A stretch of DNA of 64,000 nt from an uncultured Gammaproteobacteria bacterium (GTDB taxonomy: Bacteria; Patescibacteriota; Microgenomatia; UBA12405; JAHJSD01). The number at the start of each line of letters is the position of its first letter. The stretch's first letter is position 1. The notes beneath the pieces were generated by a model. That model was not told where the DNA came from, searched no databases, and saw only the letters and a list, made by a program, of their open reading frames with translations. Both the position numbers and the translations under genes were made by a program. This document shows positions 1 to 64,000 of the stretch, piece after piece. Where the stretch lies: contig CAZCGQ010000001.1 of the NCBI GenBank assembly GCA_964498425.1, forward strand, positions 163,063 through 227,062, given 5' to 3'.

Positions 1-958
1 CCCTTACTTCTTCCAAACCACGTCCGTCAATCCGATCTCCTTTTAGCATTCTTTTCCGAATCAACTTCTTAAATAAGGTGCGAACCGCTTGATCAACTAC
101 CTCCGAACCGTATTGTCCTTCATTTTTAAGTTCATCAATCAAACCGTCAATTAAACTAAAGTCCCCTTCTTTACGCTGATACATTTGATCAACGATATTA
201 TCAACGTCTCCTTCGATTTGAGACTGTAATTCCTCAATTTCTTTTTGCGGCGGTTTGTCATAATCCATCTTAGGTGTACCGGCTTCTTTTTGTAATTCAT
301 CCAAAGACTTAAGGATTTTGTCTCCTTCTTCTTTTGCCGCCTCAATTGCCCCTAAGAACTCTTCTTTAGGCAGTTGGTCAGCTCCACCTTCCATCATAAC
401 TACACCTTCTTTGCCAATTGTTACCAGCAAATCCAAATCTGAATTTTCTCTTTCTCCATTAGTCGGATTGACGAAATAATTGCCGTCCCGGTAAGCCATC
501 CGGATAACTCCAATCGGGCCGTCCCAGGGAATATCTGAAATATGAAGAGCCGCCGAAGCTCCTAGCGCAGCTAATACATCCGGGTCATTTTCATGATCAA
601 CAGAAAGAATCGTTGCTACAACCTGAGTTTCATTTTTAAATCCTTTTGGAAATAACGGTCGAATTGACCGGTCAATCATCCGGGCGGCTAAAACAGCTTC
701 GTCAGAGGGCTTTCCTTCTCTTTTTACCCACCGACTGCCTTTAATTATTCCACCAGCATAAAGACGCTCAACGTACTCTACGTACAGAGGGAAATAATCC
801 ATATCTGCACGGGATTGATTGGAAACAACTGTAACTAAAACAACTGTTCCTTCACACGAGACTTTAACAGCAGCATTCGCTTGATTGGCTAGTTTACCTG
901 TTTCGAGGACAACCTTCTTACCACCCAAGGAGAATTCCTTACTTATAATTTCATTCAT
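1..958 (-). CDS. pnp: Polynucleotide phosphorylase (PNPase), N-terminal ~319 aa; gene continues past the window start
   Basis: Minus-strand frame is open from the ATG at 958 to the window edge. My own translation reads MNEIISKEFSLGGKKVVLETGKLANQ...IDRSIRPLFPKGF...DGRGLEEVR, typical of the RNase-PH-like PNPase N-terminus. It sits in the canonical position directly downstream of rpsO. Confidence 0.85.
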   Translation of the reverse strand, partial: MNEIISKEFSLGGKKVVLETGKLANQANAAVKVSCEGTVVLVTVVSNQSRADMDYFPLYVEYVERLYAGGIIKGSRWVKREGKPSDEAVLAARMIDRSIRPLFPKGFKNETQVVATILSVDHENDPDVLAALGASAALHISDIPWDGPIGVIRMAYRDGNYFVNPTNGERENSDLDLLVTIGKEGVVMMEGGADQLPKEEFLGAIEAAKEEGDKILKSLDELQKEAGTPKMDYDKPPQKEIEELQSQIEGDVDNIVDQMYQRKEGDFSLIDGLIDELKNEGQYGSEVVDQAVRTLFKKLIRKRMLKGDRIDGRGLEEVR

Positions 959-976
959 CTTCTTGTCCGACTTATT

Positions 977-1246
977 TTATGCTTTTAACTTCAGTTTGTC
1001 AACCAGATCTTTATGTCTTTCTGGACTTCGTGAAGATAAATAACGCAATAATCTTCGTCTCTTAGCAATATCCTCAAGTAGAGCCATCTTCGCTGGAGTA
1101 TCATCTTTGTGCTCACCTAAATGCTCCTGCAAATTAGCTATCTTTTCAGTTAATAAAGCTACTTGAACCTCGGGAGAACCAGTGTCTCCCTTTTCTCGCT
1201 GAAACTTTTTAATGATTTTATCTTTTTTATCTTTGTCTAATGGCAT
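977..1246 (-). CDS. rpsO: 30S ribosomal protein S15
   Basis: Translation from the internal Met reads MPLDKDKKDKIIKKFQREKGDTGSPEVQVALLTEKIANLQEHL...RRRLLRYL, an S15 signature. The extra N-terminal residues of the listed ORF are upstream read-through. Confidence 0.9.
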   Translation of the reverse strand: MPLDKDKKDKIIKKFQREKGDTGSPEVQVALLTEKIANLQEHLGEHKDDTPAKMALLEDIAKRRRLLRYLSSRSPERHKDLVDKLKLKA

Positions 1247-1339
1247 ATTAAATGTTTCGTAACTAATAATAAACAAAAATCCGGCTGACCACAAGGATCA
1301 AACCGCATTACTCATAATTATAACATAGACCTAAGTCTA

Positions 1340-2206
1340 TTACTTTTTCGGAGTTGTAGCTCCTGTAAAAATTGGCGGTTTTTGCCACTCACTAACTGTT
1401 TTACCTTCCTTGCCTTCCGGCGAAGCTGACTCTTTCGCTTCTATTTCGCTTTCTTCAGCAACCGGCTTAGAAACAGGCCGTTGGCTGGATTGTTTTTCCT
1501 TTATCCTTAAGCAGTAAGCCGCTGTTTCCAAAGCAATAGAATCGGCCGTTTCAAAACCATTCGTACCCTTCTTTATTCCTTGGTAAAAATTATTGGCTGC
1601 TTTGGCCGGAATTTGAAAATCTCCCCGGCTAACCAAGGCAATTAATGACTCTGACAAACTAGCTTTATTCTCAACTACACTTACTTTGGCCCAATCTTTT
1701 TGATTATTGTTGTTTGATACCCAAACCCACTGTCCCTGTCCAGTTAAACCTTGCTCATTGGGCAAATTAACACCAACAATAAACCCTGCCGGGTAAGCCG
1801 GTTCCGGTTTCTTGATCTCAACATCCGCCGGGCTGACCGCCTGAGCATCAGGCCTAAAAATAACGTTTAACTTTAAGTTGTTACCTTCATCAACCCGGGC
1901 TACCCGTTCAATATCATCGATCGGGCACTTAAAAATTATTTCTAACTTTTTATCACCAGATTTAAGCTGATTCTTAAACTTTTCCAAACCATTTAATTCC
2001 GAATAATCACTGGCGTTAATTGTTTGAGGAGAGTAGAAATCAACTTCCTTACCTAAGCTCTCTAAAAGAATAGCTAAACCGCTGCCGGCAGCAATTGAAT
2101 CATAACTATCCGCTGCGACAGCAACTAAGAATTTATCATTATTTAAAATGATGCTGTTTGTTTGCTGAAACCGGTCGTCTTTTTGACCCTCAGTCTGCTT
2201 TTTCAT
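1340..2206 (-). CDS. DHH-family phosphoesterase-like protein (NrnA/RecJ-like fold, catalytic motifs degenerate)
   Basis: The N-terminus FLVAVAADSYDSIAAGSGLAILLESLG resembles DHH motif I/II (xPDxDxxGS) but has lost the His. No DHH triad is visible. Its position between infB and rpsO is where DHH nanoRNase genes sit in some actinobacterial operons. Confidence 0.35.
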   Translation of the reverse strand: MKKQTEGQKDDRFQQTNSIILNNDKFLVAVAADSYDSIAAGSGLAILLESLGKEVDFYSPQTINASDYSELNGLEKFKNQLKSGDKKLEIIFKCPIDDIERVARVDEGNNLKLNVIFRPDAQAVSPADVEIKKPEPAYPAGFIVGVNLPNEQGLTGQGQWVWVSNNNNQKDWAKVSVVENKASLSESLIALVSRGDFQIPAKAANNFYQGIKKGTNGFETADSIALETAAYCLRIKEKQSSQRPVSKPVAEESEIEAKESASPEGKEGKTVSEWQKPPIFTGATTPKK

Positions 2207-3614
2207 CCTTATAGGATATTATAACATCGCCTTTCCTAAAGTCAAGGGATGGGGAGAAGACTGCCCCGAACTCTTGGCCTTTGTTAGCTGTTTGAGTATC
2301 CTCTTTTCCGTGTCTCAATGAAGCCAAAACTGACTTAGCCACAACCTCTTCATTTCGCTGTAAAAAAACCTTTTGGCCTTGGTGAATCTTTCCTTCAACA
2401 ACTTCTCCGCCGGCAATTAACTTATCTCCCATTTTAAACTCCGCCAATATTTTGGCTTGACCCAAAATATCCTTGTTTTCCAGCGGGTCACGTTCCTCTT
2501 CCAACCGTTTTTCGATTTCTTCAAAAAGCTCATAAATAATATCGGCTTGTACAATTTCAACTTGACTTTGTTTGGCTAAACTTTTTACGGCTGAATTTAA
2601 CTTAACATTAAAAGCATAAATATTTGCCCCTGTGCTTTGGCCCATAAAAATATCTCTTTCAGTTACCGGTCCAACCCCGGAATTGATTACTTGAATTTCA
2701 TCCGGCAAGTTTGCCTTAATTGCTTCAATACTTCCACTAACATCGGTCTTTAAAATAACCTTTAACTTCCCCTCTTCTTCACCGACCTTTTCCATAACTT
2801 CCTGCGGTTCTTGAGGGGTCTTGCTGACTACCGCTCCAACAGGGGGAGCATCTTTAAAACCAAGAACTTCGACCGGGTCCCCAGGAAGTGCTTGGTCAAC
2901 CTGCTCTCCCCGCCAGTTAGTCAAAGCCCGCACTTTAGCTGGCATTTTTTCTGCATAAATTTCTTCGCCTCTTTTTAACTGGCCGTTTTTAACTAAGACT
3001 GTTGCTAGAGCTCCCCGCTGGCGGTCTAAACTGGATTCAATGACCACTCCCTTTAACTCTCCCTCCGGATCAGCTGTTAATTCTTCCATTTCTGCCATTA
3101 AATTAATCATTTCTAACAAATCATCTATTCCCTCACCTGTTTGAGCCGAGAGCGGGACAGCGACAATATCCCCACCGTAGTCTTCAGGAACAATACCGAT
3201 CTCGGACAACTGCCCTTTAACCTTATCAATGTTAGCGTCCGGTAAATCAATCTTATTTATTGCCACTAAGAAGGGAACCTCTGCCACTTGAATATACTTA
3301 TAGCTTTCTTCTGTTTGTTCTTGAACACCCTCATCAGCGGCAACGACCAAAATTACTAAGTCCGTGACCTCAACGCCCCTTGCTCTCATTTTAGAAAAGG
3401 CAGCGTGCCCGGGAGTATCAATGAAAGTTATTCCCTCAACTTGGTAGGCCCCAATATGCTGAGTAATACCACCTGGTTCACCTGAAGCTATTCGTGTCTG
3501 GCGGATTTTATCAAGAAGGGTAGTTTTACCGTGATCGATATGACCAACTAAAGCGACGACTGGGGGTCTGGTTATACTGGTAGTTTTCTTTTTTTTCTTT
3601 GCCTTTTTGGTCAT
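2190..3614 (-). CDS. infB: Translation initiation factor IF-2 (short form lacking the long N-terminal region)
   Basis: G-domain motifs VALVGHIDHGKTTLLD, DTPGH and NKID are present, followed by the IF2 C-terminal beta-barrel domains. It lies immediately downstream of nusA. Confidence 0.93.
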   Translation of the reverse strand: MTKKAKKKKKTTSITRPPVVALVGHIDHGKTTLLDKIRQTRIASGEPGGITQHIGAYQVEGITFIDTPGHAAFSKMRARGVEVTDLVILVVAADEGVQEQTEESYKYIQVAEVPFLVAINKIDLPDANIDKVKGQLSEIGIVPEDYGGDIVAVPLSAQTGEGIDDLLEMINLMAEMEELTADPEGELKGVVIESSLDRQRGALATVLVKNGQLKRGEEIYAEKMPAKVRALTNWRGEQVDQALPGDPVEVLGFKDAPPVGAVVSKTPQEPQEVMEKVGEEEGKLKVILKTDVSGSIEAIKANLPDEIQVINSGVGPVTERDIFMGQSTGANIYAFNVKLNSAVKSLAKQSQVEIVQADIIYELFEEIEKRLEEERDPLENKDILGQAKILAEFKMGDKLIAGGEVVEGKIHQGQKVFLQRNEEVVAKSVLASLRHGKEDTQTANKGQEFGAVFSPSLDFRKGDVIISYKDEKAD

Positions 3615-3628
3615 AGTAAACTCCTTGC

Positions 3629-4768
3629 CTATTCATCGCCGTTATCTTCGCTAATTTCTTCTTTTTCCTCGGAATTTCCTTCTTTATCACTAACATCCTC
3701 TAATCCTTCATCCTCGTCCTCACTCTTCTCCTCAGTATTCTCTTCCTCATCACTAGATTCCTCTTTCACTTCTTTCTTTCCTTCTTTAGGTTCTACCTTT
3801 ATTTGATAGCCAGTTAATTCTCCAGCTAGAGAAACATTTTCTCCCCCATCACCAATTGCCATTGCTAATTCCTCTTCTGCAACTTTTACAACTGCTTTCT
3901 TTTCCTCATCATCAACAGTAACCACTTCTACATCATCAGCCGGAGATAGAGCAGAGGCGATAAAATTATCGGTTTGCTTACTGTAAGGGATAACATCAAT
4001 CTTTTCATCATTAAGCTCCTTTATTACCGCCTGAACCCTTACCCCTTTTTGACCAACACATGATCCAACCGGATCAACCCCAGGCTGGTTAGAATCAACT
4101 GCAATCTTCGTTCGTTGACCTGGACGTCGAGCCACATGCTTAATTTCAACTGCTTCTGAATTCACTTCTGGGACTTCACGTTTAAACAATCCAACCACTA
4201 GCTCCGGTGAAGCTCGAGAAACAATAATTGTTTTTTGCTGTTCGTCTTCGGCAATTTCCTTAACATAAAAAGAAAGGTGTCGTGAAGAGTAGTAGTCCTC
4301 TCCCTTTACCTGTTCGCTTTTGGGCATTTCGGCTTCTGCCTTGCCAATACCAACGATTATTTTTGGCCCCTCATGGCGTAAAATTACACCTCGAACTAAA
4401 GTGCCAACCTGGTCCTTAAACTGGGAAATCAACGAATCTTTCTCTGCTTCTCTGATTTTCTGAAGAATTACCTGCTTGGCGGTTTGGGCAGCAATTCGGC
4501 CAAATCCGGGAGGAGTTACATCCTCTACTTCCCCGTCCTCATCTTCATAAATAATCTTAGTTTCTCCGGTTTCCGAATCCAACTCTATCTTATATTCTCC
4601 TTCTTCTTTCAGCTCTTCTTCTCTCTCGCGCACATCCCGACGAAAGGCAGCCAGTATTGCTTCCTGAACAGAAGAAATAACCACTTCTGTGTCAATATTG
4701 CGCTCACCGGCAATTTGAGCAACCGCAGCTGCAAATTCAGTTTTCGGAATTTTCTTCAAATCAATCAT
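3629..4768 (-). CDS. nusA: Transcription termination/antitermination factor NusA with an acidic C-terminal tail
   Basis: Shows the NusA N-terminal domain and S1/KH regions (MIDLKKIPKTEF...GERNIDTEVV...VGQKGVRVQAV). Sits in the nusA-infB gene order. Confidence 0.9.
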   Translation of the reverse strand: MIDLKKIPKTEFAAAVAQIAGERNIDTEVVISSVQEAILAAFRRDVREREEELKEEGEYKIELDSETGETKIIYEDEDGEVEDVTPPGFGRIAAQTAKQVILQKIREAEKDSLISQFKDQVGTLVRGVILRHEGPKIIVGIGKAEAEMPKSEQVKGEDYYSSRHLSFYVKEIAEDEQQKTIIVSRASPELVVGLFKREVPEVNSEAVEIKHVARRPGQRTKIAVDSNQPGVDPVGSCVGQKGVRVQAVIKELNDEKIDVIPYSKQTDNFIASALSPADDVEVVTVDDEEKKAVVKVAEEELAMAIGDGGENVSLAGELTGYQIKVEPKEGKKEVKEESSDEEENTEEKSEDEDEGLEDVSDKEGNSEEKEEISEDNGDE

Positions 4769-4888
4769 ATCTGTTGCAGTTTACCAAATACGAAGTTAAA
4801 TATCAATCATACCCCTCACCTCTTAATAAGATTAACACCGCCTAAGCACTAAATACTATAATGAAACGAATCATTGTAGTCTTTGAAT

Positions 4889-6148
4889 TTAGGTTTTTCT
4901 GCTTTTGAGCTTTTTGTGAAGATATTTCTGGGCGAAGCGGTGGGCTTCGTCACGAGCAACCTGAAGAAGCTTCAGGGCCGGAGAGTTTTTGGGCAAGTTC
5001 ACCCGATTAACTCCACCAATCTTATTTCCTTGAATTTTTGGAATAACCAATGTTTCTTTCTCCTTCGCCAAACCGATTAAACCCGTTTCACCCAAAATAT
5101 CGAATTGGCGTAGAACCGGGACAACCGCTCTTAACTGCGGTCTACCACCATCAATGAGAATTAACTGTGGGTATAACCACTCTTCGTGGTTCAAACGTCT
5201 GGTCAGTACCTCCGCTAAAGCCCTCGGATCGTCCTGTCCCTGCCGGCGAATCTTAAACATCCGATACTGACTGGAATCAATTTCACCATTCATTAATACG
5301 GTCATTGCCCCAACAATTAACTTGTCTGACAAGTTAGCAATATCATAGGCCTCAATCCGCTGAAGGTAAAACGGATCAACACCTTGATTGGCAATCAACA
5401 ACCTCTTTATTTTTTTTAATCCGGTATCAATTTTCAGCTCCTGGCCAGACAGGCGTTTAGAAGAATAAATAATTCTCTCCAGCTGGTCAATTTGATTTTT
5501 AATTTCCTGGGCCTGCTCAAACTGCTGATTATCAGCATATTCTTCCATTTCACTTTTCAAGCGATTGAGCAATTCTTCGGATTGGCCTGAAAAAAACAAT
5601 ATAATATTGTTAATGTTTTCCATATACTCTTCTTTGCTGACAATTCCCGGTCCCGGACAAAGGTCAATTTGGTAATAAAGGCAGGGTCTCTTTCTGCCCG
5701 GAGAGCAGGAACAGTAAGGAAATATCCGTCTTATCCACCGTAATAACTGCTTTAAAGCCGCTGAGGAAGGAAACGGACCGGCCCAAAATTTTAAGCTCTC
5801 TAGCTCCGGCCGACGAACAACCTTAATTCTAGGATATTCATCATCAGTAATTCCCAAATACAAATGCCGCTTGCCGTCCTTTAACTGGACATTGTATTTC
5901 GGCTTATACTGCTTGATCAATTTTGCCTCTACTACTGTTGCCATTGCTTCTGAAGTAGTTTCATTCCAATCAACACTCTCTGCTTTGGCAAGCATTTTTT
6001 CGGTTTTAATATCAACCGGATCACGGAAATACTGCCTTATTCTCGAACGCAAACTCGTTGCTTTGCCGACATACAGAACTTTGTTGTTTTTGTCCTTAAA
6101 CCAGTACACACCTGGTTTCCGCGGTACCTTCTTAAAATCAACTTTCAT
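4889..6148 (-). CDS. uvrC: Excinuclease ABC subunit C (short form lacking the C-terminal (HhH)2 domain)
   Basis: Has the GIY-YIG N-terminus (PGVYWFKDKNNKVLYVGKATSLRSRIRQYF), a UVR domain (QQFEQAQEIKNQIDQLE) and the endonuclease-domain motif ARDEAHRFA near the C-terminus. It is 419 aa versus ~600 typical. Confidence 0.85.
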   Translation of the reverse strand: MKVDFKKVPRKPGVYWFKDKNNKVLYVGKATSLRSRIRQYFRDPVDIKTEKMLAKAESVDWNETTSEAMATVVEAKLIKQYKPKYNVQLKDGKRHLYLGITDDEYPRIKVVRRPELESLKFWAGPFPSSAALKQLLRWIRRIFPYCSCSPGRKRPCLYYQIDLCPGPGIVSKEEYMENINNIILFFSGQSEELLNRLKSEMEEYADNQQFEQAQEIKNQIDQLERIIYSSKRLSGQELKIDTGLKKIKRLLIANQGVDPFYLQRIEAYDIANLSDKLIVGAMTVLMNGEIDSSQYRMFKIRRQGQDDPRALAEVLTRRLNHEEWLYPQLILIDGGRPQLRAVVPVLRQFDILGETGLIGLAKEKETLVIPKIQGNKIGGVNRVNLPKNSPALKLLQVARDEAHRFAQKYLHKKLKSRKT

Positions 6149-6164
6149 AGTTATAGTCTCATTT

Positions 6165-6192
6165 GTAGGGACAATCCTAGGATTGTCCCTAC
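6165..6192. repeat. 28-bp perfect palindrome GTAGGGACAATCCTAGGATTGTCCCTAC (copy 1)
   Basis: Read directly. Lies in the 50-nt uvrA stop / uvrC start spacer. Confidence 0.8.
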
Positions 6193-6198
6193 CATTAA

Positions 6199-8847
6199 TT
6201 ACAAATATTTTCTGGTGATTGAGGCGTCGATTGTTTTCAATTCCTCTGGTGTACCTTCGGCAATGAGATGACCACCAGCATTGCCGCCAGTTGGACCAAG
6301 TTCAACTACCCAATCTGCCTGCCGAATAATCTCCAGACTGTGTTCGATAATAATAATAGTATGCCCGCGGTCAATCAGCTTTCGCAAAACCGCCAAAAGT
6401 TTCTCCAAATCAGCGTAATGCAAGCCAGTCGTCGGCTCATCAAGCAAATAAACTGTCGGCTTATTTTTTTTCTTAACCAACTCCCTGGCTAATTTTAATC
6501 TCTGTGCCTCCCCGCCAGACAAGGTCGGAGAAATCTGGCCCAGCTCCAGATAACCCAAGCCAATGTTCGATAAAAGATCCAACTTGGACTTTATCTTCGG
6601 GTGTTTGGCAAAAAAATCAACTGCTTCATCAACTGTCATTTCTAAAACCTCGGCAATATTCTTTCCACGATAACCAATTTCCAAAACCGCTTCTTTATAC
6701 CTTGCCCCATCGCACTCTTCACATTTAACTGAAACATCCGGCAAAAACTCCATTTTTATTTCAATTTCACCCCTGCCCTCGCAATGGGGACACCGACCCT
6801 TTTTAACGTTAAATGAAAAATGGCTTTTGGTGAACCCCTTTAACTTTGATTCTTTGGTTTCGGCGAATAAATCACGAATATCATCAAAAACACCAATGTA
6901 AGTTGCCGGGTTGCTTCTTGAAGACCGACCAATCGGACTTTGATCAACAATCAATGCTCGCTCAATTTTTTCAAACCCCTTTAATGAACTATGCTCCCCA
7001 GCCTGTTGATGAAAATGGCCATAAATCTCACGTTTTAGAGCCGGGTATAGGGTGTCTTTAACCAAAGTTGATTTGCCAGAACCAGAAACCCCAGCAACCA
7101 CCGACATCGCTCCTAAAGGAAACTTGGCAGAAATATTTTTTAAATTATGCTCCTGACAGCCTAATATTTCCAACCACTGGGTATCCTCACTAATACTTTT
7201 TTTGCCCAAATCCTTAACTTTTTTTCTTCCACTTAAATAACCACCGGTCAAAGATTTCTCATTCTCCATTAATTCTTCCGGCGCTTGAGCGGCAACAATA
7301 TTTCCACCCTTCTTGCCCGCTCCTGGACCAAATTCAATTAAGTAATCGGCCTGGTTGAGAACATTTTCGTCATGCTCAACTAATATAACTGTATTGCCCA
7401 AATCCCTCAATCGTTCCAAAGTTTTAGTTAACCTGCCGATGTCGTGGGGATGTAAACCGATTGTCGGCTCATCAAGAATATAAAGGACGCCGGTTAAGCC
7501 CGTCCCAAGTTGACTGGCCAAATTAATTCGCTGGGCTTCACCGGCTGACAAAGTAGTTGCCTCACGAGACAAGGTCAGATAATCAACCCCAACAGCAATT
7601 AAAAAATCAACCCGTGATTCCAACTCAGAAATAATCAATTCCGCTACCTTTTGGTCAAATATAGAATCCAAATTTCTTAAACCCCTAATCCAATCCAGCA
7701 ACTCCTGTAAAGACATTTCCGATACCTGAGCGATATTCAAATCATCAACAACAACCGACCGAGGTTCATCCTTAAGTCTTGTCCCCTGACATTCCGAACA
7801 AGTTTGTTTAACCATATATTTTTCTAGATGCCGACGAAGGGAATCATAACGGGTTGTCAGATACTGCCGCTTAATTTTTCTTGCCTTGGCCGGTGAAACC
7901 TGACTTAAATCCGGCTTTAAAATCATTCCTAATCCACGACATTTGGGGCAGGCCCCAAGAGGAGAATTAAATGAAAATAATCGCGGCCGAAGCGGCGGCA
8001 AAGAAATTTGGCAGTTGGGACAAGAAAACTGCCGTGAATAGAGAGTGTCTTCAACCTTCTTTGGTCGGTCCGGAAAATCAAAACCGGCATCATTAATCTG
8101 GGATAAAACTGCTAATCCATCAGATAACTCGAAAGCAATTTCGATATCATCAACCAAACGCTGACTAAAGTCCTTTTCATTATCCGGCACGCTGGTTAAA
8201 TTAATTTTGTCAACAACAACACTAATGTTATGGCGATTAGTCCGGATTAAAACGATATCTTCGTCAAGGTAATAAAACTGGTTGTCAATTCGCACCTGCT
8301 GAAAACCTTTTTTAGCCAAGTTTGTGAATAATTGACTAAATTCCCCCTTTTTGCTCCGAACAACCGGCGATAGAATTAAAAATCTGGCCTTACCTTGAGT
8401 GGCAATTAAATTCTGAACCTCGGTAAAGATCTGATCAGCAACCTGCTGAGGGGTCTGACGCTCAATCGGCTGACCGCAAGACGGACATTGGGGCGTGCCA
8501 ATCTTTGCATAAAGCAAACGTAAATAATCATAAACCTCGGTTGCCGTACCAACAGTTGACCGCGGGTTATGTGATAACCCTTTTTGGTCAATGGCAATTG
8601 CTGGCGATAAACCATCGATTTGGTCAACATCCGGCTTAGAAGCAACTCCTAAGAATTGCCGGGCGTAGGTGTTTAAGGACTGGACATACCGACGTTGACC
8701 CTCAGCAAAGAGGGTATCCATGGCTAAACTAGATTTTCCGGAACCAGAAACACCGCAAAAAACAATCAATTTGTTTTTGGGAATCTCCAAATCAACGTTT
8801 TTTAGGTTGTGTTCCCGTGCTCCTTTGATTTTAATTTTATCTTCCAT
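6199..8847 (-). CDS. uvrA: Excinuclease ABC subunit A
   Basis: Two ABC ATPase modules (GVSGSGKSSLA and GVSGSGKSTLV), ABC signature motifs and Zn-finger cysteines. Length is 882 aa. Confidence 0.93.
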   Translation of the reverse strand: MEDKIKIKGAREHNLKNVDLEIPKNKLIVFCGVSGSGKSSLAMDTLFAEGQRRYVQSLNTYARQFLGVASKPDVDQIDGLSPAIAIDQKGLSHNPRSTVGTATEVYDYLRLLYAKIGTPQCPSCGQPIERQTPQQVADQIFTEVQNLIATQGKARFLILSPVVRSKKGEFSQLFTNLAKKGFQQVRIDNQFYYLDEDIVLIRTNRHNISVVVDKINLTSVPDNEKDFSQRLVDDIEIAFELSDGLAVLSQINDAGFDFPDRPKKVEDTLYSRQFSCPNCQISLPPLRPRLFSFNSPLGACPKCRGLGMILKPDLSQVSPAKARKIKRQYLTTRYDSLRRHLEKYMVKQTCSECQGTRLKDEPRSVVVDDLNIAQVSEMSLQELLDWIRGLRNLDSIFDQKVAELIISELESRVDFLIAVGVDYLTLSREATTLSAGEAQRINLASQLGTGLTGVLYILDEPTIGLHPHDIGRLTKTLERLRDLGNTVILVEHDENVLNQADYLIEFGPGAGKKGGNIVAAQAPEELMENEKSLTGGYLSGRKKVKDLGKKSISEDTQWLEILGCQEHNLKNISAKFPLGAMSVVAGVSGSGKSTLVKDTLYPALKREIYGHFHQQAGEHSSLKGFEKIERALIVDQSPIGRSSRSNPATYIGVFDDIRDLFAETKESKLKGFTKSHFSFNVKKGRCPHCEGRGEIEIKMEFLPDVSVKCEECDGARYKEAVLEIGYRGKNIAEVLEMTVDEAVDFFAKHPKIKSKLDLLSNIGLGYLELGQISPTLSGGEAQRLKLARELVKKKNKPTVYLLDEPTTGLHYADLEKLLAVLRKLIDRGHTIIIIEHSLEIIRQADWVVELGPTGGNAGGHLIAEGTPEELKTIDASITRKYL

Positions 8848-8884
8848 CGCAGTGTTATATTATACGAACTCTGACAAATTTCAA

Positions 8885-8940
8885 CCCCAAGGTTCAAACC
8901 TAGACAACCTTCAAGGTTGATTGCTACCTGAACCTTGGGT
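8885..8940 (-). terminator. Compound hairpin downstream of uvrB (CCCAAGGTTCA...TGAACCTTGGG with an inner CAACC-TTCAA-GGTTG)
   Basis: An 11-bp inverted repeat enclosing a second hairpin, followed on the minus strand by the U-rich TTGAAATTTGTC. Confidence 0.35.
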
Positions 8941-8941
8941 A

Positions 8942-10945
8942 TTAATGCAGCCAGGCTTTTAACTTGTCGATTTCGTCCCGAACGCGAGCAGCTTTTTCAA
9001 ACTCCAACTCCCCTGCCAATTTATTCATTCTCCGGGTTAATTCAGAAATTTTTTCTTTGATTTCTTTTGGAGTTAAGGCTTCCGGATCAATCTTTAAGGG
9101 CTGATCATCACGCTGACTCCAACCAGGAACAATTTCTCCTCTAATCGGCTTTTTGATCGTTTCTGGAGTAATACCATGTTTCTGATTATATTCCAACTGA
9201 ACTTTCCGCCGACGATTAACCTCAGAGATTGCCTCTTTCATTGCATCGGTACGTTTGTCTGCATATAAAATTACCTCTCCGGCAGAATTTCTCGCCGCCC
9301 GACCCATTGTCTGGATTAAAGAAATCTTTGACCGCAAAAAACCGGAAATGTCAGCATCCAGAATTGCTACCAAAGAAACTTCCGGTAAATCCAAACCCTC
9401 TCTCAATAAATTTACTCCAACCAAAACATCATATTCACCTTTACGCAAATCTGTTAAAATTTGGCTTCGTTCAAGAGAATCCACATCAGAATGAATGTAC
9501 TGAACTTTGATGTCAGCGTCTCCAGTATGCTCCGGGTCATTTAAATATCGGGACAAATCCTCGGCTAACCGCTTAGTTAATGTTGTCACTAGCACTCGCT
9601 CTTTCTTCTTTTTGCGATTAATAATTTCTGCTATCACGTCCTCTACTTGTTTAGCTGTCGGCCGGATATCAATTTCCGGCTCAACCAATCCTGTCGGCCG
9701 GATTAACTGCTCAACAACCCGTCCATCCGCCTTATCCTTTTCCCAATCCCGAGGCGTAGCAGACGAATAGATAACCTGACTGGCCCGAGCAATAAATTCA
9801 TCAAATTTCAACGGCCGATTATCCAAAGCCGAGGGCAGTCGAAAGCCAAAATCAATCAAAGTCTGCTTTCGAGACTGATCACCACGGTACATGCCACCAA
9901 TCTGAGGAACAGTAATGTGTGATTCATCAATAACAATTAAAAAGTCGTCGCCAAAGGCATGTTGATAGTAATCTAGTAGGGTGTGCGGCGGGTCACCAGG
10001 TTCACGGTTATCAAAATAACGGGAATAGTTTTCAATACCCTTAACATACCCCATTTCCTGAATCATCTCCATGTCGTATTCAACCCGCTGTTCTAACCGC
10101 TGAGCCTCGACCAAATTTCCTTCTTCCTTTAGCTCGTTAACCCGGTCAATTAAATCCCGCCGGATTTCTTTAACCGCCGGCTGAATAATATCCGGGTCGG
10201 TTAAGTAATGTTTAGCCGGATAAACTACGGCATTATCAACCTTTTTTTTCTCACCGGAAAAAACACCCCGAGTCGCCAGCTCGCTAATCCGGTTATCGTT
10301 ATATTTAATTTCTAGAATTTCCTCGGAATAAGCGGGAAATATCTGAACTAGATTACCTCGTTGTCGAAATTGGCCGCGAGCCAACTCCCAACGGTTAGCC
10401 ATATAATGCATATCAACTAACTTTTCTTTCAACTTCTGCGGTGAAATTTGCTTGCCCGGCTCTAGTTCAAGGACATATCGTTTATATTCCAGCGGTGAAC
10501 CAAGATTGTAAATACAAGACACCGAGGCAACAATAATTACGTCATCGCGAGACAAAATCTGACTGGTTGCTTTTAACCGCAACTTATCAATTTCCTCATT
10601 AACTTCTGTTTCTTTAGCAATATAGGTATCAGTTTGCGGCAGATATGATTCCGGCAAATAGTAGTCATAATAAGAAATAAAAAAACCAACGGCATTATTA
10701 GGAAAAAAGTCCCGGAATTCCTGATAAAGCTGAGCGGCCAAGGTTTTGTTGTGAGAAATCACCAGGGTTGGTTTCTGGGTATTAGCAATGACATTAGCAA
10801 TCGTGAAAGTTTTACCACTTCCGGTTACCCCAAGTAAAACTTGATCTTTAATATCCTGATTAATTCCCTCTGTCAATTTTTCAATTGCCTGAGGCTGGTC
10901 ACCAGTCGGTTGAAAATCCGCCGTAAGTTCAAATTTCATCGCCAT
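8942..10945 (-). CDS. uvrB: Excinuclease ABC subunit B
   Basis: Helicase motifs (LLGVTGSGKTFT, DESH), a beta-hairpin region and a C-terminal UVR domain (KAARVRDEIDKLK). Confidence 0.93.
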   Translation of the reverse strand: MAMKFELTADFQPTGDQPQAIEKLTEGINQDIKDQVLLGVTGSGKTFTIANVIANTQKPTLVISHNKTLAAQLYQEFRDFFPNNAVGFFISYYDYYLPESYLPQTDTYIAKETEVNEEIDKLRLKATSQILSRDDVIIVASVSCIYNLGSPLEYKRYVLELEPGKQISPQKLKEKLVDMHYMANRWELARGQFRQRGNLVQIFPAYSEEILEIKYNDNRISELATRGVFSGEKKKVDNAVVYPAKHYLTDPDIIQPAVKEIRRDLIDRVNELKEEGNLVEAQRLEQRVEYDMEMIQEMGYVKGIENYSRYFDNREPGDPPHTLLDYYQHAFGDDFLIVIDESHITVPQIGGMYRGDQSRKQTLIDFGFRLPSALDNRPLKFDEFIARASQVIYSSATPRDWEKDKADGRVVEQLIRPTGLVEPEIDIRPTAKQVEDVIAEIINRKKKKERVLVTTLTKRLAEDLSRYLNDPEHTGDADIKVQYIHSDVDSLERSQILTDLRKGEYDVLVGVNLLREGLDLPEVSLVAILDADISGFLRSKISLIQTMGRAARNSAGEVILYADKRTDAMKEAISEVNRRRKVQLEYNQKHGITPETIKKPIRGEIVPGWSQRDDQPLKIDPEALTPKEIKEKISELTRRMNKLAGELEFEKAARVRDEIDKLKAWLH

Positions 10946-11032
10946 TTATTCTATCACGCACACCTATCTCTTACTTCAAAACACTATAATCAAACGAATG
11001 ATTGTAGTTATTACCGCATATTTTTTAGGAGG

Positions 11033-11734
11033 TTATTTTTTGCCGGTTTCTAATTTTTTGCGAGTTTCACGAACGGCAATCGCTGGAAGTGAATCTTCGT
11101 TTTCATTAAGGTAATCCTCAACTAGTTGGTGATGTTTTTTAGTCATCTCCCGCAATAACCAGGATATTGCTTTGGTAATCAACTTATCATCTTCGGATTT
11201 CAACCCTTGAATATTTTCTAACGCCAAATCAGTAAGCCGGATATCTTCTGAATCCCGAACCGGCTTAACCAAAAGAACTAATGACGCTCGACGCTTAGAA
11301 ATATTTTGGCTTTGGTTAAACCTTTTTAGCCATTTTTTCCATTCCTGCCAATTATCCAATAGTTCCTGAGCAGTAAAGGTTGATTGACATAATCCATCAA
11401 TTTCCGCCCAACCCTCTAGCTCATCAAGCCATTGATCCAATTTTGCTGGATTAATTTTTCTTCTTTGTTTGGTCATGTACCCAAGAAGCATTCCAGCTAA
11501 AGTTTTTTCATCATAGGATTTGCCTTGAAACAAAGAATTTAGAAGAGCTACAAATTCGTCAACAGAAATATCCTTATTATCCTTTTTCCACGCTTTGGCA
11601 ATTTCTCTTTTCTGGGGATTGGATAAACCATAGTTTTGGTGGCTGCTTCCTAAATATCCTTTCGGCGGTTCTTTATCAATATTATCCGCCACTTTTTTGA
11701 TTTCTGCCAACAATTCAAGATGATGCTTATTCAT
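11033..11734 (-). CDS. DNA alkylation repair protein (AlkD/AlkC-like HEAT-repeat glycosylase family)
   Basis: All-helical protein with an ISWLLREM-type motif and W/K-rich helices typical of the PF08713 DNA_alkylation family. The start is set at MNKHHLELL (11734). The longer ORF starting at 11779 would begin inside a 14-bp palindrome. Confidence 0.5.
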   Translation of the reverse strand: MNKHHLELLAEIKKVADNIDKEPPKGYLGSSHQNYGLSNPQKREIAKAWKKDNKDISVDEFVALLNSLFQGKSYDEKTLAGMLLGYMTKQRRKINPAKLDQWLDELEGWAEIDGLCQSTFTAQELLDNWQEWKKWLKRFNQSQNISKRRASLVLLVKPVRDSEDIRLTDLALENIQGLKSEDDKLITKAISWLLREMTKKHHQLVEDYLNENEDSLPAIAVRETRKKLETGKK

Positions 11735-11783
11735 AACAAATTTTATCACAAACAAAAACAGTCTGATGATTCGAATCATTAGA

Positions 11784-11996
11784 CTATTCTAAAGATTTTT
11801 TCTGGCACATTATTCCCAATCGAGAATCGGGAATGTATTGATCATACATCTTCTCTTCATCTTCACGAGACCGAGGTTCTTCACCACTATTTAACCTCAG
11901 CTGAATATCAATTTGGCGGGGAGTTGCCAAACGCCTGGTAGAATCACTTGTTTCTCCACTGTGGGCTTTGCGCACCCTTTCTTCCCAGCTCGTCAT
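11784..11996 (-). CDS. Hypothetical small protein (70 aa)
   Basis: ORF only; no recognisable motif. Low-complexity charged sequence. Confidence 0.2.
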   Translation of the reverse strand: MTSWEERVRKAHSGETSDSTRRLATPRQIDIQLRLNSGEEPRSREDEEKMYDQYIPDSRLGIMCQKKSLE

Positions 11997-12059
11997 ATAA
12001 CTTAATTATCAAGATAGCACTATACATCAGCACCGTCAAGAAGTAAATTTGGTGTTAAA

Positions 12060-12683
12060 ATGTACAAGATGAAAATTCAAAAATTTGTTGTTGGCGAATT
12101 GCAAACTAACTGCTATCTGGTTTCCGAACAACTGTCCGATAAATGTTTAATCATTGACCCGGGCGATGAAGCCAATTTAATTTCTGAAAATATCTTACGC
12201 CAAAATTTAAAACCAAAATCAATAATTGCTACCCACGGTCATTTCGACCATCTTTTGGCGGCTAATGAACTGCAGTTATCCTTTGATATTCCCCTGCTAA
12301 TTCATCCTGATGACGAAAAAATCCTCAATTACATGACCGATTCTGCTCAACACTGGCTTAAACGGGAAATTATTGAACAACCACCGACAAATATTCACTT
12401 TCTTGAAGAAAGTGAGAAATTAGAAACTGGAAACTGGAATCTAGAAGTCATTCATACCCCAGGTCACTCTCCCGGGGGAATATGTCTTGTTTGTCGAAAA
12501 AACAAAGTGATTTTCACTGGTGATACTCTTTTTAAAGATGGGATTGGACGGACTAATTTTTCATACGGATCACGGCAAAAAATGAAAAAGTCACTCCAAA
12601 AAATCCGTGAGAATTTTGCCGGATTTACCGCCTATCCCGGCCACGGCGAAGAATTCATAATCCCTTCTCTTGCATCTCTTTGA
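12060..12683 (+). CDS. MBL-fold metallo-hydrolase (glyoxalase II-like)
   Basis: HGHFDH metal-binding motif plus downstream His and Asp residues. The second Met at 12069 is an alternative start. Confidence 0.8.
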
Positions 12684-13518
12684 GAAGCTGTTTTTGGTCT
12701 CGAGTCGGAGAATCAGGAATGTCGATATTAACTTGGACATATTGGTTGCCGCGGCGGTTGGAATGCGGAGCCTTTACCCCCTTACCCCGCAGCCGAATCA
12801 TTGTCCCCGACTCTGTTCCAGGCCGGATTTTCAATTTGACCTGGTCGTCATAAACCGTTTCTACTTCCACTGTTCCGCCCAAAACAGCCGTACTAAAGGG
12901 GATTTTCTTTTCAACAATAATATCCAAACCTCGACGTTCAAATTTGGGATGACTTGCAACTCGAATTAGAAGATAAAAATCATCAAACCGAATTCGTTGC
13001 CCATCTTGAACGCCTGCTGGAATTTTAATTTTCTTAGACCCGCCGTCCAATTGAACTTCTTTTTCCACACCATTAATTGCCTCCATAAAGCCAATTTGAA
13101 TTTGATAAGTCGGCTTACGAGGTCGACGCTGGCCGAATGGAGAAGCCCCACCAAAGAATTGATTAAATATTTCGAACGGATCAGAAAAACCACCAAAATC
13201 GCCTTCGCCGAAAGGAGACTCACCGCCCCCAAAATTAAAAGAATAAGTAAACGGGCCTTGCTGACCACCTTGAAAACCACCGCTGCCTCCCATTCCTTCC
13301 TGAAAGGCAGCATGGCCAAATTGATCGTAAGCTTTCCGTTTCTGGGGATCAGATAAAACTTCATAGGCCGCGTTTATTTCCTTAAACTTCTCTTCTGCCT
13401 GGTCAGAATCATTTTTGTCGGGATGCCATTTTAAAGCCAATTTACGGTAAGACTTTTTTATTTCTTCTTGAGAAGCCGATTTGTCAACACCAAGTGTTTC
13501 ATAATAGTCATTAGGCAT
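12655..13518 (-). CDS. dnaJ: DnaJ-family co-chaperone (J domain + G/F region + C-terminal domains, no zinc-finger; CbpA/type II-like)
   Basis: DYYETLGV...[16 protein letters not shown] with the HPD motif, and a Gly/Phe-rich linker. No CxxCxGxG repeats. Follows dnaK. Confidence 0.88.
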
Positions 13519-13548
13519 AATTGTAAATTGGAAATTGGAAATTGAAAA

Positions 13549-15450
13549 TTAATCTACTATCTCTCCCTCTTCTGCATCTTCATCACTTTCCGGTTCTATT
13601 TCTTCTTCTTTCTTCTCTGGTTCTTGGGCACCGGCTTGATGCAGCTTCGTTCCTACTTTTTGTAAGGTTTGACTTAAACTTTCAGTTGCTTTTTCGAAAG
13701 TTTCCTTGGTCGCCTCCTTGTCAGACAAAGCCTCTTTAGCCTTCTCCACCGCCTGGGAAATCTCCTCTTTGTCTTCTTCAGCTAACTTATCCTTAGCGTC
13801 CTCAACCATCTTCTCAGCCGCAAAAATTGTGTTATCCAAATTATTTCTTGCCTCAGCTAATTCCTTCTTTCTTTCATCTTCCTCAGCGTGTTTATCGGCT
13901 TCTTCCTTCATTTTCTCAACTTCCTCTTCAGACAGTTGAGTGGCATTTTTTATTTCAATATCCTGTTTCTTGCCAGTTGCTTTATCCTTAGCCGTAACTT
14001 TCAAAATTCCATTGGCGTCAATATTAAAAGTAACTTCAATCTGAGGCACGCCTCTTGGCGCTGGTGGAATACCGTCTAGTATAAACCGACCTAAGGACTT
14101 GTTATCCGAAGCCATCGGCCGTTCACCTTGAAGAACATGAATTTCAACTTGGGTCTGGTTATCAGCAGCAGTTGAAAAAACCTTTGATTTTTCTGTTGGA
14201 ACAGTTGTGTTGCGATCAATTAATGGCGTCATCACTCCACCCATAGTCTCAATTCCTAGGGTTAAAGGCGTAACGTCAAGAAGCAAAACATCCTTAACTT
14301 CCCCAGAAATTACCGCCGCTTGTATTGCCGCTCCAACGGCAACTACTTCATCAGGATTAACTGATTTATTTAAATCTTTGCCAAAGAATTCCTTAACAGT
14401 CTCTTGAATTTTGGGCATCCTTGTCTGACCGCCAACCATAATAATTTCATCGATGTCACTTGTCTTTAAACCGGCATCATTCAAACAGGACTTAACCGGG
14501 TCCATTGTCTTTTTAATTAAGTCATCGGTCATTTGCTCTAACTTTGACCGAGTTAACTCTAATTCCAAGTGAACCGGCTCGCCTTCCTTTTGAGTAATAA
14601 ACGGTAAATTTATTGTTGTTTCCTGCTTGGAAGAAAGTTCCTTTTTAGCTTTCTCAGCTGCTTCCTTAAGTCTCTGCATTGCCTGATCGTCTTCTTGAAG
14701 ATTGACATCTTCCTTCTTACCAAATTCTTCAAGGGCCCAATCAATTATTCTTTGGTCAAAATCTTCACCGCCAAGAAAAGTATCTCCATTAGTCGCTTTA
14801 ACCTCAAAAACACCATCACCAATTTCCAGAACTGAAACATCAAATGTCCCGCCGCCCAAGTCATAAACAGCAATTGTTTCTCCAGCTTTCTTTTCTAAAC
14901 CATAGGCTAAAGAAGCTGCTGTTGGCTCATTAACAATCCGTTCAACCTCCAACCCAGCAATTTTTCCGGCCTGCTTGGTTGCTTGACGTTGGGAGTCGTC
15001 GAAATAGGCAGGAACAGTAATTACTGCTCGACTGACTTCTTCGCCCAAATATTCTTCTGCATCCTTTTTTGCTTTTTGTAAAATTTTGGCAGAAATTTCC
15101 TGTGGTGTGTAAACCTTATCCTTAACCTCAACCGCCGCCATGTCATTTTTACCTTTGACAATTTCGTAAGGAACCATCTTTTTGGCTTTTTCAACCTCTT
15201 CACTGTCATATCGCCGACCCATTAACCGTTTAATAGCATAAATTGTCTGCTTTGGCTCAAGGACCATCTGCCGCCGGGCCAATTCCCCAACTTGACCCTC
15301 AACCGGGTCAACTACAGAAGGAATTAAGTTACTCCCCTCACTAGTTGGAATAACTTTCGGCTTACCGCCTTCCATTACCGCTACACAAGAATTAGTTGTT
15401 CCTAAATCAATTCCAATTATTTTACTCATTGTTTTTTTGTCCTTTGCCAA
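13549..15450 (-). CDS. dnaK: Chaperone DnaK (Hsp70)
   Basis: [14 protein letters not shown] and DLGGGTFD motifs and a full Hsp70 ATPase domain, with an acidic C-terminal tail. Confidence 0.95.
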
Positions 15451-15865
15451 CAGTTACTTTGGCTGGTCGAATAACCTCTCCGTTTAACATGTAACCTCCC
15501 TGGGTTACGTTAACTACTTCGTTTTTCGGACCATTTACCATCTTAACACAATCCATCCTATCCGCGTCAAATTCTTTCCCCTCAGCCTCAATTTTCTCAA
15601 CCCCTTCGCTGGATAAAGTTGACCAAAATTGGTTAACCGCCATTGTCAAACCCTTATCATTAATCTTTTCTTTCGCCCTGACAAAATCTTCATAAACGTC
15701 TAACATTTTGTCTATCAACCTGGCTGCAACCCGATTTCGCCATTTACTTTGCTGATTTTCAATTCGTTTACACAAATTATCATAATCAGCCAAGGCTCTT
15801 TTCAGTTGGGTTTCCAGCTCATCGATCTTCTGACCAATGTCGTCTTCTTTTGTCTTTTTAGCCAT
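15422..15865 (-). CDS. grpE: Nucleotide exchange factor GrpE
   Basis: Coiled-coil N-terminus plus the GrpE beta domain. Sits between hrcA and dnaK. Confidence 0.85.
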
Positions 15866-15867
15866 AA

Positions 15868-16599
15868 CTACCTCCCGTACTCGCTCAGTAAATTAGCGAC
15901 ATAATCAACTAAGGGGATAACTTGCGAATAAGGCAGACGAGCCGGGCCAATAACTCCAATCAATCCCCGATGCGGAGCTGCCTCATAGGTTTGATAGACA
16001 AAACCGCAGGGCTCAAGGAATTCCCTCTCCAACTCTTCTCCGATCAATAAATAAAACGGTTGTTCCATCTCATTAGAAAAGGTTTGTTTAACAATTTTTA
16101 CCCAATAATCGTCCTTATCAATCAAGGTTAAAACTGTTTTGGTTACGTCAATATCAAAGAATTCCTTATAATCAAGTAAATTCGCCATCCCGTGACTAGT
16201 AAATTCCCCTTCTTGGGTTGTTGCCAAAGCTAATGCTTGGGTTCGACGCGACAGCTCTCTAGTTGCCTCTTCCAGAAATTTTTCAAAATCATGACGATAA
16301 TCCCAAATTTTTTCCTTGACACCAACTTCTTGGGCAACTGAGAGTTTTTCTGGCGCCATTAAATTACGGACATAATACTTGAGGCCCATTGAAGTCGGCA
16401 TTCTACCTGCTGAAGGGTGGGGTTTCTTAAGATAACCAAGCTGAGTTAACTTACTCATTTCAGTTCGAATTGTTGCCGGAGAGACATCCAAATTGTACTT
16501 TTTTTCCAACGTTGAACTGCCCACCGGCTCGGCGGTATCAATAAACTCTTCAACAACTGACTTAAGAATGTCTATTTGACGATTAGTTAACTGTGCCAT
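15868..16599 (-). CDS. hrcA: Heat-inducible transcription repressor HrcA (short form)
   Basis: N-terminal winged HTH (LTNRQIDILKSVVEEFIDTAEPVGSSTL). First gene of the hrcA-grpE-dnaK-dnaJ order. Confidence 0.85.
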   Translation of the reverse strand: MAQLTNRQIDILKSVVEEFIDTAEPVGSSTLEKKYNLDVSPATIRTEMSKLTQLGYLKKPHPSAGRMPTSMGLKYYVRNLMAPEKLSVAQEVGVKEKIWDYRHDFEKFLEEATRELSRRTQALALATTQEGEFTSHGMANLLDYKEFFDIDVTKTVLTLIDKDDYWVKIVKQTFSNEMEQPFYLLIGEELEREFLEPCGFVYQTYEAAPHRGLIGVIGPARLPYSQVIPLVDYVANLLSEYGR

Positions 16600-16603
16600 C
16601 TTA

Positions 16604-16630
16604 TTAGCAGTAGATTATCACGTCTGCTAA
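16604..16630 (-). promoter_or_regulatory. CIRCE-like inverted repeat (TTAGCAGTA-N9-GTCTGCTAA), putative HrcA operator
   Basis: A 9+9+9 architecture identical to CIRCE (TTAGCACTC-N9-GAGTGCTAA), with 6/9 matches in each arm. It ends 5 nt upstream of the hrcA start codon. Confidence 0.55.
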
Positions 16631-16636
16631 CAGCTG

Positions 16637-16957
16637 TCAAGACTTGTTTTTCTTGTAAATCACTGCCAGACAAACGGCGGAAAGGAGGATAACATTCAAC
16701 CAATGTAACTGGCGAATCAGCTGAAGTAAGAGTAAAGCGGTTAAGTAAAATCCCGCTGTAATGCTCCAAACGAGATTGTTGGAAATTAAATAGAAAGTTA
16801 GATTCAAGGCAAAAAGAAAATTAGCTAAAAAGCCAGCAATTCGCCAGCCGTTAACCGGAGGTACAAAGAAAAACATCAGCCAAAAACCTGTCCAAAAGAC
16901 AATTGCTCCTAAATAGACCAGCCAATCAACCAATTTCCTTTTTGTCCCCCGCTTCAT
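16637..16957 (-). CDS. Small integral membrane protein (3 predicted TM helices), function unknown
   Basis: Strongly hydrophobic ORF with no conserved motif. Confidence 0.35.
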   Translation of the reverse strand: MKRGTKRKLVDWLVYLGAIVFWTGFWLMFFFVPPVNGWRIAGFLANFLFALNLTFYLISNNLVWSITAGFYLTALLLLQLIRQLHWLNVILLSAVCLAVIYKKNKS

Positions 16958-17024
16958 AGCTACATTTTAGCTTAGATTTTAATTCCTTCCAATAATAAAA
17001 TTTTTAGATATGATAGACTAAATC

Positions 17025-17525
17025 ATGTTAAGCGATTATTTCAGTCAGGAGCTAATTAACCAAATTATCCAAAAGGGAATTAAAATTTTAGGCATTGTTG
17101 TCGGGGCTTATCTTATCCAGCGAATAGCAATAATCTCCATCAAAAAATTTGCTAACAAGGACAAACCGAGAATTGACACCTTAATTACCCTTCTTAAGGA
17201 ATCAGCTAAAATTGTCGTCAATTTTATTGGTTTGCTTCTCATTCTCACCGAACTCGGTTTCAATGTAGTCCCCCTAATTACCAGTGCCGGAGTCGTTGGC
17301 TTGGCCATCGGCATGGGCGCTAAAGACATTGCCGCTGACCTAATTGCTGGAATTTTCATGCTTATTGAGAACAGATTTAATGTCGGTGATAAGTTAGAAA
17401 TAAATTCTAAATATTCCGGCAAAGTAACCAAAATTGACTTGCGAACAATAACCCTAAAAACCGATGAGGGCAATCTTCACATTATTCCCAACTCCTCCAT
17501 CTCCACCCTAACCAAAATGAAGTAG
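17025..17525 (+). CDS. Mechanosensitive channel MscS-family protein (compact)
   Basis: Has the TM3-like helix GLAIGMGAKDIAADLIAGIFMLIENRFNVGD, followed by the beta-domain GKVTKIDLRTITLKTDEGNLHIIPNS. Confidence 0.7.
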   Translation: MLSDYFSQELINQIIQKGIKILGIVVGAYLIQRIAIISIKKFANKDKPRIDTLITLLKESAKIVVNFIGLLLILTELGFNVVPLITSAGVVGLAIGMGAKDIAADLIAGIFMLIENRFNVGDKLEINSKYSGKVTKIDLRTITLKTDEGNLHIIPNSSISTLTKMK

Positions 17526-17531
17526 GCTGGC

Positions 17532-20477
17532 GTGTTAGAATTGGCCATGGCAAGAATTGATGAGATTGTCTTGAACAAGGAGCAAAAAGAAGCCGTTCAC
17601 TATCAAAAGGGCCCATTGTTAATAATAGCTGGTGCCGGAACAGGAAAAACAACCGTCATCACCGAAAGAATCAAATGGTTGGTTACTGAAAAGGGGCTAA
17701 ATCCTTCACAAATTCTCGCCCTCACCTTTACTGAAAAAGCGGCTAAAGAAATGGAAGAGAGGGTCGACCAGGCCATGCCCCTTGGCTATGCTCAATATTG
17801 GATTTCCACCTTTCATTCCTTTGGCGACCGGATTCTTCGGGATAATGCCCATCATATCGGCCTTAATCCAAACTTTAAATTAATGAGTGAAGCAGAATCT
17901 GTTCTATTTCTTCGACAAAACATGTATGAACTAGACTTGAATTATTTCCGGCCTGTTTCTAATCCGAACAAATTTTTAGGCGGAATTATTTCCCACTTTT
18001 CCCGACTTCACGACGAAGACATCTCGCCAAAGCAGTATTTGGAATATGCTAAAAAGAAATCCAAAAAAGCTAATAGCGAAGAAACGGAATTAGACGCGGC
18101 CAAAACAATGGAGCTGGCCAAAACCTACAAGAAATATCAATCGATTAAACATAAAGCTGGCTTTTTCGATTTTGCTGATTTAATAACCTCCACTTTAAAA
18201 CTTTTTCGTCAACGGCCAAATGTTCTTAAGGAATACAAATCCAAATTCAAGTTTGTTCTTGTCGATGAGTTTCAAGACACAAACATCGCTCAATATGAAT
18301 TAATCAAACTTCTTGCCCCACCAGACGAAAAACCAAATTTAACCGTCACTGGAGATGACAGCCAATCCATCTACAAATTTCGGGGGGCAGCCATCTCCAA
18401 TATTTTGTCATTCAGAGAAGATTACCACGACCCAAAAACCGTTGTCTTGACCAACAACTATCGATCCTCTCAAACTATTCTTGATCACGCCTACCAGTTA
18501 ATTCAAAAGAATAATCCTGATACCTTGGAATCTAAACTGGGTATTTCCAAAAACTTATCCAGCACTAGAAAAAATATCAACCAAGAAATCGGTTTATTTT
18601 TCCCCAAAACCGGCGAGGACGAAGCGGAATCAATTGTTCGAGAAATCGAACAATTGATCGCTAAAGGCTCAGGGCCTAAAGCTCAAGGCTATGAATACAA
18701 AGATGTGGCGATACTTGTTCGGGCCAACAACCATTCTCAGCCCTTTACCCGCGCCTTAGTTCGTCATGGTATTCCGTACCAATTTTTAGGACCAGGTAAA
18801 CTTTTTCGTCAACCAGAAATTAAAAATCTAATTGCTTATTTAAAAATCCTCATTAACCCGGCTGATGATATTGCCTTTTTTAAAGTTGCTTCAATGCCAA
18901 TTTTTAACATTTCCGCTCGAGATTTAGCCTTTCTGAGAAGCAAAGCCAAAAAGGAAAATTTATCGCTTTTAGAAGCGGCTGAAAATGAAAAAATGGAAAA
19001 TGAAAAAATGGAAAAATTTGTGGAGATGTACCATCGACATCTTGATCTTCTTTCTCAAGAAACTGGCGGACAAATTCTCTATTATTTCGTTGAAGACAGC
19101 GGCTGGCTAAAGTCACTCCTAAAACCTTCAACGGAAACCGAACACCAGCAGTCACTAAATTTAGCTAAATTTTTTGATCGGGTTAAAAATTTTGAAACCG
19201 ACAACGAGGAGGCAACTGCCTTTCATCTCCTTGATTGGATAACTCTTCGCCTAGAAATGGGCGAAAGCCCAACCGCCTCAGAAACGGATTGGACAGAAAA
19301 TAATGCCGTTAACATTTTAACTGTTCACTCCGCTAAGGGCTTAGAATTTCCAGTCGTTTTCATGGTAAATTTGGTTAACCGGCGGTTCCCAACCACCAAT
19401 CGTCGCGAAAAAATTCCCCTTCCCCAGCCCTTAATTAAAGAACACCTCCCGGAAGGCGACCCACATGAACAAGAAGAACGACGCCTTTTCTATGTCGGGA
19501 TGACCCGGGCAATGGATCAACTATATTTCAGTGGAGCAAAATATTACGGCGACGCTAAACGCCAAAAAAAACTATCCCCCTTTGTTTATGAATCCCTTGG
19601 AAAAGAAACAGCAGAAAAATTAATTTCTTCCTCCGAAACTCAAGCCTCTAGCGAGCAATCCCCATTATTTTCTTGGAAAAAACCGGAAGAAAAAAGCCAA
19701 CCGCCAAAATTGAGCCAAACCATTAACTACTTATCTTATTCCCAAATGGATTCTTTTGGAATATGTCCACTTCAGTATAAGTACAAATACCTTCTTCGCC
19801 TACCTTCACCGCCATCTCCAGCCCAAACAATAGGGAGTGTTATCCATCAAACTCTCAAGGAATTTTACCAACGGCAGATGACAGCAAAAAAGAAATTTGA
19901 CCAAAATAAAATGGCGTCAATTTTAATGGAAAATTGGTCCTCAAACGGTTTTGACAATAAAACCCAAGAGAAAGAAGCAAAAGAAGAAGCACTAGAAATG
20001 TTAACTAACTATTACCAACAAGAGTTAACTGACGAACCTCTACCAAATGTTGCCGCTTTAGAAAAGCCATTCAGCTTAAAAATCAGCCAGCAACTAAAAA
20101 TTGGTGGAATAATTGACCGAGCCGACATTTTGGATAACGGAGAAGTAGAAATCATCGATTATAAAACCGGCAGTCGGATCCCAAATCAAAAGGCTGTCGA
20201 TAATAATGACCAGCTGACACTTTACGCCCTAGCCGTTAGTTTAGCTGAAAATTTTCCTTGGCACCGGCCAATCGATAAGATTAAACTGAGTCTGTATTTT
20301 CTTAGAGAAGGAGTTAAGCTTTCCAGCCGACGGACAAAAGAAGAAGCCGAAGAAATAAAACAAAAAATTATTGATACCGCTAAAGAAATTGAACAAAGCA
20401 ATTTCCCGCCTGATCCTGGCATACCCTTTCCTTGCAACTGGTGTGAGTATAAGCTCCTCTGCGACGCCTGGGAATAA
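17532..20477 (+). CDS. UvrD/PcrA-family helicase fused to a C-terminal PD-(D/E)XK (Cas4/AddB-like) nuclease domain with a 4-Cys Fe-S cluster
   Basis: Helicase motifs (AGAGTGKTT, the DEFQDT Walker B, and TVHSAKGLEFPVV). C-terminal motifs: CPLQYKYKYL, IDRADILDNGEVEIIDYKTG and CNWCEYKLLC. Confidence 0.8.
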   Translation: MLELAMARIDEIVLNKEQKEAVHYQKGPLLIIAGAGTGKTTVITERIKWLVTEKGLNPSQILALTFTEKAAKEMEERVDQAMPLGYAQYWISTFHSFGDRILRDNAHHIGLNPNFKLMSEAESVLFLRQNMYELDLNYFRPVSNPNKFLGGIISHFSRLHDEDISPKQYLEYAKKKSKKANSEETELDAAKTMELAKTYKKYQSIKHKAGFFDFADLITSTLKLFRQRPNVLKEYKSKFKFVLVDEFQDTNIAQYELIKLLAPPDEKPNLTVTGDDSQSIYKFRGAAISNILSFREDYHDPKTVVLTNNYRSSQTILDHAYQLIQKNNPDTLESKLGISKNLSSTRKNINQEIGLFFPKTGEDEAESIVREIEQLIAKGSGPKAQGYEYKDVAILVRANNHSQPFTRALVRHGIPYQFLGPGKLFRQPEIKNLIAYLKILINPADDIAFFKVASMPIFNISARDLAFLRSKAKKENLSLLEAAENEKMENEKMEKFVEMYHRHLDLLSQETGGQILYYFVEDSGWLKSLLKPSTETEHQQSLNLAKFFDRVKNFETDNEEATAFHLLDWITLRLEMGESPTASETDWTENNAVNILTVHSAKGLEFPVVFMVNLVNRRFPTTNRREKIPLPQPLIKEHLPEGDPHEQEERRLFYVGMTRAMDQLYFSGAKYYGDAKRQKKLSPFVYESLGKETAEKLISSSETQASSEQSPLFSWKKPEEKSQPPKLSQTINYLSYSQMDSFGICPLQYKYKYLLRLPSPPSPAQTIGSVIHQTLKEFYQRQMTAKKKFDQNKMASILMENWSSNGFDNKTQEKEAKEEALEMLTNYYQQELTDEPLPNVAALEKPFSLKISQQLKIGGIIDRADILDNGEVEIIDYKTGSRIPNQKAVDNNDQLTLYALAVSLAENFPWHRPIDKIKLSLYFLREGVKLSSRRTKEEAEEIKQKIIDTAKEIEQSNFPPDPGIPFPCNWCEYKLLCDAWE

Positions 20478-20479
20478 TG

Positions 20480-20552
20480 TGCGCTCGAGAGGATTCGAAC
20501 CTCTGACATTCCGCTTAAGAGGCGGATGCTCTGCCACTGAGCTACGAGCGCC
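20480..20552 (-). tRNA. tRNA-Lys (anticodon CTT)
   Basis: The reverse complement folds as a cloverleaf: acceptor GCGCUCG/CGAGCGC, D-arm GCUCAGUGGCAGAGC, anticodon loop cuCUUaa, T-arm GAGGUUCGAAUCCUC. CCA is not encoded. Confidence 0.85.
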
Positions 20553-20708
20553 TATATTTTTTTGCTCGAAGTTGAGCCACTGTCAGCCAAAGGCTGATGG
20601 GCCTCTGGCCCAAGCTACGAGCGCAAGTGTGGCAATTATATCAAATCTACCGCAATCAATAAATCTATTACAACAATAACTCACGATCGGGAGTAATTGT
20701 TGACAGGT

Positions 20709-21653
20709 TTAGGTGAGGAGGGATTTGAGGTTTTGGATGGAGTCGTAGTCATGAATAGATACAGGAATTACCTTTTCAGACAAATCTGCTAGTAATTTCC
20801 GTTTTTCATTAATTTTTTTTTCATCAACTAAGTCCGTTTTGGTTAGTAAAATGATTTCCTTTTTTTCTAGAAGTTTTGGATTAAACTTTTCTAACTCTTG
20901 ACGAATAGTATGATAATCTTCAGTTGGAGTACCAGACTCGGCGGAAACACAATGAAGTAAAATCGGTACCTTTTCAATGTGTTTAAGAAATTTAACCCCT
21001 AATCCTCTACCTTGAGAAGCACCTTCAATTAAGCCTGGAATATCAGCAATTATCTTGCCGTTTAGAGCCCCAAGGTTTGGTTCAAGAGTAGTAAAGTGAT
21101 AAGCTGCTGTTTTTACATGCGCTTTGGTTAACTCATTAAGCAAGCTGCTTTTACCAACGCTGGGTAACCCAATTAAGCCGTAATCAGCAATTAACCGCAA
21201 AACAACATGAATTCTTCTAGACTCACCCGGTTGTCCTTTTTCTGCCTCTTTTGGACTGGTATTAACTGATGAACGAAGTTCAAAGTTACCCCGACCGCCG
21301 CGACCGCCTTGACAAATTAATTCTTTTTGGCCAACTTTCTCAATTTCTAATGCTTCCCCAGTTTCTTTATCAATAAGAAGTGAGGCTACCGGCAGTTCCA
21401 AAATCAAATCTTCGCCGGATTTTCCCGTCTTTTTATTTCTACCTCCTGGCCGACTATCTTCCGCCTTATACCATTTATTAGGTGCATACCGCTTTAAAGC
21501 CATAATGTCTCCAATACCTACTCCATAAACATCTCCGCCATCCCCACCGTCTCCACCATCCGGCCCAGAACCTGGCCTTTTGCCAAAGGAAACCGCTCCA
21601 TCTCCGCCGTCTCCGGCCTTAACCTTAATATCAAGTTCATCAATTAATGCCAT
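20709..21653 (-). CDS. obg: GTPase Obg (Obg fold + G domain; no C-terminal OCT/TGS domain)
   Basis: Gly-rich Obg N-domain (GDGGDGAVSF...DGGDGGDGGDV) and G motifs (GLPSVGKSSLL, DIPGLIEGA, TKTD). Confidence 0.9.
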   Translation of the reverse strand: MALIDELDIKVKAGDGGDGAVSFGKRPGSGPDGGDGGDGGDVYGVGIGDIMALKRYAPNKWYKAEDSRPGGRNKKTGKSGEDLILELPVASLLIDKETGEALEIEKVGQKELICQGGRGGRGNFELRSSVNTSPKEAEKGQPGESRRIHVVLRLIADYGLIGLPSVGKSSLLNELTKAHVKTAAYHFTTLEPNLGALNGKIIADIPGLIEGASQGRGLGVKFLKHIEKVPILLHCVSAESGTPTEDYHTIRQELEKFNPKLLEKKEIILLTKTDLVDEKKINEKRKLLADLSEKVIPVSIHDYDSIQNLKSLLT

Positions 21654-21696
21654 ACTATATTATACATGTGCTAAAATAACCGATAACTTTATATAT

Positions 21697-23163
21697 ATGA
21701 AAGATGAGCGTAAGGCCTTACTATTAAGCGGGCCTCAATACATTAATCATAGAAGACCGATGAGCAGTCTAGCCAAAAGACGCTTAATGCATTTGGATCC
21801 TCTATCCGTCGGCATACTTAGTGCTCGACTCAAAAATCATGATTATCAAACCCGTTATCAGGTTATAACCCCAAATAAGGAAGAAAGGCTTCAACCAGCA
21901 ATTAAATGGGCTGACGATGTTTTTATATCTGCTAGACATTTTGACACTACCCCGGCTCAAGAGATAATCTCTCTAGCTAATTGTTTCGGAAAAAGAACCA
22001 TTGTTGGTGGATATGGCCCAACTTTTAATCCCAATTCCTTTGAAGACGCTACTGTTCGAGTATACGGAGAAGCAGAACCAATTTTGGATATAATGATTGA
22101 TGACCTGCGGTCAAATAAAGAAGAAGCGGAATACGACACTAGAAACCTGCCTCCCTTTAACTTAACCGATTACGTTCATCCCGACCGAACGATTTATTCA
22201 TTACCCAAAGTTGGGCCTCGTCTTCACCCATTCGAAACTCAACGAGGTTGCCCAAACGCTTGTTCTTTTTGCTCACCTACTCGACTGCAAAAAAGAAGCC
22301 CCGAAGGAGTCAGAACTAGACCAATTCGGGGAATAATTGAAGAAATTGAGTCAATGCATTTAAACCGCGCTGATCATATTTTTTTCGTTGACCTAAATAC
22401 AATGTCAATTCCCCCAGAAAAACTCCGCGAATTACTTAGTTATCTAAAATCAAAAGAAATCAACTGGTATACGGAAGGAACTGTTAGTCAACTTATTGAT
22501 GAATCGGAATCAGCTGCCAAACTCTTAAAACTAATGTCCCCTTTAAACGGTGGTGGTGGCTGTTATGAATTCCTGTACGGAGCTGACGACCTAGCTCTAG
22601 AAAAACCCAAAGGGTCAAAAGACAAGAAACGATCTGCAATTAAAAAAGCTGTTAACGTTTTTAGGAAACACGGAATTGCCTTAAACTTATCCGTTGTAGT
22701 CGGTCTTGATCACCACCAATATCCAGAAACCTTTTATCAAATCGCTAATACAGTTAGAGAAGCTCGACCGTCCTACACGTTTTTTCATATTGCTACACCG
22801 TATTTAGGTACACCATGGGGGGAAACAGTTTATCGTGATGGGCGAGTATTTGAAGAAGACACAACAAAATTTAATCATCAACAAGTCATTGCTCAACCAG
22901 AATTAATGACAGTTGAAGAACTAGAACAAGGATACATTTGGCTGAAAAGACAATTCTATCGACCTGAATCAATCTATCAAACGGCAAAAGAACATTTTAA
23001 CCCGACTGCAATGAGGCAAGATCCAGTGCTTTTAGGACCAATTCTAACAGGATTGCCTTGGGCGATGGAAACCTGGCTTGGTCTTCAAGAACTGGCAGCT
23101 AGAGGTTACATTAGATGGCCGGTTCAAAAGGAACTTGACCACGGCTATCAAAGTTGGCAATAA
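21697..23163 (+). CDS. Radical SAM enzyme (likely B12-binding-domain class B)
   Basis: CPNACSFCSP is a CxxxCxxC motif. An N-terminal Rossmann-like region precedes it. The start is set at MKDERK (21697), because the upstream part of the listed ORF overlaps obg. Confidence 0.65.
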   Translation: MKDERKALLLSGPQYINHRRPMSSLAKRRLMHLDPLSVGILSARLKNHDYQTRYQVITPNKEERLQPAIKWADDVFISARHFDTTPAQEIISLANCFGKRTIVGGYGPTFNPNSFEDATVRVYGEAEPILDIMIDDLRSNKEEAEYDTRNLPPFNLTDYVHPDRTIYSLPKVGPRLHPFETQRGCPNACSFCSPTRLQKRSPEGVRTRPIRGIIEEIESMHLNRADHIFFVDLNTMSIPPEKLRELLSYLKSKEINWYTEGTVSQLIDESESAAKLLKLMSPLNGGGGCYEFLYGADDLALEKPKGSKDKKRSAIKKAVNVFRKHGIALNLSVVVGLDHHQYPETFYQIANTVREARPSYTFFHIATPYLGTPWGETVYRDGRVFEEDTTKFNHQQVIAQPELMTVEELEQGYIWLKRQFYRPESIYQTAKEHFNPTAMRQDPVLLGPILTGLPWAMETWLGLQELAARGYIRWPVQKELDHGYQSWQ

Positions 23164-23170
23164 GTTTTAT

Positions 23171-24226
23171 TCAGAAAGGCAATTTGGATTTTAGCCGAAG
23201 CCACTGCCAACGAAGCTTATTCGCTGTCTGAACTCCTTGATAAAGAAGGGGATTAACAACCAAATCCCAACTACCGACAAATTCAACTAAATCCCCACCA
23301 TACCCCCGCTTAAAGCGATGGAAGCCATACCAATCATCACTTTTGTCTGGTTCTGGTCCCAAGCTTCCCCACATATCAAACTGTTGACAACCAAGTTTTT
23401 TGCCTAACTTAATTGCTTCCCAACAAATCAAATTGGAAGCCATAACATCCCGGTGCTTTGATGAAGAAGCACCGTAGGGATAAAAAATTCTATCCTGATA
23501 GGTTAAAAGCAGCCAAGCAGCCAAAACTTCGCCTTCATATTCCCCCAGAAGAATGTGAACCATCTTTAAAGGAGATAAAGTCTTCCAAAGCTGTTTAAAG
23601 TAGTTTTCATCATGCATGTAAAAACCCTGACGCCGCATTGTTTTCAAAAGCAATTTAATAAACGTTTCCAAACCCTCTTCGTCAGTTTCTTCGTAAACCC
23701 TAACCCCTTTACGCTCAGCTAAACGCACGTTATACCTCGTCTTCCGATGCATATCTTTCATAATCTTTTCTTCCGGTGTCTGCAAATCTAAAAGAAAGGT
23801 ATAAGTAGCAAATAATTTCTTTTTTGCTTCTTGCAAACCAAGTTTAGATAAATCTTCGGGTTGATCAATTTTAGGCGGCTGTTTAATTGTCCCCTTTTTA
23901 TTTTGCCAACGTCGCACAACGTGATCAGGTTCAATTAAAAGATAAACTATGTTCTCTTCCTCGGCTAAATCTTTCAAGGCGGAAACAATTTCCTTGCTTG
24001 GCAAACTACTTTTCAACAGCTGGCCTACTCGATAATCAAGCTTAGGAATTTCTCTGGTTAAAACTTGATACCCGTCAATTAATTCCCCCTGGTCATAAAC
24101 CCCTAACCTGACTGCCTTCATTCCAATCCGTTCTTTGAAGTCACCCCACTGCCAAGACTGCAGTGGATGATTAACTACCTGATTAAATTTTTCTTTTTCT
24201 TCCGACTTTACTTTTCGAATAAGCAT
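23171..24226 (-). CDS. FemAB-family aminoacyl-tRNA-dependent peptidyltransferase-like protein (peptidoglycan interpeptide bridge)
   Basis: A QSWQWGDF motif near the N-terminus and a two-GNAT-fold length, consistent with the FemX/FemAB family (PF02388). Confidence 0.5.
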   Translation of the reverse strand: MLIRKVKSEEKEKFNQVVNHPLQSWQWGDFKERIGMKAVRLGVYDQGELIDGYQVLTREIPKLDYRVGQLLKSSLPSKEIVSALKDLAEEENIVYLLIEPDHVVRRWQNKKGTIKQPPKIDQPEDLSKLGLQEAKKKLFATYTFLLDLQTPEEKIMKDMHRKTRYNVRLAERKGVRVYEETDEEGLETFIKLLLKTMRRQGFYMHDENYFKQLWKTLSPLKMVHILLGEYEGEVLAAWLLLTYQDRIFYPYGASSSKHRDVMASNLICWEAIKLGKKLGCQQFDMWGSLGPEPDKSDDWYGFHRFKRGYGGDLVEFVGSWDLVVNPLLYQGVQTANKLRWQWLRLKSKLPF

Positions 24227-24338
24227 TGAATTAGCGACTAGCGATTAGTGACTGGCGTATAGTGACAAATCAATAATAATACTATTATAGTACATTAAGC
24301 CTAGCCACAAACCACTAACACCTAGCACCTATTAACTT

Positions 24339-26264
24339 TTACCATTCTTCCAACCAATCGTCATCGTCCCAATCCCAATCATCTAAACCCTCCTTCATTT
24401 CTTCTCGAATTACCAAATGATTTGGAATGTTTTCTAAAAACCGGGAAGGCGAATTGTAATTAGTTTTACCAAAATACAACCTCTTAGCGGCGTAAGTAAG
24501 ATAGAGAGAAGATTTTGCCCGAGTCATCCCAACATAACACAAACGCCGTTCTTCCTCCAGTTCCTCTTTATCCATCATACTTCGTGAATGCGGCAGCAAA
24601 CCTTCTTCCATTCCGGCAATAAAAACTGCCTGAAATTCCAGCCCTTTACTAGAATGAAGCGTCATTAGTCTTACCGCCTGATCAGCTGTGTCCTTTTTTC
24701 TCTTTTCCTGGACAGAGTATTCCTGCTGAACTAAAGCAACACTTTCTAAAAAGTCCTTTAAATCTGGAAACTGCTGAGCAACCGAGGACAGTTCACGAAT
24801 ATTCTCTAAACGCCGATAATCATCCTTGTCTTCTTGATTGTATTTGTCTAAATATCGACTGGCCGGCAAAATCCGATTAAGAACCTCTTCACTGGTATAT
24901 TGATTTGACCTATTTTCTTCAATAAATTCCCTAACCCGCCGCATACGCCTTACCCCCATATTTTTCTCAATCCTCTCCCAAGAAATTACATCATCAGGGT
25001 TATACCACACTCTGATTAAAGCTAGAACATCCTTGATTTCAGCTCGCTGATAAAATTTAACCCCTCCATACAAAATATAAGGCAAGCCGTGATGAATGAA
25101 AGCGTCTTCAAGTGTTCGGGATTGAGCATTGGTTCGATAAAGAACAGCAATTTCTTTGGGATCAATCTTATCCTCATTTATTAATTTTTTTATCTCTTCG
25201 ACAATGAAATTTGCCTCACCAGATTCGTCCTTGGCCTGATGAATAACTATCTTTTTACCAGATTTTTTTTCGGTGTATAGATTTAAAACCGGATGAAGTT
25301 CATTATAGGAAATAATTTTGTTGGCAGCATCAAGAATGGTTTGCGTTGAGCGATAATTCTGTTCTAAGTTTATTACAGTTGTTTCCGAAAAGTCCTTTTT
25401 GAGAGCAGACAAGTTACGATAGTCAGCTCCACGCCATGAATATATTGCTTGTGCGGCGTCACCAACCACCGTCAAGCTCTGATGCTTTCCTGCTAATAAC
25501 TTGGTCATAACGTATTGAGACTTATTCGTATCTTGATATTCATCAATAAGAATATGCTGAAATTTGCTCTGATATTTTCCTAATACTTCAGAATTTTCTT
25601 TCAACATTTTTACGGTTAAGTAAAGTAAATCTCCAAAATCCAAAGCATTAGCCTGACTCAATTTATCCTGATAATTTTTATAAACCAAACCAACATTTTC
25701 TTGCCATTGGTCACTGGCTGAATCTAGAAACACCTTCCAATCAATCAAATCATTCTTGGCGGAGTTTATTATTGAATTTAAAGCTTTAGGTCGATATTTT
25801 TTTTCGGGCAAATTTAGTTTCTTGATAATATTTTTCAATAAAGACAATTGGTCTTTTTGATCATAAATAACGAAGTTAGCTGACAACCCTACTCTTCTCC
25901 CTTCTCGTCGCAAAATGTATACCCCAAAAGAATGAAAGGTACCAGCGAAAAGATTAGGGGAACCAGACACCTCCGAGGTGGAATTATTTTCTCCTCGGAC
26001 GGTGTTTGCTAATAACTTTCCCAACCGCTCTTTCATTTCCCCGGCAGCTTTGTTAGTAAAGGTTAACAAGAGCAAACCACCATTTTTTACCCTACCATTA
26101 GCTAAAAGCCAAGCCACTCGGTGGGTTAAAACTCGGGTCTTCCCACTTCCCGCCCCGGCTAAAACTAAAAGCGGCCCTTTGCCGTCAAAAGTTACTGCCT
26201 GCTGTTGATCCTCGTTTAAATCTCTTAATAATTCCTCCATAGCAACATCAATTGTAGCAAACAT
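24339..26264 (-). CDS. pcrA: ATP-dependent DNA helicase UvrD/PcrA
   Basis: LNEDQQQAV...LAGAGSGKTRVLTHR, DEYQDTN and VGMTRAK motifs. Acidic W/D-rich tail. Confidence 0.88.
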   Translation of the reverse strand: MFATIDVAMEELLRDLNEDQQQAVTFDGKGPLLVLAGAGSGKTRVLTHRVAWLLANGRVKNGGLLLLTFTNKAAGEMKERLGKLLANTVRGENNSTSEVSGSPNLFAGTFHSFGVYILRREGRRVGLSANFVIYDQKDQLSLLKNIIKKLNLPEKKYRPKALNSIINSAKNDLIDWKVFLDSASDQWQENVGLVYKNYQDKLSQANALDFGDLLYLTVKMLKENSEVLGKYQSKFQHILIDEYQDTNKSQYVMTKLLAGKHQSLTVVGDAAQAIYSWRGADYRNLSALKKDFSETTVINLEQNYRSTQTILDAANKIISYNELHPVLNLYTEKKSGKKIVIHQAKDESGEANFIVEEIKKLINEDKIDPKEIAVLYRTNAQSRTLEDAFIHHGLPYILYGGVKFYQRAEIKDVLALIRVWYNPDDVISWERIEKNMGVRRMRRVREFIEENRSNQYTSEEVLNRILPASRYLDKYNQEDKDDYRRLENIRELSSVAQQFPDLKDFLESVALVQQEYSVQEKRKKDTADQAVRLMTLHSSKGLEFQAVFIAGMEEGLLPHSRSMMDKEELEEERRLCYVGMTRAKSSLYLTYAAKRLYFGKTNYNSPSRFLENIPNHLVIREEMKEGLDDWDWDDDDWLEEW

Positions 26265-26293
26265 AAATACTGGTCGGTTGCTAATTGATTATT

Positions 26294-26321
26294 GTAGGGA
26301 CAATCCTAGGATTGTCCCTAC
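26294..26321. repeat. 28-bp perfect palindrome GTAGGGACAATCCTAGGATTGTCCCTAC (copy 2)
   Basis: Identical to copy 1. Lies between the YYY-GT stop and the pcrA start. Confidence 0.8.
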
Positions 26322-26337
26322 TGATGAAAAATATTTT

Positions 26338-28467
26338 CTACAAGTCTAATTTATAGATTGTCGTGTCTCCGGAAGTAAAAATAGGTTGTCCCCAATTATA
26401 AAATCTTTCTTCGTCCAATTCCCCGTACTTTTCCTCCTCTAGCGGACCAACAAAAACATATTCGACTTCATATTTCTTGAGTAATTTTTCGGCTTCATCT
26501 AAATTTCCTTGGTAAATTGTTTTTACTTCTTCTAAACGCCTCCCCGGCCGGTCATAACCACCACGCCACAGCCACTCATGAACCGTCCAACCCTCAATCG
26601 TTGGTAAACCAGTCATTGCGGAAATCTGATTAAACATGGTGTAACTTTCACCGACCGCCTCAACAATAACTGGCTGTCCCTGAACATTCTTATTCAACCA
26701 CAAAACCGCCTCATAGTTATCCGGGTACTGTTTTTCCAGAAAATTCATCCCATATAACCCCTGATATTTCTTCAGACCGCCGTAATAACCTTTGATTGAA
26801 AAATATGGGTAAATCATATGGCTGGCAAAGCCAGCTGTAAATAGTAATAAGTAAACAGTAATAAGTAATTTATTTTTCAAAAATCCCTTAATCCGAAAGA
26901 AAATATAGCCGGCGGCAATCGAATACATCATAAATGACTGGTAGACCAATTTAAACATGGTATTTGACCGGTGATGTTCGTGAATATAAATATCTTTAAC
27001 ATAAATAATTTCAGGAATAATAATCAGAACTGTTGACCACAAAGTCATCGCCAAAACAAAAAGATCAGAAATTGTCATTCCGAGCAATGTCGAGGAATCC
27101 CTTTTGGGATTTTTAGTAACGAACAACCAAAAGCTAACTGCAGTAAACCAGAAAAACCCCCAGAGGATTAATAGTTGCCACCAAAGAGAATTAGCATCAA
27201 CAAACCGAATCCCTTCAGTCATTGGATTAAAACTAATTGCAAAGGGCATAGCAAACAAAATTGCCAAAATTAAGGTAACCACCCCAACGACGAAAGTATT
27301 TTTTAATCCCTCGACTAACTTTTTCCAATCCAGCTTGTCTATTGGTTCAAGATTGATTAAGAATATGAACAAGGCAAAAACTATTCCATAAATTGGAAAA
27401 TTCCAGGAATTGGTCATATACATAGCCGCTAATAGAAAGGCTATTAGCGGAATTTCCAATTTCCAATTTCCCCCGGCCTCGCCTCGGGCTTGCCGAGGGC
27501 GGGCAATTTTCAATACTAAACCAAAGCTTAACAAAACAGCTAAAAATAATAATACTGTCGGGATGTCATTTACATGACCGTGAAGATCGGAAACAACAAA
27601 TGAATAAGATGGAAATTCATGAATGGTTGCGTCCTTTGGGTTGTCCGGTTCATAACCAATAAACCTGGTTGCATCCGGATACCAATACTTTTTAGCCCCT
27701 CGCTTAAGAACATAGGTTATCGTATGCAAATTTCCGCCCAAGGTAAGAAGCAAGGCTGAAACCAATCCTCCAATAATAATTTTTCTTTTAAATTCCTTTG
27801 GAGCATGACTGAAACTTTTAATTTTTTTCTTAACAAGATAAATTAAATTTGAAGCCAGCGAAAAGGTGCCGCTAAAAGCCTGAGCAAAAATCGTTCCAAG
27901 CATTAAATTATAAGTTACAGCCGACCTCAATCCAGAAATTTTGGTTAAGACAGCAGCAATTAAATGACCAAAATAATAATAATTTATGGATTCGCCGGAA
28001 AACCACATATCAACGGGTGGGAACCATTTAGTTCGAAGAATTGAATTGACAAAGCCGAAGTCCATGAATTTTTCTAACCCTTCAATACGCGGAGCAAACC
28101 CTCTTATTAATGACCAAAAGGTCAACATGACTAAGAAAATTCCCTCCTGCCAAGCAAAGGTTTGCCAATTTTCCTCAAAAATATTAGTTATTTCTTTTTT
28201 ATTTTTTCCTTGACCAAGCCAATAGAGGTTTACCGCTAAAAGGATAATGATAATAAGAAAAAGTGTTTCACGATAAAAGGGAAAAATTTGGGCCCGGCCA
28301 AAAATAAAGGCAAGATATGAAATTACTAAAAAGGAAACTGTTTTAGCAAAAATCCAACCTTTATCCCAAAATTTTCCAAAAATTTTGAAAACCAAAGGAA
28401 GAGCCAGTGCTCCCAAAATTACAGTTATCAGCCACCAATAAAAGATTGTAAAAACATCGGTAATCAT
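26338..28467 (-). CDS. Large polytopic membrane protein, YYY/DUF2298-family putative GT-C glycosyltransferase
   Basis: Over 12 TM segments. The FMDFGFVNSIL...FPPVDMWFSGESINYYYFGH motif matches the chlor_Arch_YYY (DUF2298) family. Large C-terminal extracytoplasmic domain. Confidence 0.6.
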   Translation of the reverse strand: MITDVFTIFYWWLITVILGALALPLVFKIFGKFWDKGWIFAKTVSFLVISYLAFIFGRAQIFPFYRETLFLIIIILLAVNLYWLGQGKNKKEITNIFEENWQTFAWQEGIFLVMLTFWSLIRGFAPRIEGLEKFMDFGFVNSILRTKWFPPVDMWFSGESINYYYFGHLIAAVLTKISGLRSAVTYNLMLGTIFAQAFSGTFSLASNLIYLVKKKIKSFSHAPKEFKRKIIIGGLVSALLLTLGGNLHTITYVLKRGAKKYWYPDATRFIGYEPDNPKDATIHEFPSYSFVVSDLHGHVNDIPTVLLFLAVLLSFGLVLKIARPRQARGEAGGNWKLEIPLIAFLLAAMYMTNSWNFPIYGIVFALFIFLINLEPIDKLDWKKLVEGLKNTFVVGVVTLILAILFAMPFAISFNPMTEGIRFVDANSLWWQLLILWGFFWFTAVSFWLFVTKNPKRDSSTLLGMTISDLFVLAMTLWSTVLIIIPEIIYVKDIYIHEHHRSNTMFKLVYQSFMMYSIAAGYIFFRIKGFLKNKLLITVYLLLFTAGFASHMIYPYFSIKGYYGGLKKYQGLYGMNFLEKQYPDNYEAVLWLNKNVQGQPVIVEAVGESYTMFNQISAMTGLPTIEGWTVHEWLWRGGYDRPGRRLEEVKTIYQGNLDEAEKLLKKYEVEYVFVGPLEEEKYGELDEERFYNWGQPIFTSGDTTIYKLDL

Positions 28468-28503
28468 CTGGCGACATTTTACAATGATGTATAATTTAAT
28501 TCA

Positions 28504-29040
28504 ATGTCAAATAGTACTTTAAAAGTTGGTTTTGACCTGGATGGGGTCATCATTGATAAACCCTTTTTTGTCCCGAAATCAATCATTGAATATCTCTATC
28601 GCGCTCACAACGGCAATCATAAAAAATATCGCGTCCCAACTTGGCAGCCAGAAATTATTTTACGGAAACTTAGTCACCATTGGGCCTTAAGACTTCCTTT
28701 GAAAAGAAACTTATTACAGATCAAAAAAATTGCACAAAACCCAAACATTGACGCCTATATTATCTCCGGCCGCTACAACTTTTTAAAAAATCGAACAAAG
28801 CAGTGGTTCAAAATTCATAAATTAAGCGGTAAATTTAAAAAGGTATGCATTAACATGAAAAATGAGCAACCGCATATTTTTAAAGAAAGAATGATCAAAA
28901 AACTCCAACTTGACTACTTTTTTGACGATGACCCACTATCTTACAATTATTTGAAAAACAAGATTAAATCGACTAAGTTTTATTTAGTTAAAGGCAACGA
29001 TGAAGAAAATTTTAATCTCCCTAACTTACTATCTGCCTAA
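28504..29040 (+). CDS. HAD-superfamily hydrolase (nucleotidase-like)
   Basis: FDLDGVIID is motif I (DxDGV). Small cap-less HAD architecture. Confidence 0.5.
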   Translation: MSNSTLKVGFDLDGVIIDKPFFVPKSIIEYLYRAHNGNHKKYRVPTWQPEIILRKLSHHWALRLPLKRNLLQIKKIAQNPNIDAYIISGRYNFLKNRTKQWFKIHKLSGKFKKVCINMKNEQPHIFKERMIKKLQLDYFFDDDPLSYNYLKNKIKSTKFYLVKGNDEENFNLPNLLSA

Positions 29041-30136
29041 TATCAGCGGGGTAACAATTTACGCAGACATCCTTGCCCGCAAACTCGCCGAGAAAAACAA
29101 AGTAACACTTTTGACATCGAAATTTAAATCTGACCTCCCTACTCAAGAAGAGAAAAACGGTATGTTTATTAGACGAGTATGGGCACCAATAAAAATAAGT
29201 AAAGGAATTATCATGCCTTTTTTCCCAATCATTTCCCTTGTACAAGCGATTAAAAACGATACTATCATTTGCCACCTGCCGCAGCTTGAAGCTGTCTGGC
29301 TGATGCTTTGGGGAAAGCTACTCGGGAAAAAAACTATTATTGTTCACCATTGCGAATTCGGCGACGCTCCCGGGCTAGGTAAAAAGATTATTAAATACTT
29401 AACCTACATCCCACATTATCTTGCTTATCTTCTCGCTGATCAAATTATTGCCTATACCCAAGACTATGCCCAACACTCAATTTTTCTATCCAAATTTAAA
29501 AATAAAATAGACTACATTCTTCCGCCGGTAATTCTAGAACCCGAAAATAAATCAAAGGTTGAAAAACTCAAATCTAAATACAAAATCAGTAAAAAAACCA
29601 AAGTAATTGGTTTTGTTGGACGAATCGGTTGGGAAAAGGGAATTGACCTCATTCTTAACTCTATCCCCAAACTTAAAAAGGATTTTAAAAAACTAAAAGT
29701 TATCTTTGTTGGCCCGTACCAACACGTTGTCGGCGATAAAACCTTCCTCAAATTAAAAAATCAATTTAACAAATATGAAGATAATGTAATTCTTACCGGC
29801 CGGGTTGATCACTCAAAACTAGTTAACTATTACCATTTATTTGACTGTTTGGTCTTACCAAGCACAAATAATCTTGAAACCTTTGGTATTGTTCAGCCAG
29901 AAGCAATGATCTGCGGCTGTCCAGTTGTTGCCAGTAATCTTCCCGGTGTTCGCGTTCCAGTTATAAAAACTGGCATGGGTAAAATTATTCCTGTCGGCAG
30001 TCAAAAAGAACTCGCTGAAGCAATCTCCTACTGCCTCAAAAACCAAACTAAGCTTTCTGCTAAACAATCCTCTGCCCAAAAACTTTTTTCAATTAGCAAG
30101 TTTTTTGATAAATGGATAAATTTAATAAGCCCATAA
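29000..30136 (+). CDS. Glycosyltransferase family 4 (GT-B, group 1 glycosyl transferase)
   Basis: The GRIGWEKGIDLIL...E-x7-E region is typical of GT4 retaining transferases. Confidence 0.8.
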   Translation: MKKILISLTYYLPNISGVTIYADILARKLAEKNKVTLLTSKFKSDLPTQEEKNGMFIRRVWAPIKISKGIIMPFFPIISLVQAIKNDTIICHLPQLEAVWLMLWGKLLGKKTIIVHHCEFGDAPGLGKKIIKYLTYIPHYLAYLLADQIIAYTQDYAQHSIFLSKFKNKIDYILPPVILEPENKSKVEKLKSKYKISKKTKVIGFVGRIGWEKGIDLILNSIPKLKKDFKKLKVIFVGPYQHVVGDKTFLKLKNQFNKYEDNVILTGRVDHSKLVNYYHLFDCLVLPSTNNLETFGIVQPEAMICGCPVVASNLPGVRVPVIKTGMGKIIPVGSQKELAEAISYCLKNQTKLSAKQSSAQKLFSISKFFDKWINLISP

Positions 30137-31620
30137 GTTGGTTTAAAAAAATACCCCTATCTACCTACATTTTAACCTCTCTTATTGTTTTTTTTATTAT
30201 TGTTAATGTAGTGACAATTAATCACTGGTATTTTTCAGTTATTGGAGATGAATATAGCTTTTATATATTTGCCAAAAATTTCAATTTGTTAAAGTTAAAC
30301 TTATTTAGTCAGTCCGGAGTATACGGTAATCATCCTGTTTTAAGTTCGGTCTATCAAGCTTTAGTAATGAAAATTTTAGGGGACAGTAATTTTGCCTGGC
30401 GGTTTAGTTCCCTTCTTATAGTACCATTATCTATCCCCGGATTATATTTAATCGGAAAGGAACTATTTAATAAAAATGTTGGCTTATTTTCCGCAATCAT
30501 TTTTTCTTCCTCTTTTTATCTTTTTGGATATGCTCATACAGGATATAACAATATTCAAGCTTTGTTTCCGTTTATCTATGGAGTTTATATGGCAATCAAG
30601 GGGTATAAGAAAAACGCAACTATTTATTACGTATTATCTGGTTTTTTCTGCGCGTTGGGATGGTACACTTTCTACACCTCAAGAATAACAATATTATTAG
30701 TCTCAATAATTTTTGCTCTCAAACTAATAAAAAAGAATAATAGAAGTGAGAATATTAAGAATTTTGCCTTTTTACTTATTGTTTTTTTTCTGATAACTAC
30801 ACCGCTGATAATCACTAACAAGGAAGAAGTAATTACCAAGATGCTTGACCAATCAATTTTAAACCGAGAATATTATGGAACTTTCATAGATAATCCCACT
30901 AAACGCTTTCTTATTAACTTCAAAAAAAACTTCTTTTCATTCATACTCGGAAATGATTTGAAACACTTCGTTTCGGCCCCAATACTTGATCCCATTTCAA
31001 AAATATTAGCACTTATCGGATTATCGATAGCCATTAAGAATATTCGCAAATTAAAATATTCATTACTTCTGATATTTTATGTTTTACTAACAATTATGGT
31101 TTCATTTAATCCTTTAAACGAAATCGCTATTTCCAGGATACATTTGAATTTATCAATATTAACCATTTTCGGCGGTATCGGTTGGCACTTTACTAATAAG
31201 CTTATATCAAAAAAATCTGGTCAGACTTACTCTGTTATTCTCGCCTTGTCCATTTTAATTCTGAATATTTATACATTCTATTATGAAATTCCACGTAAAT
31301 TTCCCTTAAATAAAGAGGCATTAATTATTAAGGCAGCACAAACTTCTTCCATTCCACTTATTATTCACGAGGGACAAAATGAAAACAAAACTTTTCGAAA
31401 GATTATTGAAGCCTACGATTTCAAACAGGATGTTTTCTTTTTAAATTCACAAACAAAACAAATTAACCTACCAAAAACAACATTCCTCTACGTAAGTAAT
31501 GACAAGAAAACAAATAAAATGGATATTAATCTTTTGAAAAGCTGCCACAAAGCGAATTCAGTTAGATTTTTCGCACCAAACAAAAATATATGGCTAGAAG
31601 CCTTAAAATGTAAAAAATAA
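30112..31620 (+). CDS. GT-C fold membrane glycosyltransferase (PMT_2/ArnT-like)
   Basis: About 11 TM helices, with an SVIGDEYSFY DE motif in the first extracytoplasmic loop. Confidence 0.55.
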   Translation: MDKFNKPISWFKKIPLSTYILTSLIVFFIIVNVVTINHWYFSVIGDEYSFYIFAKNFNLLKLNLFSQSGVYGNHPVLSSVYQALVMKILGDSNFAWRFSSLLIVPLSIPGLYLIGKELFNKNVGLFSAIIFSSSFYLFGYAHTGYNNIQALFPFIYGVYMAIKGYKKNATIYYVLSGFFCALGWYTFYTSRITILLVSIIFALKLIKKNNRSENIKNFAFLLIVFFLITTPLIITNKEEVITKMLDQSILNREYYGTFIDNPTKRFLINFKKNFFSFILGNDLKHFVSAPILDPISKILALIGLSIAIKNIRKLKYSLLLIFYVLLTIMVSFNPLNEIAISRIHLNLSILTIFGGIGWHFTNKLISKKSGQTYSVILALSILILNIYTFYYEIPRKFPLNKEALIIKAAQTSSIPLIIHEGQNENKTFRKIIEAYDFKQDVFFLNSQTKQINLPKTTFLYVSNDKKTNKMDINLLKSCHKANSVRFFAPNKNIWLEALKCKK

Positions 31621-31621
31621 A

Positions 31622-33229
31622 CTACCGCTTCTCAAAAATGATCACCTTGGGATGGTCGTATACGGTGAAGGCTTCTTCGGATGGATCATCGTTTAGCTCA
31701 ATGCCAAAAAAACTAGGATAGGAGGTTATTTCGGCTACTTCTTTAAACGTCCCTTGTCCTGAAGGAGGACTAAGTTCACCAGCAAACAATTGCTGATAAA
31801 ATCTTGTTGTTCGAGGATAGCGTTCGGGAACAGTAGGAATTGAGCCGTAGAGTCGACTTGAGGAAAGGATAATATAGTCAATTTTTTCTAACTGCTGATT
31901 CATCTTCTGCCATTTACGATCAGTATCTGCCCCAAAAAGTTCAAGGGTTAACTGCTCATATCGAGAAGAATTTTTACCGTTAAGGGGCAACGGCAAACAG
32001 TCGTCCCAATGCTCACAGGAAATGGTTGATCCTGCCGGAATGTTTTCATAAATCCACTTTGATGCCTTAACACGGCTGTGCGGTTGAGAATAGATTGCCA
32101 TAAACATTAGCGGATAAATAAATAAATTCGAAATGATAATCGCCTTACTTTTTTTTGACCGACTAGCTAACCAACCACCAGCAATAAGGGCCATAAAGGG
32201 ATAAACTGGTAGGAAATATCTCATATTTTTTGAAAACTGAACCCCCTGGAAAATAAATAACATAAAAATCCAAATCAAATAAACTATCATGTTGTCATTC
32301 TGGAGCCATTTTAATGGCTGAAGAATCCCCGGGGGTTCCTTCGTCATACTCAGGATGACGCTAAAAATAGCAATAATTGTTACTATCCCCAGGGGAACGC
32401 CAAGCCCCCAGAAGAAAATATTTTTGGCTGGAAAAATCAAAGGTTTAGTTTTAATCCACTGTATCCCTGGAGGATAGCCGGTATCTTTGCCTCCAAAACT
32501 GTTTAATTCCTTGATGTCGGCAATAAACTCCGGGTTTGGTTGAAACAGGCCGACGAAGGAATAAGGGTTGAAGATGCGTGCAGTAGCACTAGTAATAAGT
32601 AATAAGTAAACAGTAAACAGTAGTAATTTTTTAAAATTTCCTGAATATCTTTTGAGAAAAACCAAACCGATGATTGGTAAAAACAATACAGCGGTGATTT
32701 TGCATGACAAAGCCATACCCATAAACAAGCCGACGAATAAGGGTGATAGGTTTAAAGCGGCGTAAAAGGAGAGAACTAAAAAGAAGTTTAAAAAGGGATC
32801 AACGGCAAAGAAGTGGGAAAGCTGAATTGGAAGAACCATTAATGAGTAAAGTAAACTTGGCCAAACTTTTTTGGAAATTAAATACAACAGAATTATTACC
32901 CCGCCGTCAGCAAGAGCAGCTAAAACCCGGCCGACTAAATTAAAATGAGCATAGTCGTGGAAGCCGAAAATTTGACTAACTGCCTTAGTTAAAAAAATCG
33001 GCAGTGGGCCGTAAACAAAAAAACCGAAATCGTTATTGCGTGGGTTTAACGGAGATTTTCTAGTATTAAAATATTCGCCAATATTTTCCGGCCAATCGAT
33101 TGCCGTTCCAACCATCGTTAAAAAACGTTCATCGGGATGAAGGTGATGACCCTGATCCCAATTTAAACCGTATATTCTCAGACTTAAACCAATTGCTAAA
33201 ATCAAAACCAAAAGCAATTTCTTTCGCAT
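31622..33229 (-). CDS. GT-C fold membrane glycosyltransferase (paralog 1; N-terminal WxxxHxHPDE motif)
   Basis: N-terminus LNWDQGHHLHPDERF. Polytopic. Shares a TM segment (KKLLLFTVYLLLIT) with the YYY protein and is a paralog of 34027..35556. Confidence 0.55.
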   Translation of the reverse strand: MRKKLLLVLILAIGLSLRIYGLNWDQGHHLHPDERFLTMVGTAIDWPENIGEYFNTRKSPLNPRNNDFGFFVYGPLPIFLTKAVSQIFGFHDYAHFNLVGRVLAALADGGVIILLYLISKKVWPSLLYSLMVLPIQLSHFFAVDPFLNFFLVLSFYAALNLSPLFVGLFMGMALSCKITAVLFLPIIGLVFLKRYSGNFKKLLLFTVYLLLITSATARIFNPYSFVGLFQPNPEFIADIKELNSFGGKDTGYPPGIQWIKTKPLIFPAKNIFFWGLGVPLGIVTIIAIFSVILSMTKEPPGILQPLKWLQNDNMIVYLIWIFMLFIFQGVQFSKNMRYFLPVYPFMALIAGGWLASRSKKSKAIIISNLFIYPLMFMAIYSQPHSRVKASKWIYENIPAGSTISCEHWDDCLPLPLNGKNSSRYEQLTLELFGADTDRKWQKMNQQLEKIDYIILSSSRLYGSIPTVPERYPRTTRFYQQLFAGELSPPSGQGTFKEVAEITSYPSFFGIELNDDPSEEAFTVYDHPKVIIFEKR

Positions 33230-33370
33230 AGCTTAATTTTAGCAAAATCTTAAGCACTAATTCCTAAACTCTAAATAATACCCAATTATCAAAGCCCAAA
33301 TATTTAAACTAATCCGGACATTTTTATTTTGAATTTGTTTAGGATTTAGATATTAGAGATTAGAATTTGA

Positions 33371-33394
33371 TTCTAGAATATCGATATTCTAGAA
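33371..33394. promoter_or_regulatory. 24-bp perfect palindrome TTCTAGAATATCGATATTCTAGAA
   Basis: Read directly from the sequence. Ends 6 nt before the UDG ATG at 33401. Confidence 0.5.
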
Positions 33395-33400
33395 TGTCTC

Positions 33401-34030
33401 ATGACCGTTCAAGAAGAAATCGACAGTCTGGCTGAAAAAATCAGTAAGTGTCAAAAATGTCCTCTCTATAAGTCCGCCACTCAGGCGGTTCCCGGTGGGC
33501 CTAATCCTGACACAGATATTGTCTTTATTGGCGAAGCTCCCGGTTACTGGGAAGATCAACGCGGTGTTCCCTTCTGCGGTCGTTCCGGCGACTTGCTCAA
33601 CAAATTACTTCAGAGAATTAATCTCGATCGAAAGGATGTTTTTATTTGTAATATTTTAAAACACCGGCCGCCAAATAATCGTGACCCAAGCCCGGAAGAA
33701 ATTGAAACTTGCACTCCCTGGTTAAAACAACAGCTGTTAATTATCGAACCCAAAATTGTCATCACCCTTGGGCGATTTGCCATGAATTATTTTATCCCCG
33801 ATGTCTACATTTCTAAAGTTCACGGTCAGCCTAAACAAATCCTTTGGCAAGATTTGGATTTACTCCTTTATCCCCTTTATCATCCAGCGGCTGGGTTAAG
33901 AAACGGGAGCGTTAAGGAGGATTTAGTTGAAGATTTTTTGAAAATTCCCAAGATTATCAGTGATGAGAGTGACATGGATATGAAGATAAAAGAGGAGAAA
34001 AAAGACCCCGAACAGGAAAGTTTATTTTAG
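33401..34030 (+). CDS. Uracil-DNA glycosylase, family 4 (Fe-S UDG)
   Basis: CQKCPLYKSATQAVPGGPNPDTDIVFIGEAPGYWEDQRGVPFCGRSG, HPAA and the conserved Cys residues. Confidence 0.85.
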   Translation: MTVQEEIDSLAEKISKCQKCPLYKSATQAVPGGPNPDTDIVFIGEAPGYWEDQRGVPFCGRSGDLLNKLLQRINLDRKDVFICNILKHRPPNNRDPSPEEIETCTPWLKQQLLIIEPKIVITLGRFAMNYFIPDVYISKVHGQPKQILWQDLDLLLYPLYHPAAGLRNGSVKEDLVEDFLKIPKIISDESDMDMKIKEEKKDPEQESLF

Positions 34031-35556
34031 AATTTTTTCCACAATCGAAGGGTGGGGTGGTCAAAAACTGTCCAGGTTTCTTCGGAATTAAGGTCACTAC
34101 CCAATAAAAATCGGCCAACCGGCCCAAAGGGACGAAACGTCCGCATTTTGCTAAAGCCTAAATCACCGGAAAACAAATCTTGGTAGAAACCTGCTGTTAT
34201 TGGATACCCTTTTGGTAAACGCAAATGGTTAGTAAACATCCGCCGCGACGGAGAAAGGAAATAATCCGCCTGATTAATTGCAGATGATAATTTTTCTTGT
34301 TGGTCTTCTTCTAAATCAAGGTGGTAAAAATCGATATTAATTGTTTCGAATTTGTCATGATTAAGCTCCGGCAGGTCAATTATATTACCACCTTCATAGA
34401 CTATTGTTGAACTTTCAGGCAAATTTTCATTAATCCATTGACAGGCTTGGATGCGGATATCCGGTTGAAAGTAAATTTTCATAAATAATATGCCGGGGAG
34501 AATTAAAATGAATATAGCAACTAGTAATTGGTAACCGGTAATTGATAATTTCTTAAGAGAAAAAACAATGAATAAAACTAGGAAAGGAAGAATCGGGGTG
34601 ATAAACCTAGTCCATTTGGCAAACAATAATGAATTGAAAATAAACCAAGGGAGAAATGTAGAAGCTAGAAGATAGAAATTAGAATTTAGAATTTTGAATT
34701 TCCTTTTTTTGAATACGTAACTCGTAATCCGTAACCCACTAATCCCCAAACCCACTATTAAAAAAGTGAACATTGGGAGACCAAGCACCCAAGGTAAGAC
34801 TTTCTTAAACTGAAATAAAAAGGGCTGAGTATTAATAAACTGCCTCATGTAAAAAACCCGGGTAAGTCCCCGAGCCAAATTGGATTCATATCTAAATGTC
34901 CCCCAAAAATCCTGAAACTCTATTAGGTAGTAAGGTGAAAAGAATAAAGTTAAAATAGTCAACGAAATACCCCAAGGAATAAGTCGGCGAAAACGTTTTG
35001 GTTTAATAACAATTGCTAAAAATGGACCAAGTAAAAACAAGATAGCGTTCAGTTTACTAGCCATGCCGATTGCCGCAATTAATGAAGAAAGAATTAAATA
35101 TCTAATCTTTTCAGTGTCATAATACTTAACCGCTAAATAAGCTAAGGATATTCCGACGAAGGTCAGCAGGCTCTCTGTCGTCCCAAAATGGGCCATTTGA
35201 ATTAACCCAGGTGTAAAAATTAATAATAAACTAGTTATCATTGCCCATTTCTGGTTTTTAAATATATTTTTAGCTAGTAAATAACCAACGATAACTGTTA
35301 AAACTGAAAAAATAGCTGACCAAAAACGCAAATGTAAATGCGAGGAAACCTTAACCAACTGCTTAGTTAGAAAGGACAGATATAATGGAAATTGACCGTA
35401 GGCAAAAAAATCTGGGTCAAAATTATCCCAGGAAAGTCGATCAACCGCCCAAGCCATATTATTTTCGTCAGGATGAAAATGAAAACCCCCGCCCCAATTA
35501 ATCCCCCATAACCGAGTTAAAAGTAGTCCAATAATAAGAAGTAACTTAAAGAACAT
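34027..35556 (-). CDS. GT-C fold membrane glycosyltransferase (paralog 2)
   Basis: N-terminus WGINWGGGFHFHPDENN. Polytopic. Paralog of 31622..33229. Confidence 0.55.
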   Translation of the reverse strand: MFFKLLLIIGLLLTRLWGINWGGGFHFHPDENNMAWAVDRLSWDNFDPDFFAYGQFPLYLSFLTKQLVKVSSHLHLRFWSAIFSVLTVIVGYLLAKNIFKNQKWAMITSLLLIFTPGLIQMAHFGTTESLLTFVGISLAYLAVKYYDTEKIRYLILSSLIAAIGMASKLNAILFLLGPFLAIVIKPKRFRRLIPWGISLTILTLFFSPYYLIEFQDFWGTFRYESNLARGLTRVFYMRQFINTQPFLFQFKKVLPWVLGLPMFTFLIVGLGISGLRITSYVFKKRKFKILNSNFYLLASTFLPWFIFNSLLFAKWTRFITPILPFLVLFIVFSLKKLSITGYQLLVAIFILILPGILFMKIYFQPDIRIQACQWINENLPESSTIVYEGGNIIDLPELNHDKFETINIDFYHLDLEEDQQEKLSSAINQADYFLSPSRRMFTNHLRLPKGYPITAGFYQDLFSGDLGFSKMRTFRPFGPVGRFLLGSDLNSEETWTVFDHPTLRLWKKF

Positions 35557-36472
35557 AAATTATTACAATAAGCATGAACCCCCAGATAAAAACGGTGACC
35601 AGTAAAGGAATATCCGAGGCTAGAATTTTTCCTGGTCGCTCACCTCTTTTTCTTTCCAAAACTAACTGAGAATAACGCATAATTCCTAAAATTACTGGAA
35701 AAATGGTAAGCATCAGCCACTTTCTTCCAATTAAAAAAGGGAAATTATTAACAAAAAAATCATGAATTTTGGGCTGGCTAAAATCAGCCGGTTGGGCCAA
35801 ATATGTAAATAGGGAATAGGATATCAAAGTTAAAACAGAAAAAATTGATACGTAAAAATTCAACAAGGCTTTTTGATATTTCCCCAAAGTTGGTCTTGTT
35901 TTACTCCCCTCTTTAACAAATTCGCTTCTTCGCTTACCACTAGCGATAAAGAGTGAAAGAAAAACTACGGTGAACATTAACCAAACTGGCAGATGAAAGC
36001 CAGTAGCAATTTCCCCTCCCAGTGCTCGTAAAATAAATGAAAATGAAATCCCAAAAATATCCAAAATTGCAATTTTCTTGAGAATAAAGCTGTAAATTAA
36101 ATGAAGGATTAAGAAAGCAATAATTAACAATACAAAACTAAAACTTAGGTAGAAAGCAATTGAAAGTCCCAAACTAAATAGAAAAATTGACCAAATTATT
36201 GCCTGCTGAGGTGTCACCGTACCTTTAGCTATTGGTCGATTTCTTTTTTGAGGATGACGACGATCATAAGGCGCATCAACAATATCATTAATTAAATATG
36301 AACCGGAAGAAAACAATGAAAATACTACAAAGGCAAGTAAAGATTCAACAACTACCTCCCCATTAAATAACTGACCGTTAAAAATCATCGCTGCAAAAAC
36401 GGCCAAGTTTTTTGTCCACTGATATGGACGCATTGAGACTACTAAGCCACGAATGGTCTTGACAGAAATCAT
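35546..36472 (-). CDS. UbiA-family prenyltransferase (polyprenyl-phosphate phosphoribosyl/glycosyl transferase-like)
   Basis: YLINDIVDAPYDRRH is the UbiA NDxxDxxxD motif. Eight to nine TM helices. Confidence 0.7.
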   Translation of the reverse strand: MISVKTIRGLVVSMRPYQWTKNLAVFAAMIFNGQLFNGEVVVESLLAFVVFSLFSSGSYLINDIVDAPYDRRHPQKRNRPIAKGTVTPQQAIIWSIFLFSLGLSIAFYLSFSFVLLIIAFLILHLIYSFILKKIAILDIFGISFSFILRALGGEIATGFHLPVWLMFTVVFLSLFIASGKRRSEFVKEGSKTRPTLGKYQKALLNFYVSIFSVLTLISYSLFTYLAQPADFSQPKIHDFFVNNFPFLIGRKWLMLTIFPVILGIMRYSQLVLERKRGERPGKILASDIPLLVTVFIWGFMLIVIIYVL

Positions 36473-36515
36473 CTTCTACATTTTAACCAAGAAACAGCAA
36501 GGAAACAAGGGCGGC

Positions 36516-37790
36516 CTAAATTTTTGAAGCTACTTCTTTACCGAGCTTTATTGAATAATTTACTCCCCTATCCCATGGAAAAATATGGTTTGCCGTGGCC
36601 CAGAAAAGCTGATCCGAAATTAAGGATATCTTCGGCTTTATCCCAGAATAACCTATTGGAATTATTGGCTGAGCATCAGAATATTTAAACAACTGATAAT
36701 CAATTAAATAATTCTCAAATGACGGGTTTAACCGCCTCAAATAAGGAGAAAATTCCTCTAAGACTTTTTCCTTGTCTTTTCTTAGGGTTGAATTTTCTTG
36801 GGGGTAATATCCACCAATATAAACAATATTTTCACCTCCATATTTATTAGCATCAACAAAATTTGTTTGCTCAACAATAACCAAAAATGGAAATTCCTTT
36901 TCTAAAACATTAAGCCAATAACTGTCTCCCGGAAGAAACTTTTTTTCTAATCTCATCACTAAAGCCATCGCTCCATTGGTTTTTAACTCTCGCCAACTTG
37001 AAACATTCTTATCGCGAAGCTCTTTCCAGGTTTGGATTAATTTTAAAGCTTGGGACAAAGGAATGGCAATTATTACTTTGTCAGCATTAAATTCTTTTTT
37101 TTCGGCAGACAAAATCCATTTATTTTCATTTTTTTTAATGCTAGTAATACGTGTCTGGAGATGTATTTTGTTTTCTTTCTTAATTTCCTCTCTCAACCTG
37201 TCAATTAAAACTGCTGTTCCTCCTTCAAAATAACCTAACCGCGCACTTCTTTTTTTTAACCTAGCCCATAACCAGGAAAAGGCAACTTCGTCTGTGTACT
37301 GGTGAAACTTATTCTCCATCAACGGCTGCCAAATTTTTTGCCAAGCCGATTGTCCAATTAGGCTCAAAAATAAACTCTTTGCTGAAAAGCGGTCATAAAA
37401 TGGTAAATAGGGCAAAAGCCTTAAAAGAAAAATAACACTGCCCATTCTCAGCTTATTAAAAGTAGATAAGTTCGGATATTTCATAATATCTAAAGGCTCA
37501 TCAAATGGATGGATATTTCCCTCAGAATACACTGAAGTTTGTACTTTCTTGAAAAATAACTTGTCTTCCAGCCCTAGTTCAGCGGATAAATTCTTAACAT
37601 ATTTGTCAGAAGTAAAATAATGATGAAAATATTTTTCCAACGGCCAATCCCATTTCTTTTCTTTATAACTACCCGCTAGGCCTCCAAGTGATTCCTCTGC
37701 TTCAAATAACTCAACTTCCTTCCCTTCTTTAGCTAAAGAATAAGCAGCTGTTAACCCGGTTATGCCTCCACCAATAACTGCAATCTTCAT
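36516..37790 (-). CDS. FAD-dependent oxidoreductase (amine-oxidase/UDP-galactopyranose-mutase-like fold)
   Basis: MKIAVIGGGITGLTAAYSL is a GxGxxG dinucleotide fold. LGGLAGSY...YFHHYFTSDKYV resembles the Glf/amine-oxidase family. Confidence 0.55.
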   Translation of the reverse strand: MKIAVIGGGITGLTAAYSLAKEGKEVELFEAEESLGGLAGSYKEKKWDWPLEKYFHHYFTSDKYVKNLSAELGLEDKLFFKKVQTSVYSEGNIHPFDEPLDIMKYPNLSTFNKLRMGSVIFLLRLLPYLPFYDRFSAKSLFLSLIGQSAWQKIWQPLMENKFHQYTDEVAFSWLWARLKKRSARLGYFEGGTAVLIDRLREEIKKENKIHLQTRITSIKKNENKWILSAEKKEFNADKVIIAIPLSQALKLIQTWKELRDKNVSSWRELKTNGAMALVMRLEKKFLPGDSYWLNVLEKEFPFLVIVEQTNFVDANKYGGENIVYIGGYYPQENSTLRKDKEKVLEEFSPYLRRLNPSFENYLIDYQLFKYSDAQPIIPIGYSGIKPKISLISDQLFWATANHIFPWDRGVNYSIKLGKEVASKI

Positions 37791-37797
37791 CTTGCCA

Positions 37798-38559
37798 TTA
37801 TAACCAAATTAACAAGCCGCTTAAAGTAATGATTGAGCCAACAATTATCATAATTTGTACTGGGAAATTTACACCCGCTTCAGGCAATTCTGCCGTAGTC
37901 GGAGATGGACCTAAGGCAATAGCCTCAGTCGGTTCGCTGGTTGGTGGCTGAGTTGAAACCTGGGTAGGAGTACTGGTTAAAACACTAGTTGGAGAACTAG
38001 TCGGATTATTTGTTGGGGTTATCGTTGGTGTCTCGGTTGGCGTATCCGTTGGAGCTGTTGTCCCGGTCGGAGTTATCGTTGGGGTCTCAGTCGGCGTATC
38101 TGTCGGAACCTCCGTCCCGGTTGGGGTTGTCGTTGGTGTCTCGGTTGGGGTCTCAGTCGGCGTATCTGTTGGAACCTCCGTCCCGGTTGGAGTTATCGTT
38201 GGTGTCTCAGTCGGCGTTTCTGTCGGAACCTCCGTCCCGGTTGGAGTTATTGTTGGTGTCTCAGTCGGCGTTTCCGTTGGAGTTAAAGTTGGAATGGTAA
38301 ACTCCAAACGGCAAGATGGAATATCTCTAGTTGTCTCCTCAAACACCGCTGGTACTTTTTTAGGAGCTGTTGGTGCAATCGGTTCCTGTCTCAACTGATA
38401 AAGTTTGATTGCACTTAAAATTGCAATTACCGCTAAAACAATTGTTGAGCCAATCAAGGCATATAACTTCCATCTTGGACCCGCTTGATTATCTTTTAAA
38501 CCGGATTCTAATTTTGGTACTTCATTTTCTTCAATCATTTCCAACCAAACTGAGGACAA
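37798..38559 (-). CDS. Thr/Pro-repeat surface protein (TETPTITPTGTEVPTDTP tandem repeats) with N- and C-terminal hydrophobic anchors
   Basis: Direct nucleotide and protein tandem repeats. The C-terminal tail is ELPEAG followed by a TM helix. Confidence 0.6.
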   Translation of the reverse strand: MSSVWLEMIEENEVPKLESGLKDNQAGPRWKLYALIGSTIVLAVIAILSAIKLYQLRQEPIAPTAPKKVPAVFEETTRDIPSCRLEFTIPTLTPTETPTETPTITPTGTEVPTETPTETPTITPTGTEVPTDTPTETPTETPTTTPTGTEVPTDTPTETPTITPTGTTAPTDTPTETPTITPTNNPTSSPTSVLTSTPTQVSTQPPTSEPTEAIALGPSPTTAELPEAGVNFPVQIMIIVGSIITLSGLLIWL

Positions 38560-39644
38560 ACCTCAGCCTCAACAACGTAATTAGTAAATTCATCAAACTC
38601 ATCATAAAGAAGATAAAAACCATACTCGTTGGACTGCTCCGTTTCTATCCACGTTCCATCGTTAACTTTAAATCTGGCTTTAGCCATTCCATCCGGATGA
38701 TTAGTCTCTCCGTTAGCAACTAGATAAACCTCCTGATCATAAACCAACAAAGGCTCGACTAACAAGCCCGATTGATCAACAATTGGCGTCCAGTCTTTAT
38801 CATAAATTGCTGCTTGGGTACATCGACAGTCATAAGTAGGCGTATTTGTCGGGGTAGGGGTAGGTGACGGAGTTAAGGTCGGAGTAATTGTCGGCGTTAA
38901 GGTTGCAGTCGGAGTTGGGGTCATTGTAGGCGTAGCTGTTGATGTTGGAGTCGCAGTTGGACTTGGCTGACATTCTTCCCAATCTTGACCATCTTCCCAC
39001 GTACAATTCCAAACATGCTGACCATCAACTAACACATCTTGTTGAGTATTTCTACATCTGTATGTTCCATCCCAATATGGAGCATTAGGATAATCCTCGG
39101 CTTGCGGATCATATCCAGGTCCTTTTTCATAACATTCTGTCCAGCACTCATCTTCACTCGGCTTCCCTTCGCAGCAATGACAGGGCAAGTCACAACTATC
39201 CCCGCCAGAACAATCATCACATTTTTGACAATTACCGTTGGTTTTTGTACCTCGACAAATATCTAAAGACCTTGCGCTGGCACTACAATCATCATTACAG
39301 TCATATTCCGCCTTACGGCCACTGCAATCAAATTCACAATCCTGGCTGGGATTACAATCACTACCCCCTGGACAATTTTCAGAGGGATTCTGACAACGAC
39401 CTAAGGTAGAACAAAAAGTCAAACCAGACATACAAGTACCGCAGCAATTGGGATTATCATTACACGAATTTTGATCACATTTGCCTTCGTGCCAACCACC
39501 ACAAGGACAAGACTCAGCAATATCTCCATGCGTCGCCCCACGTCTAGTTTCTTGCCCCTGCCTGACAAGATAAATACCAGCCCCTAGAGAAGAAATCAAT
39601 AATAAACCAACAGCAATAAGCCAATATATTTTGGAAGTTCTCAT
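38535..39644 (-). CDS. Cysteine-rich (~40 Cys) secreted/anchored protein with a TP-rich linker and a C-terminal globular domain
   Basis: N-terminal TM or signal, CxC/CC-dense region, a PTPT linker, and a C-terminal domain YDCRCTQ...EVCPQFGWK. Confidence 0.6.
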   Translation of the reverse strand: MRTSKIYWLIAVGLLLISSLGAGIYLVRQGQETRRGATHGDIAESCPCGGWHEGKCDQNSCNDNPNCCGTCMSGLTFCSTLGRCQNPSENCPGGSDCNPSQDCEFDCSGRKAEYDCNDDCSASARSLDICRGTKTNGNCQKCDDCSGGDSCDLPCHCCEGKPSEDECWTECYEKGPGYDPQAEDYPNAPYWDGTYRCRNTQQDVLVDGQHVWNCTWEDGQDWEECQPSPTATPTSTATPTMTPTPTATLTPTITPTLTPSPTPTPTNTPTYDCRCTQAAIYDKDWTPIVDQSGLLVEPLLVYDQEVYLVANGETNHPDGMAKARFKVNDGTWIETEQSNEYGFYLLYDEFDEFTNYVVEAEVCPQFGWK

Positions 39645-39647
39645 TGC

Positions 39648-41027
39648 CTAAATTAAAACTAAGCTAAAGAATAAAATTGCCGCACCACCAAACAAAATAA
39701 TTGTCGGTCCAAAGAAACCACTTTCTGGAACGCCAGATTCGGTTGACGGTTGACTTTTACGGGGGGGGGTTGTTGGCTCGGTAGTGGAAGTTGGTTCAGC
39801 CGTAGCCGTCGGGGTTGGAGCTTCGGTTGGGGTATTCGTTGGATTTATAGTTGGAGTTGCCGTTGACCCAGAGGGGGTAGCACTAAACGCTGGACCACCT
39901 TCACCCGTTTGTGCTGCCAAAACAAAAGTTCTTACAAAGGTTTCAACTCCCCCTGTATCCGGGTTGGTATATTCTACTGTTAACGTATGGGCTCCGGGTG
40001 TTAAGTTTTGTGGAGGGGCCCACTGCCACTCTCCATTAGAATCAATTTCAATTTCCGATTCGTAAGTAACTGGAGACTCCAAAGTAATCTCAACCTTTGC
40101 CCCTTTTGGGCCCTCTCCAAATATTTCTGGCTTTGGAATGGTTATTGTTTCACCATCGTTGGGGTTAATTATCTTAAACTCTTTTTCTTGGCCCAAATTT
40201 AAATTTCCAGTATCCAATTTTGAATCCATAGCCGGAGAAGGAGTAAGGTCGTTGTTCAATAAATTCTGATCCCCACTAGTAAAATCTTGACTTTCCCCTA
40301 AAATAATCGGAGGAACCGGGTCATCATTTTGAGTATAAATCGTAGCTGTTGCTCTTCCCCGCTGACCAGTTACCGCCAAAATATTTTCAATAATTTTTCC
40401 TTCTTCATAATTAGCTCTCATCGATAAATCCTCTGAATAAGCTTGGGCTAAAGGCACAACCCAATTACCCTTGTTGGTGACTAAGGCGGATAATTTGCTT
40501 ATCCCCGGAATATCTAAATATACAATCGCCCCAGCAGCTGGTTGACTACTGCCGTTTAGAACTGAGCCAGAAGCTAAATTTGCTTCTGGAGGTATACCTG
40601 ACGTCGACAAAGCGGTTTTAACCGAATAAGCTTTTAGCCTTTCTTCAAAAAACTCTTTACCACCCGAGTTTAGATAAAATTTATATTCAGTGTCCGGGGA
40701 CAAATTGTTAATAACCACATAATGGGTATCATAATCACCCAACGTGCCCGGACTATCTCGAAAATCAGTAACCACTTTTCCATCTAAGCTTTCAACTTGA
40801 ACAAAGCCCTTTGTTTTTTCACCAGTTATCCAAGAGACTGTAAAAGAATTGCTGGTAATATTAGTTATCTCTACTTCCTGCGGAGTTATCCCCTTACTGG
40901 CTCTGGTTAAAAAAGAAGTGCCTTCTCGAAGAAGGGTTAGACTGCCTACCAGGCCTAAAACTAAGAAAATACCAAGAATAGTTGGGATCTTTTTCTCACT
41001 CATCAAGTTCACCTGATTCGGTTGCAT
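39648..41027 (-). CDS. FN3-domain surface protein with N-terminal anchor and C-terminal PESG + TM tail
   Basis: ITSNSFTVSWITGEKTKGFVQVE...DTEYKFYL is a fibronectin type III signature. The C-terminus is TP-rich and ends VPESGFFGPTIILFGGAAILFFSLVLI. Confidence 0.55.
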   Translation of the reverse strand: MQPNQVNLMSEKKIPTILGIFLVLGLVGSLTLLREGTSFLTRASKGITPQEVEITNITSNSFTVSWITGEKTKGFVQVESLDGKVVTDFRDSPGTLGDYDTHYVVINNLSPDTEYKFYLNSGGKEFFEERLKAYSVKTALSTSGIPPEANLASGSVLNGSSQPAAGAIVYLDIPGISKLSALVTNKGNWVVPLAQAYSEDLSMRANYEEGKIIENILAVTGQRGRATATIYTQNDDPVPPIILGESQDFTSGDQNLLNNDLTPSPAMDSKLDTGNLNLGQEKEFKIINPNDGETITIPKPEIFGEGPKGAKVEITLESPVTYESEIEIDSNGEWQWAPPQNLTPGAHTLTVEYTNPDTGGVETFVRTFVLAAQTGEGGPAFSATPSGSTATPTINPTNTPTEAPTPTATAEPTSTTEPTTPPRKSQPSTESGVPESGFFGPTIILFGGAAILFFSLVLI

Positions 41028-41382
41028 TGGGAGTTGAAGTAATTGTTAAACTTGGTTCACCGGATGGGGTTGATTCAGCTACTTCTTGATTACCCGCTGG
41101 ACTGGATTCAGGGGTAGGAATAGCGGTTGGTTCCGCCTTCAACAACTCGTTTACTTCTTCAAGTTGATATTCTTTTTTTTGTTCAATTGTTGATAAAACC
41201 TCGTCATTTAATTCCGGCTTCAGCGGCGTTAGTAATTGATCTACCCCCTCAATTCTGTCCCGCCTGACCAATTCCCGATAACTGTTCAAGGCAACTAGTA
41301 ATAAAGCCGTTAATAAAGTGAATCCAGCTATCCAAAAAACCCGGTTATTAATTATTGTTTTCTTGTCCATAAATATTTTCAA
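40996..41382 (-). CDS. Small membrane-anchored protein with an acidic/TP-rich tail, function unknown
   Basis: A single N-terminal TM helix. Directly downstream of the pilO-like gene. Confidence 0.3.
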   Translation of the reverse strand: MKIFMDKKTIINNRVFWIAGFTLLTALLLVALNSYRELVRRDRIEGVDQLLTPLKPELNDEVLSTIEQKKEYQLEEVNELLKAEPTAIPTPESSPAGNQEVAESTPSGEPSLTITSTPNATESGELDE

Positions 41383-42016
41383 ACCAATAATGGAATTCCC
41401 CGTTTAGAAAAAAGGTTAATGAGGTTAAGGCCGCCTCTTTGTCTTTGCTTAAACCAATTTGATAGTTATTAATCTCCATCCACCGGCGGACTAAATTAAT
41501 TAAACGAATAAATTCCTTTATTTCATCATATTCACCTTTGGTTGAAAAATTAAATTTTAGACCGGAAAAAGATGTACTAGGATTAATCATATTTTGGATA
41601 TGATCGACACTTAGTTGGTTAATCGGTAAACTGCTTTCATTAGCTGCCCCAGCTACCTGGGCTACTCCTTGACCAATGGCAAATTCTGAAGGTAAATAAC
41701 TTTCTAATATCTGTCTATTCCCCTGCACTAAAGCAAACTCCTCTTGAGCAATAATAATCGAATTAATCTTTTTTTGCATTTTCTGAGTAAGTTCTTTTTT
41801 TTCATTTATTTCTCCAATTAATCCTGATATCGTAACTACGGCCGGTCTAATTGCAAAAACTATAAAGAAGGCAACGGAAAACACGGTAATGATTACCTCT
41901 AGATATTTCCAACTCTCTTTATTCTCGGCATACTCCTCCAGTGAGGTATTAACCTTGTCCTGATACTTTTTAAACTGATTAGCTATTTGTTCCTTCTTGA
42001 GCATTGTCTTTGTCAA
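41348..42016 (-). CDS. PilO-like pilus assembly protein (bitopic)
   Basis: Short cytoplasmic N-terminus, one TM helix, a coiled coil and a periplasmic domain. Follows the PilN-like gene. Confidence 0.3.
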   Translation of the reverse strand: MTKTMLKKEQIANQFKKYQDKVNTSLEEYAENKESWKYLEVIITVFSVAFFIVFAIRPAVVTISGLIGEINEKKELTQKMQKKINSIIIAQEEFALVQGNRQILESYLPSEFAIGQGVAQVAGAANESSLPINQLSVDHIQNMINPSTSFSGLKFNFSTKGEYDEIKEFIRLINLVRRWMEINNYQIGLSKDKEAALTSLTFFLNGEFHYWFENIYGQENNN

Positions 42017-42560
42017 AAGCGAACTTTACAACAAATTGAATTGTCATTCCTCCTTTTCCCTCCTCTTTTTCAATTGTCCCGATCTGAACAGTAGAAATGC
42101 TGGGATTAGCAATTAACCGATCAATAAATTCCGCTAACCCAGCTTCCGAAAAAATTTGAGCCTTTAAACTTGCTTTTATTCCTTCTTTTTCCTTAGAATA
42201 TCTAAAGTCAGTTAAAAGCACATCCGTTGGTAAGCTGGCAGCAACAACATCCAATGCTTCTACCGGCAAATATTTTTCCTCTGTTCCCTCAGAAATTTTA
42301 TTTAATCTTTTTTGGAAATCTCTAAATTCCCTTTCAAAGGTTTGGGTACTTGTTAAAATCGCTTTTTGTTGTCTTATCCTTTCCGACAAATCCGAGTTCT
42401 TTCTATCCAACCAAAATCTGGACAAGAAAGCACCAATCACAATTAACTCCGTAAAAATGACAATGTAACGACCAACCGAAAGAATCCATTTGACAAATTT
42501 GCCAGCAACAATTTCTACAGCATTCTCTTCGGGTAGTAAACTTATTTCTTTCTTAGGCAT
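41979..42560 (-). CDS. PilN-like pilus assembly protein
   Basis: The N-terminal KEISLLPEE matches the conserved PilN INLLP motif. A TM helix at ~30-50, then coiled-coil and periplasmic regions. Confidence 0.35.
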   Translation of the reverse strand: MPKKEISLLPEENAVEIVAGKFVKWILSVGRYIVIFTELIVIGAFLSRFWLDRKNSDLSERIRQQKAILTSTQTFEREFRDFQKRLNKISEGTEEKYLPVEALDVVAASLPTDVLLTDFRYSKEKEGIKASLKAQIFSEAGLAEFIDRLIANPSISTVQIGTIEKEEGKGGMTIQFVVKFAFDKDNAQEGTNS

Positions 42561-42610
42561 TAGTTCAGTATATTAAACTACACTATTGGTGTCAAAGCGG
42601 AAATTAATTT

Positions 42611-44263
42611 CTAGTCTACCTGCGGAGGTAGCTCATGAATAGGAAGAATATCCCGTGGCCAAACCAAAACTGACTTAGCTAATTTTACTATTGCTCTTGC
42701 CTCTTGAAGTTGAAAAGCTAATCCTAATCCTAAATAAACTAATATTCCCCCAAAACTACTTATGGAGGTTAAGCCAATTAAACCAGAAATTCTAGTTGTA
42801 TCAAAAACATACAAATCTAAACCACGAAGCAAAAGCCAAACACAAACAGTGGAAATAACACTCGAAAAAGTCATTTTAAGTAAAGGTGAAGTAATCCGGC
42901 TTAGGTTTTTAATTTCGAGTTTTTTAAACAGCAAAAACATCAAAATTAGAGATTGAACAACACTACTAATGCTTGTTGCTAAAGCTAAAATAATTACATC
43001 TACTTGGGAAAAAATACTTCCACCAACAGCAATGATGATAAAAACAATCAGCGACACCCATGAAACTATTAGGGGGGTCTTCGTATCCTGAAAAGCGTAA
43101 AACCCTCTTCCTAAAATATCATTGATTGTACCCGAAACAACCAGTGGAACTAAAAAAGCAATGACCTGACCAGTTACTAAAGTTGCTTTCCAAGGAAATT
43201 CTCTGGCTCCGTAAGCCAACCTTACTAACGGAATACGAAGAATGAGAAATATTGCTGCTGTTGGCAGAGCCAAAAAAATTGCTTGAAGAAAGGAACCAAA
43301 CAACGTTTCTTTATATCTTGACATTTTTTTTCTGCTTGCTTCTTTTGATAAAACCGGCAAAGAAGCTTGCCCAATAGTAACCCCAAAAACTCTAGAAAAA
43401 AAACTGGTTAACCGCTGACCAAGATAAAAAAGAGAAAGATAGCCAACTGTTAAGCCACTACCAATAATTAAAATTATAGTCGCCTGAAGCTCTTTTATGG
43501 CTAGGGCAATTGTCCGCGGCGGCATTAGAGTAAGAATTTTTTTCACTCCGGAAAGCTTCAAATCGATGACTGGGAAATACCTAAAACCTAATTTAATAAC
43601 TAAGGGTAACTGAATTAGAAAGTGAAGAACTGCCCCAATCAAAACACCTAATGTCGGCCCCCATATTCCTAAAACCGGGGAAAGTATTTGAATACCTAAA
43701 ATAATCCCCAGGTTATAAATCATTGGAGCTAGTGCCGGAACTAGAAACCGTTGATTAGTCTGCAGGATAGACGTCAAAAAATTGCTGAAAAGAAAAAACA
43801 TTTGAGAAACAACTATTATTTTCATTAACTGACTCATTAGTGAAATTTGCTGACTGGTAAACCCAATGGCAACTAAAGAAGATAACGGCTTGGAAAAAAT
43901 AATAATCACACTGCCTAGAATTAAGAATACAATTAACAACAAGTTCAAAACGGAAGAAGCAGTAACATAGGCCTCTTCTTCATCTTTTTCTATTTCTTCG
44001 CCAAAAACAGGAATAAAGGCCGCCGACAATGCCCCCAAAACCAGAAGTTGAAAAACAATATCGGGTATTCTAAAGGCAGCATTATATGCGTCCAACTGAC
44101 CAGGACAGCAAGCAAAAAACTTAGCATAGAGAAGCCTATCCCGCAAAATACCTAAAAAGGCTGATGCACTAAAGGCAAAACCTAAAATAGCTGCGGCTGA
44201 GAAAATACTGGATTGACGCTTTGAAAAAATTTTGGAGCCGTTTTTAAAAATGTCCTTTATCAT
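42611..44263 (-). CDS. murJ: Lipid II flippase MurJ/MviN family
   Basis: LGILRDRLLYAKF...DAYNAAFRIPDIVFQLLVLGALSAAFIPVF aligns with the MurJ N-terminal conserved region. Fourteen TM helices. Confidence 0.8.
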   Translation of the reverse strand: MIKDIFKNGSKIFSKRQSSIFSAAAILGFAFSASAFLGILRDRLLYAKFFACCPGQLDAYNAAFRIPDIVFQLLVLGALSAAFIPVFGEEIEKDEEEAYVTASSVLNLLLIVFLILGSVIIIFSKPLSSLVAIGFTSQQISLMSQLMKIIVVSQMFFLFSNFLTSILQTNQRFLVPALAPMIYNLGIILGIQILSPVLGIWGPTLGVLIGAVLHFLIQLPLVIKLGFRYFPVIDLKLSGVKKILTLMPPRTIALAIKELQATIILIIGSGLTVGYLSLFYLGQRLTSFFSRVFGVTIGQASLPVLSKEASRKKMSRYKETLFGSFLQAIFLALPTAAIFLILRIPLVRLAYGAREFPWKATLVTGQVIAFLVPLVVSGTINDILGRGFYAFQDTKTPLIVSWVSLIVFIIIAVGGSIFSQVDVIILALATSISSVVQSLILMFLLFKKLEIKNLSRITSPLLKMTFSSVISTVCVWLLLRGLDLYVFDTTRISGLIGLTSISSFGGILVYLGLGLAFQLQEARAIVKLAKSVLVWPRDILPIHELPPQVD

Positions 44264-44320
44264 CCCTGCCAGTATAACACACTCTTGCTAGCATTTAGCC
44301 TAGATGATAGAATAAGGTCC

Positions 44321-44629
44321 ATGCCTGTAACTAAGTCCGCCGCAAAGGCGCTGAGAAACCAGAAAAGAAAGAAAAAATATAATCTGAGGGTTAAAAAAAA
44401 GGCGAAAGAAGCCATAAAGAAGTATAAGGATAGCCCTAACAAGAAAAACCTTCAGACCGCTTATTCTGCAATTGACAAAGCAGCTAAACGAAATGTCTAT
44501 CATAAAAATAAGGCCGCAAGGTTAAAAAGTCAGCTGGCAAAAAAACTTCCTAGGAAAAAATCCTCTTCTAAAAAGAAAGCGTCGTCATCTAAAAAAACCG
44601 ACGCCGATAAAATGTCGAAGAAAAAATAA
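44321..44629 (+). CDS. rpsT: 30S ribosomal protein S20 with a Lys/Ser-rich C-terminal extension
   Basis: MPVTKSAAKALRNQKRKKKYNLRVKKKAKEAIKKY...NVYHKNKAARLKSQLAKK. Start set at the internal Met. Confidence 0.85.
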   Translation: MPVTKSAAKALRNQKRKKKYNLRVKKKAKEAIKKYKDSPNKKNLQTAYSAIDKAAKRNVYHKNKAARLKSQLAKKLPRKKSSSKKKASSSKKTDADKMSKKK

Positions 44630-44630
44630 A

Positions 44631-46046
44631 GTGACCAGCAAATACTATATCACTACACCGATATACTATGTTAATGATGTCCCCCACATCGGCCATACAT
44701 GTACGACAGTTACTGCTGATATTCTTGCCCGCTATCACCGGTTAAAGGGGAAAGAAGTATTTTTCTTAACTGGAACAGATGAACACGGGGCTAAAGTTGC
44801 CCAAGCCGCTGATAACAAAGATTTAACCCCTCAAAAATTTTGTGATCAAATATCAACCCGATTTAAAAAAACCTGGCAAAGTCTAAATATCAGCAATGAT
44901 TTTTTTATTCGAACAACCGACCCACGACATATAGAGGTTGCCGAGAATTTACTCAAAAAGATTTATAAAAATGGTGATATATACAAAGATGTATATCAAG
45001 GCCTCTATTGCATCGGCTGTGAAAAATTCTTGACCGAATCTGACCTTGAAGATGGGCACTGTCCCCTTCATCCTCCAGAACAAACAATCAAGCAGAAAGA
45101 AGAAAATTGGTTTTTTAAATTATCAAAATATGCTCCAAAATTGATTGAATTGATTGAAAACGATGAAACCAACTACATTTTTCCTGAAGGTAAAAGGAAA
45201 GAGGTTTTGGCTAAACTTAAAGCTGGTGTCCACGATATTTCCTTTTCTAGAGCGAATGTTAACTGGGGAATTCCCGTGCCCTGGGATAAATCTCAAACTA
45301 TTTATGTTTGGGTTGAAGCCCTAATTAATTATTACAGCGCTACTCAATTTCTAGAAAATAAAGAACAATTTTGGCCGGCCGATGTTCATGTCCTGGGCAA
45401 AGAAATCCTTTGGTTCCATACAGCAATTTGGCAGGCTATGCTTCTTTCTCTTGGCCTACCCCTGCCTCAAAAAACCTTTGTTCACAGTTTTTACATCATG
45501 AAAGATAGAAAAATGTCCAAATCTCTAGGTAATCTGATTACGCCTGAGGAACTAATTGCCAAATTCGGAGTTGACGGCAGCCGCTACCTGGTGGCGGCAT
45601 CTTTTCCGGCTCAAAATGACTCTAACGTTAGTCTCAGCAAATATCAAAAAATATACAATGCCGATTTGGCCAACGGCCTTGGAAATTTAGTTTCGAGAAC
45701 GGCTAATCTAGCTGAAAAAAATAATCTGGAAACTCCTCAAGATATTTCAGCCAAATTTTTCAATGGAATAGACGAATCAATAAATGATTTTAACCTTGCC
45801 AAAACACTTGATATCATCTGGAATACCGATAAAAATAGCGTCTCGGCAATAAATCAAAAGTTCACCAAAAAAAAGGTTTGGGAACTGCCTGAAAAAGAAC
45901 AAAAAAAGATTCTTCAAGAAGTTATAAGTGACATCCGACAAATAGCATATAATATCAAGCCCTTTATGCCAGCATCGGCTGAAAAAATCGAGGAAATTTT
46001 CTCAGGAAAAATAACTTCTCCTCAACCAATTTTTCCTCGTCTCTAG
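44631..46046 (+). CDS. metG: Methionyl-tRNA synthetase (minimal form without C-terminal tRNA-binding appendix)
   Basis: The HIGH motif (PHIGHTCTT), KMSKS, and the CxxC...CP zinc knuckle. Confidence 0.9.
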   Translation: MTSKYYITTPIYYVNDVPHIGHTCTTVTADILARYHRLKGKEVFFLTGTDEHGAKVAQAADNKDLTPQKFCDQISTRFKKTWQSLNISNDFFIRTTDPRHIEVAENLLKKIYKNGDIYKDVYQGLYCIGCEKFLTESDLEDGHCPLHPPEQTIKQKEENWFFKLSKYAPKLIELIENDETNYIFPEGKRKEVLAKLKAGVHDISFSRANVNWGIPVPWDKSQTIYVWVEALINYYSATQFLENKEQFWPADVHVLGKEILWFHTAIWQAMLLSLGLPLPQKTFVHSFYIMKDRKMSKSLGNLITPEELIAKFGVDGSRYLVAASFPAQNDSNVSLSKYQKIYNADLANGLGNLVSRTANLAEKNNLETPQDISAKFFNGIDESINDFNLAKTLDIIWNTDKNSVSAINQKFTKKKVWELPEKEQKKILQEVISDIRQIAYNIKPFMPASAEKIEEIFSGKITSPQPIFPRL

Positions 46047-46102
46047 TCTTCTATGCTAAACTCTTAAGTAGTGCTGCTTATATTTTACTCATATAAAGAA
46101 GC

Positions 46103-47527
46103 GTGAAAATTGATCTAGATTACAAAATTTTTATTCCATTCTCTCTATTTTTATTATTGTTCCTACCCAGTCTTTTCGAGCCAATCAGCTATGGGGATGA
46201 ATGTATTTACCTTACCTTGGGTAACGCCTTTCGCCGGGGTCTAGTTTTTTATAAAGACATCCATGATAACAAACCTCCACTGCTCTATTTAACTGCCGCG
46301 ATCAGCCAAGGCCATCTTTTCTGGTTCCGGCTAATCTCACTGGCCTGGAATTTAATTCATCTCGGAATTATTTATGAATTAATCAGTAAATTGACTAAGA
46401 AAAAATGGCTTCCTGCCGCGGCTGGAATAATCTTCACCTTAGCGTTCTTAATTTTCGAAGGTCGCATCGCCAATGGGGAAAACTTCATGATGATGCCAGT
46501 AACCTTGGCTGTCTACTTGTACTGGTCAAACAAAAAAAATCTATCTACAAAGATTCTCACCCTTATGGGCTTACTATTTTCAGTCGGATTTTTATTTAAA
46601 ATTCCAGTTGGCTTTGATTTTACCGGAGTCGTTTTAGCTTTATTTCTATTAAAGCCTTCCCTCCAGCAAATTAAAAAAATATTTATCATGGCAATAAGCT
46701 TTGCGTTTCCAATAATCCTTTCTATTATTTATTACACTTTTAACGGGGCATTTACACCCTATGTTCGGTCAGCTTTAATGCAAAACATTGGTTATCTTTC
46801 CTCTTGGCAGGGCAGTAACCTCGGCTTGTACGTTCGATTTGGGCTTTTAATTGTCTTTGCCTTGGGATTAGCCGTGATCCGAAAAAAATTATCTCCACAA
46901 GTCTTGTTTTTCAGTTTATGGTTTATCTTCGGCTTATTTGGTGCCCTTCTTTCCGCCCGACCTTATCCGCATTATTTCATCGAAATTGTTCCAAGTTTAG
47001 CTATTTTAATTGCTCTTGCGCTAGATAATATCAATTTCAAAAATGTCGCTCCGGTAATTACTGCTTTTGGTTTAATCATCACCAGCTACATCTATTTTAA
47101 CTTCTGGTGGTATCCAATCTTGCCTTATTACAAAAACTTCACCAGTTATATTTTGGGCAGTAAGTCTAAAACAGAATTCATCAATTATTGGGGAGAAAGA
47201 ACGGTTGACAATTATCAGCTGGCAAAAAAAATTAAGCGAATTACTTCGCCAAAAGATAGGGTTTTTATTTGGGGCGAAGGCTCATGCGTTTATGCCTTAA
47301 GTCGCCGCCTACCTCCAGGCAGGTACACAGTAAATTATCACATTTACGACTTTAATGGCTATCAAGAAACAGCCAAAGCAATAGCTGAAACTAAACCTAA
47401 AGTTATTGTTGAAATGCATAGTGAAAATGAAAATTGGCCAAAACTTGACGAAATTATCTCCCAAAACTACTATCGACTACAGTCCCCAGACTTAAAGGAC
47501 AGAGTATACGTTAGATATAAAAAATGA
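46103..47527 (+). CDS. GT-C fold glycosyltransferase, ArnT/PMT_2-like (family 39/83)
   Basis: YGDECIYLTLGN...HDNKPPLLYL, the DE...KPPL motif of ArnT-type transferases. About 12 TM helices. Confidence 0.65.
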   Translation: MKIDLDYKIFIPFSLFLLLFLPSLFEPISYGDECIYLTLGNAFRRGLVFYKDIHDNKPPLLYLTAAISQGHLFWFRLISLAWNLIHLGIIYELISKLTKKKWLPAAAGIIFTLAFLIFEGRIANGENFMMMPVTLAVYLYWSNKKNLSTKILTLMGLLFSVGFLFKIPVGFDFTGVVLALFLLKPSLQQIKKIFIMAISFAFPIILSIIYYTFNGAFTPYVRSALMQNIGYLSSWQGSNLGLYVRFGLLIVFALGLAVIRKKLSPQVLFFSLWFIFGLFGALLSARPYPHYFIEIVPSLAILIALALDNINFKNVAPVITAFGLIITSYIYFNFWWYPILPYYKNFTSYILGSKSKTEFINYWGERTVDNYQLAKKIKRITSPKDRVFIWGEGSCVYALSRRLPPGRYTVNYHIYDFNGYQETAKAIAETKPKVIVEMHSENENWPKLDEIISQNYYRLQSPDLKDRVYVRYKK

Positions 47528-47547
47528 TAAAATAACCCACATTTGTC

Positions 47548-49047
47548 ATGAATGAAAATAAAACTAAGTTTTACCGGTTGCTGGAAATGATTCCTGGCTT
47601 TTTATCCTGGAACATTATCCTTTTCTTAATTTGGGGCTCTTTTTTAGTCCCCAGGCTAGTTGCCTATTTTGTTATTGCCTTCCTAATCTATTGGTTTTAT
47701 CAATCAGCAAAGTCGGCAATTTTAGGAATTCGGGGCTTTCTTAAAATCAACAAAACCAAAAGAATTAACTGGCGGCAAAAATACTTAGACGAAAAAAAAG
47801 ATAGTTGGCTGGATTGGGATGAAATCAAACATGTGATTGTCATTCCTAACTATGATGAAAGCGTTAAAACAATTTCCAAGAATCTCCACTCTTTAGCTAG
47901 TCAAAAAAATTTGAATCCCAAAGAAAAAATGATTGTTGTTTTAGCAATGGAACAGCGAGCAAAAGACCATAAAGAACGAGCCGCGGAATTAATCTCTAAG
48001 TTTGAAGATAAATTTCTTCAGCTTTTCGCTACCTATCATCCTTCGGATATTCCCGGTGAAATTAAAGGTAAGGCCTCTAATGAAGCCTGGGCAGCCAAAC
48101 AAGCTAAGAAGAAAATCTTTAAGGATAAAGGTAATGACATCAGCAAATTTACGATTACCAGCTGCGATGCCGATGCCAAATTCAATCCCAATTATTTCGC
48201 TGATTTAACTTATAAATTTGCCAAATCGCCCAAGCGTTACCAACAATTTTGGCAGGCTCCAATTTTCTGGCATAACAATTTAAATCAAGTACCGTCTCCG
48301 GTCAGGATAGTCGGTATTATCAGCAATATAATTTATTTATCTCACCTTCAAGAACCGGATGGCCTGTTTTTCAACTACTCTGCTTACTCTCTCAGTTTTC
48401 AACTTTTAGACAAAGTTGGATATTGGGACACTGATATTATTCCCGAAGACTGGCATATATTTTTACAGTCTTTTTTCAGCACTAAAGGCAAAGTTTCTGT
48501 CAGCCCAATTTTTGCCCCGGTCAGTATTGATGCTCCGGAAGGAAAAAACTACTGGGATGCTCTAAAAAATCGCTATCTCCAATGCCAGCGACATGCCTGG
48601 GGAGCAACCGATATCCCGTATGCAATAACTAAGGCTTTAAAAGACAACCAAATACCATTTCTAGTCAAATGGCTGAGGGTCTATAAATTAATCCATACCC
48701 ATCTTCTTTGGGCAACTAATTGGTTTATCCTCACTCTTGGGGCCTCACTACCTCCGCTTTTAAACCCAAAGTTCTTTCAAACATCCCTTGGGTACAATCT
48801 GCCTAAGTTTTCTCAAATAATCCTGACCATTTGTTTAATATCACTAGCAATCACAATTATTCTTGACTGGAAACTCCAACCCCAAAAAGACAAGGCCTTA
48901 TCCTTCGGCCAAAAGGTTATCTACTTAGTCCAATGGTTGTTAATGCCAGTAGCTACCTTGTTTATGTCTGTTTTGCCAGGCTTGGATGCTCAAACAAAAT
49001 TGCTTTTTGGGAAAAGGCTAGAATATTGGGTAACTAAAAAATACTAA
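47548..49047 (+). CDS. Membrane-embedded glycosyltransferase family 2 (synthase-like, processive type)
   Basis: VIVIPNYDE, the DxD motif TSCDADAKF, a QxxRW-like region, and N- and C-terminal TM helices. Confidence 0.7.
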   Translation: MNENKTKFYRLLEMIPGFLSWNIILFLIWGSFLVPRLVAYFVIAFLIYWFYQSAKSAILGIRGFLKINKTKRINWRQKYLDEKKDSWLDWDEIKHVIVIPNYDESVKTISKNLHSLASQKNLNPKEKMIVVLAMEQRAKDHKERAAELISKFEDKFLQLFATYHPSDIPGEIKGKASNEAWAAKQAKKKIFKDKGNDISKFTITSCDADAKFNPNYFADLTYKFAKSPKRYQQFWQAPIFWHNNLNQVPSPVRIVGIISNIIYLSHLQEPDGLFFNYSAYSLSFQLLDKVGYWDTDIIPEDWHIFLQSFFSTKGKVSVSPIFAPVSIDAPEGKNYWDALKNRYLQCQRHAWGATDIPYAITKALKDNQIPFLVKWLRVYKLIHTHLLWATNWFILTLGASLPPLLNPKFFQTSLGYNLPKFSQIILTICLISLAITIILDWKLQPQKDKALSFGQKVIYLVQWLLMPVATLFMSVLPGLDAQTKLLFGKRLEYWVTKKY

Positions 49048-49424
49048 TGGCTGAGAAAAAGGGCTTACACTTATTAACTAAAATTGGCCACCTTTGGCTG
49101 AAGAAAAATATTCTTCGGGCATTAGTATTAACGCTAATTATAATTTTGGTTCAGATAGTTTTAATTGTCCTTTATTTCTCGCAATTACCGCCAAGTGTTC
49201 CTCTCTACTACTCGCGTCCGTGGGGTCAAGCACAGTTAGCCGAAGCCATCTACCTTTTCTTACTCCCTTCACTTTCCCTAATAATATTTGTCATTAATTC
49301 CCTACTCGCCTCGCTTTTTGTTGACCATAAAGAATTTTACAGCCACTGTTTGATTTGGGTAAGCACAATATTTTCTGTTTTTAATTTAATTACTTTAATT
49401 AAAATTCTCCAAATAACCCTTTAA
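49047..49424 (+). CDS. Small membrane protein (3-4 TM), possibly a GT2 accessory subunit
   Basis: Hydrophobic ORF, translationally coupled between the GT2 and the WecA-like gene. Confidence 0.35.
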   Translation: MAEKKGLHLLTKIGHLWLKKNILRALVLTLIIILVQIVLIVLYFSQLPPSVPLYYSRPWGQAQLAEAIYLFLLPSLSLIIFVINSLLASLFVDHKEFYSHCLIWVSTIFSVFNLITLIKILQITL

Positions 49425-50470
49425 TGTCATTACTTTTTTCTGCCCTTGGCCTATCTTTTTTTATCAGTATAGCCACAACCCCTCTAGTCATTTGGTTTTT
49501 CAAAAAACATAACTGGCTGGAAGACCCAAATCAAGAAGACCGACCTAACGTAACTCACACTAAACCAATACCTAGAGGCGGCGGTATTTCCTGCTTTTTA
49601 GCCGTTTTTGTTACCAGCTTAATTTTCCTGTCCCCCGACCCACAACTCAAGGCTATTTTAATAGCCGCCTTACTAACCCTAGTTGTCGGCTTATTCGACG
49701 ACATCCATAACCTAAGTCCATATTTAAGACTAATTACTAACGCCGTAGCGGCAATAATTATAATTCAAGCTGGAATTAAAATAAATTTTGTTACCAACCC
49801 CTTTGGCGGAATAATTAACCTCGACTTTTACTGGGGTCCAATAAACATTGCCAGCTTAATTAGCCTAATCTGGATTCTCTGGTTAATGAACGTTGTTGGT
49901 TGGTCAGCTGGAATTGCCGGTCAACTTCCCGGATTTATTGCCATTACCAGTTTTATCATCGGCTTACTCAGTTTAAGATTCATCCAAGACATTACCCAAT
50001 GGCCGGTTACTGTTCTTGCCGGTGGTGTCGCCGGAGCCTATCTGGGGTTCCTTCCCTTCAATTATCATCCTCAAAAAATTATGCCCGGGTACAGCGGGAA
50101 AAGTTTAGCCGGACTATTTATTGCTGTCCTGGCTATTCTCTCCGGAGCAAAATTAGCTACTGTCATCCTAACTCTAGGCATTCCAATGATTGACGGCATC
50201 TGGGCAATAATCCGCCGTCTTTCCAAAGGCAAAATGCCAATCTGGGGAGACGCCCAACATCTTCATCATCTCCTGCTAAAAGCAGGTGTACCTCAACCCT
50301 TAATTGCTGTTATCTACTGGCTTTTCTCAGCCGGGTTAGGGGCAATTGTTCTTCAACTAAATAGTCGGCAAAAGATTTGGGCCTTTCTTATGGTAGGAGT
50401 AATTTTTATTTTTTTAATTCTAACCTTGAAGAAAATTATCAAAAATAATCAATCCGACCTTTCAGCGTAA
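49424..50470 (+). CDS. Polyprenyl-phosphate N-acetylhexosamine-1-phosphate transferase (WecA/TagO/MraY superfamily)
   Basis: THTKPIPRGGG is the WecA HxxPxPRxGG motif. It also has the DD motif FDDIHNL and 10-11 TM helices. Confidence 0.75.
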   Translation: MSLLFSALGLSFFISIATTPLVIWFFKKHNWLEDPNQEDRPNVTHTKPIPRGGGISCFLAVFVTSLIFLSPDPQLKAILIAALLTLVVGLFDDIHNLSPYLRLITNAVAAIIIIQAGIKINFVTNPFGGIINLDFYWGPINIASLISLIWILWLMNVVGWSAGIAGQLPGFIAITSFIIGLLSLRFIQDITQWPVTVLAGGVAGAYLGFLPFNYHPQKIMPGYSGKSLAGLFIAVLAILSGAKLATVILTLGIPMIDGIWAIIRRLSKGKMPIWGDAQHLHHLLLKAGVPQPLIAVIYWLFSAGLGAIVLQLNSRQKIWAFLMVGVIFIFLILTLKKIIKNNQSDLSA

Positions 50471-51273
50471 GTTCCTGAAATCCACCCTTCTTCTCCATCC
50501 TCATATTCAATTTTATACCAGCCGTTATCTTCTTCAATAAATGGAAATTCTTCTCCCGGGTTTACTCGTCCAACTTCCTCATTAGCTGTCCCTGGTCCAC
50601 TTCTTACCCTTAACCATCCGGTTGGAGTATCTCCAATTACTACTGTTGGCCCAATCTCTGTTTCAGTTGGAGTTGGGGTTGTTTCCGGCTCTAAGGCCTC
50701 CTCCTGTTTAATCAAATCTACTTCCGCAACCAAACGGTAACCATTCAACGTCCTTGACATAATCTCAACCTCTTTATATCCAGGAGCTGAAACAGAAATT
50801 CGATGTTCACCCTCACCAATATCCTCTAAATTGAGGGGACTAAAGCCCCGCATTTGGCCGTCAACACTAACCGAGCAATCGTCAGGCTTACAGCTAATAA
50901 TTAACCCTGCCTTATCATTTACACTTGTTTTTTCTAGGTAAATGAGCCTCCCCCCCGATAATTCCGGGTTGGAATTAAACTCCCAATTAACAAAGGTTTG
51001 GGTATTAGGGTTAAGATAAATTTCTCGTTCCCAAACCGTCGAAATATCCCCTTGCTCCGGAACAAGCTTTATTGTTGTTTCTCCGGCTGAAATGCTGTCG
51101 TTTTCATAAGGAGTTGATCCTGCTTCTTGACCGTCAATATAAACTGTCGCTGATGGGTAAGCATCTAAGGATATTGCCGCTTTTTTTTCACCTATTCCAC
51201 CAGTAAAAATAAAGACAATTAGTCCAATAACTCCAACAACACCAATTAATACCAGAAGCCCTTTTTTTGTCAT
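50449..51273 (-). CDS. Membrane-anchored PEGA-domain protein with a C-terminal SH3b domain
   Basis: N-terminal TM, PEGA-like repeats (VYIDGQEAGSTP, VSVDGQMRGFSP), and a C-terminus GWLRVRSGPGTANEEVGRV...GWYKIEYEDGEEGWISGTY. Confidence 0.5.
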   Translation of the reverse strand: MTKKGLLVLIGVVGVIGLIVFIFTGGIGEKKAAISLDAYPSATVYIDGQEAGSTPYENDSISAGETTIKLVPEQGDISTVWEREIYLNPNTQTFVNWEFNSNPELSGGRLIYLEKTSVNDKAGLIISCKPDDCSVSVDGQMRGFSPLNLEDIGEGEHRISVSAPGYKEVEIMSRTLNGYRLVAEVDLIKQEEALEPETTPTPTETEIGPTVVIGDTPTGWLRVRSGPGTANEEVGRVNPGEEFPFIEEDNGWYKIEYEDGEEGWISGTYAERSD

Positions 51274-51390
51274 TTTTTCACCCGGAAAGTTAAACTTTCC
51301 CTACGCTTAATATATCAAATATATCTAGGTACAGCAAATAAACAAATTGCATAAACCAACCTGCAATGTTAAAATTAAACCTACGCGGAG

Positions 51391-51481
51391 CTTTGATATA
51401 GGAGGGTTTACCCGCCGAAGCTTTGACGTATGCGGGCTTGCCCGCCGAAGCTTTGTGCGTAGGAGGGTTTACCCGCCGAAG
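51391..51481 (+). repeat. Three head-to-tail 30-31-nt repeats (CTTTGNNNGTAGGAGGGTTTACCCGCCGAAG) immediately upstream of tRNA-Val
   Basis: Direct reading shows exact 30-nt periodicity. Two more copies lie at 51591..51646, upstream of tRNA-Ile. Confidence 0.7.
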
Positions 51482-51483
51482 GC

Positions 51484-51557
51484 GGGCGGTTAGCTCAGTT
51501 GGCTAGAGCGTTTCTTTGACGTAGAAAAGGCCAGGGGTTCGAGTCCTCTACCGCCCA
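51484..51557 (+). tRNA. tRNA-Val (anticodon GAC)
   Basis: Cloverleaf with acceptor GGGCGGU/ACCGCCC, D-arm GCUCAGUUGGCUAGAGC, anticodon stem UUUCU/AGAAA with loop uuGACgu, and T-arm AGGGGUUCGAGUCCUCU. Confidence 0.85.
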
Positions 51558-51648
51558 CCCACGTACCAGTGCAAGCACGGTACATGGCAAGCATCGGGGG
51601 TTTTACCCGCCGAAGCCTTGTACGTAGGAGGGTTTACCCGCCGCAGGC

Positions 51649-51722
51649 GGGCCGTTAGCTCAGTCGGCTAGAGCGCTGTCCTGATAAGACAGAGGTCTCA
51701 GGTTCGAGTCCTGAACGGCCCA
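51649..51722 (+). tRNA. tRNA-Ile (anticodon GAT)
   Basis: Cloverleaf with acceptor GGGCCGU/ACGGCCC, anticodon stem CUGUC/GACAG with loop cuGAUaa, and T-arm UCAGGUUCGAGUCCUGA. Confidence 0.85.
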
Positions 51723-51726
51723 CCCA
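51709..51726 (+). repeat. 18-bp direct repeat, left copy (TCCTGAACGGCCCACCCA, the 3' end of tRNA-Ile): attL-like
   Basis: An exact copy recurs at 55063..55080. An upstream GTTCGAG block is also shared. Confidence 0.6.
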
Positions 51727-51797
51727 TAGTTACAACCGCACTTCCAAACAAGATGTCAAAGGGTGGTTTTAGCCTTGCCTTCCAAACTTTTTCACCT

Positions 51798-52145
51798 TTA
51801 ACAATAAAGTTCAAGAAACTTGTCAAATTCCATAACCTTATCCTCAATTTTTTCTTTCTTTAAAAAGCCGAGTAACATTCCCGATTCAAGCATATTCCTC
51901 GAAATTTTATTTGGTTTCCAGGAGATTATCGAATTAAACACACCTTCGTTAATATCTTTAATCATTTCATTGAATTTTGGCCTGTTATCTGAATCCTTAG
52001 CACTTTTATTCTCTTTATAAGTTTTTACGACCTTAAGACCTAATCTGTCTGCAGAAGTTTGACATTCCTGAATTTGGTCGGTTAACGAATACTCCTGTTT
52101 GTTATCCCCACTAGTAGACTTTCTTGCATAAATGCAGTAAACCAA
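51798..52145 (-). pseudogene. Serine recombinase (resolvase/invertase) catalytic-domain remnant lacking a DNA-binding domain
   Basis: CIYARKSTSGDNKQEYSLTDQ is the YxRxST catalytic-Ser motif. DSDNRPKF...NKISRN is the SG/DRLsR region. The ORF ends after ~115 aa. Confidence 0.55.
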
Positions 52146-52264
52146 ATCTTCCTTGTTGACCTATTTTGACTTTATAAGTTCATTGAATAACCGAAACAAC
52201 CCCCCGTAGTTGCCATTTTTCAATCACAATTTAATATTATTTAATCCTAAATTTTTATAATCTA

Positions 52265-52855
52265 CTAAAAACCTAAGCTGATTAGAGCTTCTTCATCACC
52301 AAGCAACTTTAAATCCCCGACCTTTAACTTAAATCCCTTAGCGTCAGTAGGAACTTCATATATATCAATAAATTCAAAAGGAACGTTAGGATTTAGGTTA
52401 GACAACATGAACAAACTTTTATCTTCAGGAATCCAATCGCTAGCGTCAGGAGCAGGTTTAAATTCCCGGTTTTGGTCATCCATCAAATCTAAGTTGGAAA
52501 CAGATTTCATTTCTTTGCCCAAGTTTTCAACCATAACCGTTACTTCAACAAACTTTCCACTGGCGGTTTTATCCTCAGATAAGGAGGGATATTTACTGTC
52601 TGAAGCTTTTAACACAGAACCTAAATCTCTAGCGTCAACCAATTTCCACTTTACCTCGTCAACGACAACTTCTTCGCCCATCTGATAAATTTTTTCCTCT
52701 TCTTGTTTTCCCTCATCGTTTTTTGTCGTAGTTTGTTCTTGATTAGTTGAAGTAGTAGGTTTTTCCCCTTCGTTGCCGCCTGTAGCCACAATTATTACTA
52801 CTAAAACAACAAAGGCAATCAAGCCCCATTTGAAAAGCTTTTTCACTTTCTTCAA
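52265..52855 (-). CDS. Membrane-anchored secreted protein, DUF4352-like (uncertain)
   Basis: N-terminal TM anchor, then a Thr/Glu-rich linker and a beta-rich domain. Architecture typical of phage/island-associated DUF4352 lipoproteins. Confidence 0.3.
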   Translation of the reverse strand: MKKVKKLFKWGLIAFVVLVVIIVATGGNEGEKPTTSTNQEQTTTKNDEGKQEEEKIYQMGEEVVVDEVKWKLVDARDLGSVLKASDSKYPSLSEDKTASGKFVEVTVMVENLGKEMKSVSNLDLMDDQNREFKPAPDASDWIPEDKSLFMLSNLNPNVPFEFIDIYEVPTDAKGFKLKVGDLKLLGDEEALISLGF

Positions 52856-53264
52856 TTTTGTTCACCCCCTTTCTTGGGAGTATCCATATTTTAGTCTATC
52901 CTTTAGCTAAGGATAAGTCAAAAACAGTTTTAGGCAACCTCTAACGTCTTCAAAAGCCAATTCTTGACAACTAAAATGAAGTCCTGATTATGAAAGGTCC
53001 TTAATATTCAAAAAACTTTGGGTAATATAAGATAAGTAAATATACTTACAAATTTTTAATATAAACAAATATAGCTTACGGTTAATTATTTAACTTCCTC
53101 AAGTAGGTTCCTTGCCTAGGGGCATAAAAACTATTTTGTCTAAGACCAAAATTAACAGTAGTGAATTCAAAAGGTATAGCTCAAAATCGTTTGATTCAAA
53201 CTTCATCATTATTTAACCCTGTACACCTATATTTTTTATATTTCTTTGATATAATTCGCCTAAA

Positions 53265-54620
53265 ATGAGCAAATTGATTATTGAAAAAAACTACAAGGCT
53301 GTAGAAGCTGGCCTTCAAGTACCCAACAATGACTTCAATATTTTCATTGGAGCTAATAACTCCGGAAAAACATCTTTATTAGGAGCCATCCACAAAAAAA
53401 TCGGAAGGGCTAATGCAGTTACAGTTTCACCACAAAGATTCAACATTAATCCCAATCTTAAAGAAGATGACAGGGAAAGGTTTGACGATTACGTTCGAAC
53501 TTCAAAGTCTAAAGGTGCAACTCACAATGGCTCAAATGAGGTAAGCCTTCCCAATTTCATACAATTATTCGCTGGTATGGAAAGAATTGATAGCAACCGG
53601 TTAATTGCCTGGATAAACAACAATTTTCCCATCAACATACTAAGAAGAGAAGATACAAGCAAAGGAGTAACCAAAACAATTCTTGAGATTGATGGACAAC
53701 CACCTGATGTTCAAGGTACGGGATTAAGGTCGTTAATGAACTTACTTTTTCACGTTTTTAGCTCAGATAACAAGGTATTGCTAATAGATGAACCAGAAAT
53801 ATCTATTGAGCCAGAAAAACAAAAAATTTTATTTGATTTATTAAAAAATGTAAGCCAAGGACAAGTAGATGGAGTGGAAAAAAAGCAGATTTTTATTGCA
53901 ACTCACTCTCACCTTTTTTTAGACAGGCAAAAAATAAGTAACAATTATCTGATTACCAAAGATTCTCTAGGAAAAGTTGAAATATACCAACTTAAAACCG
54001 AAAATGAATTCTATACCAAAGTTTTTAGTATGATAGGCGTAACTCCACAAGACATGTTTTTACCTAATAATATTTTAGTTGTTGAAGGTCCAAGTGACTA
54101 TTTTTTCTTGAGAGAGGTAGTGAACCAATTGAATAATACCGGTAAAGTTATTGCCATTCATCACGCAGAATCAGACTCTAGGATATGTGGAGCTTGTCGT
54201 TCAATTGACGATATTCTAAAAATTCCACTTAATCCAGAAATTTTCCTTTACCGAGGCAAACTCTGTGTGTTGTTTGATAAGCAAAAAAGGCAACAATACG
54301 TTGAAGACGCAAGAAAAGCATACAGTGATGACGGTTCACGTATAAGACAATTAACGAAAGGCCCCATTGAGCTATATTATCCCCCAAAGATTGTATCAAG
54401 AATTACTGGTATCGACTCAAATAACATTGAGAAAGCGTTAATGAAATTTGTTAAAAATTGTAAAAAAAGTAAAGATGGAAGGGGCAAATTAGGACAGAAT
54501 AAATTCAGTAAGGTTGAACTGGCTAAAAAGGTAGTTGAAAAAATGAAAGATTCCAATGATTGGGAACTTAACCAAGAAATTGAAGATATTGTAAACAAAG
54601 TAATTAAGTTAGGATATTAA
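53265..54620 (+). CDS. OLD-family nuclease (N-terminal ABC-type ATPase + C-terminal Toprim), anti-phage defence candidate
   Basis: Walker A IFIGANNSGKTSLLGAI, an ABC-signature-like GTGLRSL, Walker B VLLIDEPE, an H-loop ATHSHLF, then the Toprim-like ILVVEGPSDYFFL and acidic residues downstream. Confidence 0.6.
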   Translation: MSKLIIEKNYKAVEAGLQVPNNDFNIFIGANNSGKTSLLGAIHKKIGRANAVTVSPQRFNINPNLKEDDRERFDDYVRTSKSKGATHNGSNEVSLPNFIQLFAGMERIDSNRLIAWINNNFPINILRREDTSKGVTKTILEIDGQPPDVQGTGLRSLMNLLFHVFSSDNKVLLIDEPEISIEPEKQKILFDLLKNVSQGQVDGVEKKQIFIATHSHLFLDRQKISNNYLITKDSLGKVEIYQLKTENEFYTKVFSMIGVTPQDMFLPNNILVVEGPSDYFFLREVVNQLNNTGKVIAIHHAESDSRICGACRSIDDILKIPLNPEIFLYRGKLCVLFDKQKRQQYVEDARKAYSDDGSRIRQLTKGPIELYYPPKIVSRITGIDSNNIEKALMKFVKNCKKSKDGRGKLGQNKFSKVELAKKVVEKMKDSNDWELNQEIEDIVNKVIKLGY

Positions 54621-55062
54621 ACTATCTCACGAGAGAGCAAATTATTTCCTTCTTCGAACACTTATAGTATTAGTTCGAGAAGAATTAAGCTATAGTGTAC
54701 TGGTTAGTAGTTGGATAGGAAAAGCCCTGTTTTTTAAGGTCTACAACTGCCCCGTCAATTCCAATCACTTGAGTAGACGTTAGTTCAATTCCTCCAACTG
54801 TTGAAGTTCCACTTGCCGTAGTCGTGGTTTTTGTTGGGATTTCAATTTTAATAATTTCTCAGTTAGCTTCGCCAAATCGTTAAACATTGTTTTTTCTTGA
54901 TTAATTTTTAACTTTTAAATTTAACGAGATTATATAGAATAACTTTCCCAATAGTTTGCGGTAGGAAGTCTATTTCACCAAATAAATAGGCGTCCATTTC
55001 TTGGTTGAAGTTTTTGATTACGTTAGAATTGTAAAACGCAAAGTTGTAAAGTTCGAGGTAAA

Positions 55063-55080
55063 TCCTGAACGGCCCACCCA
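55063..55080 (+). repeat. 18-bp direct repeat, right copy (attR-like)
   Basis: Exact match to 51709..51726. Confidence 0.6.
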
Positions 55081-55084
55081 CTCC

Positions 55085-55124
55085 TTGACAATGTACAATT
55101 AAAATGTTAGATTAAATTTAACAT
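55085..55124 (+). promoter_or_regulatory. Putative promoter (TTGACA-17nt-TAGATT) with the palindrome ATGTTAG-N9-TAACAT overlapping the -10 and start codon of the antitoxin gene
   Basis: Read directly from the sequence. This is the typical layout of an autoregulated toxin-antitoxin operator. Confidence 0.4.
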
Positions 55125-55368
55125 GAATGTTGTAACATCTACTACACTAAGAAACAATTTAGCCGATGCCTTTAACGAGGTAGCTGAAAAAGATTATCTT
55201 TTGGTCTCCAAAAGGGGCAAAATAAAATCTGCCCTGGTTAATATCAACTTTTTAGAGGATTTATTAGCCCTGGCTAATAAAAAGTATCTAGCAAGCATAA
55301 AAAAAGCCAGAGAGGAATATGAAAAAGGGGACGTTTTTACCCATGAACAAGCCTTCGGCGAAATATAA
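55123..55368 (+). CDS. Type II antitoxin, Phd/YefM family
   Basis: TTLRNNLADAFNEVAEKDYLLVSKRGK...VNINFLEDLL matches the Phd/YefM fold. Confidence 0.75.
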   Translation: MNVVTSTTLRNNLADAFNEVAEKDYLLVSKRGKIKSALVNINFLEDLLALANKKYLASIKKAREEYEKGDVFTHEQAFGEI

Positions 55369-55609
55369 GCTTCTTTATACCAAATCCGCAATTAAGGATA
55401 TTAACAAACTTGATCCTGTCGCTAAAAAGAAAATCAAAAAAAAGATAGAACTATATTCACGAAAGCCATTCAGGCATGCAAAAAAACTAATCGACTCAGC
55501 TTTAGGTACATACCGGTGGCGGGCTGGCGACTACCGAATAGTGTTTGATCGAGATGAAAACAAACTAATTATCCTCTGCGTTGGCCACCGCAAAGAAATC
55601 TACCGGTAA
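55343..55609 (+). CDS. Type II toxin, RelE/ParE family
   Basis: KYKLLYTKSAIKDINKLDPVAKKKI...YRWRAGDYRIVFDRDENKLIILCVGHRKEIY. It overlaps the antitoxin; the start is uncertain (an ATG at 55343 is assumed). Confidence 0.75.
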   Translation: MNKPSAKYKLLYTKSAIKDINKLDPVAKKKIKKKIELYSRKPFRHAKKLIDSALGTYRWRAGDYRIVFDRDENKLIILCVGHRKEIYR

Positions 55610-55686
55610 CCTTTAACTCTTTACTATTAACTATTCACAATACTTATCCGAACATCAGGTCCAAACCCCGCCGATTAAGCCAGTTT

Positions 55687-56910
55687 TTAATTCACCCAAC
55701 CGCCTTTTCCAGAAGCTATTTTCAATTGTTCAGCGGAAATCCTTCTTGCGTGATGACGTTGAACTTGGAGCTCTAATTCTTGCCTCGATAACAATGCACG
55801 CCTAACTCGATAAAAATCCCTATCGTTTTTTATCCCCCAACGTTCTTGCTCCGATTTTAACCTTTTATCTAACTTGGGATACGTTTGTTCATCCCTACTA
55901 AACCGAGCTAAACTAACCAACTTACCAATTTCCCTGTCATCAAGTCCCATAACTCTTAAACCTCTTATCAGATTAAAAGCCTTGTTTGCTAATAAAAAGT
56001 CACTATCATTTTCACTATAATAATCAACAACAAATCTAGCTATTTCATCTCTTTCATCTAGGCTTTTATCACCAAACCCAGGGTTACTAGCCGTTGCTTC
56101 AAAAGCATGAATTTCACCAAGGATTTTATCATTGGTGAAATTTGACCGTATTTTTTTAACTAAATGATAAGTTGAAGCCATAAAAGACAGTGCTGGAACA
56201 AGTCCATATCTGGAAAGAATAGTTTGATACCCGACCGCCCGACTTAGTCCAGGTAAATATAACATTGCTTTTTGCATTTTCGAGTATTGCTTATCATGTG
56301 TCAATTCATGATCCAAATTGAATATCAGTTTTGGTAATTCTCCCTCATCAGCCATTGAAGCCCACATTTCTTCCACCGTTGGAGACTTAAATGGAAAAGC
56401 AGCTAAATCAAGTAACGGTAAATAGACCCCTCCAATGCTTTTCTTTCCCATTACTTTTGCGACTAAGGAATCTGGTGCAAAAAATCTAACCCAGGAGTCA
56501 TATCGACCATTTTCTAAACCGGCAAGAAGGGCGGCGGCAATACCAACATCTTCAAGTTCCTCAAGATATTCAGTTTCTCCTCTTAGCCTAAGAATCAAAT
56601 GATCAAACTCTGGCTTTAAATCCTTAGAAGGAATCCTGGATAAATAACTCTCGGCAATACCCGTCGAAAGTCCAACGGGACGATTTATCAACTCGAAAAA
56701 TTGATTAAGATTATCCCTATAAGCTACTAATTTCTTAATCTCTTGACTACCCGAATCTACTTCGTCAATATCTCGAAATCCGTCTCGTATGTGCGCTTCA
56801 AATTTCCGCTGCATCCACTCTTCAGGAGATATAAAATCGTCTCGATAACGCTCATAAATAACTTGGAGTTGATCACTACCTATTCTTTCTCCACCTTCTT
56901 CTGTCATCAT
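55687..56910 (-). CDS. Hypothetical 407-aa soluble protein with an HExxH motif (possible zinc metallopeptidase-like)
   Basis: The only recognisable feature is the motif NLDHELTHD. No TM helix. Confidence 0.3.
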   Translation of the reverse strand: MMTEEGGERIGSDQLQVIYERYRDDFISPEEWMQRKFEAHIRDGFRDIDEVDSGSQEIKKLVAYRDNLNQFFELINRPVGLSTGIAESYLSRIPSKDLKPEFDHLILRLRGETEYLEELEDVGIAAALLAGLENGRYDSWVRFFAPDSLVAKVMGKKSIGGVYLPLLDLAAFPFKSPTVEEMWASMADEGELPKLIFNLDHELTHDKQYSKMQKAMLYLPGLSRAVGYQTILSRYGLVPALSFMASTYHLVKKIRSNFTNDKILGEIHAFEATASNPGFGDKSLDERDEIARFVVDYYSENDSDFLLANKAFNLIRGLRVMGLDDREIGKLVSLARFSRDEQTYPKLDKRLKSEQERWGIKNDRDFYRVRRALLSRQELELQVQRHHARRISAEQLKIASGKGGWVN

Positions 56911-56928
56911 TAAATTCTATCAAAAAAT

Positions 56929-58104
56929 TTATCCAAACATCAGCCAGGAGGGCTTAAAGAGAAGAAGCAGGCCGATAATAAACATCAAAATTCCTCCAAT
57001 AAGATTGGAATATCGGGAGTACTTAGTAGAAATACCAGTCATCTGCATGGTAATCATTGCGGCAAAGAAAACAAACAGGTCATCAACCATAAAGAAGAAG
57101 ATATAAATGGCTATGTAAAAATAATACCGCCAGGTGGCTAAATTATTAATTGCCAAAACCTGAGTGAAGACCGCCGGCAAACCAGCTGAACAAATTAACT
57201 CCACGACATTAACCGCCAAAGCCAGCAAAATTATCCCTCCTAAAGCCAATATAAAATTCCGGCGATGGGTTATATCCTTAATTTTGTCAAAAACCCGACG
57301 GCGTTTTTCATCCCCAGTAACCTTACAACCGCCGTCCTTATTCACCCAAAATTCACGTAAATTATAACCACCTGCAGCCAAAGCAACTAGACCAATTGCC
57401 AACCTAATCCAAATAACCATTCCTAAAAGTAAAAAGAAATTTAGCCAAGCCGCCATAATCATGAAGTAGACAAAGGCGGAAGTAACAATAAAGGCAATTC
57501 CAAGAATCCACATTCTTTTCTTATCTTTCATTCCCAGCAGCAAGGAAATTAAAAATAACAGTGTCCACATCGCACAAGGATTAAACCCGTCCAACGCTCC
57601 CAAAATAACTGATAACGCCGGTAGAGAAAGTTCTTTAGTCTTAATCTGACCTAAAATGGGTACGCTCAAATTATCCGGGATAACTGCGGAATTAGGCAAA
57701 GTAGACTGATTAGCTTCCCCTAAAATATCTTGACAGCCGGTTTCAATCGCACACTGAACATGTTCCTCTATTTTTTGTCCAGTTGTTTCATCATTATGAT
57801 AGCCGACAACATAATGTTCACCAATAACCGTAAAGGGTACACCAGGAATTTGGACATCAAGTTTTTCTCCAGCCTCTTGAAGCAACTTGGCATTATTATC
57901 CTTGCCAATTTCATAATCTTTGACAACCACTTCCGAATATTCGCTCTGAAGCCCTTTTAAAAACTCCTTCTCCTTAGCACAGTGCGGACATCCTTGACCC
58001 CAAAAAAAATGTACGGTTACCTGATTATTCTGGGCAAAAGTCGGTGAAGCCAAAAAAAATATCCCGGCGACAAAAATAGTTAACCATAGGAATACTTTTT
58101 TCAT
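56929..58104 (-). CDS. Thioredoxin-like domain (CPHC) fused to a CcdA/DsbD-type transmembrane thiol-disulfide transporter
   Basis: Signal peptide, then WGQGCPHCAKEK. A polytopic domain follows with conserved TM cysteines (FNPCAMW, ELICSAGLP). Confidence 0.7.
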   Translation of the reverse strand: MKKVFLWLTIFVAGIFFLASPTFAQNNQVTVHFFWGQGCPHCAKEKEFLKGLQSEYSEVVVKDYEIGKDNNAKLLQEAGEKLDVQIPGVPFTVIGEHYVVGYHNDETTGQKIEEHVQCAIETGCQDILGEANQSTLPNSAVIPDNLSVPILGQIKTKELSLPALSVILGALDGFNPCAMWTLLFLISLLLGMKDKKRMWILGIAFIVTSAFVYFMIMAAWLNFFLLLGMVIWIRLAIGLVALAAGGYNLREFWVNKDGGCKVTGDEKRRRVFDKIKDITHRRNFILALGGIILLALAVNVVELICSAGLPAVFTQVLAINNLATWRYYFYIAIYIFFFMVDDLFVFFAAMITMQMTGISTKYSRYSNLIGGILMFIIGLLLLFKPSWLMFG

Positions 58105-58409
58105 CTTTCTCGGTTCTCTTTGACAATCTCAATTAACTTTTCTTTTGGATGTTCCCCATTAAGCCGTAAAAATTCCTGACCCTCCTTATCTAGAAAGATA
58201 AAAACCGGAAGTTTCCCGCTTTCAACCCCGTATTCTTCAACTTTTTCCTTTTTTTTATCATAATCCAAATACTCTGTTTCCAGCCAAGAAAGCTCTTTTT
58301 CAATTTCCGCCCACCGCGGCTTCATCACCAAACAACCGGCACACCAATCCGCCCCAATTTTAATTACTTTCATAAGAGCCATTGTAAAACCTTGCTTTAA
58401 TTTTTTCAA
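58101..58409 (-). CDS. Thioredoxin
   Basis: ADWCAGC is the WCxxC active site. The Met at 58382 is the probable true start. Confidence 0.75.
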   Translation of the reverse strand: MKKLKQGFTMALMKVIKIGADWCAGCLVMKPRWAEIEKELSWLETEYLDYDKKKEKVEEYGVESGKLPVFIFLDKEGQEFLRLNGEHPKEKLIEIVKENRER

Positions 58410-59241
58410 GTTCGGTTTTCACCTTTAAATTTGTATCCATAACGGGATTTAATTTTGACAACGCTTTAAAAATTTTCCTGTCATAACTAATTTTTCCCAA
58501 AAACTTCTCGCCTGCCCAATTTTCAATTTCATCAGCCAAATCACGATTAAGATCAAATTTATTGACAACCAAACGCCAAGGCAGATCAAACTTATTAACG
58601 ACCATTAAAATCCTTTTTAAATCGGACTTGCCCGTCAAAGTCGGTTCGGTTACAAGAATAACTACATCTGCCTCCTTCAAGCCAGCAGTAACCGGACAAC
58701 CAATCCCGGCTGGGATATCAATTAAAGTAATCTTTGCCTTAAATTCACGGCTCTTTTTAATAATCTCGTCAACAATTTTTCCAGAGCCTGTTTCCCCAGG
58801 ATAAAGTTTTCCGGATATTAAATTAAATCCGTGTATATTTTTCTTAATTCTTAGTTGCCCATTAACAACCTTAACCATATCAATAACATTTGGACCTAAA
58901 ACCTGCTGACATAAACCGCAACCTTCGCATAAAAAGGAATTAACTCGAAGATTATCGTTTTGACAACTAATTGCTCCAAATTGACATGGCACATTAAAGT
59001 CACTGCAATCAAAATTCGATTTTTGTACTGCTGCCCTTTCCGTTAATGATAGTTCTCCTGTTTCATCCCATTGATCAATTCCACCTAACCACAAATGTAA
59101 ATTGGGAGCATCAACATCAGCGTCTACCGCAACAACCGTACTCTCGTGACTAAGCATCATCGCCAAACCAGAGGCAAGCATTGACTTACCAACGCCCCCC
59201 TTACCTGAAGCAACTGCAATAGTCAGATTTTGCCTAGACAC
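58360..59241 (-). CDS. MinD/ParA-superfamily P-loop ATPase with an inserted 4Fe-4S ferredoxin-type cysteine motif (COG1149-like)
   Basis: ASGKGGVGKS is a deviant Walker A. CEGCGLCQQV is the ferredoxin-like Cys motif. Confidence 0.7.
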   Translation of the reverse strand: MSRQNLTIAVASGKGGVGKSMLASGLAMMLSHESTVVAVDADVDAPNLHLWLGGIDQWDETGELSLTERAAVQKSNFDCSDFNVPCQFGAISCQNDNLRVNSFLCEGCGLCQQVLGPNVIDMVKVVNGQLRIKKNIHGFNLISGKLYPGETGSGKIVDEIIKKSREFKAKITLIDIPAGIGCPVTAGLKEADVVILVTEPTLTGKSDLKRILMVVNKFDLPWRLVVNKFDLNRDLADEIENWAGEKFLGKISYDRKIFKALSKLNPVMDTNLKVKTELEKIKARFYNGSYESN

Positions 59242-60065
59242 TTTTCTACCCGATGACTTTCTAATTTCAATAGATTCCCTCTAGCATAACCATCTGCAAT
59301 TTTTTGACAGTGGGGAACCTCAGCAATAATCTTTTCTGGGTCAAAATTATTTTTTATTAAATCAATATTCCCCAAATCCGCCTGATTAATTACAACCTTA
59401 TAGCCTATACCCAATTTTTTAATCACCTCAACGATCACTTTCAAATCATGTTGGCCCAAAGGCGTAGGCTCAGTTACTGCAATTGCCTGATTAACTTCTA
59501 ACAAAGCATTAATTACACTACAATGAGCCCCCGGGGCTGTATCAATAATAATCGTTTCAACACCTAATTCTTCTGCTCTCTGCCGAGCATGTTTTCGTAA
59601 ATCCTGAACAACTGGCCCAGTCTCATCAACGCCATAGCCTGATCGACCAGTTATTAACAGCAAATTATCATTTATTTTGCTTTCAAAAATTTCGCCTATT
59701 GTTTTTTTAATTTTAGTAATTGCTCCAAATGGACAAACATGCCAACATAAGCCACAATTAGCACACAAATCATTATAAAATTCTGGCGCATTTCCAGGTG
59801 GAGCAAATATTGCATTAAATCTGCATTTTTGACCGCATAAACCGCATTTCTGACATTTACTTTCAATCAATTTGGGGAAATAAGCCGCGACTTGACTAAC
59901 CAAACTATCAAGTTTTTGGTTGGTTAAAAGGTAATCATTAGGACACTCAACATCAGCATCAACTAAAATCACCTTTTTCTTTTTAGCAATTTGGCCGGCA
60001 AGCAAAACGGCAATCGTTGATTTCCCAACACCGCCCTTACCCCCGGTAACCGCAACTTCCCTCAT
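59223..60065 (-). CDS. MinD/ParA-superfamily P-loop ATPase with two 4Fe-4S ferredoxin motifs
   Basis: TGGKGGVGKST. CQKCGLCGQKCRFNAI and CANCGLCWHVCPFGAI. Confidence 0.75.
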   Translation of the reverse strand: MREVAVTGGKGGVGKSTIAVLLAGQIAKKKKVILVDADVECPNDYLLTNQKLDSLVSQVAAYFPKLIESKCQKCGLCGQKCRFNAIFAPPGNAPEFYNDLCANCGLCWHVCPFGAITKIKKTIGEIFESKINDNLLLITGRSGYGVDETGPVVQDLRKHARQRAEELGVETIIIDTAPGAHCSVINALLEVNQAIAVTEPTPLGQHDLKVIVEVIKKLGIGYKVVINQADLGNIDLIKNNFDPEKIIAEVPHCQKIADGYARGNLLKLESHRVEKCLGKI

Positions 60066-61322
60066 CTATTTCTTCTCCTTTGTTGGCTGACTAGTTTTTT
60101 TCAACTTCTCATCAATATATAAATCTACTGCCTCTTTTACTGTTTTTTCATCGGTCAAATAAACATCGATAAGATAATCCCGCAAAGTATGAAAGGAGAT
60201 TTCCCCAATCTCTTTAGTAATGACAATATTTGCCCTCTGAGCATTAATCAGTTTTACTACCGCTAGTCCCGCCCTTACTTCCTTTTCGCGATATGGGTTT
60301 TTAACTGCATATTCACCAATAATCTTATCCTTTTTAATGTTTACAAAAAGATAATTATCTGCCCGGCCAAATTCTTTAGCTACCTTTGATTGTAAACCCT
60401 TGTCATTATCAATAGGAAAAGCCAAGTGTGAATATTCATCAGTGTGAGGTTCAATGTGGACAAAAAAAGAATCAATATCTCTAAAATTATTTTTAACTTT
60501 GGCCTCAATTTGGTCAGCAATCTTATGAGCTCGATCAACCTCAACCTCTTTTTTAATGCCAACCTTAACCTGGCCAAAAACAAACGGTCCAGATTGCCTC
60601 AATTTCAAGTCAAAAGCCTCTTCAACACCTGGAATTTCCTCTACAGCTGTAATTACTTCCTGGTGCAAATTTTCACCAGGACTGACATCCATTAATCCCA
60701 GAACTCCTTCTTTAGCGGCTTCAATTCCGATTTTTAAAATTAAACCTGAAATTACTAAGGTAATAATTCCTTCAACGTAAGGAATATTGTTAACCGTTGC
60801 TAGAGTTCCAAAAAAGACCGCTGAAGAAGTTAAAATATGAGTACGGTTCTCTTTTCCCAAAGATATTAGACTTTGAGAATTTATTTCTTGGCCAATTTTA
60901 ACTTCATATCGGCCAAAGAAAAATAATATAACTGCATCCAATAATGATATTCCCATTGCCAAATAGGGAACTTGAATAGCTGACAAAGAAGTTAAACGTG
61001 AAAGTCCTCGAACAACCATTTGACCAAAGGCGTAGAATATTAGTCCGGAAATAATAACCGTTGTTAAATTTTCTGCTTTGTAATAACCATAAGGGAATTT
61101 TTCATCTGGTTCCTTTTGGGCTAATTTTAATCCCAACCAGGAAGCAAATATTGTAAATAAATCCGAAACGCTGTGAACAGCGTCAGATATTAAAACGACA
61201 CTGCCAGAAATTAAACCAATAATCACCTTTGAACCAGCTAAAACAGTTTCTAGTCCAGCAGCAACTTCAGTTAATCGCTGACCTTTTTTTAGATTATTTT
61301 TCTCCATCTGATATTTCCTCAA
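60066..61322 (-). CDS. Cation diffusion facilitator (CDF) transporter fused to a C-terminal NifX/NafY-like (dinitrogenase FeMo-cofactor-binding fold) domain
   Basis: The CDF TM domain carries SDAVHSVSD and a KFPYGYYKAE region. The C-terminal ~105 aa read FPIDNDKGLQSKVAKEFGRADNYLFVNI...GLAVVKLINAQRANIVITKEIGE, which matches the PF02579 pattern. Confidence 0.65.
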   Translation of the reverse strand: MRKYQMEKNNLKKGQRLTEVAAGLETVLAGSKVIIGLISGSVVLISDAVHSVSDLFTIFASWLGLKLAQKEPDEKFPYGYYKAENLTTVIISGLIFYAFGQMVVRGLSRLTSLSAIQVPYLAMGISLLDAVILFFFGRYEVKIGQEINSQSLISLGKENRTHILTSSAVFFGTLATVNNIPYVEGIITLVISGLILKIGIEAAKEGVLGLMDVSPGENLHQEVITAVEEIPGVEEAFDLKLRQSGPFVFGQVKVGIKKEVEVDRAHKIADQIEAKVKNNFRDIDSFFVHIEPHTDEYSHLAFPIDNDKGLQSKVAKEFGRADNYLFVNIKKDKIIGEYAVKNPYREKEVRAGLAVVKLINAQRANIVITKEIGEISFHTLRDYLIDVYLTDEKTVKEAVDLYIDEKLKKTSQPTKEKK

Positions 61323-61620
61323 TAACTTGTTCGACTGTTAAATCTGTTGACTTAGACATCATTTTAATGCCAGCTGATTCCAAAACTCGAACCGCATTCG
61401 GTCCAAAATTACCGGCAACAACCATTTTTATTCCCTGAGCAGCAACAAACTGACCGGTAGATACCCCTGCTCCTCTCTGTGCTGTTTTACCAGGGTTATC
61501 AACAACCGTTATGTTAACAGGTTGATCGAGATCAACTATTTGAAAATATTGACATCGCCCAAATCGAGAATCAATTAAACTGGTCTTGTCCTTGCCTTGA
61601 GCAGCAACTGCAACTTTCAT
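61294..61620 (-). CDS. NifX/NifB-like dinitrogenase FeMo-cofactor biosynthesis-domain protein (PF02579)
   Basis: MKVAVAAQGKDKTSLIDSRFGRCQYFQIVD...GIKMVVAGNFGPNAVRVLESAGIKM. Start set at the internal Met (61620), giving a 4-nt overlap with the upstream gene. Confidence 0.75.
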   Translation of the reverse strand: MKVAVAAQGKDKTSLIDSRFGRCQYFQIVDLDQPVNITVVDNPGKTAQRGAGVSTGQFVAAQGIKMVVAGNFGPNAVRVLESAGIKMMSKSTDLTVEQVIEEISDGEK

Positions 61621-62129
61621 TTTTCCCTCTTTCTGATTAATTGACTGCCGCATTTGGGACAAACTTGTTGATAACAAGGTTCACCCGGTTGATGTGCTTC
61701 TTGATAATCACACTCCGGGTTAGGGCAGCTGCAATAACCGCCAGGCCCTGCCTGCAGCGATCCGCCTTTTCTACCTCGTCCCTGACCAACACCAAATCCT
61801 TTGCCTCGCCCTCTACCTGGTCTTCCATTTCCATTATTAACCATATTTCCCTCACCTCCTTTCACTCGTATCGCCTGTCCTAATACTAATCCTTTAGCTA
61901 TCTTTTTTCTAGCTGAAGATAAAATCCGCTGAAGAGTACTCTGAGATACTTTCATTTCTTGAGCAGCACTTTCTTGGTCAATCCCGTCAAAATCAACTAG
62001 GCGTATTGCTTCCAACTCATCATGAGCCACATTAACTTCCTTCAAATGCTTTAGCGGTACATTTACCGGCTTAAAATAAGTTATTTCTGGTACAAATTTA
62101 ACCCTTCTTGGGTTCTTAGGTCTAGGCAT
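61617..62129 (-). CDS. DUF134 (UPF0251) predicted DNA-binding protein with a C-terminal Cys4 zinc ribbon
   Basis: PRPKNPRRVKFVPEITYFKP...LEAIRLVDFDGIDQESAAQEMKVSQSTLQRIL is the DUF134 HTH region. The C-terminus reads CSCPNPEC...CPKCGS. Confidence 0.65.
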   Translation of the reverse strand: MPRPKNPRRVKFVPEITYFKPVNVPLKHLKEVNVAHDELEAIRLVDFDGIDQESAAQEMKVSQSTLQRILSSARKKIAKGLVLGQAIRVKGGEGNMVNNGNGRPGRGRGKGFGVGQGRGRKGGSLQAGPGGYCSCPNPECDYQEAHQPGEPCYQQVCPKCGSQLIRKREK

Positions 62130-62162
62130 ATATTATGAATATATACCCATAATCCCTCTTTG

Positions 62163-62534
62163 TCAAGTGATTTGCTCGTCATCCGATACATCAATAGTGA
62201 TCCGCTTAGGAGAAAGTAAACTATTTCTTTTAAGAATTTTTTCAGACCTTTCAGAAAAATGCACCGGCATTCCCTGATCCTCATAGCCTCTTCTATTTGC
62301 TTCTAATATCTCCTCTAAGGATAAACAACCAGTAATTCTTTCAATATTTTCTGGGCCCGCAGTTCCCGCAGATCCTGGACGCAAAATTATATCTCCATCG
62401 GCAGCTTGGAATAACCTTGCCGAATGAAAAAAATGTTTATTCTCAGGACCAACATTTATAACCACATCTTCTCTGCCTGGATAATTTTTAACAGAAAAGG
62501 TATTTCCAAATTCGATTTCAATTTCCTTCTTCAT
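62163..62534 (-). CDS. Hypothetical protein, possibly DUF126/AcnX-small-subunit-like
   Basis: Weak resemblance only (ILRPGSAGTAGPENI against the GSxxGS region). Confidence 0.25.
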   Translation of the reverse strand: MKKEIEIEFGNTFSVKNYPGREDVVINVGPENKHFFHSARLFQAADGDIILRPGSAGTAGPENIERITGCLSLEEILEANRRGYEDQGMPVHFSERSEKILKRNSLLSPKRITIDVSDDEQIT

Positions 62535-62628
62535 AATAAGAAATTATACCTAATATTCCACCAAATCACAATTACCATTTCAATTATTGCGCGATCGCGC
62601 ATTCTGAGGAAATTAGTTATCGGAGAAA

Positions 62629-63174
62629 TTACATTAATTCTTCAATTTCTTCAACTAACTGCTCTGGAGTAGAAACTATCTCGTAAACCCGAAGTTCTTC
62701 GTCACGTATACGCATATTTTTGCCGAATGCTTCCATTATTTCGTGCCACCATGACCCATAAAGCAGCATCGGCTTGTGTTTGCCAAAAAAGAGCCTGGCT
62801 AAACCCCAAGCCATGCCAAACTCGGATACCGTACCTGTTCCTCCGTTAAAGACAACATAAACATCTCCTAAATCCAAAAGTTTTTTGGTTCTTTGCCAAT
62901 AATCTTCAGCCATAATCTCCTTATCAACAGGATTAGACGAATCTTTACCCTCAAAAAAGGTCATCCCTTCCGCCTTAAAACTAACCCCGATGGTTTTTCC
63001 CCCCGCTTCGTTTCCCCCCAAAGTAGATGCCTTCATTATCCCTGGACCGCCACCATTAACAATCGTTATTCCCTTCTTAGCCAGCAGAAATGCTGACTTT
63101 TTTGCCGCTTGAAAATCCTCGCTTTCCGGACTGGCTTCAGAATGGCCAAAAAAGGTTACGGCTTTAATCTTCAT
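62629..63174 (-). CDS. LOG-family protein (cytokinin riboside 5'-monophosphate phosphoribohydrolase / TIGR00730)
   Basis: NGGGPGIMKA and FNGGTGTVSEF (the PGGxGTxxE motif). Confidence 0.8.
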   Translation of the reverse strand: MKIKAVTFFGHSEASPESEDFQAAKKSAFLLAKKGITIVNGGGPGIMKASTLGGNEAGGKTIGVSFKAEGMTFFEGKDSSNPVDKEIMAEDYWQRTKKLLDLGDVYVVFNGGTGTVSEFGMAWGLARLFFGKHKPMLLYGSWWHEIMEAFGKNMRIRDEELRVYEIVSTPEQLVEEIEELM

Positions 63175-63901
63175 AATCTGATGATAACAAACTTTTTAAT
63201 TTTTTGGCATTATCGATTGCAAATCCTTGAAAATCATTATTAAAGTAACAATAAACGCTCAACCCCTCTTCAAGATAATTCATAATCCGTAATTTATAAT
63301 TCTCTAATTCTTCATCCGAATATTTTGATTGATAATACCCATCGGGGCCGTGTAAACGTAAATAAGCAAAATCAGCAGTAACTATTTCCGGAGAAGGGGC
63401 ACCTTGATGGTCATGAATGCAAAACCCAATGCCATGCTTCTTTAATAAGCTGAAAACCTCATCCGTATACCAAGTCTTATTTCTAAACTCAAAAACCCAA
63501 CTCTGCTTATTGGGTAATAACTCAATAAAGCTTTTCAACCGATCAACATTTACATTCCACTGCGGCGGCAGTTGAAATAAAATCGGCCCGAGTTTACTAC
63601 CTAAAGGCTGAGCTCGCTCTAGTAAACGTGCAATTGGTTCCCCATCAACCATCAAATTTTTCATGTGGGTAATATATCGGTTGGCTTTAACAGTAAAAAT
63701 AAAATTATCACCAACACTGTCTGCCCAATTTTGGAAAGTTTTCTTTGACGGCAGGTTGTAAAAAGAATTATTTATTTCAACTGTGTCAAAGTGCTCAGCG
63801 TAATAATCTAAACGTTTGTTAGAAGCAATATCCAATGGGTAAAATTCATCTACCCAATCGTCATAAGAATAGCCTGAAGTCCCAATAAATATCTTACCCA
63901 T
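63164..63901 (-). CDS. DUF72 (UPF0759) family protein
   Basis: IGTSGYSYDDWVDEFYP...YYAEHFDTVEINNSFY is the DUF72 N-terminal signature. Confidence 0.8.
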   Translation of the reverse strand: MGKIFIGTSGYSYDDWVDEFYPLDIASNKRLDYYAEHFDTVEINNSFYNLPSKKTFQNWADSVGDNFIFTVKANRYITHMKNLMVDGEPIARLLERAQPLGSKLGPILFQLPPQWNVNVDRLKSFIELLPNKQSWVFEFRNKTWYTDEVFSLLKKHGIGFCIHDHQGAPSPEIVTADFAYLRLHGPDGYYQSKYSDEELENYKLRIMNYLEEGLSVYCYFNNDFQGFAIDNAKKLKSLLSSDYED

Positions 63902-64000
63902 TTTATACTTGCAAACCTTAGATCACCATCTTCTAAAATGTTCCGAACCGTGAGAAAGTCGCGGGGGTTGCCTTTCACTCATTGGAACCACTTTCACCGC

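Follow-up and report, generated by a model that had tools for sequence, protein, structure and literature searches.

TrpR and HisR bind palindromic operators and regulate their own genes (PMC9413887). The motifs of HisR are lineage-specific and palindromic, with cac...gtg ends (cacTTTAnnnnnnTAAAgtg), and about half of the cases are autoregulated (PMC9413887). Very little is known of transcriptional control in CPR bacteria (Patescibacteria), which cannot be grown alone, and the present analysis offers a concrete and testable pair of regulator and operator for this group. The window, by which we mean the whole 64-kb stretch of DNA that was analysed, contains three palindromes, S1, S2 and S3. With a probability of roughly 0.7, we consider these to be double-stranded DNA operators of a helix-turn-helix regulator of the TrpR/YerC family, which is widespread in CPR bacteria and whose gene lies outside the window. 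A literature search returned no description of a CPR TrpR-like regulon, of this subfamily or of its sites.

Three palindromes and their surroundings

S1 (4855-4880; ACTATAATGAAACGAATCATTGTAGT, reading ACTACAATGATTCGTTTCATTATAGT on the minus strand, which is the gene strand) and S2 (10983-11008; ACTATAATCAAACGAATGATTGTAGT, minus strand ACTACAATCATTCGTTTGATTATAGT) have PWM scores of 38.2 and 37.2 and lie at the uvrC/nusA junction and upstream of uvrB, respectively. The sequences, the coordinates and the identity at 24 of 26 positions are as described in the first-pass annotation of this DNA, and the two differences consist of G..C versus C..G at mirror positions 9 and 18. The same annotation had drawn a stem with 8-bp arms. 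The palindrome and its 6-nt centre were borne out, whereas the arms are 10 bp long (ACTATAATSA and TSATTGTAGT, where S is G or C) and include a single asymmetric position, which is T.G in the plus-strand reading and C.A in that of the minus strand. S3 (11760-11785; AGTCTGATGATTCGAATCATTAGACT) is a 26-nt palindrome with 12 of 13 positions paired. It had been proposed as a third relative and is indeed one, as it has the same dyad centre as S1, between C and G, and is identical to S1 at 18 of 26 positions. The outer arms of S3 (AGTCT) are of the type found beside the K/R subfamily of the regulator described below (L042, L048).

The 26-mer pattern, with at most three mismatches, matched twice in the window, against 0.00 matches expected from 100 shuffles, and the 16-mer core, with at most two mismatches, gave 10 strand-hits against 1.33 expected. 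A PWM scan and a generic core-plus-symmetry scan of the 64 kb returned S1, S2 and S3 only, with nothing else above background. Rfam at gathering thresholds returned only three tRNAs in the whole window and no match at S1-S3. A TACAAT hexamer had been noted on the minus strand of all three sites; it is present in S1 and S2, whereas S3 has TCTAAT. No clear -35 box was seen at S1-S3. TATAGT occurs on the gene strand of S1 and S2, but, because the -35 regions of these two sites are poor and the copy in the related locus L003 has TGTAGT, we make no promoter claim for S1-S3.

The genes of this region follow one another on the minus strand in the order 70-aa ORF, S3, AlkD-like gene, S2, uvrB, uvrA, uvrC, S1, nusA and infB. 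The placement of the sites at minus-strand repair genes and nusA was confirmed: the gene calls are supported by Pfam, and S1-S3 are intergenic, each starting 0-24 nt past a stop codon and ending 24-86 nt before the next start. S1 starts 8 nt past the stop codon of uvrC (4889-6148, minus strand; Pfam) and ends 86 nt before the ATG of nusA (3629-4768, minus strand; Pfam NusA_N and KH_5), its candidate target, which is followed by infB. S2 starts 24 nt past the stop codon of alkD, and 37 nt separate it from the ATG of its candidate target uvrB (8942-10945, minus strand; Pfam UvrB, UvrB_inter and Helicase_C), the first gene of uvrB-uvrA-uvrC, of which uvrA occupies 6199-8847 (minus strand; Pfam). 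The AlkD-like DNA alkylation repair gene (11033-11735, minus strand; Pfam DNA_alkylation, E 8e-34) has S3 on its 5' side and S2 on its 3' side. Its listed ATG, at 11779, is inside palindrome S3; the probable start (MNKHH) is at 11735, about 24 nt beyond the end of S3. At its other end, S3 overlaps the stop codon of the 70-aa ORF (11784-11996, minus strand), which has no Pfam match and is kept beside uvrB in relatives, with 61% identity to an 84-aa ORF in L103 and a related ORF in L102. The window scan found no S-type site at uvrA, uvrC or the UvrD/PcrA gene.

Several further features of the region were observed. A mini-ORF (ATGATTGATATTTAA, encoding MIDI and a stop) is located at 4796-4810 on the minus strand, 27 nt upstream of nusA, and is preceded by a strong Shine-Dalgarno sequence, AAGAGGTGAGGGG. 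The start of nusA reads ATGATTGATTTG, where no evident ribosome-binding site was seen. The motif (A/G)TGATTGATATTTAG is kept in L003 and L099, and L104 has ATTGATATTTAG. A perfect 28-bp palindrome, GTAGGGACAATCCTAGGATTGTCCCTAC, occurs twice, at 6165-6192 between the uvrA stop and the uvrC start, and at 26294-26321 just upstream of a UvrD/PcrA-type helicase gene (24339-26264). Both copies are followed by TACAA(T/A), and the palindrome was found in none of the relatives examined. A perfect 26-bp palindrome, ATTCTAGAATATCGATATTCTAGAAT (33370-33395), stops 5 nt short of the ATG of a gene of the uracil-DNA-glycosylase family (33401-34030), and its right arm, TAGAAT, could be the -10 box of a leaderless transcript. 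Between uvrB and uvrA, a 48-nt element, AAGGTTCAGGTAGCAATCAACCTTGAAGGTTGTCTAGGTTTGAACCTT, is located at 8889-8936 on the minus strand. It is present at the same junction in four relatives (L099 11808, L102 12023, L103 12004 and L104 5812) and twice elsewhere in L007 (1578 and 2347), and in L099 its outer stem shows a compensatory change from GGTTCA/TGAACC to GGTTTA/TAAACC. This element, which has no match in Rfam, may be a structured RNA or a repeat. Finally, a 30-nt perfect hairpin-type palindrome containing GTTCG...CGAAC, ATCAATTGTTCGAGAAATCGAACAATTGAT, lies at 18629-18658, inside an AddA-like helicase-nuclease gene (17532-20477).

A TrpR-like gene between two palindromes

An exact-pattern scan with TAYAATSATTCGWWTSATTRTA of 185,579 genomes, each representing one bacterial species, returned 18 loci, eleven of which come from the clade of the window itself or from other CPR MAGs. 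Eight of the 18 belong to three MAGs closely related to the organism of the window, and two more to Shapirobacteria and Curtissbacteria. The bases beyond the search pattern are conserved too (cACTAYAAT...ATTGTAGTg). Matches in Sulfurimonadaceae, Planctomycetaceae, Bacteroidota, Flavobacteriales, Acholeplasmataceae and Gracilibacillus were set aside, as they lie inside ORFs and look like chance. A number of the loci used here (L001-L003, L005, L007, L012, L014, L018 and L101) are from MAGs that were deposited as 'uncultured Gammaproteobacteria bacterium' and are syntenic with the window. Since their genes are of the CPR type and their best protein hits are to Patescibacteria/Microgenomates, this label is probably wrong.

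At three loci (L005, L014 and L015), the site adjoins a gene of 144-146 aa belonging to PF01371 (Trp_repressor). The site lies on both sides of this gene in L014, and between this gene and recA in L015. For the clade of the window, the regulator gene was found only in close relatives that have the identical 26-mer (L005, L014 and L019); tblastn detected it neither in the 64-kb window nor in syntenic uvrB loci.

A search with the alignment of the regulator protein recovered 80 metagenomic loci. A palindrome with at least 10 of 13 positions paired was found no more than 100 nt before the regulator ATG at 67 of these loci, usually 2-25 nt away, and one with at least 9 of 13 after the regulator stop codon at 75 of the 80, usually within 2-9 nt. 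Random 206-nt windows of the same loci, used as a control, reach 10/13 in 3.4% of cases. The palindrome is associated very tightly with the regulator gene, on both sides, and this nearly universal architecture, in which a site precedes the start codon and another immediately follows the stop codon, is unusual. The centres of the two sites are mostly 474-529 bp apart, and both sites of a given locus belong to one lineage-specific type. Each site comprises ACTnnnATGATnn and nnATCATnnnAGT on either side of the dyad centre and spans 26-28 bp, the general form being t-RYT-nnn-ATGAT-ny to the left of the centre and rn-ATCAT-nnn-ARY-a to the right. In L042 and L048, it is a palindrome of the S3 type that brackets the regulator gene. 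The downstream site is kept even where the next gene is convergent, and thus is not simply the operator of the neighbour. The neighbours vary by clade: one clade has recA, another has genes for an M23 peptidase and a lamin-tail-domain protein, and others have a pseudouridine synthase gene.

With regard to the protein, members of the family are 144-150 aa long and score 43-51 bits with Pfam Trp_repressor, for which the cutoff is 27. Homologues annotated as 'YerC/YecD family TrpR-related protein' are found in Curtissbacteria, Levybacteria, Gottesmanbacteria and other Patescibacteria, and the TrpR/YerC-family regulator is widespread in CPR bacteria of the Patescibacteria, Microgenomates type. Compared with the PDB, the family profile retrieves the TrpR-like structures 3kor, 3g1c and 3frw at E values of about 1e-13. 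The AlphaFold model has a pLDDT of about 93 over residues 11-100 and gives target-normalised TM-scores of 0.75-0.84 against 3kor, 3g1c and the E. coli TrpR-operator complexes; the best-matching structures include 1trr, a tandem-binding complex of TrpR with a half-site. On the basis of profile and model, the bracketed protein is predicted to have the TrpR fold. In the model, its C-terminal extension of 40-50 aa forms a long helix and ends in a basic tail that is disordered.

The core of the site differs between subfamilies of the regulator. The recognition helix VS[K/R]xT is found with a TGG core and AGT/GGT arms, ISDPT with an ATACTGT core, and VSTxT..R with an ATGTATT core. Judging from these sequences, the core co-varies with the recognition helix, as direct read-out predicts, in a correlation confounded by shared ancestry. 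The result is a defined protein family together with a 26-28 bp site model whose lineage variants track the recognition helix. Where clear TTGACA-N17/18-TAnnnT promoters are present, the site is found overlapping the -10 box, within the spacer or just downstream, and sites at such promoters occupy repressor-type positions. In some lineages, the outer arms coincide with TTGACT-N17-TAnAGT.

Repair genes, rival readings and the operator model

The sites at repair genes are less constant than those at the regulator gene. L003 is syntenic with positions 786-4812 of the window at 70% DNA identity and keeps S1 upstream of nusA at 25 of 26 positions; among the relatives examined, the nusA-upstream site is found in the window and L003 only. 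The region of uvrB was compared in ten lineages, namely the window and nine distinct related loci, L103 and L104 being counted once because they have the same UvrB. Three of the seven lineages with UvrB at least 73% identical have the uvrB-upstream site (the window, L099 and L103/L104), which in L099 and L103/L104 lies 47-58 nt upstream of uvrB. It is absent in the close lineages L101, L102, L105 and L109 and in three more distant Microgenomates loci, L106-L108. In L099, which lacks alkD at this place, one site of each type, S1/S2-like and S3-like, is found upstream of uvrB. Other copies in relatives precede a radical-SAM gene or lie between rpsI and alr, and the target genes vary between close relatives. 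The proposed association with repair genes in relatives is thus weakly supported by these counts. A conserved repair regulon was rejected, as the comparison of ten syntenic or related uvrB loci was mostly negative, and as a conserved feature the link of these sequences to DNA repair is patchy and weak.

Some copies are found in frame inside coding regions (L054 13136, L068 19729, L007 3423, L012 296 and L018 2585). The encoded peptide is TTMIRII in miaA and HYNDSND(C/Y) in genes of two glycosyltransferase families, with GT1 and PMT_2 genes among the hosts; the window has no orthologues of these genes for direct comparison. The copies in miaA and GT1 presumably leave the protein at its typical length, according to a comparison by eye with sequences of the MiaA and GT1 families. 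Being in frame and, by this comparison, without lengthening of the protein, the intragenic copies look as if they had arisen in place and had not been inserted.

The first-pass annotation had left the choice between a selected RNA hairpin and a symmetric protein operator, and it is the operator that the evidence supports. As a hairpin, the element would act in transcripts of the minus strand as a terminator, an attenuator or a stem-loop that stabilises the mRNA, placed either in the leader of nusA, uvrB and alkD or at the 3' end of uvrC, alkD and orf70. We regard this as unlikely, even though the arms are self-complementary, the start of S1-S3 0-24 nt past a stop codon is shared by the site after the regulator gene, convergent junctions included, some symmetric double substitutions distinguish paired sites, and S3 folds at -13.4 kcal/mol (z = -3.7). 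The gene-strand folds of S1 and S2, in contrast, reach only -6.6 kcal/mol (z = -1.4 and -0.6), no better than shuffles, because the asymmetric pair is C.A on that strand. A consensus terminator scan gave no match on S1-S3, and T-tracts are not enriched after 56 distinct downstream sites (4.0 of 12 positions are T on the sense strand and 3.25 on the antisense strand); with such weak folds, an intrinsic terminator was rejected. Arm mismatches on the sense strand comprise 48 of the G.T type and 41 of the A.C type, a balance that favours neither strand. The swap between S1 and S2 had been read as the signature of covariation. Among 15 copies from the window and close relatives, however, the S positions are complementary in six and non-complementary (G..G or C..C) in nine. 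The choice of G or C is neutral for symmetry because each S sits in the middle of AATSATT, a sub-palindrome of 7 bp, and, if S is free, two given sites show such a swap by chance about once in eight. One 'compensatory' pair, seen when two copies of a palindrome are compared, lends weak support to an RNA structure. Non-compensatory changes at homologous loci, named beforehand as speaking against a hairpin, are seen, the L103 site upstream of uvrB being symmetric at 10 of 13 positions. Most sites are symmetric through the very centre (TTCGAA, TTTAAA, ATATAT), which is not needed by a loop, and the asymmetric centre TTCGTT is found pointing either towards or away from the gene downstream. In several lineages the left arm is itself the -10 box, or the site lies in the promoter spacer, so that the transcript would not contain the whole palindrome. 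At the variable 'nnn' arm positions, the paired sites of a locus differ by 28 compensatory doubles, 16 other doubles and 103 singles, the count of double changes being inflated by the choice of the best palindrome per region. These symmetric doubles are more numerous than expected; a plain dimer model does not require them.

Alternatively, the element could be a REP-like extragenic palindrome whose spread or maintenance is tied to the small gene between its copies, with no regulatory role for the neighbouring repair genes. Two copies flank the regulator gene, as REP elements flank their transposase gene, presence among close relatives is patchy, and some copies directly follow a stop codon or separate convergent genes. 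The copy number is low, however, with three in 64 kb and one to five strict copies per related MAG, and the bracketed gene encodes a predicted helix-turn-helix protein of the TrpR fold and not an HUH/tyrosine transposase. The site co-varies with the recognition helix, and where copies lie inside miaA, GT1 and PMT_2 genes, the reading frame is kept; for miaA and GT1, a protein length that is, by eye, typical of the family led us to reject insertion of a mobile element. This origin therefore appears improbable. A third possibility is a LexA (SOS) box or a site for some other repair regulator already known. The location in front of uvrB and of an alkylation-repair gene would fit, as would that in front of recA in a Curtissbacteria-type clade, and Patescibacteria have been reported to possess an SOS-type network (Sanchez-Osuna et al. 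2017, as cited in PMC7739468). Nevertheless, the tight partner is a TrpR-like gene and not a lexA gene, and the uvrB site is missing in most relatives, with none at the uvrA, uvrC and UvrD/PcrA genes of the window. The consensus motifs of LexA are CTGT-N8-ACAG and CGAAC-N4-GTTCG. By eye, S1-S3 resemble neither of these two motifs. Half-sites or spacing likewise do not fit the Fur, ArgR, cre/LacI-type, CIRCE and NrdR boxes. A site of this kind is very improbable.

The preferred reading is that S1-S3 are DNA operators. The regulator would probably bind as a symmetric dimer or as a dimer of dimers, reading in each half-site an inner module, (A)ATGAT/ATCAT(T), and an outer ACT/AGT, over 26-28 bp in total. 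Protein bound at the orf70/alkD, alkD/uvrB and uvrC/nusA junctions would most likely repress or insulate alkD, uvrB-uvrA-uvrC and nusA-infB in response to a small-molecule signal. We consider such ligand-dependent repression or insulation most likely on the analogy of TrpR and HisR, palindrome-binding proteins that are frequently autoregulated. Physical binding, repression rather than activation, and looping between paired sites are what we infer from sequence and from this analogy. S3 probably belongs to a second paralogue of the regulator; two paralogues are suspected because the arm type of S3 (AGTCT) is that of the K/R subfamily and because both site types are present upstream of uvrB in L099. 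A broader scheme would make the TrpR-fold regulator gene between its two operators, possibly joined in a loop of about 480 bp, a LexA-independent switch for repair genes in Microgenomates-type CPR bacteria (uvrBAC and alkD here, recA in Curtissbacteria-like lineages), with two paralogues of distinct arm type converging on the uvrB region. We put this forward as a doubtful extension. The site model would allow regulon reconstruction across hundreds of CPR genomes.

Comparison with REPtrons, HisR and TrpR

REPtrons resemble the present arrangement in that a short junction palindrome is placed on both sides of one particular small gene. In contrast to REPtrons, the CPR element has a low copy number, a gene for a helix-turn-helix regulator in the place of the transposase gene, and in-frame intragenic copies without insertion.

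HisR (YerC) of Firmicutes and other phyla comprises the closest relatives in sequence and structure (3kor, 3g1c and 3frw). The HisR motif measures 20 bp (cacTTTA-N6-TAAAgtg) and is located upstream of genes for histidine biosynthesis and transport, whereas the CPR sites measure 26-28 bp and are not canonical HisR operators. Unlike those of HisR, the CPR sites lie beside uvrB, alkD, nusA, recA, radical-SAM and glycosyltransferase genes, with no his genes seen.

E. coli TrpR shares with the CPR system the six-helix fold, which is predicted for the CPR protein, a palindromic site, and the position of a site before the regulator's own gene. Its operators are those of trp, aroH and trpR, whereas no tryptophan genes are found near the CPR sites. 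The half-site of E. coli TrpR is GNACT, of which the outer half-site ACT of the CPR palindrome is reminiscent. The E. coli operators are 18-20 bp long with 8 bp between the half-sites (PMC9413887); the CPR sites span 26-28 bp, with ACT...AGT 20 bp apart. In contrast to the E. coli operators, the CPR site exhibits an additional conserved inner module, ATGAT/ATCAT, which gives two modules per half-site. The CPR protein also differs from E. coli TrpR in its C-terminal extension of 40-50 aa, and its gene in having a second site right after its own stop codon.

Follow-up and report, generated by a model that had tools for sequence, protein, structure and literature searches.

Why does one and the same 28-bp palindrome occur twice in a single stretch of bacterial DNA, once in front of uvrC and once in front of pcrA, and is it a control site of these repair genes or a repeat of another kind? 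The stretch analysed here (64 kb, hereafter the window) had been described in an earlier note as holding a 28-bp perfect palindrome in two copies, GC-richer than its surroundings, each lying between a minus-strand stop and the next minus-strand start, at the uvrA-uvrC junction and at the junction of a gene named 'YYY-GT' with pcrA. This description was accurate in all its parts. GTAGGGACAATCCTAGGATTGTCCCTAC was found at exactly two sites (Table 1); it is a perfect palindrome of 28 bp with arms of 14 nt and no spacer, its G+C content is 50% compared with about 40% locally, and the genes on either side of each copy are co-directional, all on the minus strand, 'YYY-GT' being a gene for a DUF2298 membrane protein. 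On the basis of the evidence given below, we consider it very probable that both palindromes are copies of a GTAG-tagged double-foot REP, a non-autonomous element whose partner is a RAYT (TnpA_REP) of subclass 2.4.

Table 1. Positions of the palindromes and of the neighbouring features in the window
Feature	Position	Strand	Remarks
uvrC, downstream of copy 1	4889..6148	-	ATG 16 nt past the REP
Mini-ORF, 14 codons	6151..6195	-	ATG GTA GGG ... CTA TAA (MVGTILGLSLQMRL, then stop); read from the sequence
REP copy 1	6165..6192	no strand	uvrA-uvrC spacer; site empty in the closest relatives (L077-L079)
uvrA, upstream of copy 1	6199..8847	-	Pfam UvrA_inter and ABC_tran; TAA stop 6 nt from the REP
uvrB	8942-10945	-	first gene of the cluster; no palindrome copy
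pcrA/uvrD helicase, downstream of copy 2	24339..26264	-	Pfam UvrD-helicase and UvrD_C; first ATG 29 nt from the REP
TTTGCTACAAT, extended -10-like box	26251..26261	-	between the REP and the pcrA start; from the junction alignment
REP copy 2	26294..26321	no strand	DUF2298-pcrA spacer; identical to copy 1
DUF2298 membrane protein, upstream of copy 2	26338..28467	-	Pfam DUF2298, E 6e-101; TAG stop 16 nt from the REP

No third site with up to three mismatches to GTAGGGACAATCCTAGGATTGTCCCTAC was present in the window, and the chance expectation was 0.00 (100 dinucleotide-preserving shuffles). Searches of the window for the half-site GTAGGGACAATCC with at most two mismatches and for other GT[AG]GGG...CCC[CT]AC palindromes added no sites. 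The repeat comprises exactly 28 bp, and the sequences on either side of copy 1 are unrelated to those of copy 2 in both relative orientations; AAATATTTTCT does occur near both, at differing distances (at copy 1 it is part of the uvrA coding region, at copy 2 it falls in the spacer), which we read as chance in AT-rich DNA. Each copy begins with a 5' GTAG foot and ends with a 3' CTAC foot. The stem has 12 bp, with GGG/CCC immediately after GTA providing three consecutive G-C pairs at its base, and is closed by a CTAG loop, which makes a stable stem-loop within the range of 20-40 nt. The calculated folding energy of the single-stranded DNA was -10.9 kcal/mol (z -5.6) and that of the RNA hairpin in its context -21.1 kcal/mol. 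At the gathering thresholds of Rfam, three tRNAs were the only matches in the window and the palindromes had none. Two of the three reading frames of the 28-mer are open (frame 1, VGTILGLSL; frame 3, RDNPRIVPT), whereas frame 2 contains a TAG, and the same readings are obtained on both strands because the sequence is palindromic.

The distribution of the 28-mer outside the window was analysed in two scans. A scan of one genome per species with the pattern GGGACAATCC-N(0-6)-GGATTGTCCC gave 75 stretches, in which nearly all matches with a 2-nt TA centre were the complete 28-mer, including GTA and TAC. Matches with loops of 3-6 nt (GGGACAATCC-loop-GGATTGTCCC) had extended stems and T runs and came from unrelated taxa; they were rejected as the same element and set aside as ordinary terminators sharing the stem by chance. 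A metagenome scan with the exact 28-mer provided 35 further stretches, on contigs of 37-63% G+C. Together, the two scans yielded 67 distinct exact copies. At least seven phylum labels were attached to the MAGs and metagenome contigs that carry them, and the record titles include Patescibacteria (Uhrbacteria, Peribacteria, Gracilibacteria and other), Gammaproteobacteria, Leptospirales, Calditrichota, Ignavibacteria, Zixiibacteriota and Fibrobacteres. Several MAGs had 3-7 copies per assembly (approximately 6-7 in CAZDJQ01, JAZDEQ01 and CAYVCQ01). At least 17 exact copies were found over ~548 kb of contigs of Ga0154362, that is, about one per 32 kb, the same density as in the window, where 2 copies lie in 64 kb (window alone counted). 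A search of viral contigs with the 22-nt core gave 0 matches and thus no sign of phage carriage.

Most copies lay outside genes, close to stop codons and in spacers that separate co-directional or convergent genes, and the copies in the window, 6 and 16 nt past stops, are placed in the same way. Among the 30 intergenic copies with genes on both sides, 17 were tandem, 10 convergent and 3 divergent. At the loci of other genomes many ORFs terminate at the REP's own TAG, and some copies are located within coding sequences. It appears that two open frames, a TAG in the third and strand symmetry together allow the element to survive in spacers, at stops and in tolerant protein loops. The 76 flanking proteins examined elsewhere belong to unrelated families (for example, PBP, epimerase, DnaE, FtsH, S7, GlnA, ThyA, PGK and a tRNA ligase), and include one UvrD-like and one HhH-GPD protein. 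The flanks of the 67 copies showed no clear target motif, T being merely favoured at -1, and no extension of the palindrome past 28 bp above chance.

That an identical string turns up in assemblies from unrelated studies might also suggest an assembly or sequencing artefact, such as an adapter or a chimera common to many metagenome assemblies, and a 2.4-kb Logan contig with identical pcrA does end inside the palindrome; this contig was the sole match of an exact look-up of the window PcrA, and the same look-up of the window UvrC gave no match. However, assemblers are expected to break contigs at short perfect repeats, and copies were found among uninterrupted genes on long contigs, some of them from long-read assemblies. 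Moreover, decayed and compensated variants, in-frame copies in conserved genes, orthologous copies in relatives and related 28-mers with other cores all exist, so that an artefactual origin can practically be dismissed.

The link between the REP and a transposase gene was observed in other genomes. Seventeen homologous Y1-transposase-like ORFs of 150-240 aa carry the 28-mer, or a variant with one or two substitutions, in frame just after the HUH motif; their motifs are MPNHxHGIL (HUH), RRHNLLSKTINAFKTTSSK, WQRSFYDHIIR and YIxxNP. In addition to these embedded cases, at one locus (L108) a gene of the family is flanked by two exact 28-mers and holds a copy with one mismatch inside. The window itself had no RAYT-like gene by tblastn. 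The consensus of 58 homologues reads MPNHFHGIL ... WQRSFYDHIIR ... YIxNNP, with H77, H79, W147, Y168 and N172 invariant. The top NCBIfam match was REP_Tyr_transpos (E 1e-15 to 1e-18), under the 80-bit equivalog cut-off of that model, and two of the three proteins scanned passed the 23-bit cut-off of Pfam Y1_Tnp. A profile of the family matched PDB 4ER8, the E. coli TnpA_REP (E 7e-5); a profile was needed here, as the RAYT sequence on its own had no match in the PDB. Some members bear the JGI label 'REP element-mobilizing transposase RayT'. With 50% identity representatives, the family comprised 22,589 sequences at E<=1e-10 and 6,092 at E<=1e-30.

Examination of the linker that follows the HUH motif extended this association to other REP sequences. 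In 74 of 120 homologues the linker contains the intact frame-1 or frame-3 peptide of some 28-nt GTAGGG...CCCTAC palindrome, compared with 3 matches outside the linker. The peptides included RDRSRPVPT and VGTGRDLSL, both from GTAGGGACAGGTCGCGACCTGTCCCTAC, as well as VGNGRDRSL, VGTGLDLSL and the type found in the window. The partner family of these other genomes combines NH[IFV]H, WQ and YIxNNP with a REP-holding insertion between HUH and Tyr. Since a copy lies in the transposase's own HUH-Tyr linker, a REP would travel with the enzyme gene. Other kinds of sequence were considered and rejected: CRISPR repeats, integron attC, dif/Xer sites, head-to-head IS terminal repeats (TA centre), telomere-resolvase sites and sequencing linkers do not fit a dispersed 28-bp unit that can be read in frame as part of proteins and that is embedded in a Y1 transposase gene.

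These features agree with a known but little-studied class. Subclass 2.4 (Quentin, Siguier, Chandler & Fichant 2018, BMC Genomics 19:475, PMC6006769), which corresponds to RAYT Group 4 of Bertels et al. 2017, has the signature HuH NH[IFV]H, WQ and YIxNNP, a median length of 194 aa, about 1.5 gene copies per genome and a patchy occurrence over many phyla. Its REPs are of two types, a 'long' one whose stem has three G-C pairs at the base and a 'double foot' one with 5' GT[AG]G and 3' C[TC]AC. In-frame REP insertions between HuH and Y are unique to this subclass and are held in a variable insertion between beta3 and alphaC (PMC6006769). Group 4 RAYTs were reported in 17 bacterial classes, and their flanking 16-mers occur about 14 times per replicon (Bertels et al. 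2017). The 28-mer resembles subclass 2.4 REPs in its GTAG/CTAC feet, its three bottom G-C pairs and, in other genomes, its low copy number in the tens, and its partner resembles subclass 2.4 enzymes in the REP carried in frame between HuH and Tyr, the NH[IFV]H/WQ/YIxNNP motifs and the patchy, multi-phylum distribution. On the other hand, the hosts of the 28-mer are mainly Patescibacteria and other uncultured phyla, not Cyanobacteria or Bacteroidetes; the sequence is letter-identical across phyla; and an embedded REP is the rule in the homologues sampled (74/120 intact). In searchable papers, the whole 28-mer, either half of it and the peptides that it encodes gave only chance matches to primers, and we found no biochemical study of this REP or of an enzyme of subclass 2.4. 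The 28-nt sequence is thus a new REP sequence of an element type that is already known.

The element can also be compared with other families of palindromic repeats. Like the 28-mer, the E. coli REP/BIME system (TnpA_REP, subclass 2.2, 4ER8) has GTAG hairpins that are dispersed, extragenic and mostly at the 3' ends of genes, with a Y1/HUH partner. In the family described here, the W, Q and R residues listed as contacting GTAG (PMC6006769) are conserved (W147, Q148 and R157, numbered as in alignment A2), and the distance from W to R is unchanged. E. coli REPs differ in being imperfect, with one foot, present in hundreds of copies, often paired as BIMEs/REPINs and species-specific; moreover, they flank the RAYT gene and do not lie inside it, and the similarity of the E. 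coli enzyme to the present family is remote. Rickettsia palindromic elements (RPE), which are 100-150 bp long and restricted to Rickettsia, have to our knowledge no dedicated transposase, whereas the element described here is 28 bp long and has a cognate RAYT. RPE are likewise palindromic repeats lying in frame within functional protein genes, as mentioned in the main text of Di Nocera, De Gregorio & Rocco (2013, BMC Genomics 14:522). According to the same text, GTAG REPs lie chiefly between co-directional and convergent ORFs, often supply a TAG stop and are sometimes in frame in genes, including uvrA and uvrB. The 28-mer shares with this superfamily, as described there, the GTAG tag, the co-directional or convergent location, the TAG stops and the intragenic in-frame copies; it differs in having two feet, the tag of the superfamily being at one end only, and a word search of that main text found no string beginning with GTAGGG.

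We then return to the question of whether the two copies control the genes behind them. The earlier note had proposed a terminator, an operator or a REP/MITE-like element, and had taken the position of both copies upstream of UvrC/PcrA genes as a hint of co-regulation. Under the operator reading, the palindrome would be bound by a dimeric factor (LexA-like or other), with uvrC and pcrA forming a DNA-damage regulon. Perfect dyad symmetry and the location of both window copies upstream of NER genes would favour such a site, and so would GCA_964470705.1, a relative with palindromes at the same two junctions and also at uvrB|uvrA. However, the palindromes of GCA_964470705.1 are other sequences (REP families B' and D), and no single regulator could read all of these different sequences. 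In the window, uvrB, the first gene of the cluster, lacks a copy, and operators do not typically come as a pair of sites that match letter for letter and are each fully symmetric.

The window stems from a Patescibacteria genome, and its relatives provided more direct information on these junctions. At uvrA|uvrC, the closest of them (L077-L079, UvrC identity 88-89%) read ...TATTTG TAA TT ATG GAC..., with a spacer of 2 nt and no palindrome; the spacer of L080/L081 (81%) is 66 nt long, again without a palindrome, and L082 (78%) has a different 28-nt double-foot REP, GTAGGGAACGGAGATCTGCGTTCCCTAC. At DUF2298|pcrA, L083 (88%) retains a decayed orthologue of the window REP, GTAGGGACAATCCTAGGATTGTCTTTAC, in which two substitutions in one arm produce two stem mismatches, whereas L084/L085 (PcrA 87%) have no REP. 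More distant relatives carry GTAGGGAACGCAGATCTGCGTTCCCTAC, whose TAG is the DUF2298 stop (L123, 75%), GTAAGGACAAGTCGCGACTTGTCCCTAC (L086, 72%), a 49-nt GTAG REP (L087, 72%) or a plain hairpin with a T run, which is a canonical terminator (L124, 72%). Four different REP families are thus found at this one junction among relatives, and REP insertions are polymorphic even among close relatives. These empty sites (the 2-nt uvrA-uvrC spacer of L077-L079, and pcrA of L084/L085) argue against an operator. The same is true of the identical 28-mers beside unrelated housekeeping genes elsewhere, of the copies inside coding sequences and of those between convergent genes (10/30 two-sided intergenic copies), where there is no promoter to operate.

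Inverted repeats such as CIRCE (HrcA) and LexA boxes lie upstream of stress and repair genes and are conserved over large distances. Such operators remain tied to the genes of their regulon and do not occur in spacers of convergent genes or in protein-coding loops; the 28-mer does the opposite, being neither conserved upstream of an orthologous regulon nor restricted to promoters. In addition, relatives with and without a REP alike have kept TTTGCTACAAT on the pcrA side of the REP position, ahead of the gene's start and ~10 nt before the ATG that they use. This box is likely to be a promoter element of pcrA that is independent of the REP, and translation of pcrA probably begins at the second ATG (26243), the start called in relatives. 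A promoter-like match formed by copy 2 and its flank (GGGACA-16-TACAAT) scored 9/12, no better than in shuffles. Taken together, we regard an operator as very unlikely. Of the three options in the earlier note, the REP was borne out, whereas the operator was not, nor was a canonical terminator, as neither copy is followed by a T run. The suggested co-regulation of UvrC and PcrA finds no support either, because the 28-mer occurs beside unrelated genes elsewhere and is absent from the closest relatives. The note had itself named two observations that would speak against it, and both were made: dozens of copies without gene-class bias (67 copies, 76 flanking proteins), and absence in close relatives (L077-L079 at uvrC, L084/L085 at pcrA).

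A second alternative is that the hairpin is kept mainly for a role in host RNA, as a terminator, an insulator or a 3' stabiliser of the uvrA and DUF2298 messages, with REPs as recruited raw material. In E. coli, REPs shield the mRNA that lies upstream of them against 3' exonucleases. The RNA hairpin of the 28-mer is strong (-21 kcal/mol), and copies stand a few nt past stop codons. DUF2298|pcrA has been occupied by four REP families in relatives and, at the same place, by the T-run terminator of L124. In addition, the REPs of an Uhrbacteria MAG are framed by A and T runs and resemble bidirectional terminators (L008, L029, L036), and post-transcriptional roles were proposed for GTAG REPs in the main text of Di Nocera 2013. 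However, an intrinsic terminator consists of a G+C-rich hairpin and then a T/U run, and the window copies have no T tract, being followed downstream by CAAATGAGAC and CAATAATCAA; without a T run after either copy, these are not canonical terminators, and no terminator-like site was called. It should be noted that the closest relatives manage without any hairpin, that the L083 copy is decaying, with its two stem mismatches, and that the ancestral uvrA|uvrC arrangement is a tight coupling with a 2-nt spacer, in which a terminator would be harmful. An RNA role also concerns a secondary use and is compatible with the identity of the element as a REP. We therefore consider it improbable that such a role is the main reason for its presence.

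Reading the palindromes as REPs, the two window copies would be insertions into operon spacers, and not conserved control sites of uvrC and pcrA. Window UvrC is the short Patescibacteria form of 419 aa, with GIY-YIG, UVR and RNase H-like domains and without the C-terminal HhH. In front of its gene, the REP would have opened a tight ancestral uvrA-uvrC junction to the present 50 nt. The mini-ORF MVGTILGLSLQMRL begins 3 nt past the uvrA stop, crosses the REP in open frame 1 and ends 2 nt short of the uvrC ATG. Its start codon may be the ancestral uvrC ATG, since relatives read TAA-TT-ATG at the same point, and its translation might maintain the translational coupling of uvrA and uvrC. At the pcrA junction, the REP lies upstream of the promoter-like box of the gene and, if anything, would serve the 3' end of the DUF2298 message. 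Where copies are transcribed, they could form a 3' hairpin on the uvrA and DUF2298 mRNAs.

Selection on the pairing itself could be observed. The fetched loci contained 18 distinct variants of the 28-mer, and across these 5 of the 12 stem pairs showed compensatory double changes, a value reached by none of 500 shuffles; examples are GTCGGG...CCCGAC, GTAGTG...CACTAC, GTATGG...CCATAC and ...ACAACCCTAGGGTTGT.... Thus, selection preserves base pairing or dyad symmetry, which is what a hairpin recognised in single-stranded form should show. The enzymology, and likewise any effect on RNA, is our inference. If the element behaves like the substrates of E. coli TnpA_REP and IS200/IS605, the 28-mer would fold into its 12-bp hairpin on single-stranded DNA, for example at the replication fork. 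The HUH/Tyr enzyme would then read the hairpin and the GTAG foot, and its cutting and rejoining of single strands would cause spacers to gain or lose copies. Indirect support for such mobilisation comes from the presence of copies in some close relatives and their absence in others.

REPs are usually lineage-specific, and a 28-mer that is letter-perfect across phyla and G+C contents is unusual for them. Such identity needs horizontal transfer together with strong constraint, and it agrees with a joint transfer of the REP and a transposase gene in which a copy is embedded. We also considered a more specific proposal, in which REPs have been repeatedly recruited, or exchanged in place, at these junctions for a function in repair transcripts, while the RAYT-embedded REP is a working part of a self-contained transposase-substrate unit. 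The recruited function could possibly lie at the 3' end of transcripts or in coupling, with the 14-codon ORF as a part of it, or there could be an interplay between single-strand repair and REP mobility. This proposal seems unlikely; if it were true, a unit of transposase plus substrate would explain why the 28-mer is identical across phyla and across genome G+C.

For genome annotation, these results remove a false lead, as there is no new damage-response operator in Patescibacteria here, and they offer practical rules. A 28-nt GTAGGG-N16-CCCTAC palindrome marks subclass 2.4 REPs, and RDNPRIVPT/VGTILGLSL, RDRSRPVPT/VGTGRDLSL or similar peptides in odd places of proteins indicate the same elements. 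Our data also extended the little-studied RAYT subclass 2.4 to candidate-phyla bacteria with tiny genomes, and documented both a REP sequence unchanged across phyla and the turnover of REP families at a single orthologous junction. Together, these provide testable entries to the spread of REPs and their use by the host.

Finally, when the window is taken together with ~100 kb of loci from relatives, every REP seen was at uvrB|uvrA, uvrA|uvrC or DUF2298|pcrA, and at least four families were involved; it should be noted that these loci were fetched around the repair genes, which makes them a biased sample for such a census of junctions. No bias towards repair-gene junctions was seen in other phyla. 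The repeated use of three junctions is not predicted by simple random insertion, and possible explanations are an old REP site with turnover of families, a hot spot for insertion of REPs into REPs, or selection for a hairpin.

Among related Patescibacteria, the same set of three junctions, namely uvrB|uvrA, uvrA|uvrC and DUF2298|pcrA, was found to hold GTAG REPs from at least four distinct families, and a canonical terminator was found in place of the REP in one relative (L124). In two other relatives (L123 and L087), the TAG stop codon of DUF2298 comes from the REP's own GTAG. Coordinates of these and the other features are shown in the table below.

Besides the homologues of the REP-associated tyrosine transposase (P0001-P0120 and P0361-P0500), unrelated proteins repeatedly contained REP-encoded peptides, including RDNPRIVPT and VGTILGLSL (the two open-frame readings of the 28-bp REP in the window), RDRSRPVPT, VGTGRDLSL and RGGSRTAPT. 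One carrier was a membrane protein, where VGTILGLSL falls within a hydrophobic stretch, and the others were a subtilisin-like protease, a MurG-like protein and a radical SAM enzyme similar to ELP3. Some of these peptides formed tandem half-unit arrays, for example, IVPTxG repeats. With regard to assembly, a Logan contig (L001, run SRR15425351) whose pcrA is identical to that of the window ends exactly inside the 28-bp palindrome (L001 1-27), which shows that short-read assemblies are broken by this perfect repeat.

The 28-bp palindrome had been reported as a possible operator; a 26-bp perfect palindrome in front of the uracil-DNA-glycosylase-like gene is a better candidate for such a role. It was present only once in the window, is overlapped by a third half-site and ends 5 nt before the ATG. 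In addition, the inverted repeats found within a 981-aa ORF of the window and the AddA-like gene of a relative are similar, and they may represent a conserved hairpin within coding sequence.

Two extended -10-like boxes, TTTGCTACAAT and TTTGCTAAAAT, lie only 7-10 nt upstream of start codons, suggesting that promoters are leaderless or near-leaderless in this lineage, and TTTGCTACAAT, located upstream of pcrA, was conserved across all relatives compared (L083-L087, L123 and L124). Thus, pcrA probably starts at the second ATG (26243) rather than at 26264. Finally, the UvrC of the window lacks the C-terminal helix-hairpin-helix domain, a short form common to many Patescibacteria, which NCBI often names 'GIY-YIG nuclease family protein'.

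Positions of the features in the window and in other loci
Feature	Locus	Position	Strand
Short UvrC, ~420 aa	window	4889-6148	minus
Inverted repeat, 13-nt arms, ATCAATTGTTCGA / TCGAACAATTGAT, inside 981-aa ORF (17532-20477)	window	18629-18658	
Extended -10-like box TTTGCTACAAT	window	26251-26261	minus
Extended -10-like box TTTGCTAAAAT	window	33236-33246	minus
26-bp perfect palindrome, half-sites ATTCTAGAATATC and GATATTCTAGAAT	window	33370-33395	
Third half-site	window	33386-33398	
Family-4 uracil-DNA-glycosylase-like gene, ATG at 33401	window	33401-34030	plus
GTAG REPs	L082	7249-7300 and 9964-9991	
GTAG REP	L083	2191-2218	
GTAG REP	L086	2629-2656	
GTAG REP	L087	2247-2295	
Inverted repeat GTTAGTTGTTCAA / TTGAACAACTAAC	L087	8357-8386	
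GTAG REP	L123	2718-2745	
Canonical terminator	L124	4308-4386	
REP-encoded peptides	L027	813-2258	
REP-encoded peptides	L060	1867-2811	
REP-encoded peptides	L011	5540-7369	
REP-encoded peptides	L100		
REP-encoded peptides	L110

Follow-up and report, generated by a model that had tools for sequence, protein, structure and literature searches.

Among described systems, the locus analyzed here resembles the mycobacterial DPA pathway, in which Rv3806c and the PAP2 protein Rv3807c are the precedent for a PRPP-dependent polyprenyl-phosphate-pentofuranose donor, and the "three-component" systems of Citrobacter, in which ORF15 is a precedent for a HAD-type phosphoribose phosphatase. The O-arabinosylation of P. 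aeruginosa pilin offers a further precedent (PMC11127046). The phosphoribose-binding sites of Rv3806c differ from those of other UbiA enzymes (PMC10994848). The present locus belongs to a Shapirobacteria-like CPR bacterium and is conserved among related genomes, and we see about an even chance that it serves in glycosylation of the cell envelope. A lipid-linked sugar of the ribose type is the probable product of the cluster, whose several membrane glycosyltransferases probably decorate neighboring cell-wall proteins.

Gene organization of the locus

Four GT-C-fold membrane glycosyltransferases are encoded at 26.3-35.6 kb of the window (the whole 64-kb stretch of DNA that was analyzed), namely a DUF2298/YYY protein, one PMT_2 protein (C3), and the paralogs C1 and C2. 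The initial annotation had counted four GT-C genes within 9 kb, and all of them are present (Table 1), with support from Pfam, paralogy, and structure. The gene order recurs across ~80 species-level Shapirobacteria/Microgenomates genomes, and therefore the clustering is not due to chance. The array runs from MurJ through PilN, PilO, Pro/Thr-rich sortase-signal proteins, (FAD), UbiA, and two GT-C genes to (GT4/HAD/PMT_2), (PAP2), and DUF2298. In the following, the counts for UbiA and C2 refer to 82 loci, and that for GT4 refers to 60 complete related loci. A family 4 UDG (Pfam) within the GT-C block is a lineage-specific interloper, present in 8 loci.

Table 1. Features of the proposed glycosylation locus and of the second module
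Feature	Position	Strand	Remarks
YYY protein (DUF2298/TIGR03662)	26338..28467	-	709 aa; GT-C fold
HAD-like small phosphatase, divergent	28504..29040	+	178 aa; 41-nt overlap with GT4
GT4 (GT-B, Leloir) glycosyltransferase	29000..30136	+	cytoplasmic
C3, PMT_2-type GT-C	30112..31620	+	502 aa
C2, GT-C paralog of C1	31622..33229	-	535 aa; contains YGLNWDQGHHLHPDE
C1, GT39/PMT-like GT-C	34027..35556	-	509 aa; contains WGINWGGGFHFHPDE
UbiA-family polyprenyl-phosphate 5-phosphoribosyltransferase (PPPRS/DPPRS-like)	35546..36472	-	308 aa
FAD-dependent amine-oxidase/PPOX/CrtI-like oxidoreductase	36516..37790	-	424 aa; uncharacterised PRK07233 family
Membrane-anchored Pro/Thr-repeat protein	37798..38559	-	253 aa; LPEAG and hydrophobic helix at end (sortase-signal-like)
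DNA tandem repeat	38018-38294		inside the gene of the 253-aa protein
Secreted or anchored Cys-rich protein	38535..39644	-	369 aa; Pro/Thr tract
fn3/Big_13 surface protein	39648..41027	-	459 aa; C-terminal Pro/Thr tract, VPESG and hydrophobic helix (sortase-signal-like)
Small bitopic membrane protein	40996..41382	-	128 aa; conserved in array
PilO-like bitopic protein	41348-42016	-	weak Pfam PilO, E 4e-4; head of co-directional array
PilN-like bitopic protein	41979-42560	-	weak Pfam PilN, E 1e-4; head of co-directional array
Sigma-70-like promoter match TTGACA-17-TATACT	42567..42595	-	just upstream of PilN; consensus match only
MurJ, MOP-superfamily lipid flippase	42611..44263	-	Pfam MurJ 219.7 bits
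Second envelope module	46103..50470	+	non-syntenic
Probable GT-C ("fifth GT-C")	46103-47527	+	PMT_2 24.7 bits, cutoff 26.1
Membrane GT2-like protein	47548-49047	+	Glycos_transf_2 E 0.076, sub-threshold
125-aa membrane protein	49047-49424	+	three hydrophobic segments seen by eye
WecA-like polyprenyl-phosphate sugar-phosphate transferase	49424-50470	+	Glycos_transf_4 74 bits

The UbiA-family enzyme and the flavoprotein

The UbiA-family enzyme (Pfam UbiA, 95 bits) is a close homolog of mycobacterial Rv3806c, orthologous in kind. It scores 209.4 bits against the decaprenyl-phosphate phosphoribosyltransferase model NF008978 (NCBIfam, cutoff 207) and at most 58 bits against other UbiA subfamilies, and it aligns to the Rv3806c structure (PDB 8j8j) with an E value of 4e-34. 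Most of the residues known for binding of PRPP and the lipid phosphate are conserved: 10 of the 13 functionally tested Rv3806c residues are kept in the alignment (R22, K28, Y70, N73, D77, K87, R90, Y138, K143, and K191). Among these, K28 and Y70 contact the 5'-phosphate, R22, K87, and R90 contact the pyrophosphate, and N73 and D77 are ligands of Mg (PMC10994848). The UbiA gene lies directly upstream of C1 in 74 of the 82 loci; in the window, C1 overlaps it by 11 nt, and the two are translationally coupled. The initial proposal of a GT-C-based lipid-linked glycan locus, fed by a UbiA-type donor synthesis as in actinobacteria, gains support from the NF008978 cutoff and the 8j8j alignment.

The neighboring flavoprotein had been described as Glf/amine-oxidase-like. 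The second half of this description holds, with scores of 396 bits for the PRK07233 family model NF005560 (cutoff 252) and 106 bits for Amino_oxidase and with PPOX and phytoene desaturase as the best PDB matches. An identity as Glf was rejected, as the GLF domain is absent and UGM matches only the N-terminal Rossmann part (E ~0.008).

GT-C glycosyltransferases and accessory genes

C1 and C2 form an ancient paralog pair of a GT39/PMT-like family. C1 scores 55.7 bits for PMT_2 and 38.4 bits for PMT, and C2 gave no match in the Pfam search; the two are full-length paralogs by blastp (26% identity over 538 aa, E 4e-44), and C2 retains every invariant residue of the family. C2 lies downstream of C1 in 71 of the 82 loci. 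The shared motif WG(I/L)NWxxGxHxHPDE that was read initially is real in both paralogs (WGINWGGGFHFHPDE in C1 and YGLNWDQGHHLHPDE in C2), except that its first residue is W or Y; W21, P29, D30, and E31 are invariant among 40 family members. By sequence, the nearest solved relative of C1 and its sole PDB profile match is yeast Pmt2, a protein O-mannosyltransferase. All 44 Foldseek matches of the C1 AF2 model (pLDDT 90.7) in the PDB at E<=0.1 are GT-C-fold proteins, almost all of them glycosyltransferases, including ALG9, STT3, ArnT, AglB, PglB, Pmt4, and Emb with a probability of 1.0 each. When the positive-inside rule is applied to this model, the HPDE motif (D30 and E31) falls in the first loop, after TM1, on the side opposite to all four K/R-rich loops, and is therefore predicted to be extracytoplasmic, as the initial annotation had anticipated. 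The C-terminal alpha/beta domain is also placed outside the cytoplasm by the model.

The YYY protein, in which the previously noticed INYYYFGH is found within ESINYYYFGH, scores 339 bits for DUF2298 (Pfam) and 495 bits for TIGR03662 Chlor_Arch_YYY (NCBIfam, cutoff 300). The search for sequence-level relatives in the PDB found none. Its AF2 model (pLDDT 85, with low confidence in the hyper-conserved loop 257-301) has 14 Foldseek matches in the PDB with E<=1e-5, every one to a GT-C protein of the STT3, AglB, or AftA (8if8) kind, and its nearest structures are STT3/AglB and AftA. At significant E values in the PDB, the models of both C1 and YYY match only GT-C enzymes rather than unrelated transporter families.

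C3 (PMT_2 57 bits in Pfam; ArnT-like 31 bits) matches the C1 family with an hhalign probability of 60% (E 8.5e-5). It is a variable accessory gene and has an anomalously low GC content of 0.296 versus 0.39 for the window. GT4 (Glycos_transf_1, 117.5 bits in Pfam; no equivalog cutoff reached in NCBIfam) occurs in 28 of the 60 complete related loci. The window copy of the HAD-like protein is without a match in the Pfam search and is assigned because of its motifs (DxDG...SGR...K...DDD) and weak matches to HAD-superfamily models in 13 of 15 orthologs, in all of which D11, D13, G14, R90, K127, and D142 are invariant. Weak PDB profile matches are to PNKP and 5'(3')-deoxyribonucleotidase phosphatases. 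GT4 with HAD, the low-GC C3 gene, and the PRK07233 flavoprotein would be lineage-variable accessories that diversify the product.

Candidate acceptors and the second module

The three most Pro/Thr-rich open reading frames of the window are the three genes adjoining the flavoprotein/UbiA pair, and their products are candidate acceptors and a likely target of glycosylation. The highest P+T fraction, 0.77, belongs to the 369-aa protein, followed by 0.73 in 30 aa for the 253-aa protein and 0.67 for the 459-aa protein, which matches fn3, Pur_ac_phosph_N, and Big_13 (Pfam). The Pro/Thr tracts are retained in orthologs of these proteins, whose C termini carry (V/I)PxTG or LPxAG followed by a hydrophobic helix: LPxAG tails are found in 31 of 35 orthologs of the 253-aa protein, and (V/I)PxTG or (V/I)PxSG tails in those of the 459-aa protein. 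The latter is present in 64-68 loci, the 128-aa bitopic protein in 64 after iteration, and PilN and PilO, whose matches are clearer in relatives, in 60-64. From 42560 down to 34027 no intergenic gap exceeds 43 nt, and the promoter-like site matches at 11 of 12 positions, the best of 67 sites in the region; a putative 10-gene operon would start here and run from PilN to C1.

MurJ, in conserved synteny in 57-60 loci, is probably a lipid II flippase (234.2 bits against TIGR01695, under the cutoff of 235.55). Of the distal genes named initially, MurJ (220 bits) and the WecA-like gene (71 bits against TIGR02380 WecA, under cutoff) hold, but the fifth GT-C (hhalign probability 3%) and the GT2 remain sub-threshold, which weakens the reading of the locus proposed below. 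IVIPNYDE, CDAD, and QRHAW were read by eye in the GT2-like protein. The intergenic gaps of the second module are 20, -1, and -1 nt.

Proposed pathway and alternative explanations

The best reading of the locus, to which we give even odds, is extracytoplasmic glycosylation from a PRPP-dependent polyprenyl-phosphate-pentofuranose donor, in a CPR form; the identities of the sugar, the lipid, and the acceptor in this reading are those that we infer. The UbiA enzyme would transfer 5-phosphoribose from PRPP to polyprenyl phosphate at the cytoplasmic face, and a phosphatase, the HAD-like protein in this genome and a PAP2 protein in most relatives, would strip the 5-phosphate to give polyprenyl-P-ribofuranose. 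After flipping, this donor would serve the GT-C enzymes at the outer face, where C1 and C2 may act as a Pmt1/Pmt2-like pair to place pentofuranose onto the Pro/Thr-rich stalks of the sortase-signal proteins of the same putative operon or onto a wall glycan. The role in S-layer or protein glycosylation suggested initially would be of this kind, and a wall polysaccharide is a possible acceptor instead of the Pro/Thr-rich proteins. The flipping may be performed by MurJ; a small SMR/GtrA-type flippase was looked for and not found, nor was a DprE1/DprE2-type epimerase. Known GT39 enzymes use polyprenyl-P-mannose, and the GT39-like character of the C1 family counts against a pentofuranose donor.

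In phylogenetically non-independent counts across loci, all 53 complete UbiA loci have a phosphatase (PAP2 in 44 and, as in the window, the HAD-like domain in the remaining 9; 0/53 lack both), PAP2 never occurs without UbiA among the loci examined, and the two types have switched at least 3-4 times on the YYY tree. PAP2 adjoins DUF2298 or is fused with it in relatives, and this arrangement would be explained equally well if PAP2 recycled the polyprenyl diphosphate left by an OST-like en-bloc transfer. The HAD-like protein may act on the GT4 product rather than on polyprenyl-P-ribose-5-P: its domain is present in 4 UbiA-less loci, and recurrent fusions in relatives, N-terminal to GT4 and not to UbiA, mark GT4 as its demonstrated partner. 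Seven complete loci retain C1, C2, and YYY yet show no UbiA within +/-10 kb, and therefore the GT-Cs may be independent of the UbiA product, unless UbiA is encoded elsewhere in these genomes. Loci without UbiA still carry the flavoprotein, next to GT-C and DUF2298; it thus has no fixed link to UbiA, and its persistence there weakens the pentofuranose reading.

The search for nucleotide-sugar synthesis genes that the initial annotation had suggested found none anywhere in the window. A donor derived from PRPP dispenses with a nucleotide-sugar pathway and would therefore suit a reduced genome.

Gene Content and Conserved Order of the Locus

Nine genes are encoded within 26338-37790 of the window, five on the minus strand and four on the plus strand, and include the DUF2298/TIGR03662 gene YYY, the PMT-like gene C1, its paralog C2, the PMT_2 gene C3, and the UbiA-family gene referred to here as UbiA (see table). 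Taken whole, the window has a G+C content of 39% and is housekeeping DNA (IF-2, NusA, UvrABC, DnaK/J, GrpE, HrcA, Obg, MetRS, and S20). Nucleotide-sugar synthesis genes, which the initial annotation had proposed to look for, were not found in the 64-kb window.

Features of the window discussed in the text
Feature	Position	Strand	Description
YYY	26338-28467	-	DUF2298, 339 bits; TIGR03662 (Chlor_Arch_YYY), 495 bits (cutoff 300.25); carries ESINYYYFGH
HAD-like ORF, 178 aa	28504-29040	+	HAD motifs
GT4	29000-30136	+	
C3, PMT_2 gene	30112-31620	+	PMT_2, 57 bits
C2	31622-33229	-	no Pfam match
Uracil-DNA glycosylase (UDG), family 4	33401-34030	+	
C1	34027-35556	-	PMT_2, 55.7 bits (gathering threshold 26.1); PMT, 38.4 bits (gathering threshold 22.7)
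UbiA	35546-36472	-	DPPRS-type UbiA
Flavoprotein, amine-oxidase type	36516-37790	-	NF005560/PRK07233 member
253-aa surface protein	37798-38559		30-residue Pro+Thr fraction 0.73
DNA tandem repeat	38018-38294		periods 54-66 and 120 nt, 79-87% matches
Pro/Thr-rich ORF	38535-39644		30-residue Pro+Thr fraction 0.77
Pro/Thr-rich surface protein	39648-41027		30-residue Pro+Thr fraction 0.67
Probable GT-C	46103-47527		PMT_2, 24.7 bits (cutoff 26.1)
Membrane protein	47548-49047		GT2-like motifs IVIPNYDE, CDAD, QRHAW; Glycos_transf_2, E 0.076
Membrane protein, 125 aa	49047-49424		no family match
WecA-like phosphotransferase	49424-50470		PF00953, 74 bits; WecA 71 vs MraY 36 bits, both below cutoffs
Resolvase N-terminal-domain ORF	51798-52145		
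AAA_21/AAA_15 ATPase, AbiEii-like	53265-54620		
Metal-related cluster	58360-62129		CbiA/ParA-like, Nitro_FeMo-Co, and DUF134 proteins

Relatives of the window proteins carry the names Candidatus Shapirobacteria, Microgenomates, or Patescibacteria. Many plainly Patescibacteria-like MAG contigs among the related loci L003-L082, from one bulk submission, are titled 'uncultured Gammaproteobacteria bacterium', which looks like a systematic mislabel in public records. Two other regions of the window may be mentioned here. A low-GC stretch (GC 0.34-0.36, 52-56 kb) with the resolvase and ATPase genes may be a small mobile or defence islet (51798-54620). The metal-related cluster comprises two CbiA/ParA-like ATPases, of which one has 4Fe-4S domains, two proteins with Nitro_FeMo-Co (dinitrogenase cofactor-binding-like) domains, one of them stand-alone and the other fused to a cation-efflux protein, and a DUF134 protein.

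An alignment scan with C1 over one genome per GTDB species retrieved 382 relatives, and the best 80 of these 382 were examined together with five loci found otherwise. The gene order MurJ, PilN-like, PilO-like, small TM protein, fn3/Big_13, (Pro/Thr-rich), (FAD), UbiA, C1, C2, (C3/GT4/HAD), (PAP2), YYY, UvrD, and FemAB recurs across about 80 species-level genomes. Of 82 loci, 74 have UbiA, in every case immediately upstream of C1, and 71 have C2; YYY is found in every one of the 60 loci that reach far enough. The MOP-family protein syntenic with this locus scores as MurJ proper. The UDG gene is restricted to the closest relatives of the window and is an interloper in the locus. In the locus L084, the flanking UvrD helicase (15362-17359) carries an intein with Hint/Intein_splicing domains.

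C1 overlaps UbiA by 11 nt, and every intergenic gap from PilN (42560) to C1 (34027) is 43 nt or shorter. The 50-nt gap that precedes PilN contains the best sigma-70-like site of the region, which agrees with the consensus at 11 of 12 positions. The short gaps and the position of this site suggest a putative ten-gene operon from PilN to C1, the predicted promoter being a consensus match only.

GT-C Fold, Conserved Motifs, and Membrane Sidedness

Searches of the PDB with single C1 or YYY sequences gave no match, and alignments and AF2 models were therefore built. The C1 model (pLDDT 90.7, pTM 0.91) retrieved ALG9, STT3, ArnT, AglB, PglB, Pmt4, DPY19, Emb, and AftA/B/D in Foldseek; all 44 matches at E<=0.1 are GT-C-fold proteins, nearly all of them glycosyltransferases, with a probability of about 1.0. 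The YYY model (pLDDT 85) matches STT3, AglB, and the arabinofuranosyltransferase AftA, and all 14 matches at E<=1e-5 are GT-C proteins, the rest being noise. AftA gives the highest TM-score (0.56), and the best matches are otherwise catalytic subunits of oligosaccharyltransferases (OST). At the sequence level, a C1-family profile has a single match in the PDB, yeast Pmt2 (E 0.001), whereas a YYY profile has none, so that DUF2298 has no solved relative. Membership of YYY in TIGR03662 is clear from its score, and C1 and C3 both pass the Pfam thresholds in the GT39/PMT group. Profile and fold searches alike thus place C1 and YYY among GT-C enzymes rather than transporters, as had been proposed from the sequence. 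The remaining two genes are assigned to the GT-C class indirectly, C3 by its PMT_2 score and C2 by full-length paralogy to C1 (E 4e-44, with 26% identity across 538 residues). C1 scores only 40.8 bits, over its N-terminal 180 residues, against the Agl23 model TIGR03663 (cutoff 126.25), which C2 does not match. Sequence homology between the C1 family and DUF2298 was considered and rejected at an hhalign probability of only 12%, the fold alone being in common.

The N-terminal motif WG(I/L)NWxxGxHxHPDE attributed to two of the paralogs is indeed common to C1 and C2, except that its first residue is W or Y ([WY]G[IL]NWxxGxHxHPDE); W21, P29, D30, and E31 do not vary among 40 aligned members of the C1 family. 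The INYYYFGH motif reported for YYY is likewise present, with N162, Y163, Y164, F166, and G167 invariant. The sidedness of the C1 loops was assigned by counting K/R charges on the loops between AF2 helices, that is, by the positive-inside rule only. The K/R-rich loops 99-102, 184-191, 283-291, and 335-336 all lie on one side, and the loop after TM1 (17-71), which contains H28-P29-D30-E31, lies on the opposite side together with the C-terminal alpha/beta domain. The predicted layout is the canonical GT-C arrangement with the DE dipeptide outside the cytoplasm; a cytoplasmic placement of this acidic motif had been named initially as an observation that would speak against a GT-C enzyme.

The most conserved stretches of DUF2298, at YYY 257-301 and 620-639, read YWYPDATRFIGY...HEFP...DLHGH and GWxVHEWLWRGGYD. 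Their AF2 pLDDT is below 50-60, and they are reminiscent of two oligosaccharyltransferase elements, the flexible catalytic loop EL5 and the WWDYG region rich in Trp. C3, with a G+C content of 29.6% compared to 39% for the window, occurs in either orientation and in only a minority of related loci; recent acquisition or fast evolution of this accessory transferase is probable.

A second block of four co-directional genes (46103-50470) has gaps of 20, -1, and -1 nt between its members and, in relatives, lacks synteny with the main locus. Of the genes attributed to it, the WecA-like phosphotransferase holds up, whereas the calls of a fifth GT-C and a GT2 enzyme are both sub-threshold. The GT2-like protein has no match in NCBIfam or the PDB, and an hhalign comparison gives no support for placing the probable GT-C in the C1 family (probability 3%). 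The block would agree with a general lipid-linked glycan theme, although two of its calls stay below threshold.

UbiA as a Candidate PRPP-Using Enzyme

UbiA reaches the cutoff of the decaprenyl-phosphate phosphoribosyltransferase model NF008978 (209.4 vs 207 bits), falls below that of NF008977 (193.9 vs 234 bits), and scores 58 bits or less against heme O synthase, UbiA, and MenA-type models. Among structures, it matches Rv3806c (8j8j) with an E value of 4e-34, and the next UbiA-family structure has an E value of 1e-4. Its residues were compared, through the 8j8j alignment, with the sites given for Rv3806c (PMC10994848). UbiA keeps the pyrophosphate contacts R22, K87, and R90; K28 and Y70, which contact the 5'-phosphate and of which K28 also binds the decaprenyl-phosphate lipid; the Mg ligands N73 and D77, as well as D74 and D81 of the NDxxDxxxD motif; and Y138, K143, and K191. 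Three positions are changed (Q135 to H, Y157 to F, and K208 to P), and the change at Y157 occurs in mycobacteria too (PMC10994848). The phosphoribose-binding sites set Rv3806c apart from other UbiA enzymes (PMC10994848), and their conservation in UbiA argues for PRPP as its probable substrate. The kinship with actinobacterial sugar-donor synthesis that had been noted for this gene is borne out by the NF008978 score, the structural match, and the retained PRPP contacts.

Phosphatase Genes of the Locus

A PAP2 gene lies directly upstream of YYY in most relatives, and PAP2-DUF2298 fusions of about 900 aa (P0183, P0184, P0206; L074 14310-17192) are a Rosetta-stone link between both families. A phmmer search with the PAP2 proteins of two relatives detected none in the window, which contains the HAD-like ORF instead. 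Using domain-level detection, UbiA was found in 53 of 60 complete loci: 44 of the 53 have PAP2 (one as a fusion), the remaining nine all have a HAD-like domain, and none lacks both, while PAP2 occurs in none of the seven complete loci without UbiA. These co-occurrence counts come from phylogenetically related loci, for which raw Fisher values are not usable as probabilities. In a neighbour-joining tree of YYY, the loci with HAD and flavoprotein genes fall mostly in one clade, and there are at least three or four switches between PAP2 and HAD. This alternation in CPR loci parallels the two phosphatase types of known systems, since mycobacteria pair the polyprenyl-phosphate phosphoribosyltransferase (PPPRS) with the PAP2-type Rv3807c, and Citrobacter ORF15 and its P. 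syringae homolog carry a HAD-type phosphoribose phosphatase (PRP) (PMC11127046).

The HAD motifs I-IV (DxDx[TV], S/T, K, DD) are present and invariant in the HAD-like protein. The window copy has no Pfam match, and its orthologs weakly match LNS2, 5-nucleotidase, Acid_phosphat_B, and HAD_PNKP (best E 6e-5). With this protein, an exhaustive phmmer search retrieved 143 representatives, including about a dozen proteins of ~550 aa with the HAD-like domain at the N-terminus; a Pfam scan of ten longer matches identified nine as HAD-GT4 fusions, two of them truncated. Fusions of about 550 aa include P0376, P0377, P0379, P0402, P0411, P0421, and P0446, and two lie in examined loci (L015 8348-10009; L062 15969-17645). 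A HAD-UbiA fusion in the style of Citrobacter ORF15, in which the HAD-like protein would be a PRP domain, was found in none of the ten scanned proteins. In the window the HAD-like ORF overlaps GT4 by 41 nt, and the fusions together with this overlap tie the HAD-like domain to GT4 at least as tightly as to UbiA; the domain is also present in four loci without UbiA. A simple reading of the HAD-like protein as a PRP is weakened by the GT4 fusions, which suggest a possible two-step enzyme of synthase and phosphatase. Such a pairing would recall how a synthase and a phosphatase are combined in sucrose-phosphate or glucosylglycerol-phosphate synthesis.

The PRK07233 Flavoprotein

The flavoprotein, annotated 'hypothetical protein', is a full-length NF005560/PRK07233 member (396 bits, cutoff 252), and among characterised proteins it is closest to HpnE, protoporphyrinogen oxidase, and phytoene desaturases. 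The proposed likeness to Glf, the UDP-galactopyranose mutase (UGM), did not survive: the protein has an amine-oxidase fold and no GLF domain (PF03275), and its UGM match is confined to the N-terminal Rossmann residues 3-79 with an E value of about 0.008. No paper retrieved in the literature search mentions the PRK07233 family.

All 60 complete loci contain UbiA or the flavoprotein: 48 have UbiA only, five have both (the window included), and seven have the flavoprotein only. Loci without UbiA include L083-L085, L031, L051, L056, and L059. PAP2 is present in 44 of the 48 loci without the flavoprotein and in none of the 12 with it. Furthermore, in L083-L085 the flavoprotein lies directly upstream of GT-C and DUF2298 genes, with no UbiA within 8-10 kb. 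These associations connect the flavoprotein with the GT-C/YYY core and not with UbiA. Speculatively, it could oxidise a lipid-linked pentose, as DprE1 does but with another fold, or act on the polyprenyl carrier in a CrtI-like reaction.

Pro/Thr-Rich Surface Proteins as Candidate Acceptors

Within the 64-kb window, Pro and Thr content is highest in three ORFs that lie between PilO and the flavoprotein. The DNA tandem repeat encodes TPTETPTITPTGTEVP units of the 253-aa protein, and its units give spurious terminator-like hairpins on the plus strand. The Pro/Thr tracts are kept in orthologs (L001-L085), among which two conserved families have tails followed by a hydrophobic helix: LPxAG (31 of 35 distinct tails), represented by the 253-aa protein, and (V/I)PxTG or (V/I)PxSG, represented by the product of 39648-41027. 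These tails are predicted wall-anchoring signals resembling those of sortase substrates; a sortase gene was not found in the window. By analogy, Pro/Thr-rich stalks encoded beside PMT-like GT-Cs would be natural targets of O-glycosylation, for which the actinobacterial and yeast PMTs are a precedent. A streptococcal GT-C glycosylates Ser/Thr-rich regions (PMC11092751), and the O-arabinosylation of P. aeruginosa pilin (Pa5196) uses the donor chemistry proposed here for the locus, with a Ser/Thr protein target (PMC11127046).

Comparison with Known Systems

Among known systems, the locus comes closest to the mycobacterial decaprenyl-phosphoryl-arabinose (DPA) pathway (Rv3806c, the PAP2 protein Rv3807c, DprE1/DprE2, and Emb/Aft GT-Cs) and to the pentofuranose systems with three components (Kelly et al. 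2024, PMC11127046). The locus resembles the DPA pathway in a UbiA enzyme with the same catalytic and PRPP-contact residues, PAP2 in most relatives, several GT-Cs encoded together, a wall-gene context, and AftA and Emb among the structural matches. In contrast, its GT-Cs are DUF2298 and GT39-like proteins, a HAD-like protein replaces PAP2 in the window, and its host is a CPR bacterium, not an actinobacterium. The locus also lacks DprE1/DprE2, whose domains (FAD_binding_4/ALO and SDR, respectively) are absent from the main ORFs examined throughout the window (about 125 aa and longer); ribofuranose is therefore the more probable sugar unless it is acted on by the PRK07233 flavoprotein.

The system of Citrobacter youngae O1/O2 consists of ORF15 (PPPRS-PRP), the small transporter ORF14, and the GT-C ORF12 of family GT136 (PMC11127046). 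Shared features would be the use of PRPP and polyprenyl-P, a putative phosphatase of HAD or other type, and an extracytoplasmic GT-C with acidic residues just past TM1 (D31/E34 in ORF12, D30/E31 in C1), the likeness to ORF12 being at the fold level only. Here, however, the HAD-like protein is a separate gene and is fused elsewhere to GT4 rather than PPPRS, two to four GT-Cs occur where the Citrobacter system has one, and no EmrE/ArnE-like 4-TM transporter for a lipid-linked pentose was recognised in the window. Pa5196 offers a precedent for a Ser/Thr protein target, and PilN/PilO-like genes adjoin the locus, but there is no pilin gene in the array.

Protein O-mannosyltransferases of GT39 (yeast Pmt1-Pmt2 and Pmt4, actinobacterial Pmt) are similar in that C1 passes PMT and PMT_2, has Pmt2 as its sole PDB sequence match, and carries a DE dipeptide in loop 1, while the C1/C2 pair recalls the Pmt1-Pmt2 heterodimer; Pro/Thr-rich extracytoplasmic candidate acceptors are a likeness to these enzymes and to the streptococcal GT-C O-glycosylation of Ser/Thr-rich disordered regions (PMC11092751). 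They differ in that C1 has another C-terminal alpha/beta domain without a MIR domain and very low identity to Pmt2 (21 bits), and that the coupled donor gene is a phosphoribosyltransferase; no GT2 (DPM1-like) polyprenyl-P-mannose synthase gene was found in the conserved locus. The TIGR03662-TIGR03663 pairs of Archaea and Chloroflexi are matched by YYY, a true TIGR03662 member, and by PMT-like partners with a DE motif, but C1 and C2 stay far below the TIGR03663 cutoff, and archaeal Agl23 is tied to hexose-P-dolichol and flipping, whereas PPPRS, PAP2/HAD phosphatases, and sortase-signal proteins occur here. The locus thus shares the first enzyme and the overall logic of the DPA and three-component systems, differs in its GT-C families, lacks DprE1/E2 and the small transporter, and adds an orphan flavoprotein. 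A literature search for DUF2298, TIGR03662/3, PRK07233, and DPPRS in Patescibacteria found no description of such a locus in CPR bacteria.

Proposed Pathway and Alternative Explanations

The locus is best explained, with moderate confidence, by a PRPP-derived polyprenyl-P-pentofuranose donor and GT-C transfer onto surface proteins or a wall glycan. A polyprenyl-P-ribofuranose donor would be made from PRPP and dephosphorylated by the HAD-like or PAP2 protein, and C1/C2, perhaps with YYY, could then transfer the sugar onto the Thr-rich stalks or the wall glycan. A serious alternative to a protein acceptor is that the product is a wall polysaccharide, an arabinogalactan- or secondary-wall-polymer-like pentofuranan on a lipid or peptidoglycan acceptor, for which several GT-Cs act as Emb/Aft enzymes and the Pro/Thr-rich proteins are mere neighbours. 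Wall genes surround the locus (MurJ and FemAB in the window), a LytR_cpsA_psr (LCP ligase) gene adjoins DUF2298 in L084 and L085, a PPPRS with several GT-C paralogs is the layout of mycobacterial arabinan synthesis, and Emb, AftA, AftB, and AftD are among the structural matches. However, the nearest sequence relatives of C1 are protein O-mannosyltransferases, Emb/AftD-type carbohydrate-binding modules were not detected, and the Pro/Thr-rich genes are co-directional and packed with the flavoprotein, UbiA, and C1 in a position kept in at least 60 loci; taken as a whole, the wall polysaccharide is judged unlikely. A comparable degree of doubt applies to an en-bloc, OST- or ligase-like mechanism, in which the WecA-like enzyme starts a polyprenyl-diphosphate oligosaccharide, GT4 extends it, the MOP protein flips it, YYY transfers it to protein or wall, and PAP2 recycles the polyprenyl diphosphate, while UbiA and C1/C2 add only later pentofuranose side branches. 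The OST subunits among the best structural matches of YYY, the PAP2 gene directly upstream of or fused to it, and the presence of WecA-like, GT4, and MurJ/MOP genes in the window agree with this mechanism, and the Citrobacter system pentofuranosylates after polymerisation (PMC11127046). On the other hand, the occurrence of PAP2 with UbiA and never without it agrees no less well with a role as DPPR phosphatase, relatives do not have the WecA-like module in synteny with the locus, and the highest TM-score of YYY is to AftA, a user of polyprenyl-monophosphate-arabinose.

It is very improbable that C1 and C2 are flippase-type helpers like Haloarcula hispanica Agl23 (TIGR03663), leaving only YYY and C3 catalytic. 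TIGR03662 and TIGR03663 are described as co-occurring in genomes, as YYY and C1/C2 do, and TIGR03663, 'flippase activity-associated protein Agl23', is the best NCBIfam match of C1. One study reports that purified Agl23 moves lipid-linked Man5GlcNAc2 (M5GN2) across the membrane of liposomes and that Agl23 complements a yeast rft1 deletion (PMC11182771). But the score of C1 is far under the cutoff, and its full GT-C architecture, invariant DE in the first outer loop, and extracytoplasmic C-terminal domain are hallmarks of catalytic GT-Cs. A chance cluster of unrelated membrane proteins or transporters without a common pathway could account for the unrelated DNA-repair gene UDG inside the locus and for the weak HAD, fifth GT-C, and GT2 calls, yet it is hardly credible and is already refuted as far as synteny and fold evidence can refute it, given the GT-C proteins returned by profile and fold searches, the gene order kept across about 80 genomes, the overlapping coding regions, and the PAP2-DUF2298 and HAD-GT4 fusions.

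A more specific version of the PRPP-derived donor pathway would make the locus a CPR-specific glycosylation machine, in which DUF2298/YYY acts as an STT3/AftA-like transferase that uses the PPPRS-derived polyprenyl-P-pentofuranose and glycosylates the Pro/Thr stalks of wall proteins anchored by sortase. In this version the PRK07233 flavoprotein would represent a novel enzyme type with the lipid-linked donor or its carrier as substrate, either a DprE1-like oxidase of another fold or a CrtI-like saturase giving a dolichol-like carrier. A flavoprotein accompanying or replacing the UbiA/PAP2 route would explain why flavoprotein and PAP2 are never found together. As a whole, this detailed version is regarded as quite unlikely; if true, it would provide the first function for two orphan families, DUF2298/YYY and PRK07233.

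Implications for CPR Cell Surfaces

CPR/Patescibacteria live attached to other cells, and to our knowledge there is almost no experimental knowledge of their envelopes. The conserved putative operon joins a probable PRPP-based lipid-sugar synthase, several GT-Cs including the uncharacterised DUF2298/YYY, and predicted wall-anchored Pro/Thr-rich proteins. It would carry pentofuranose glycosylation systems, which were defined only recently, into a new superphylum and new GT-C families, and it singles out the PRK07233 flavoprotein family and the HAD-GT4 module as possible sources of new lipid-linked sugar chemistry. Each component is accessible to published assays in E. coli membranes, and the locus provides a concrete model, open to testing, of how organisms with reduced genomes could decorate their surface independently of nucleotide-sugar pathways.
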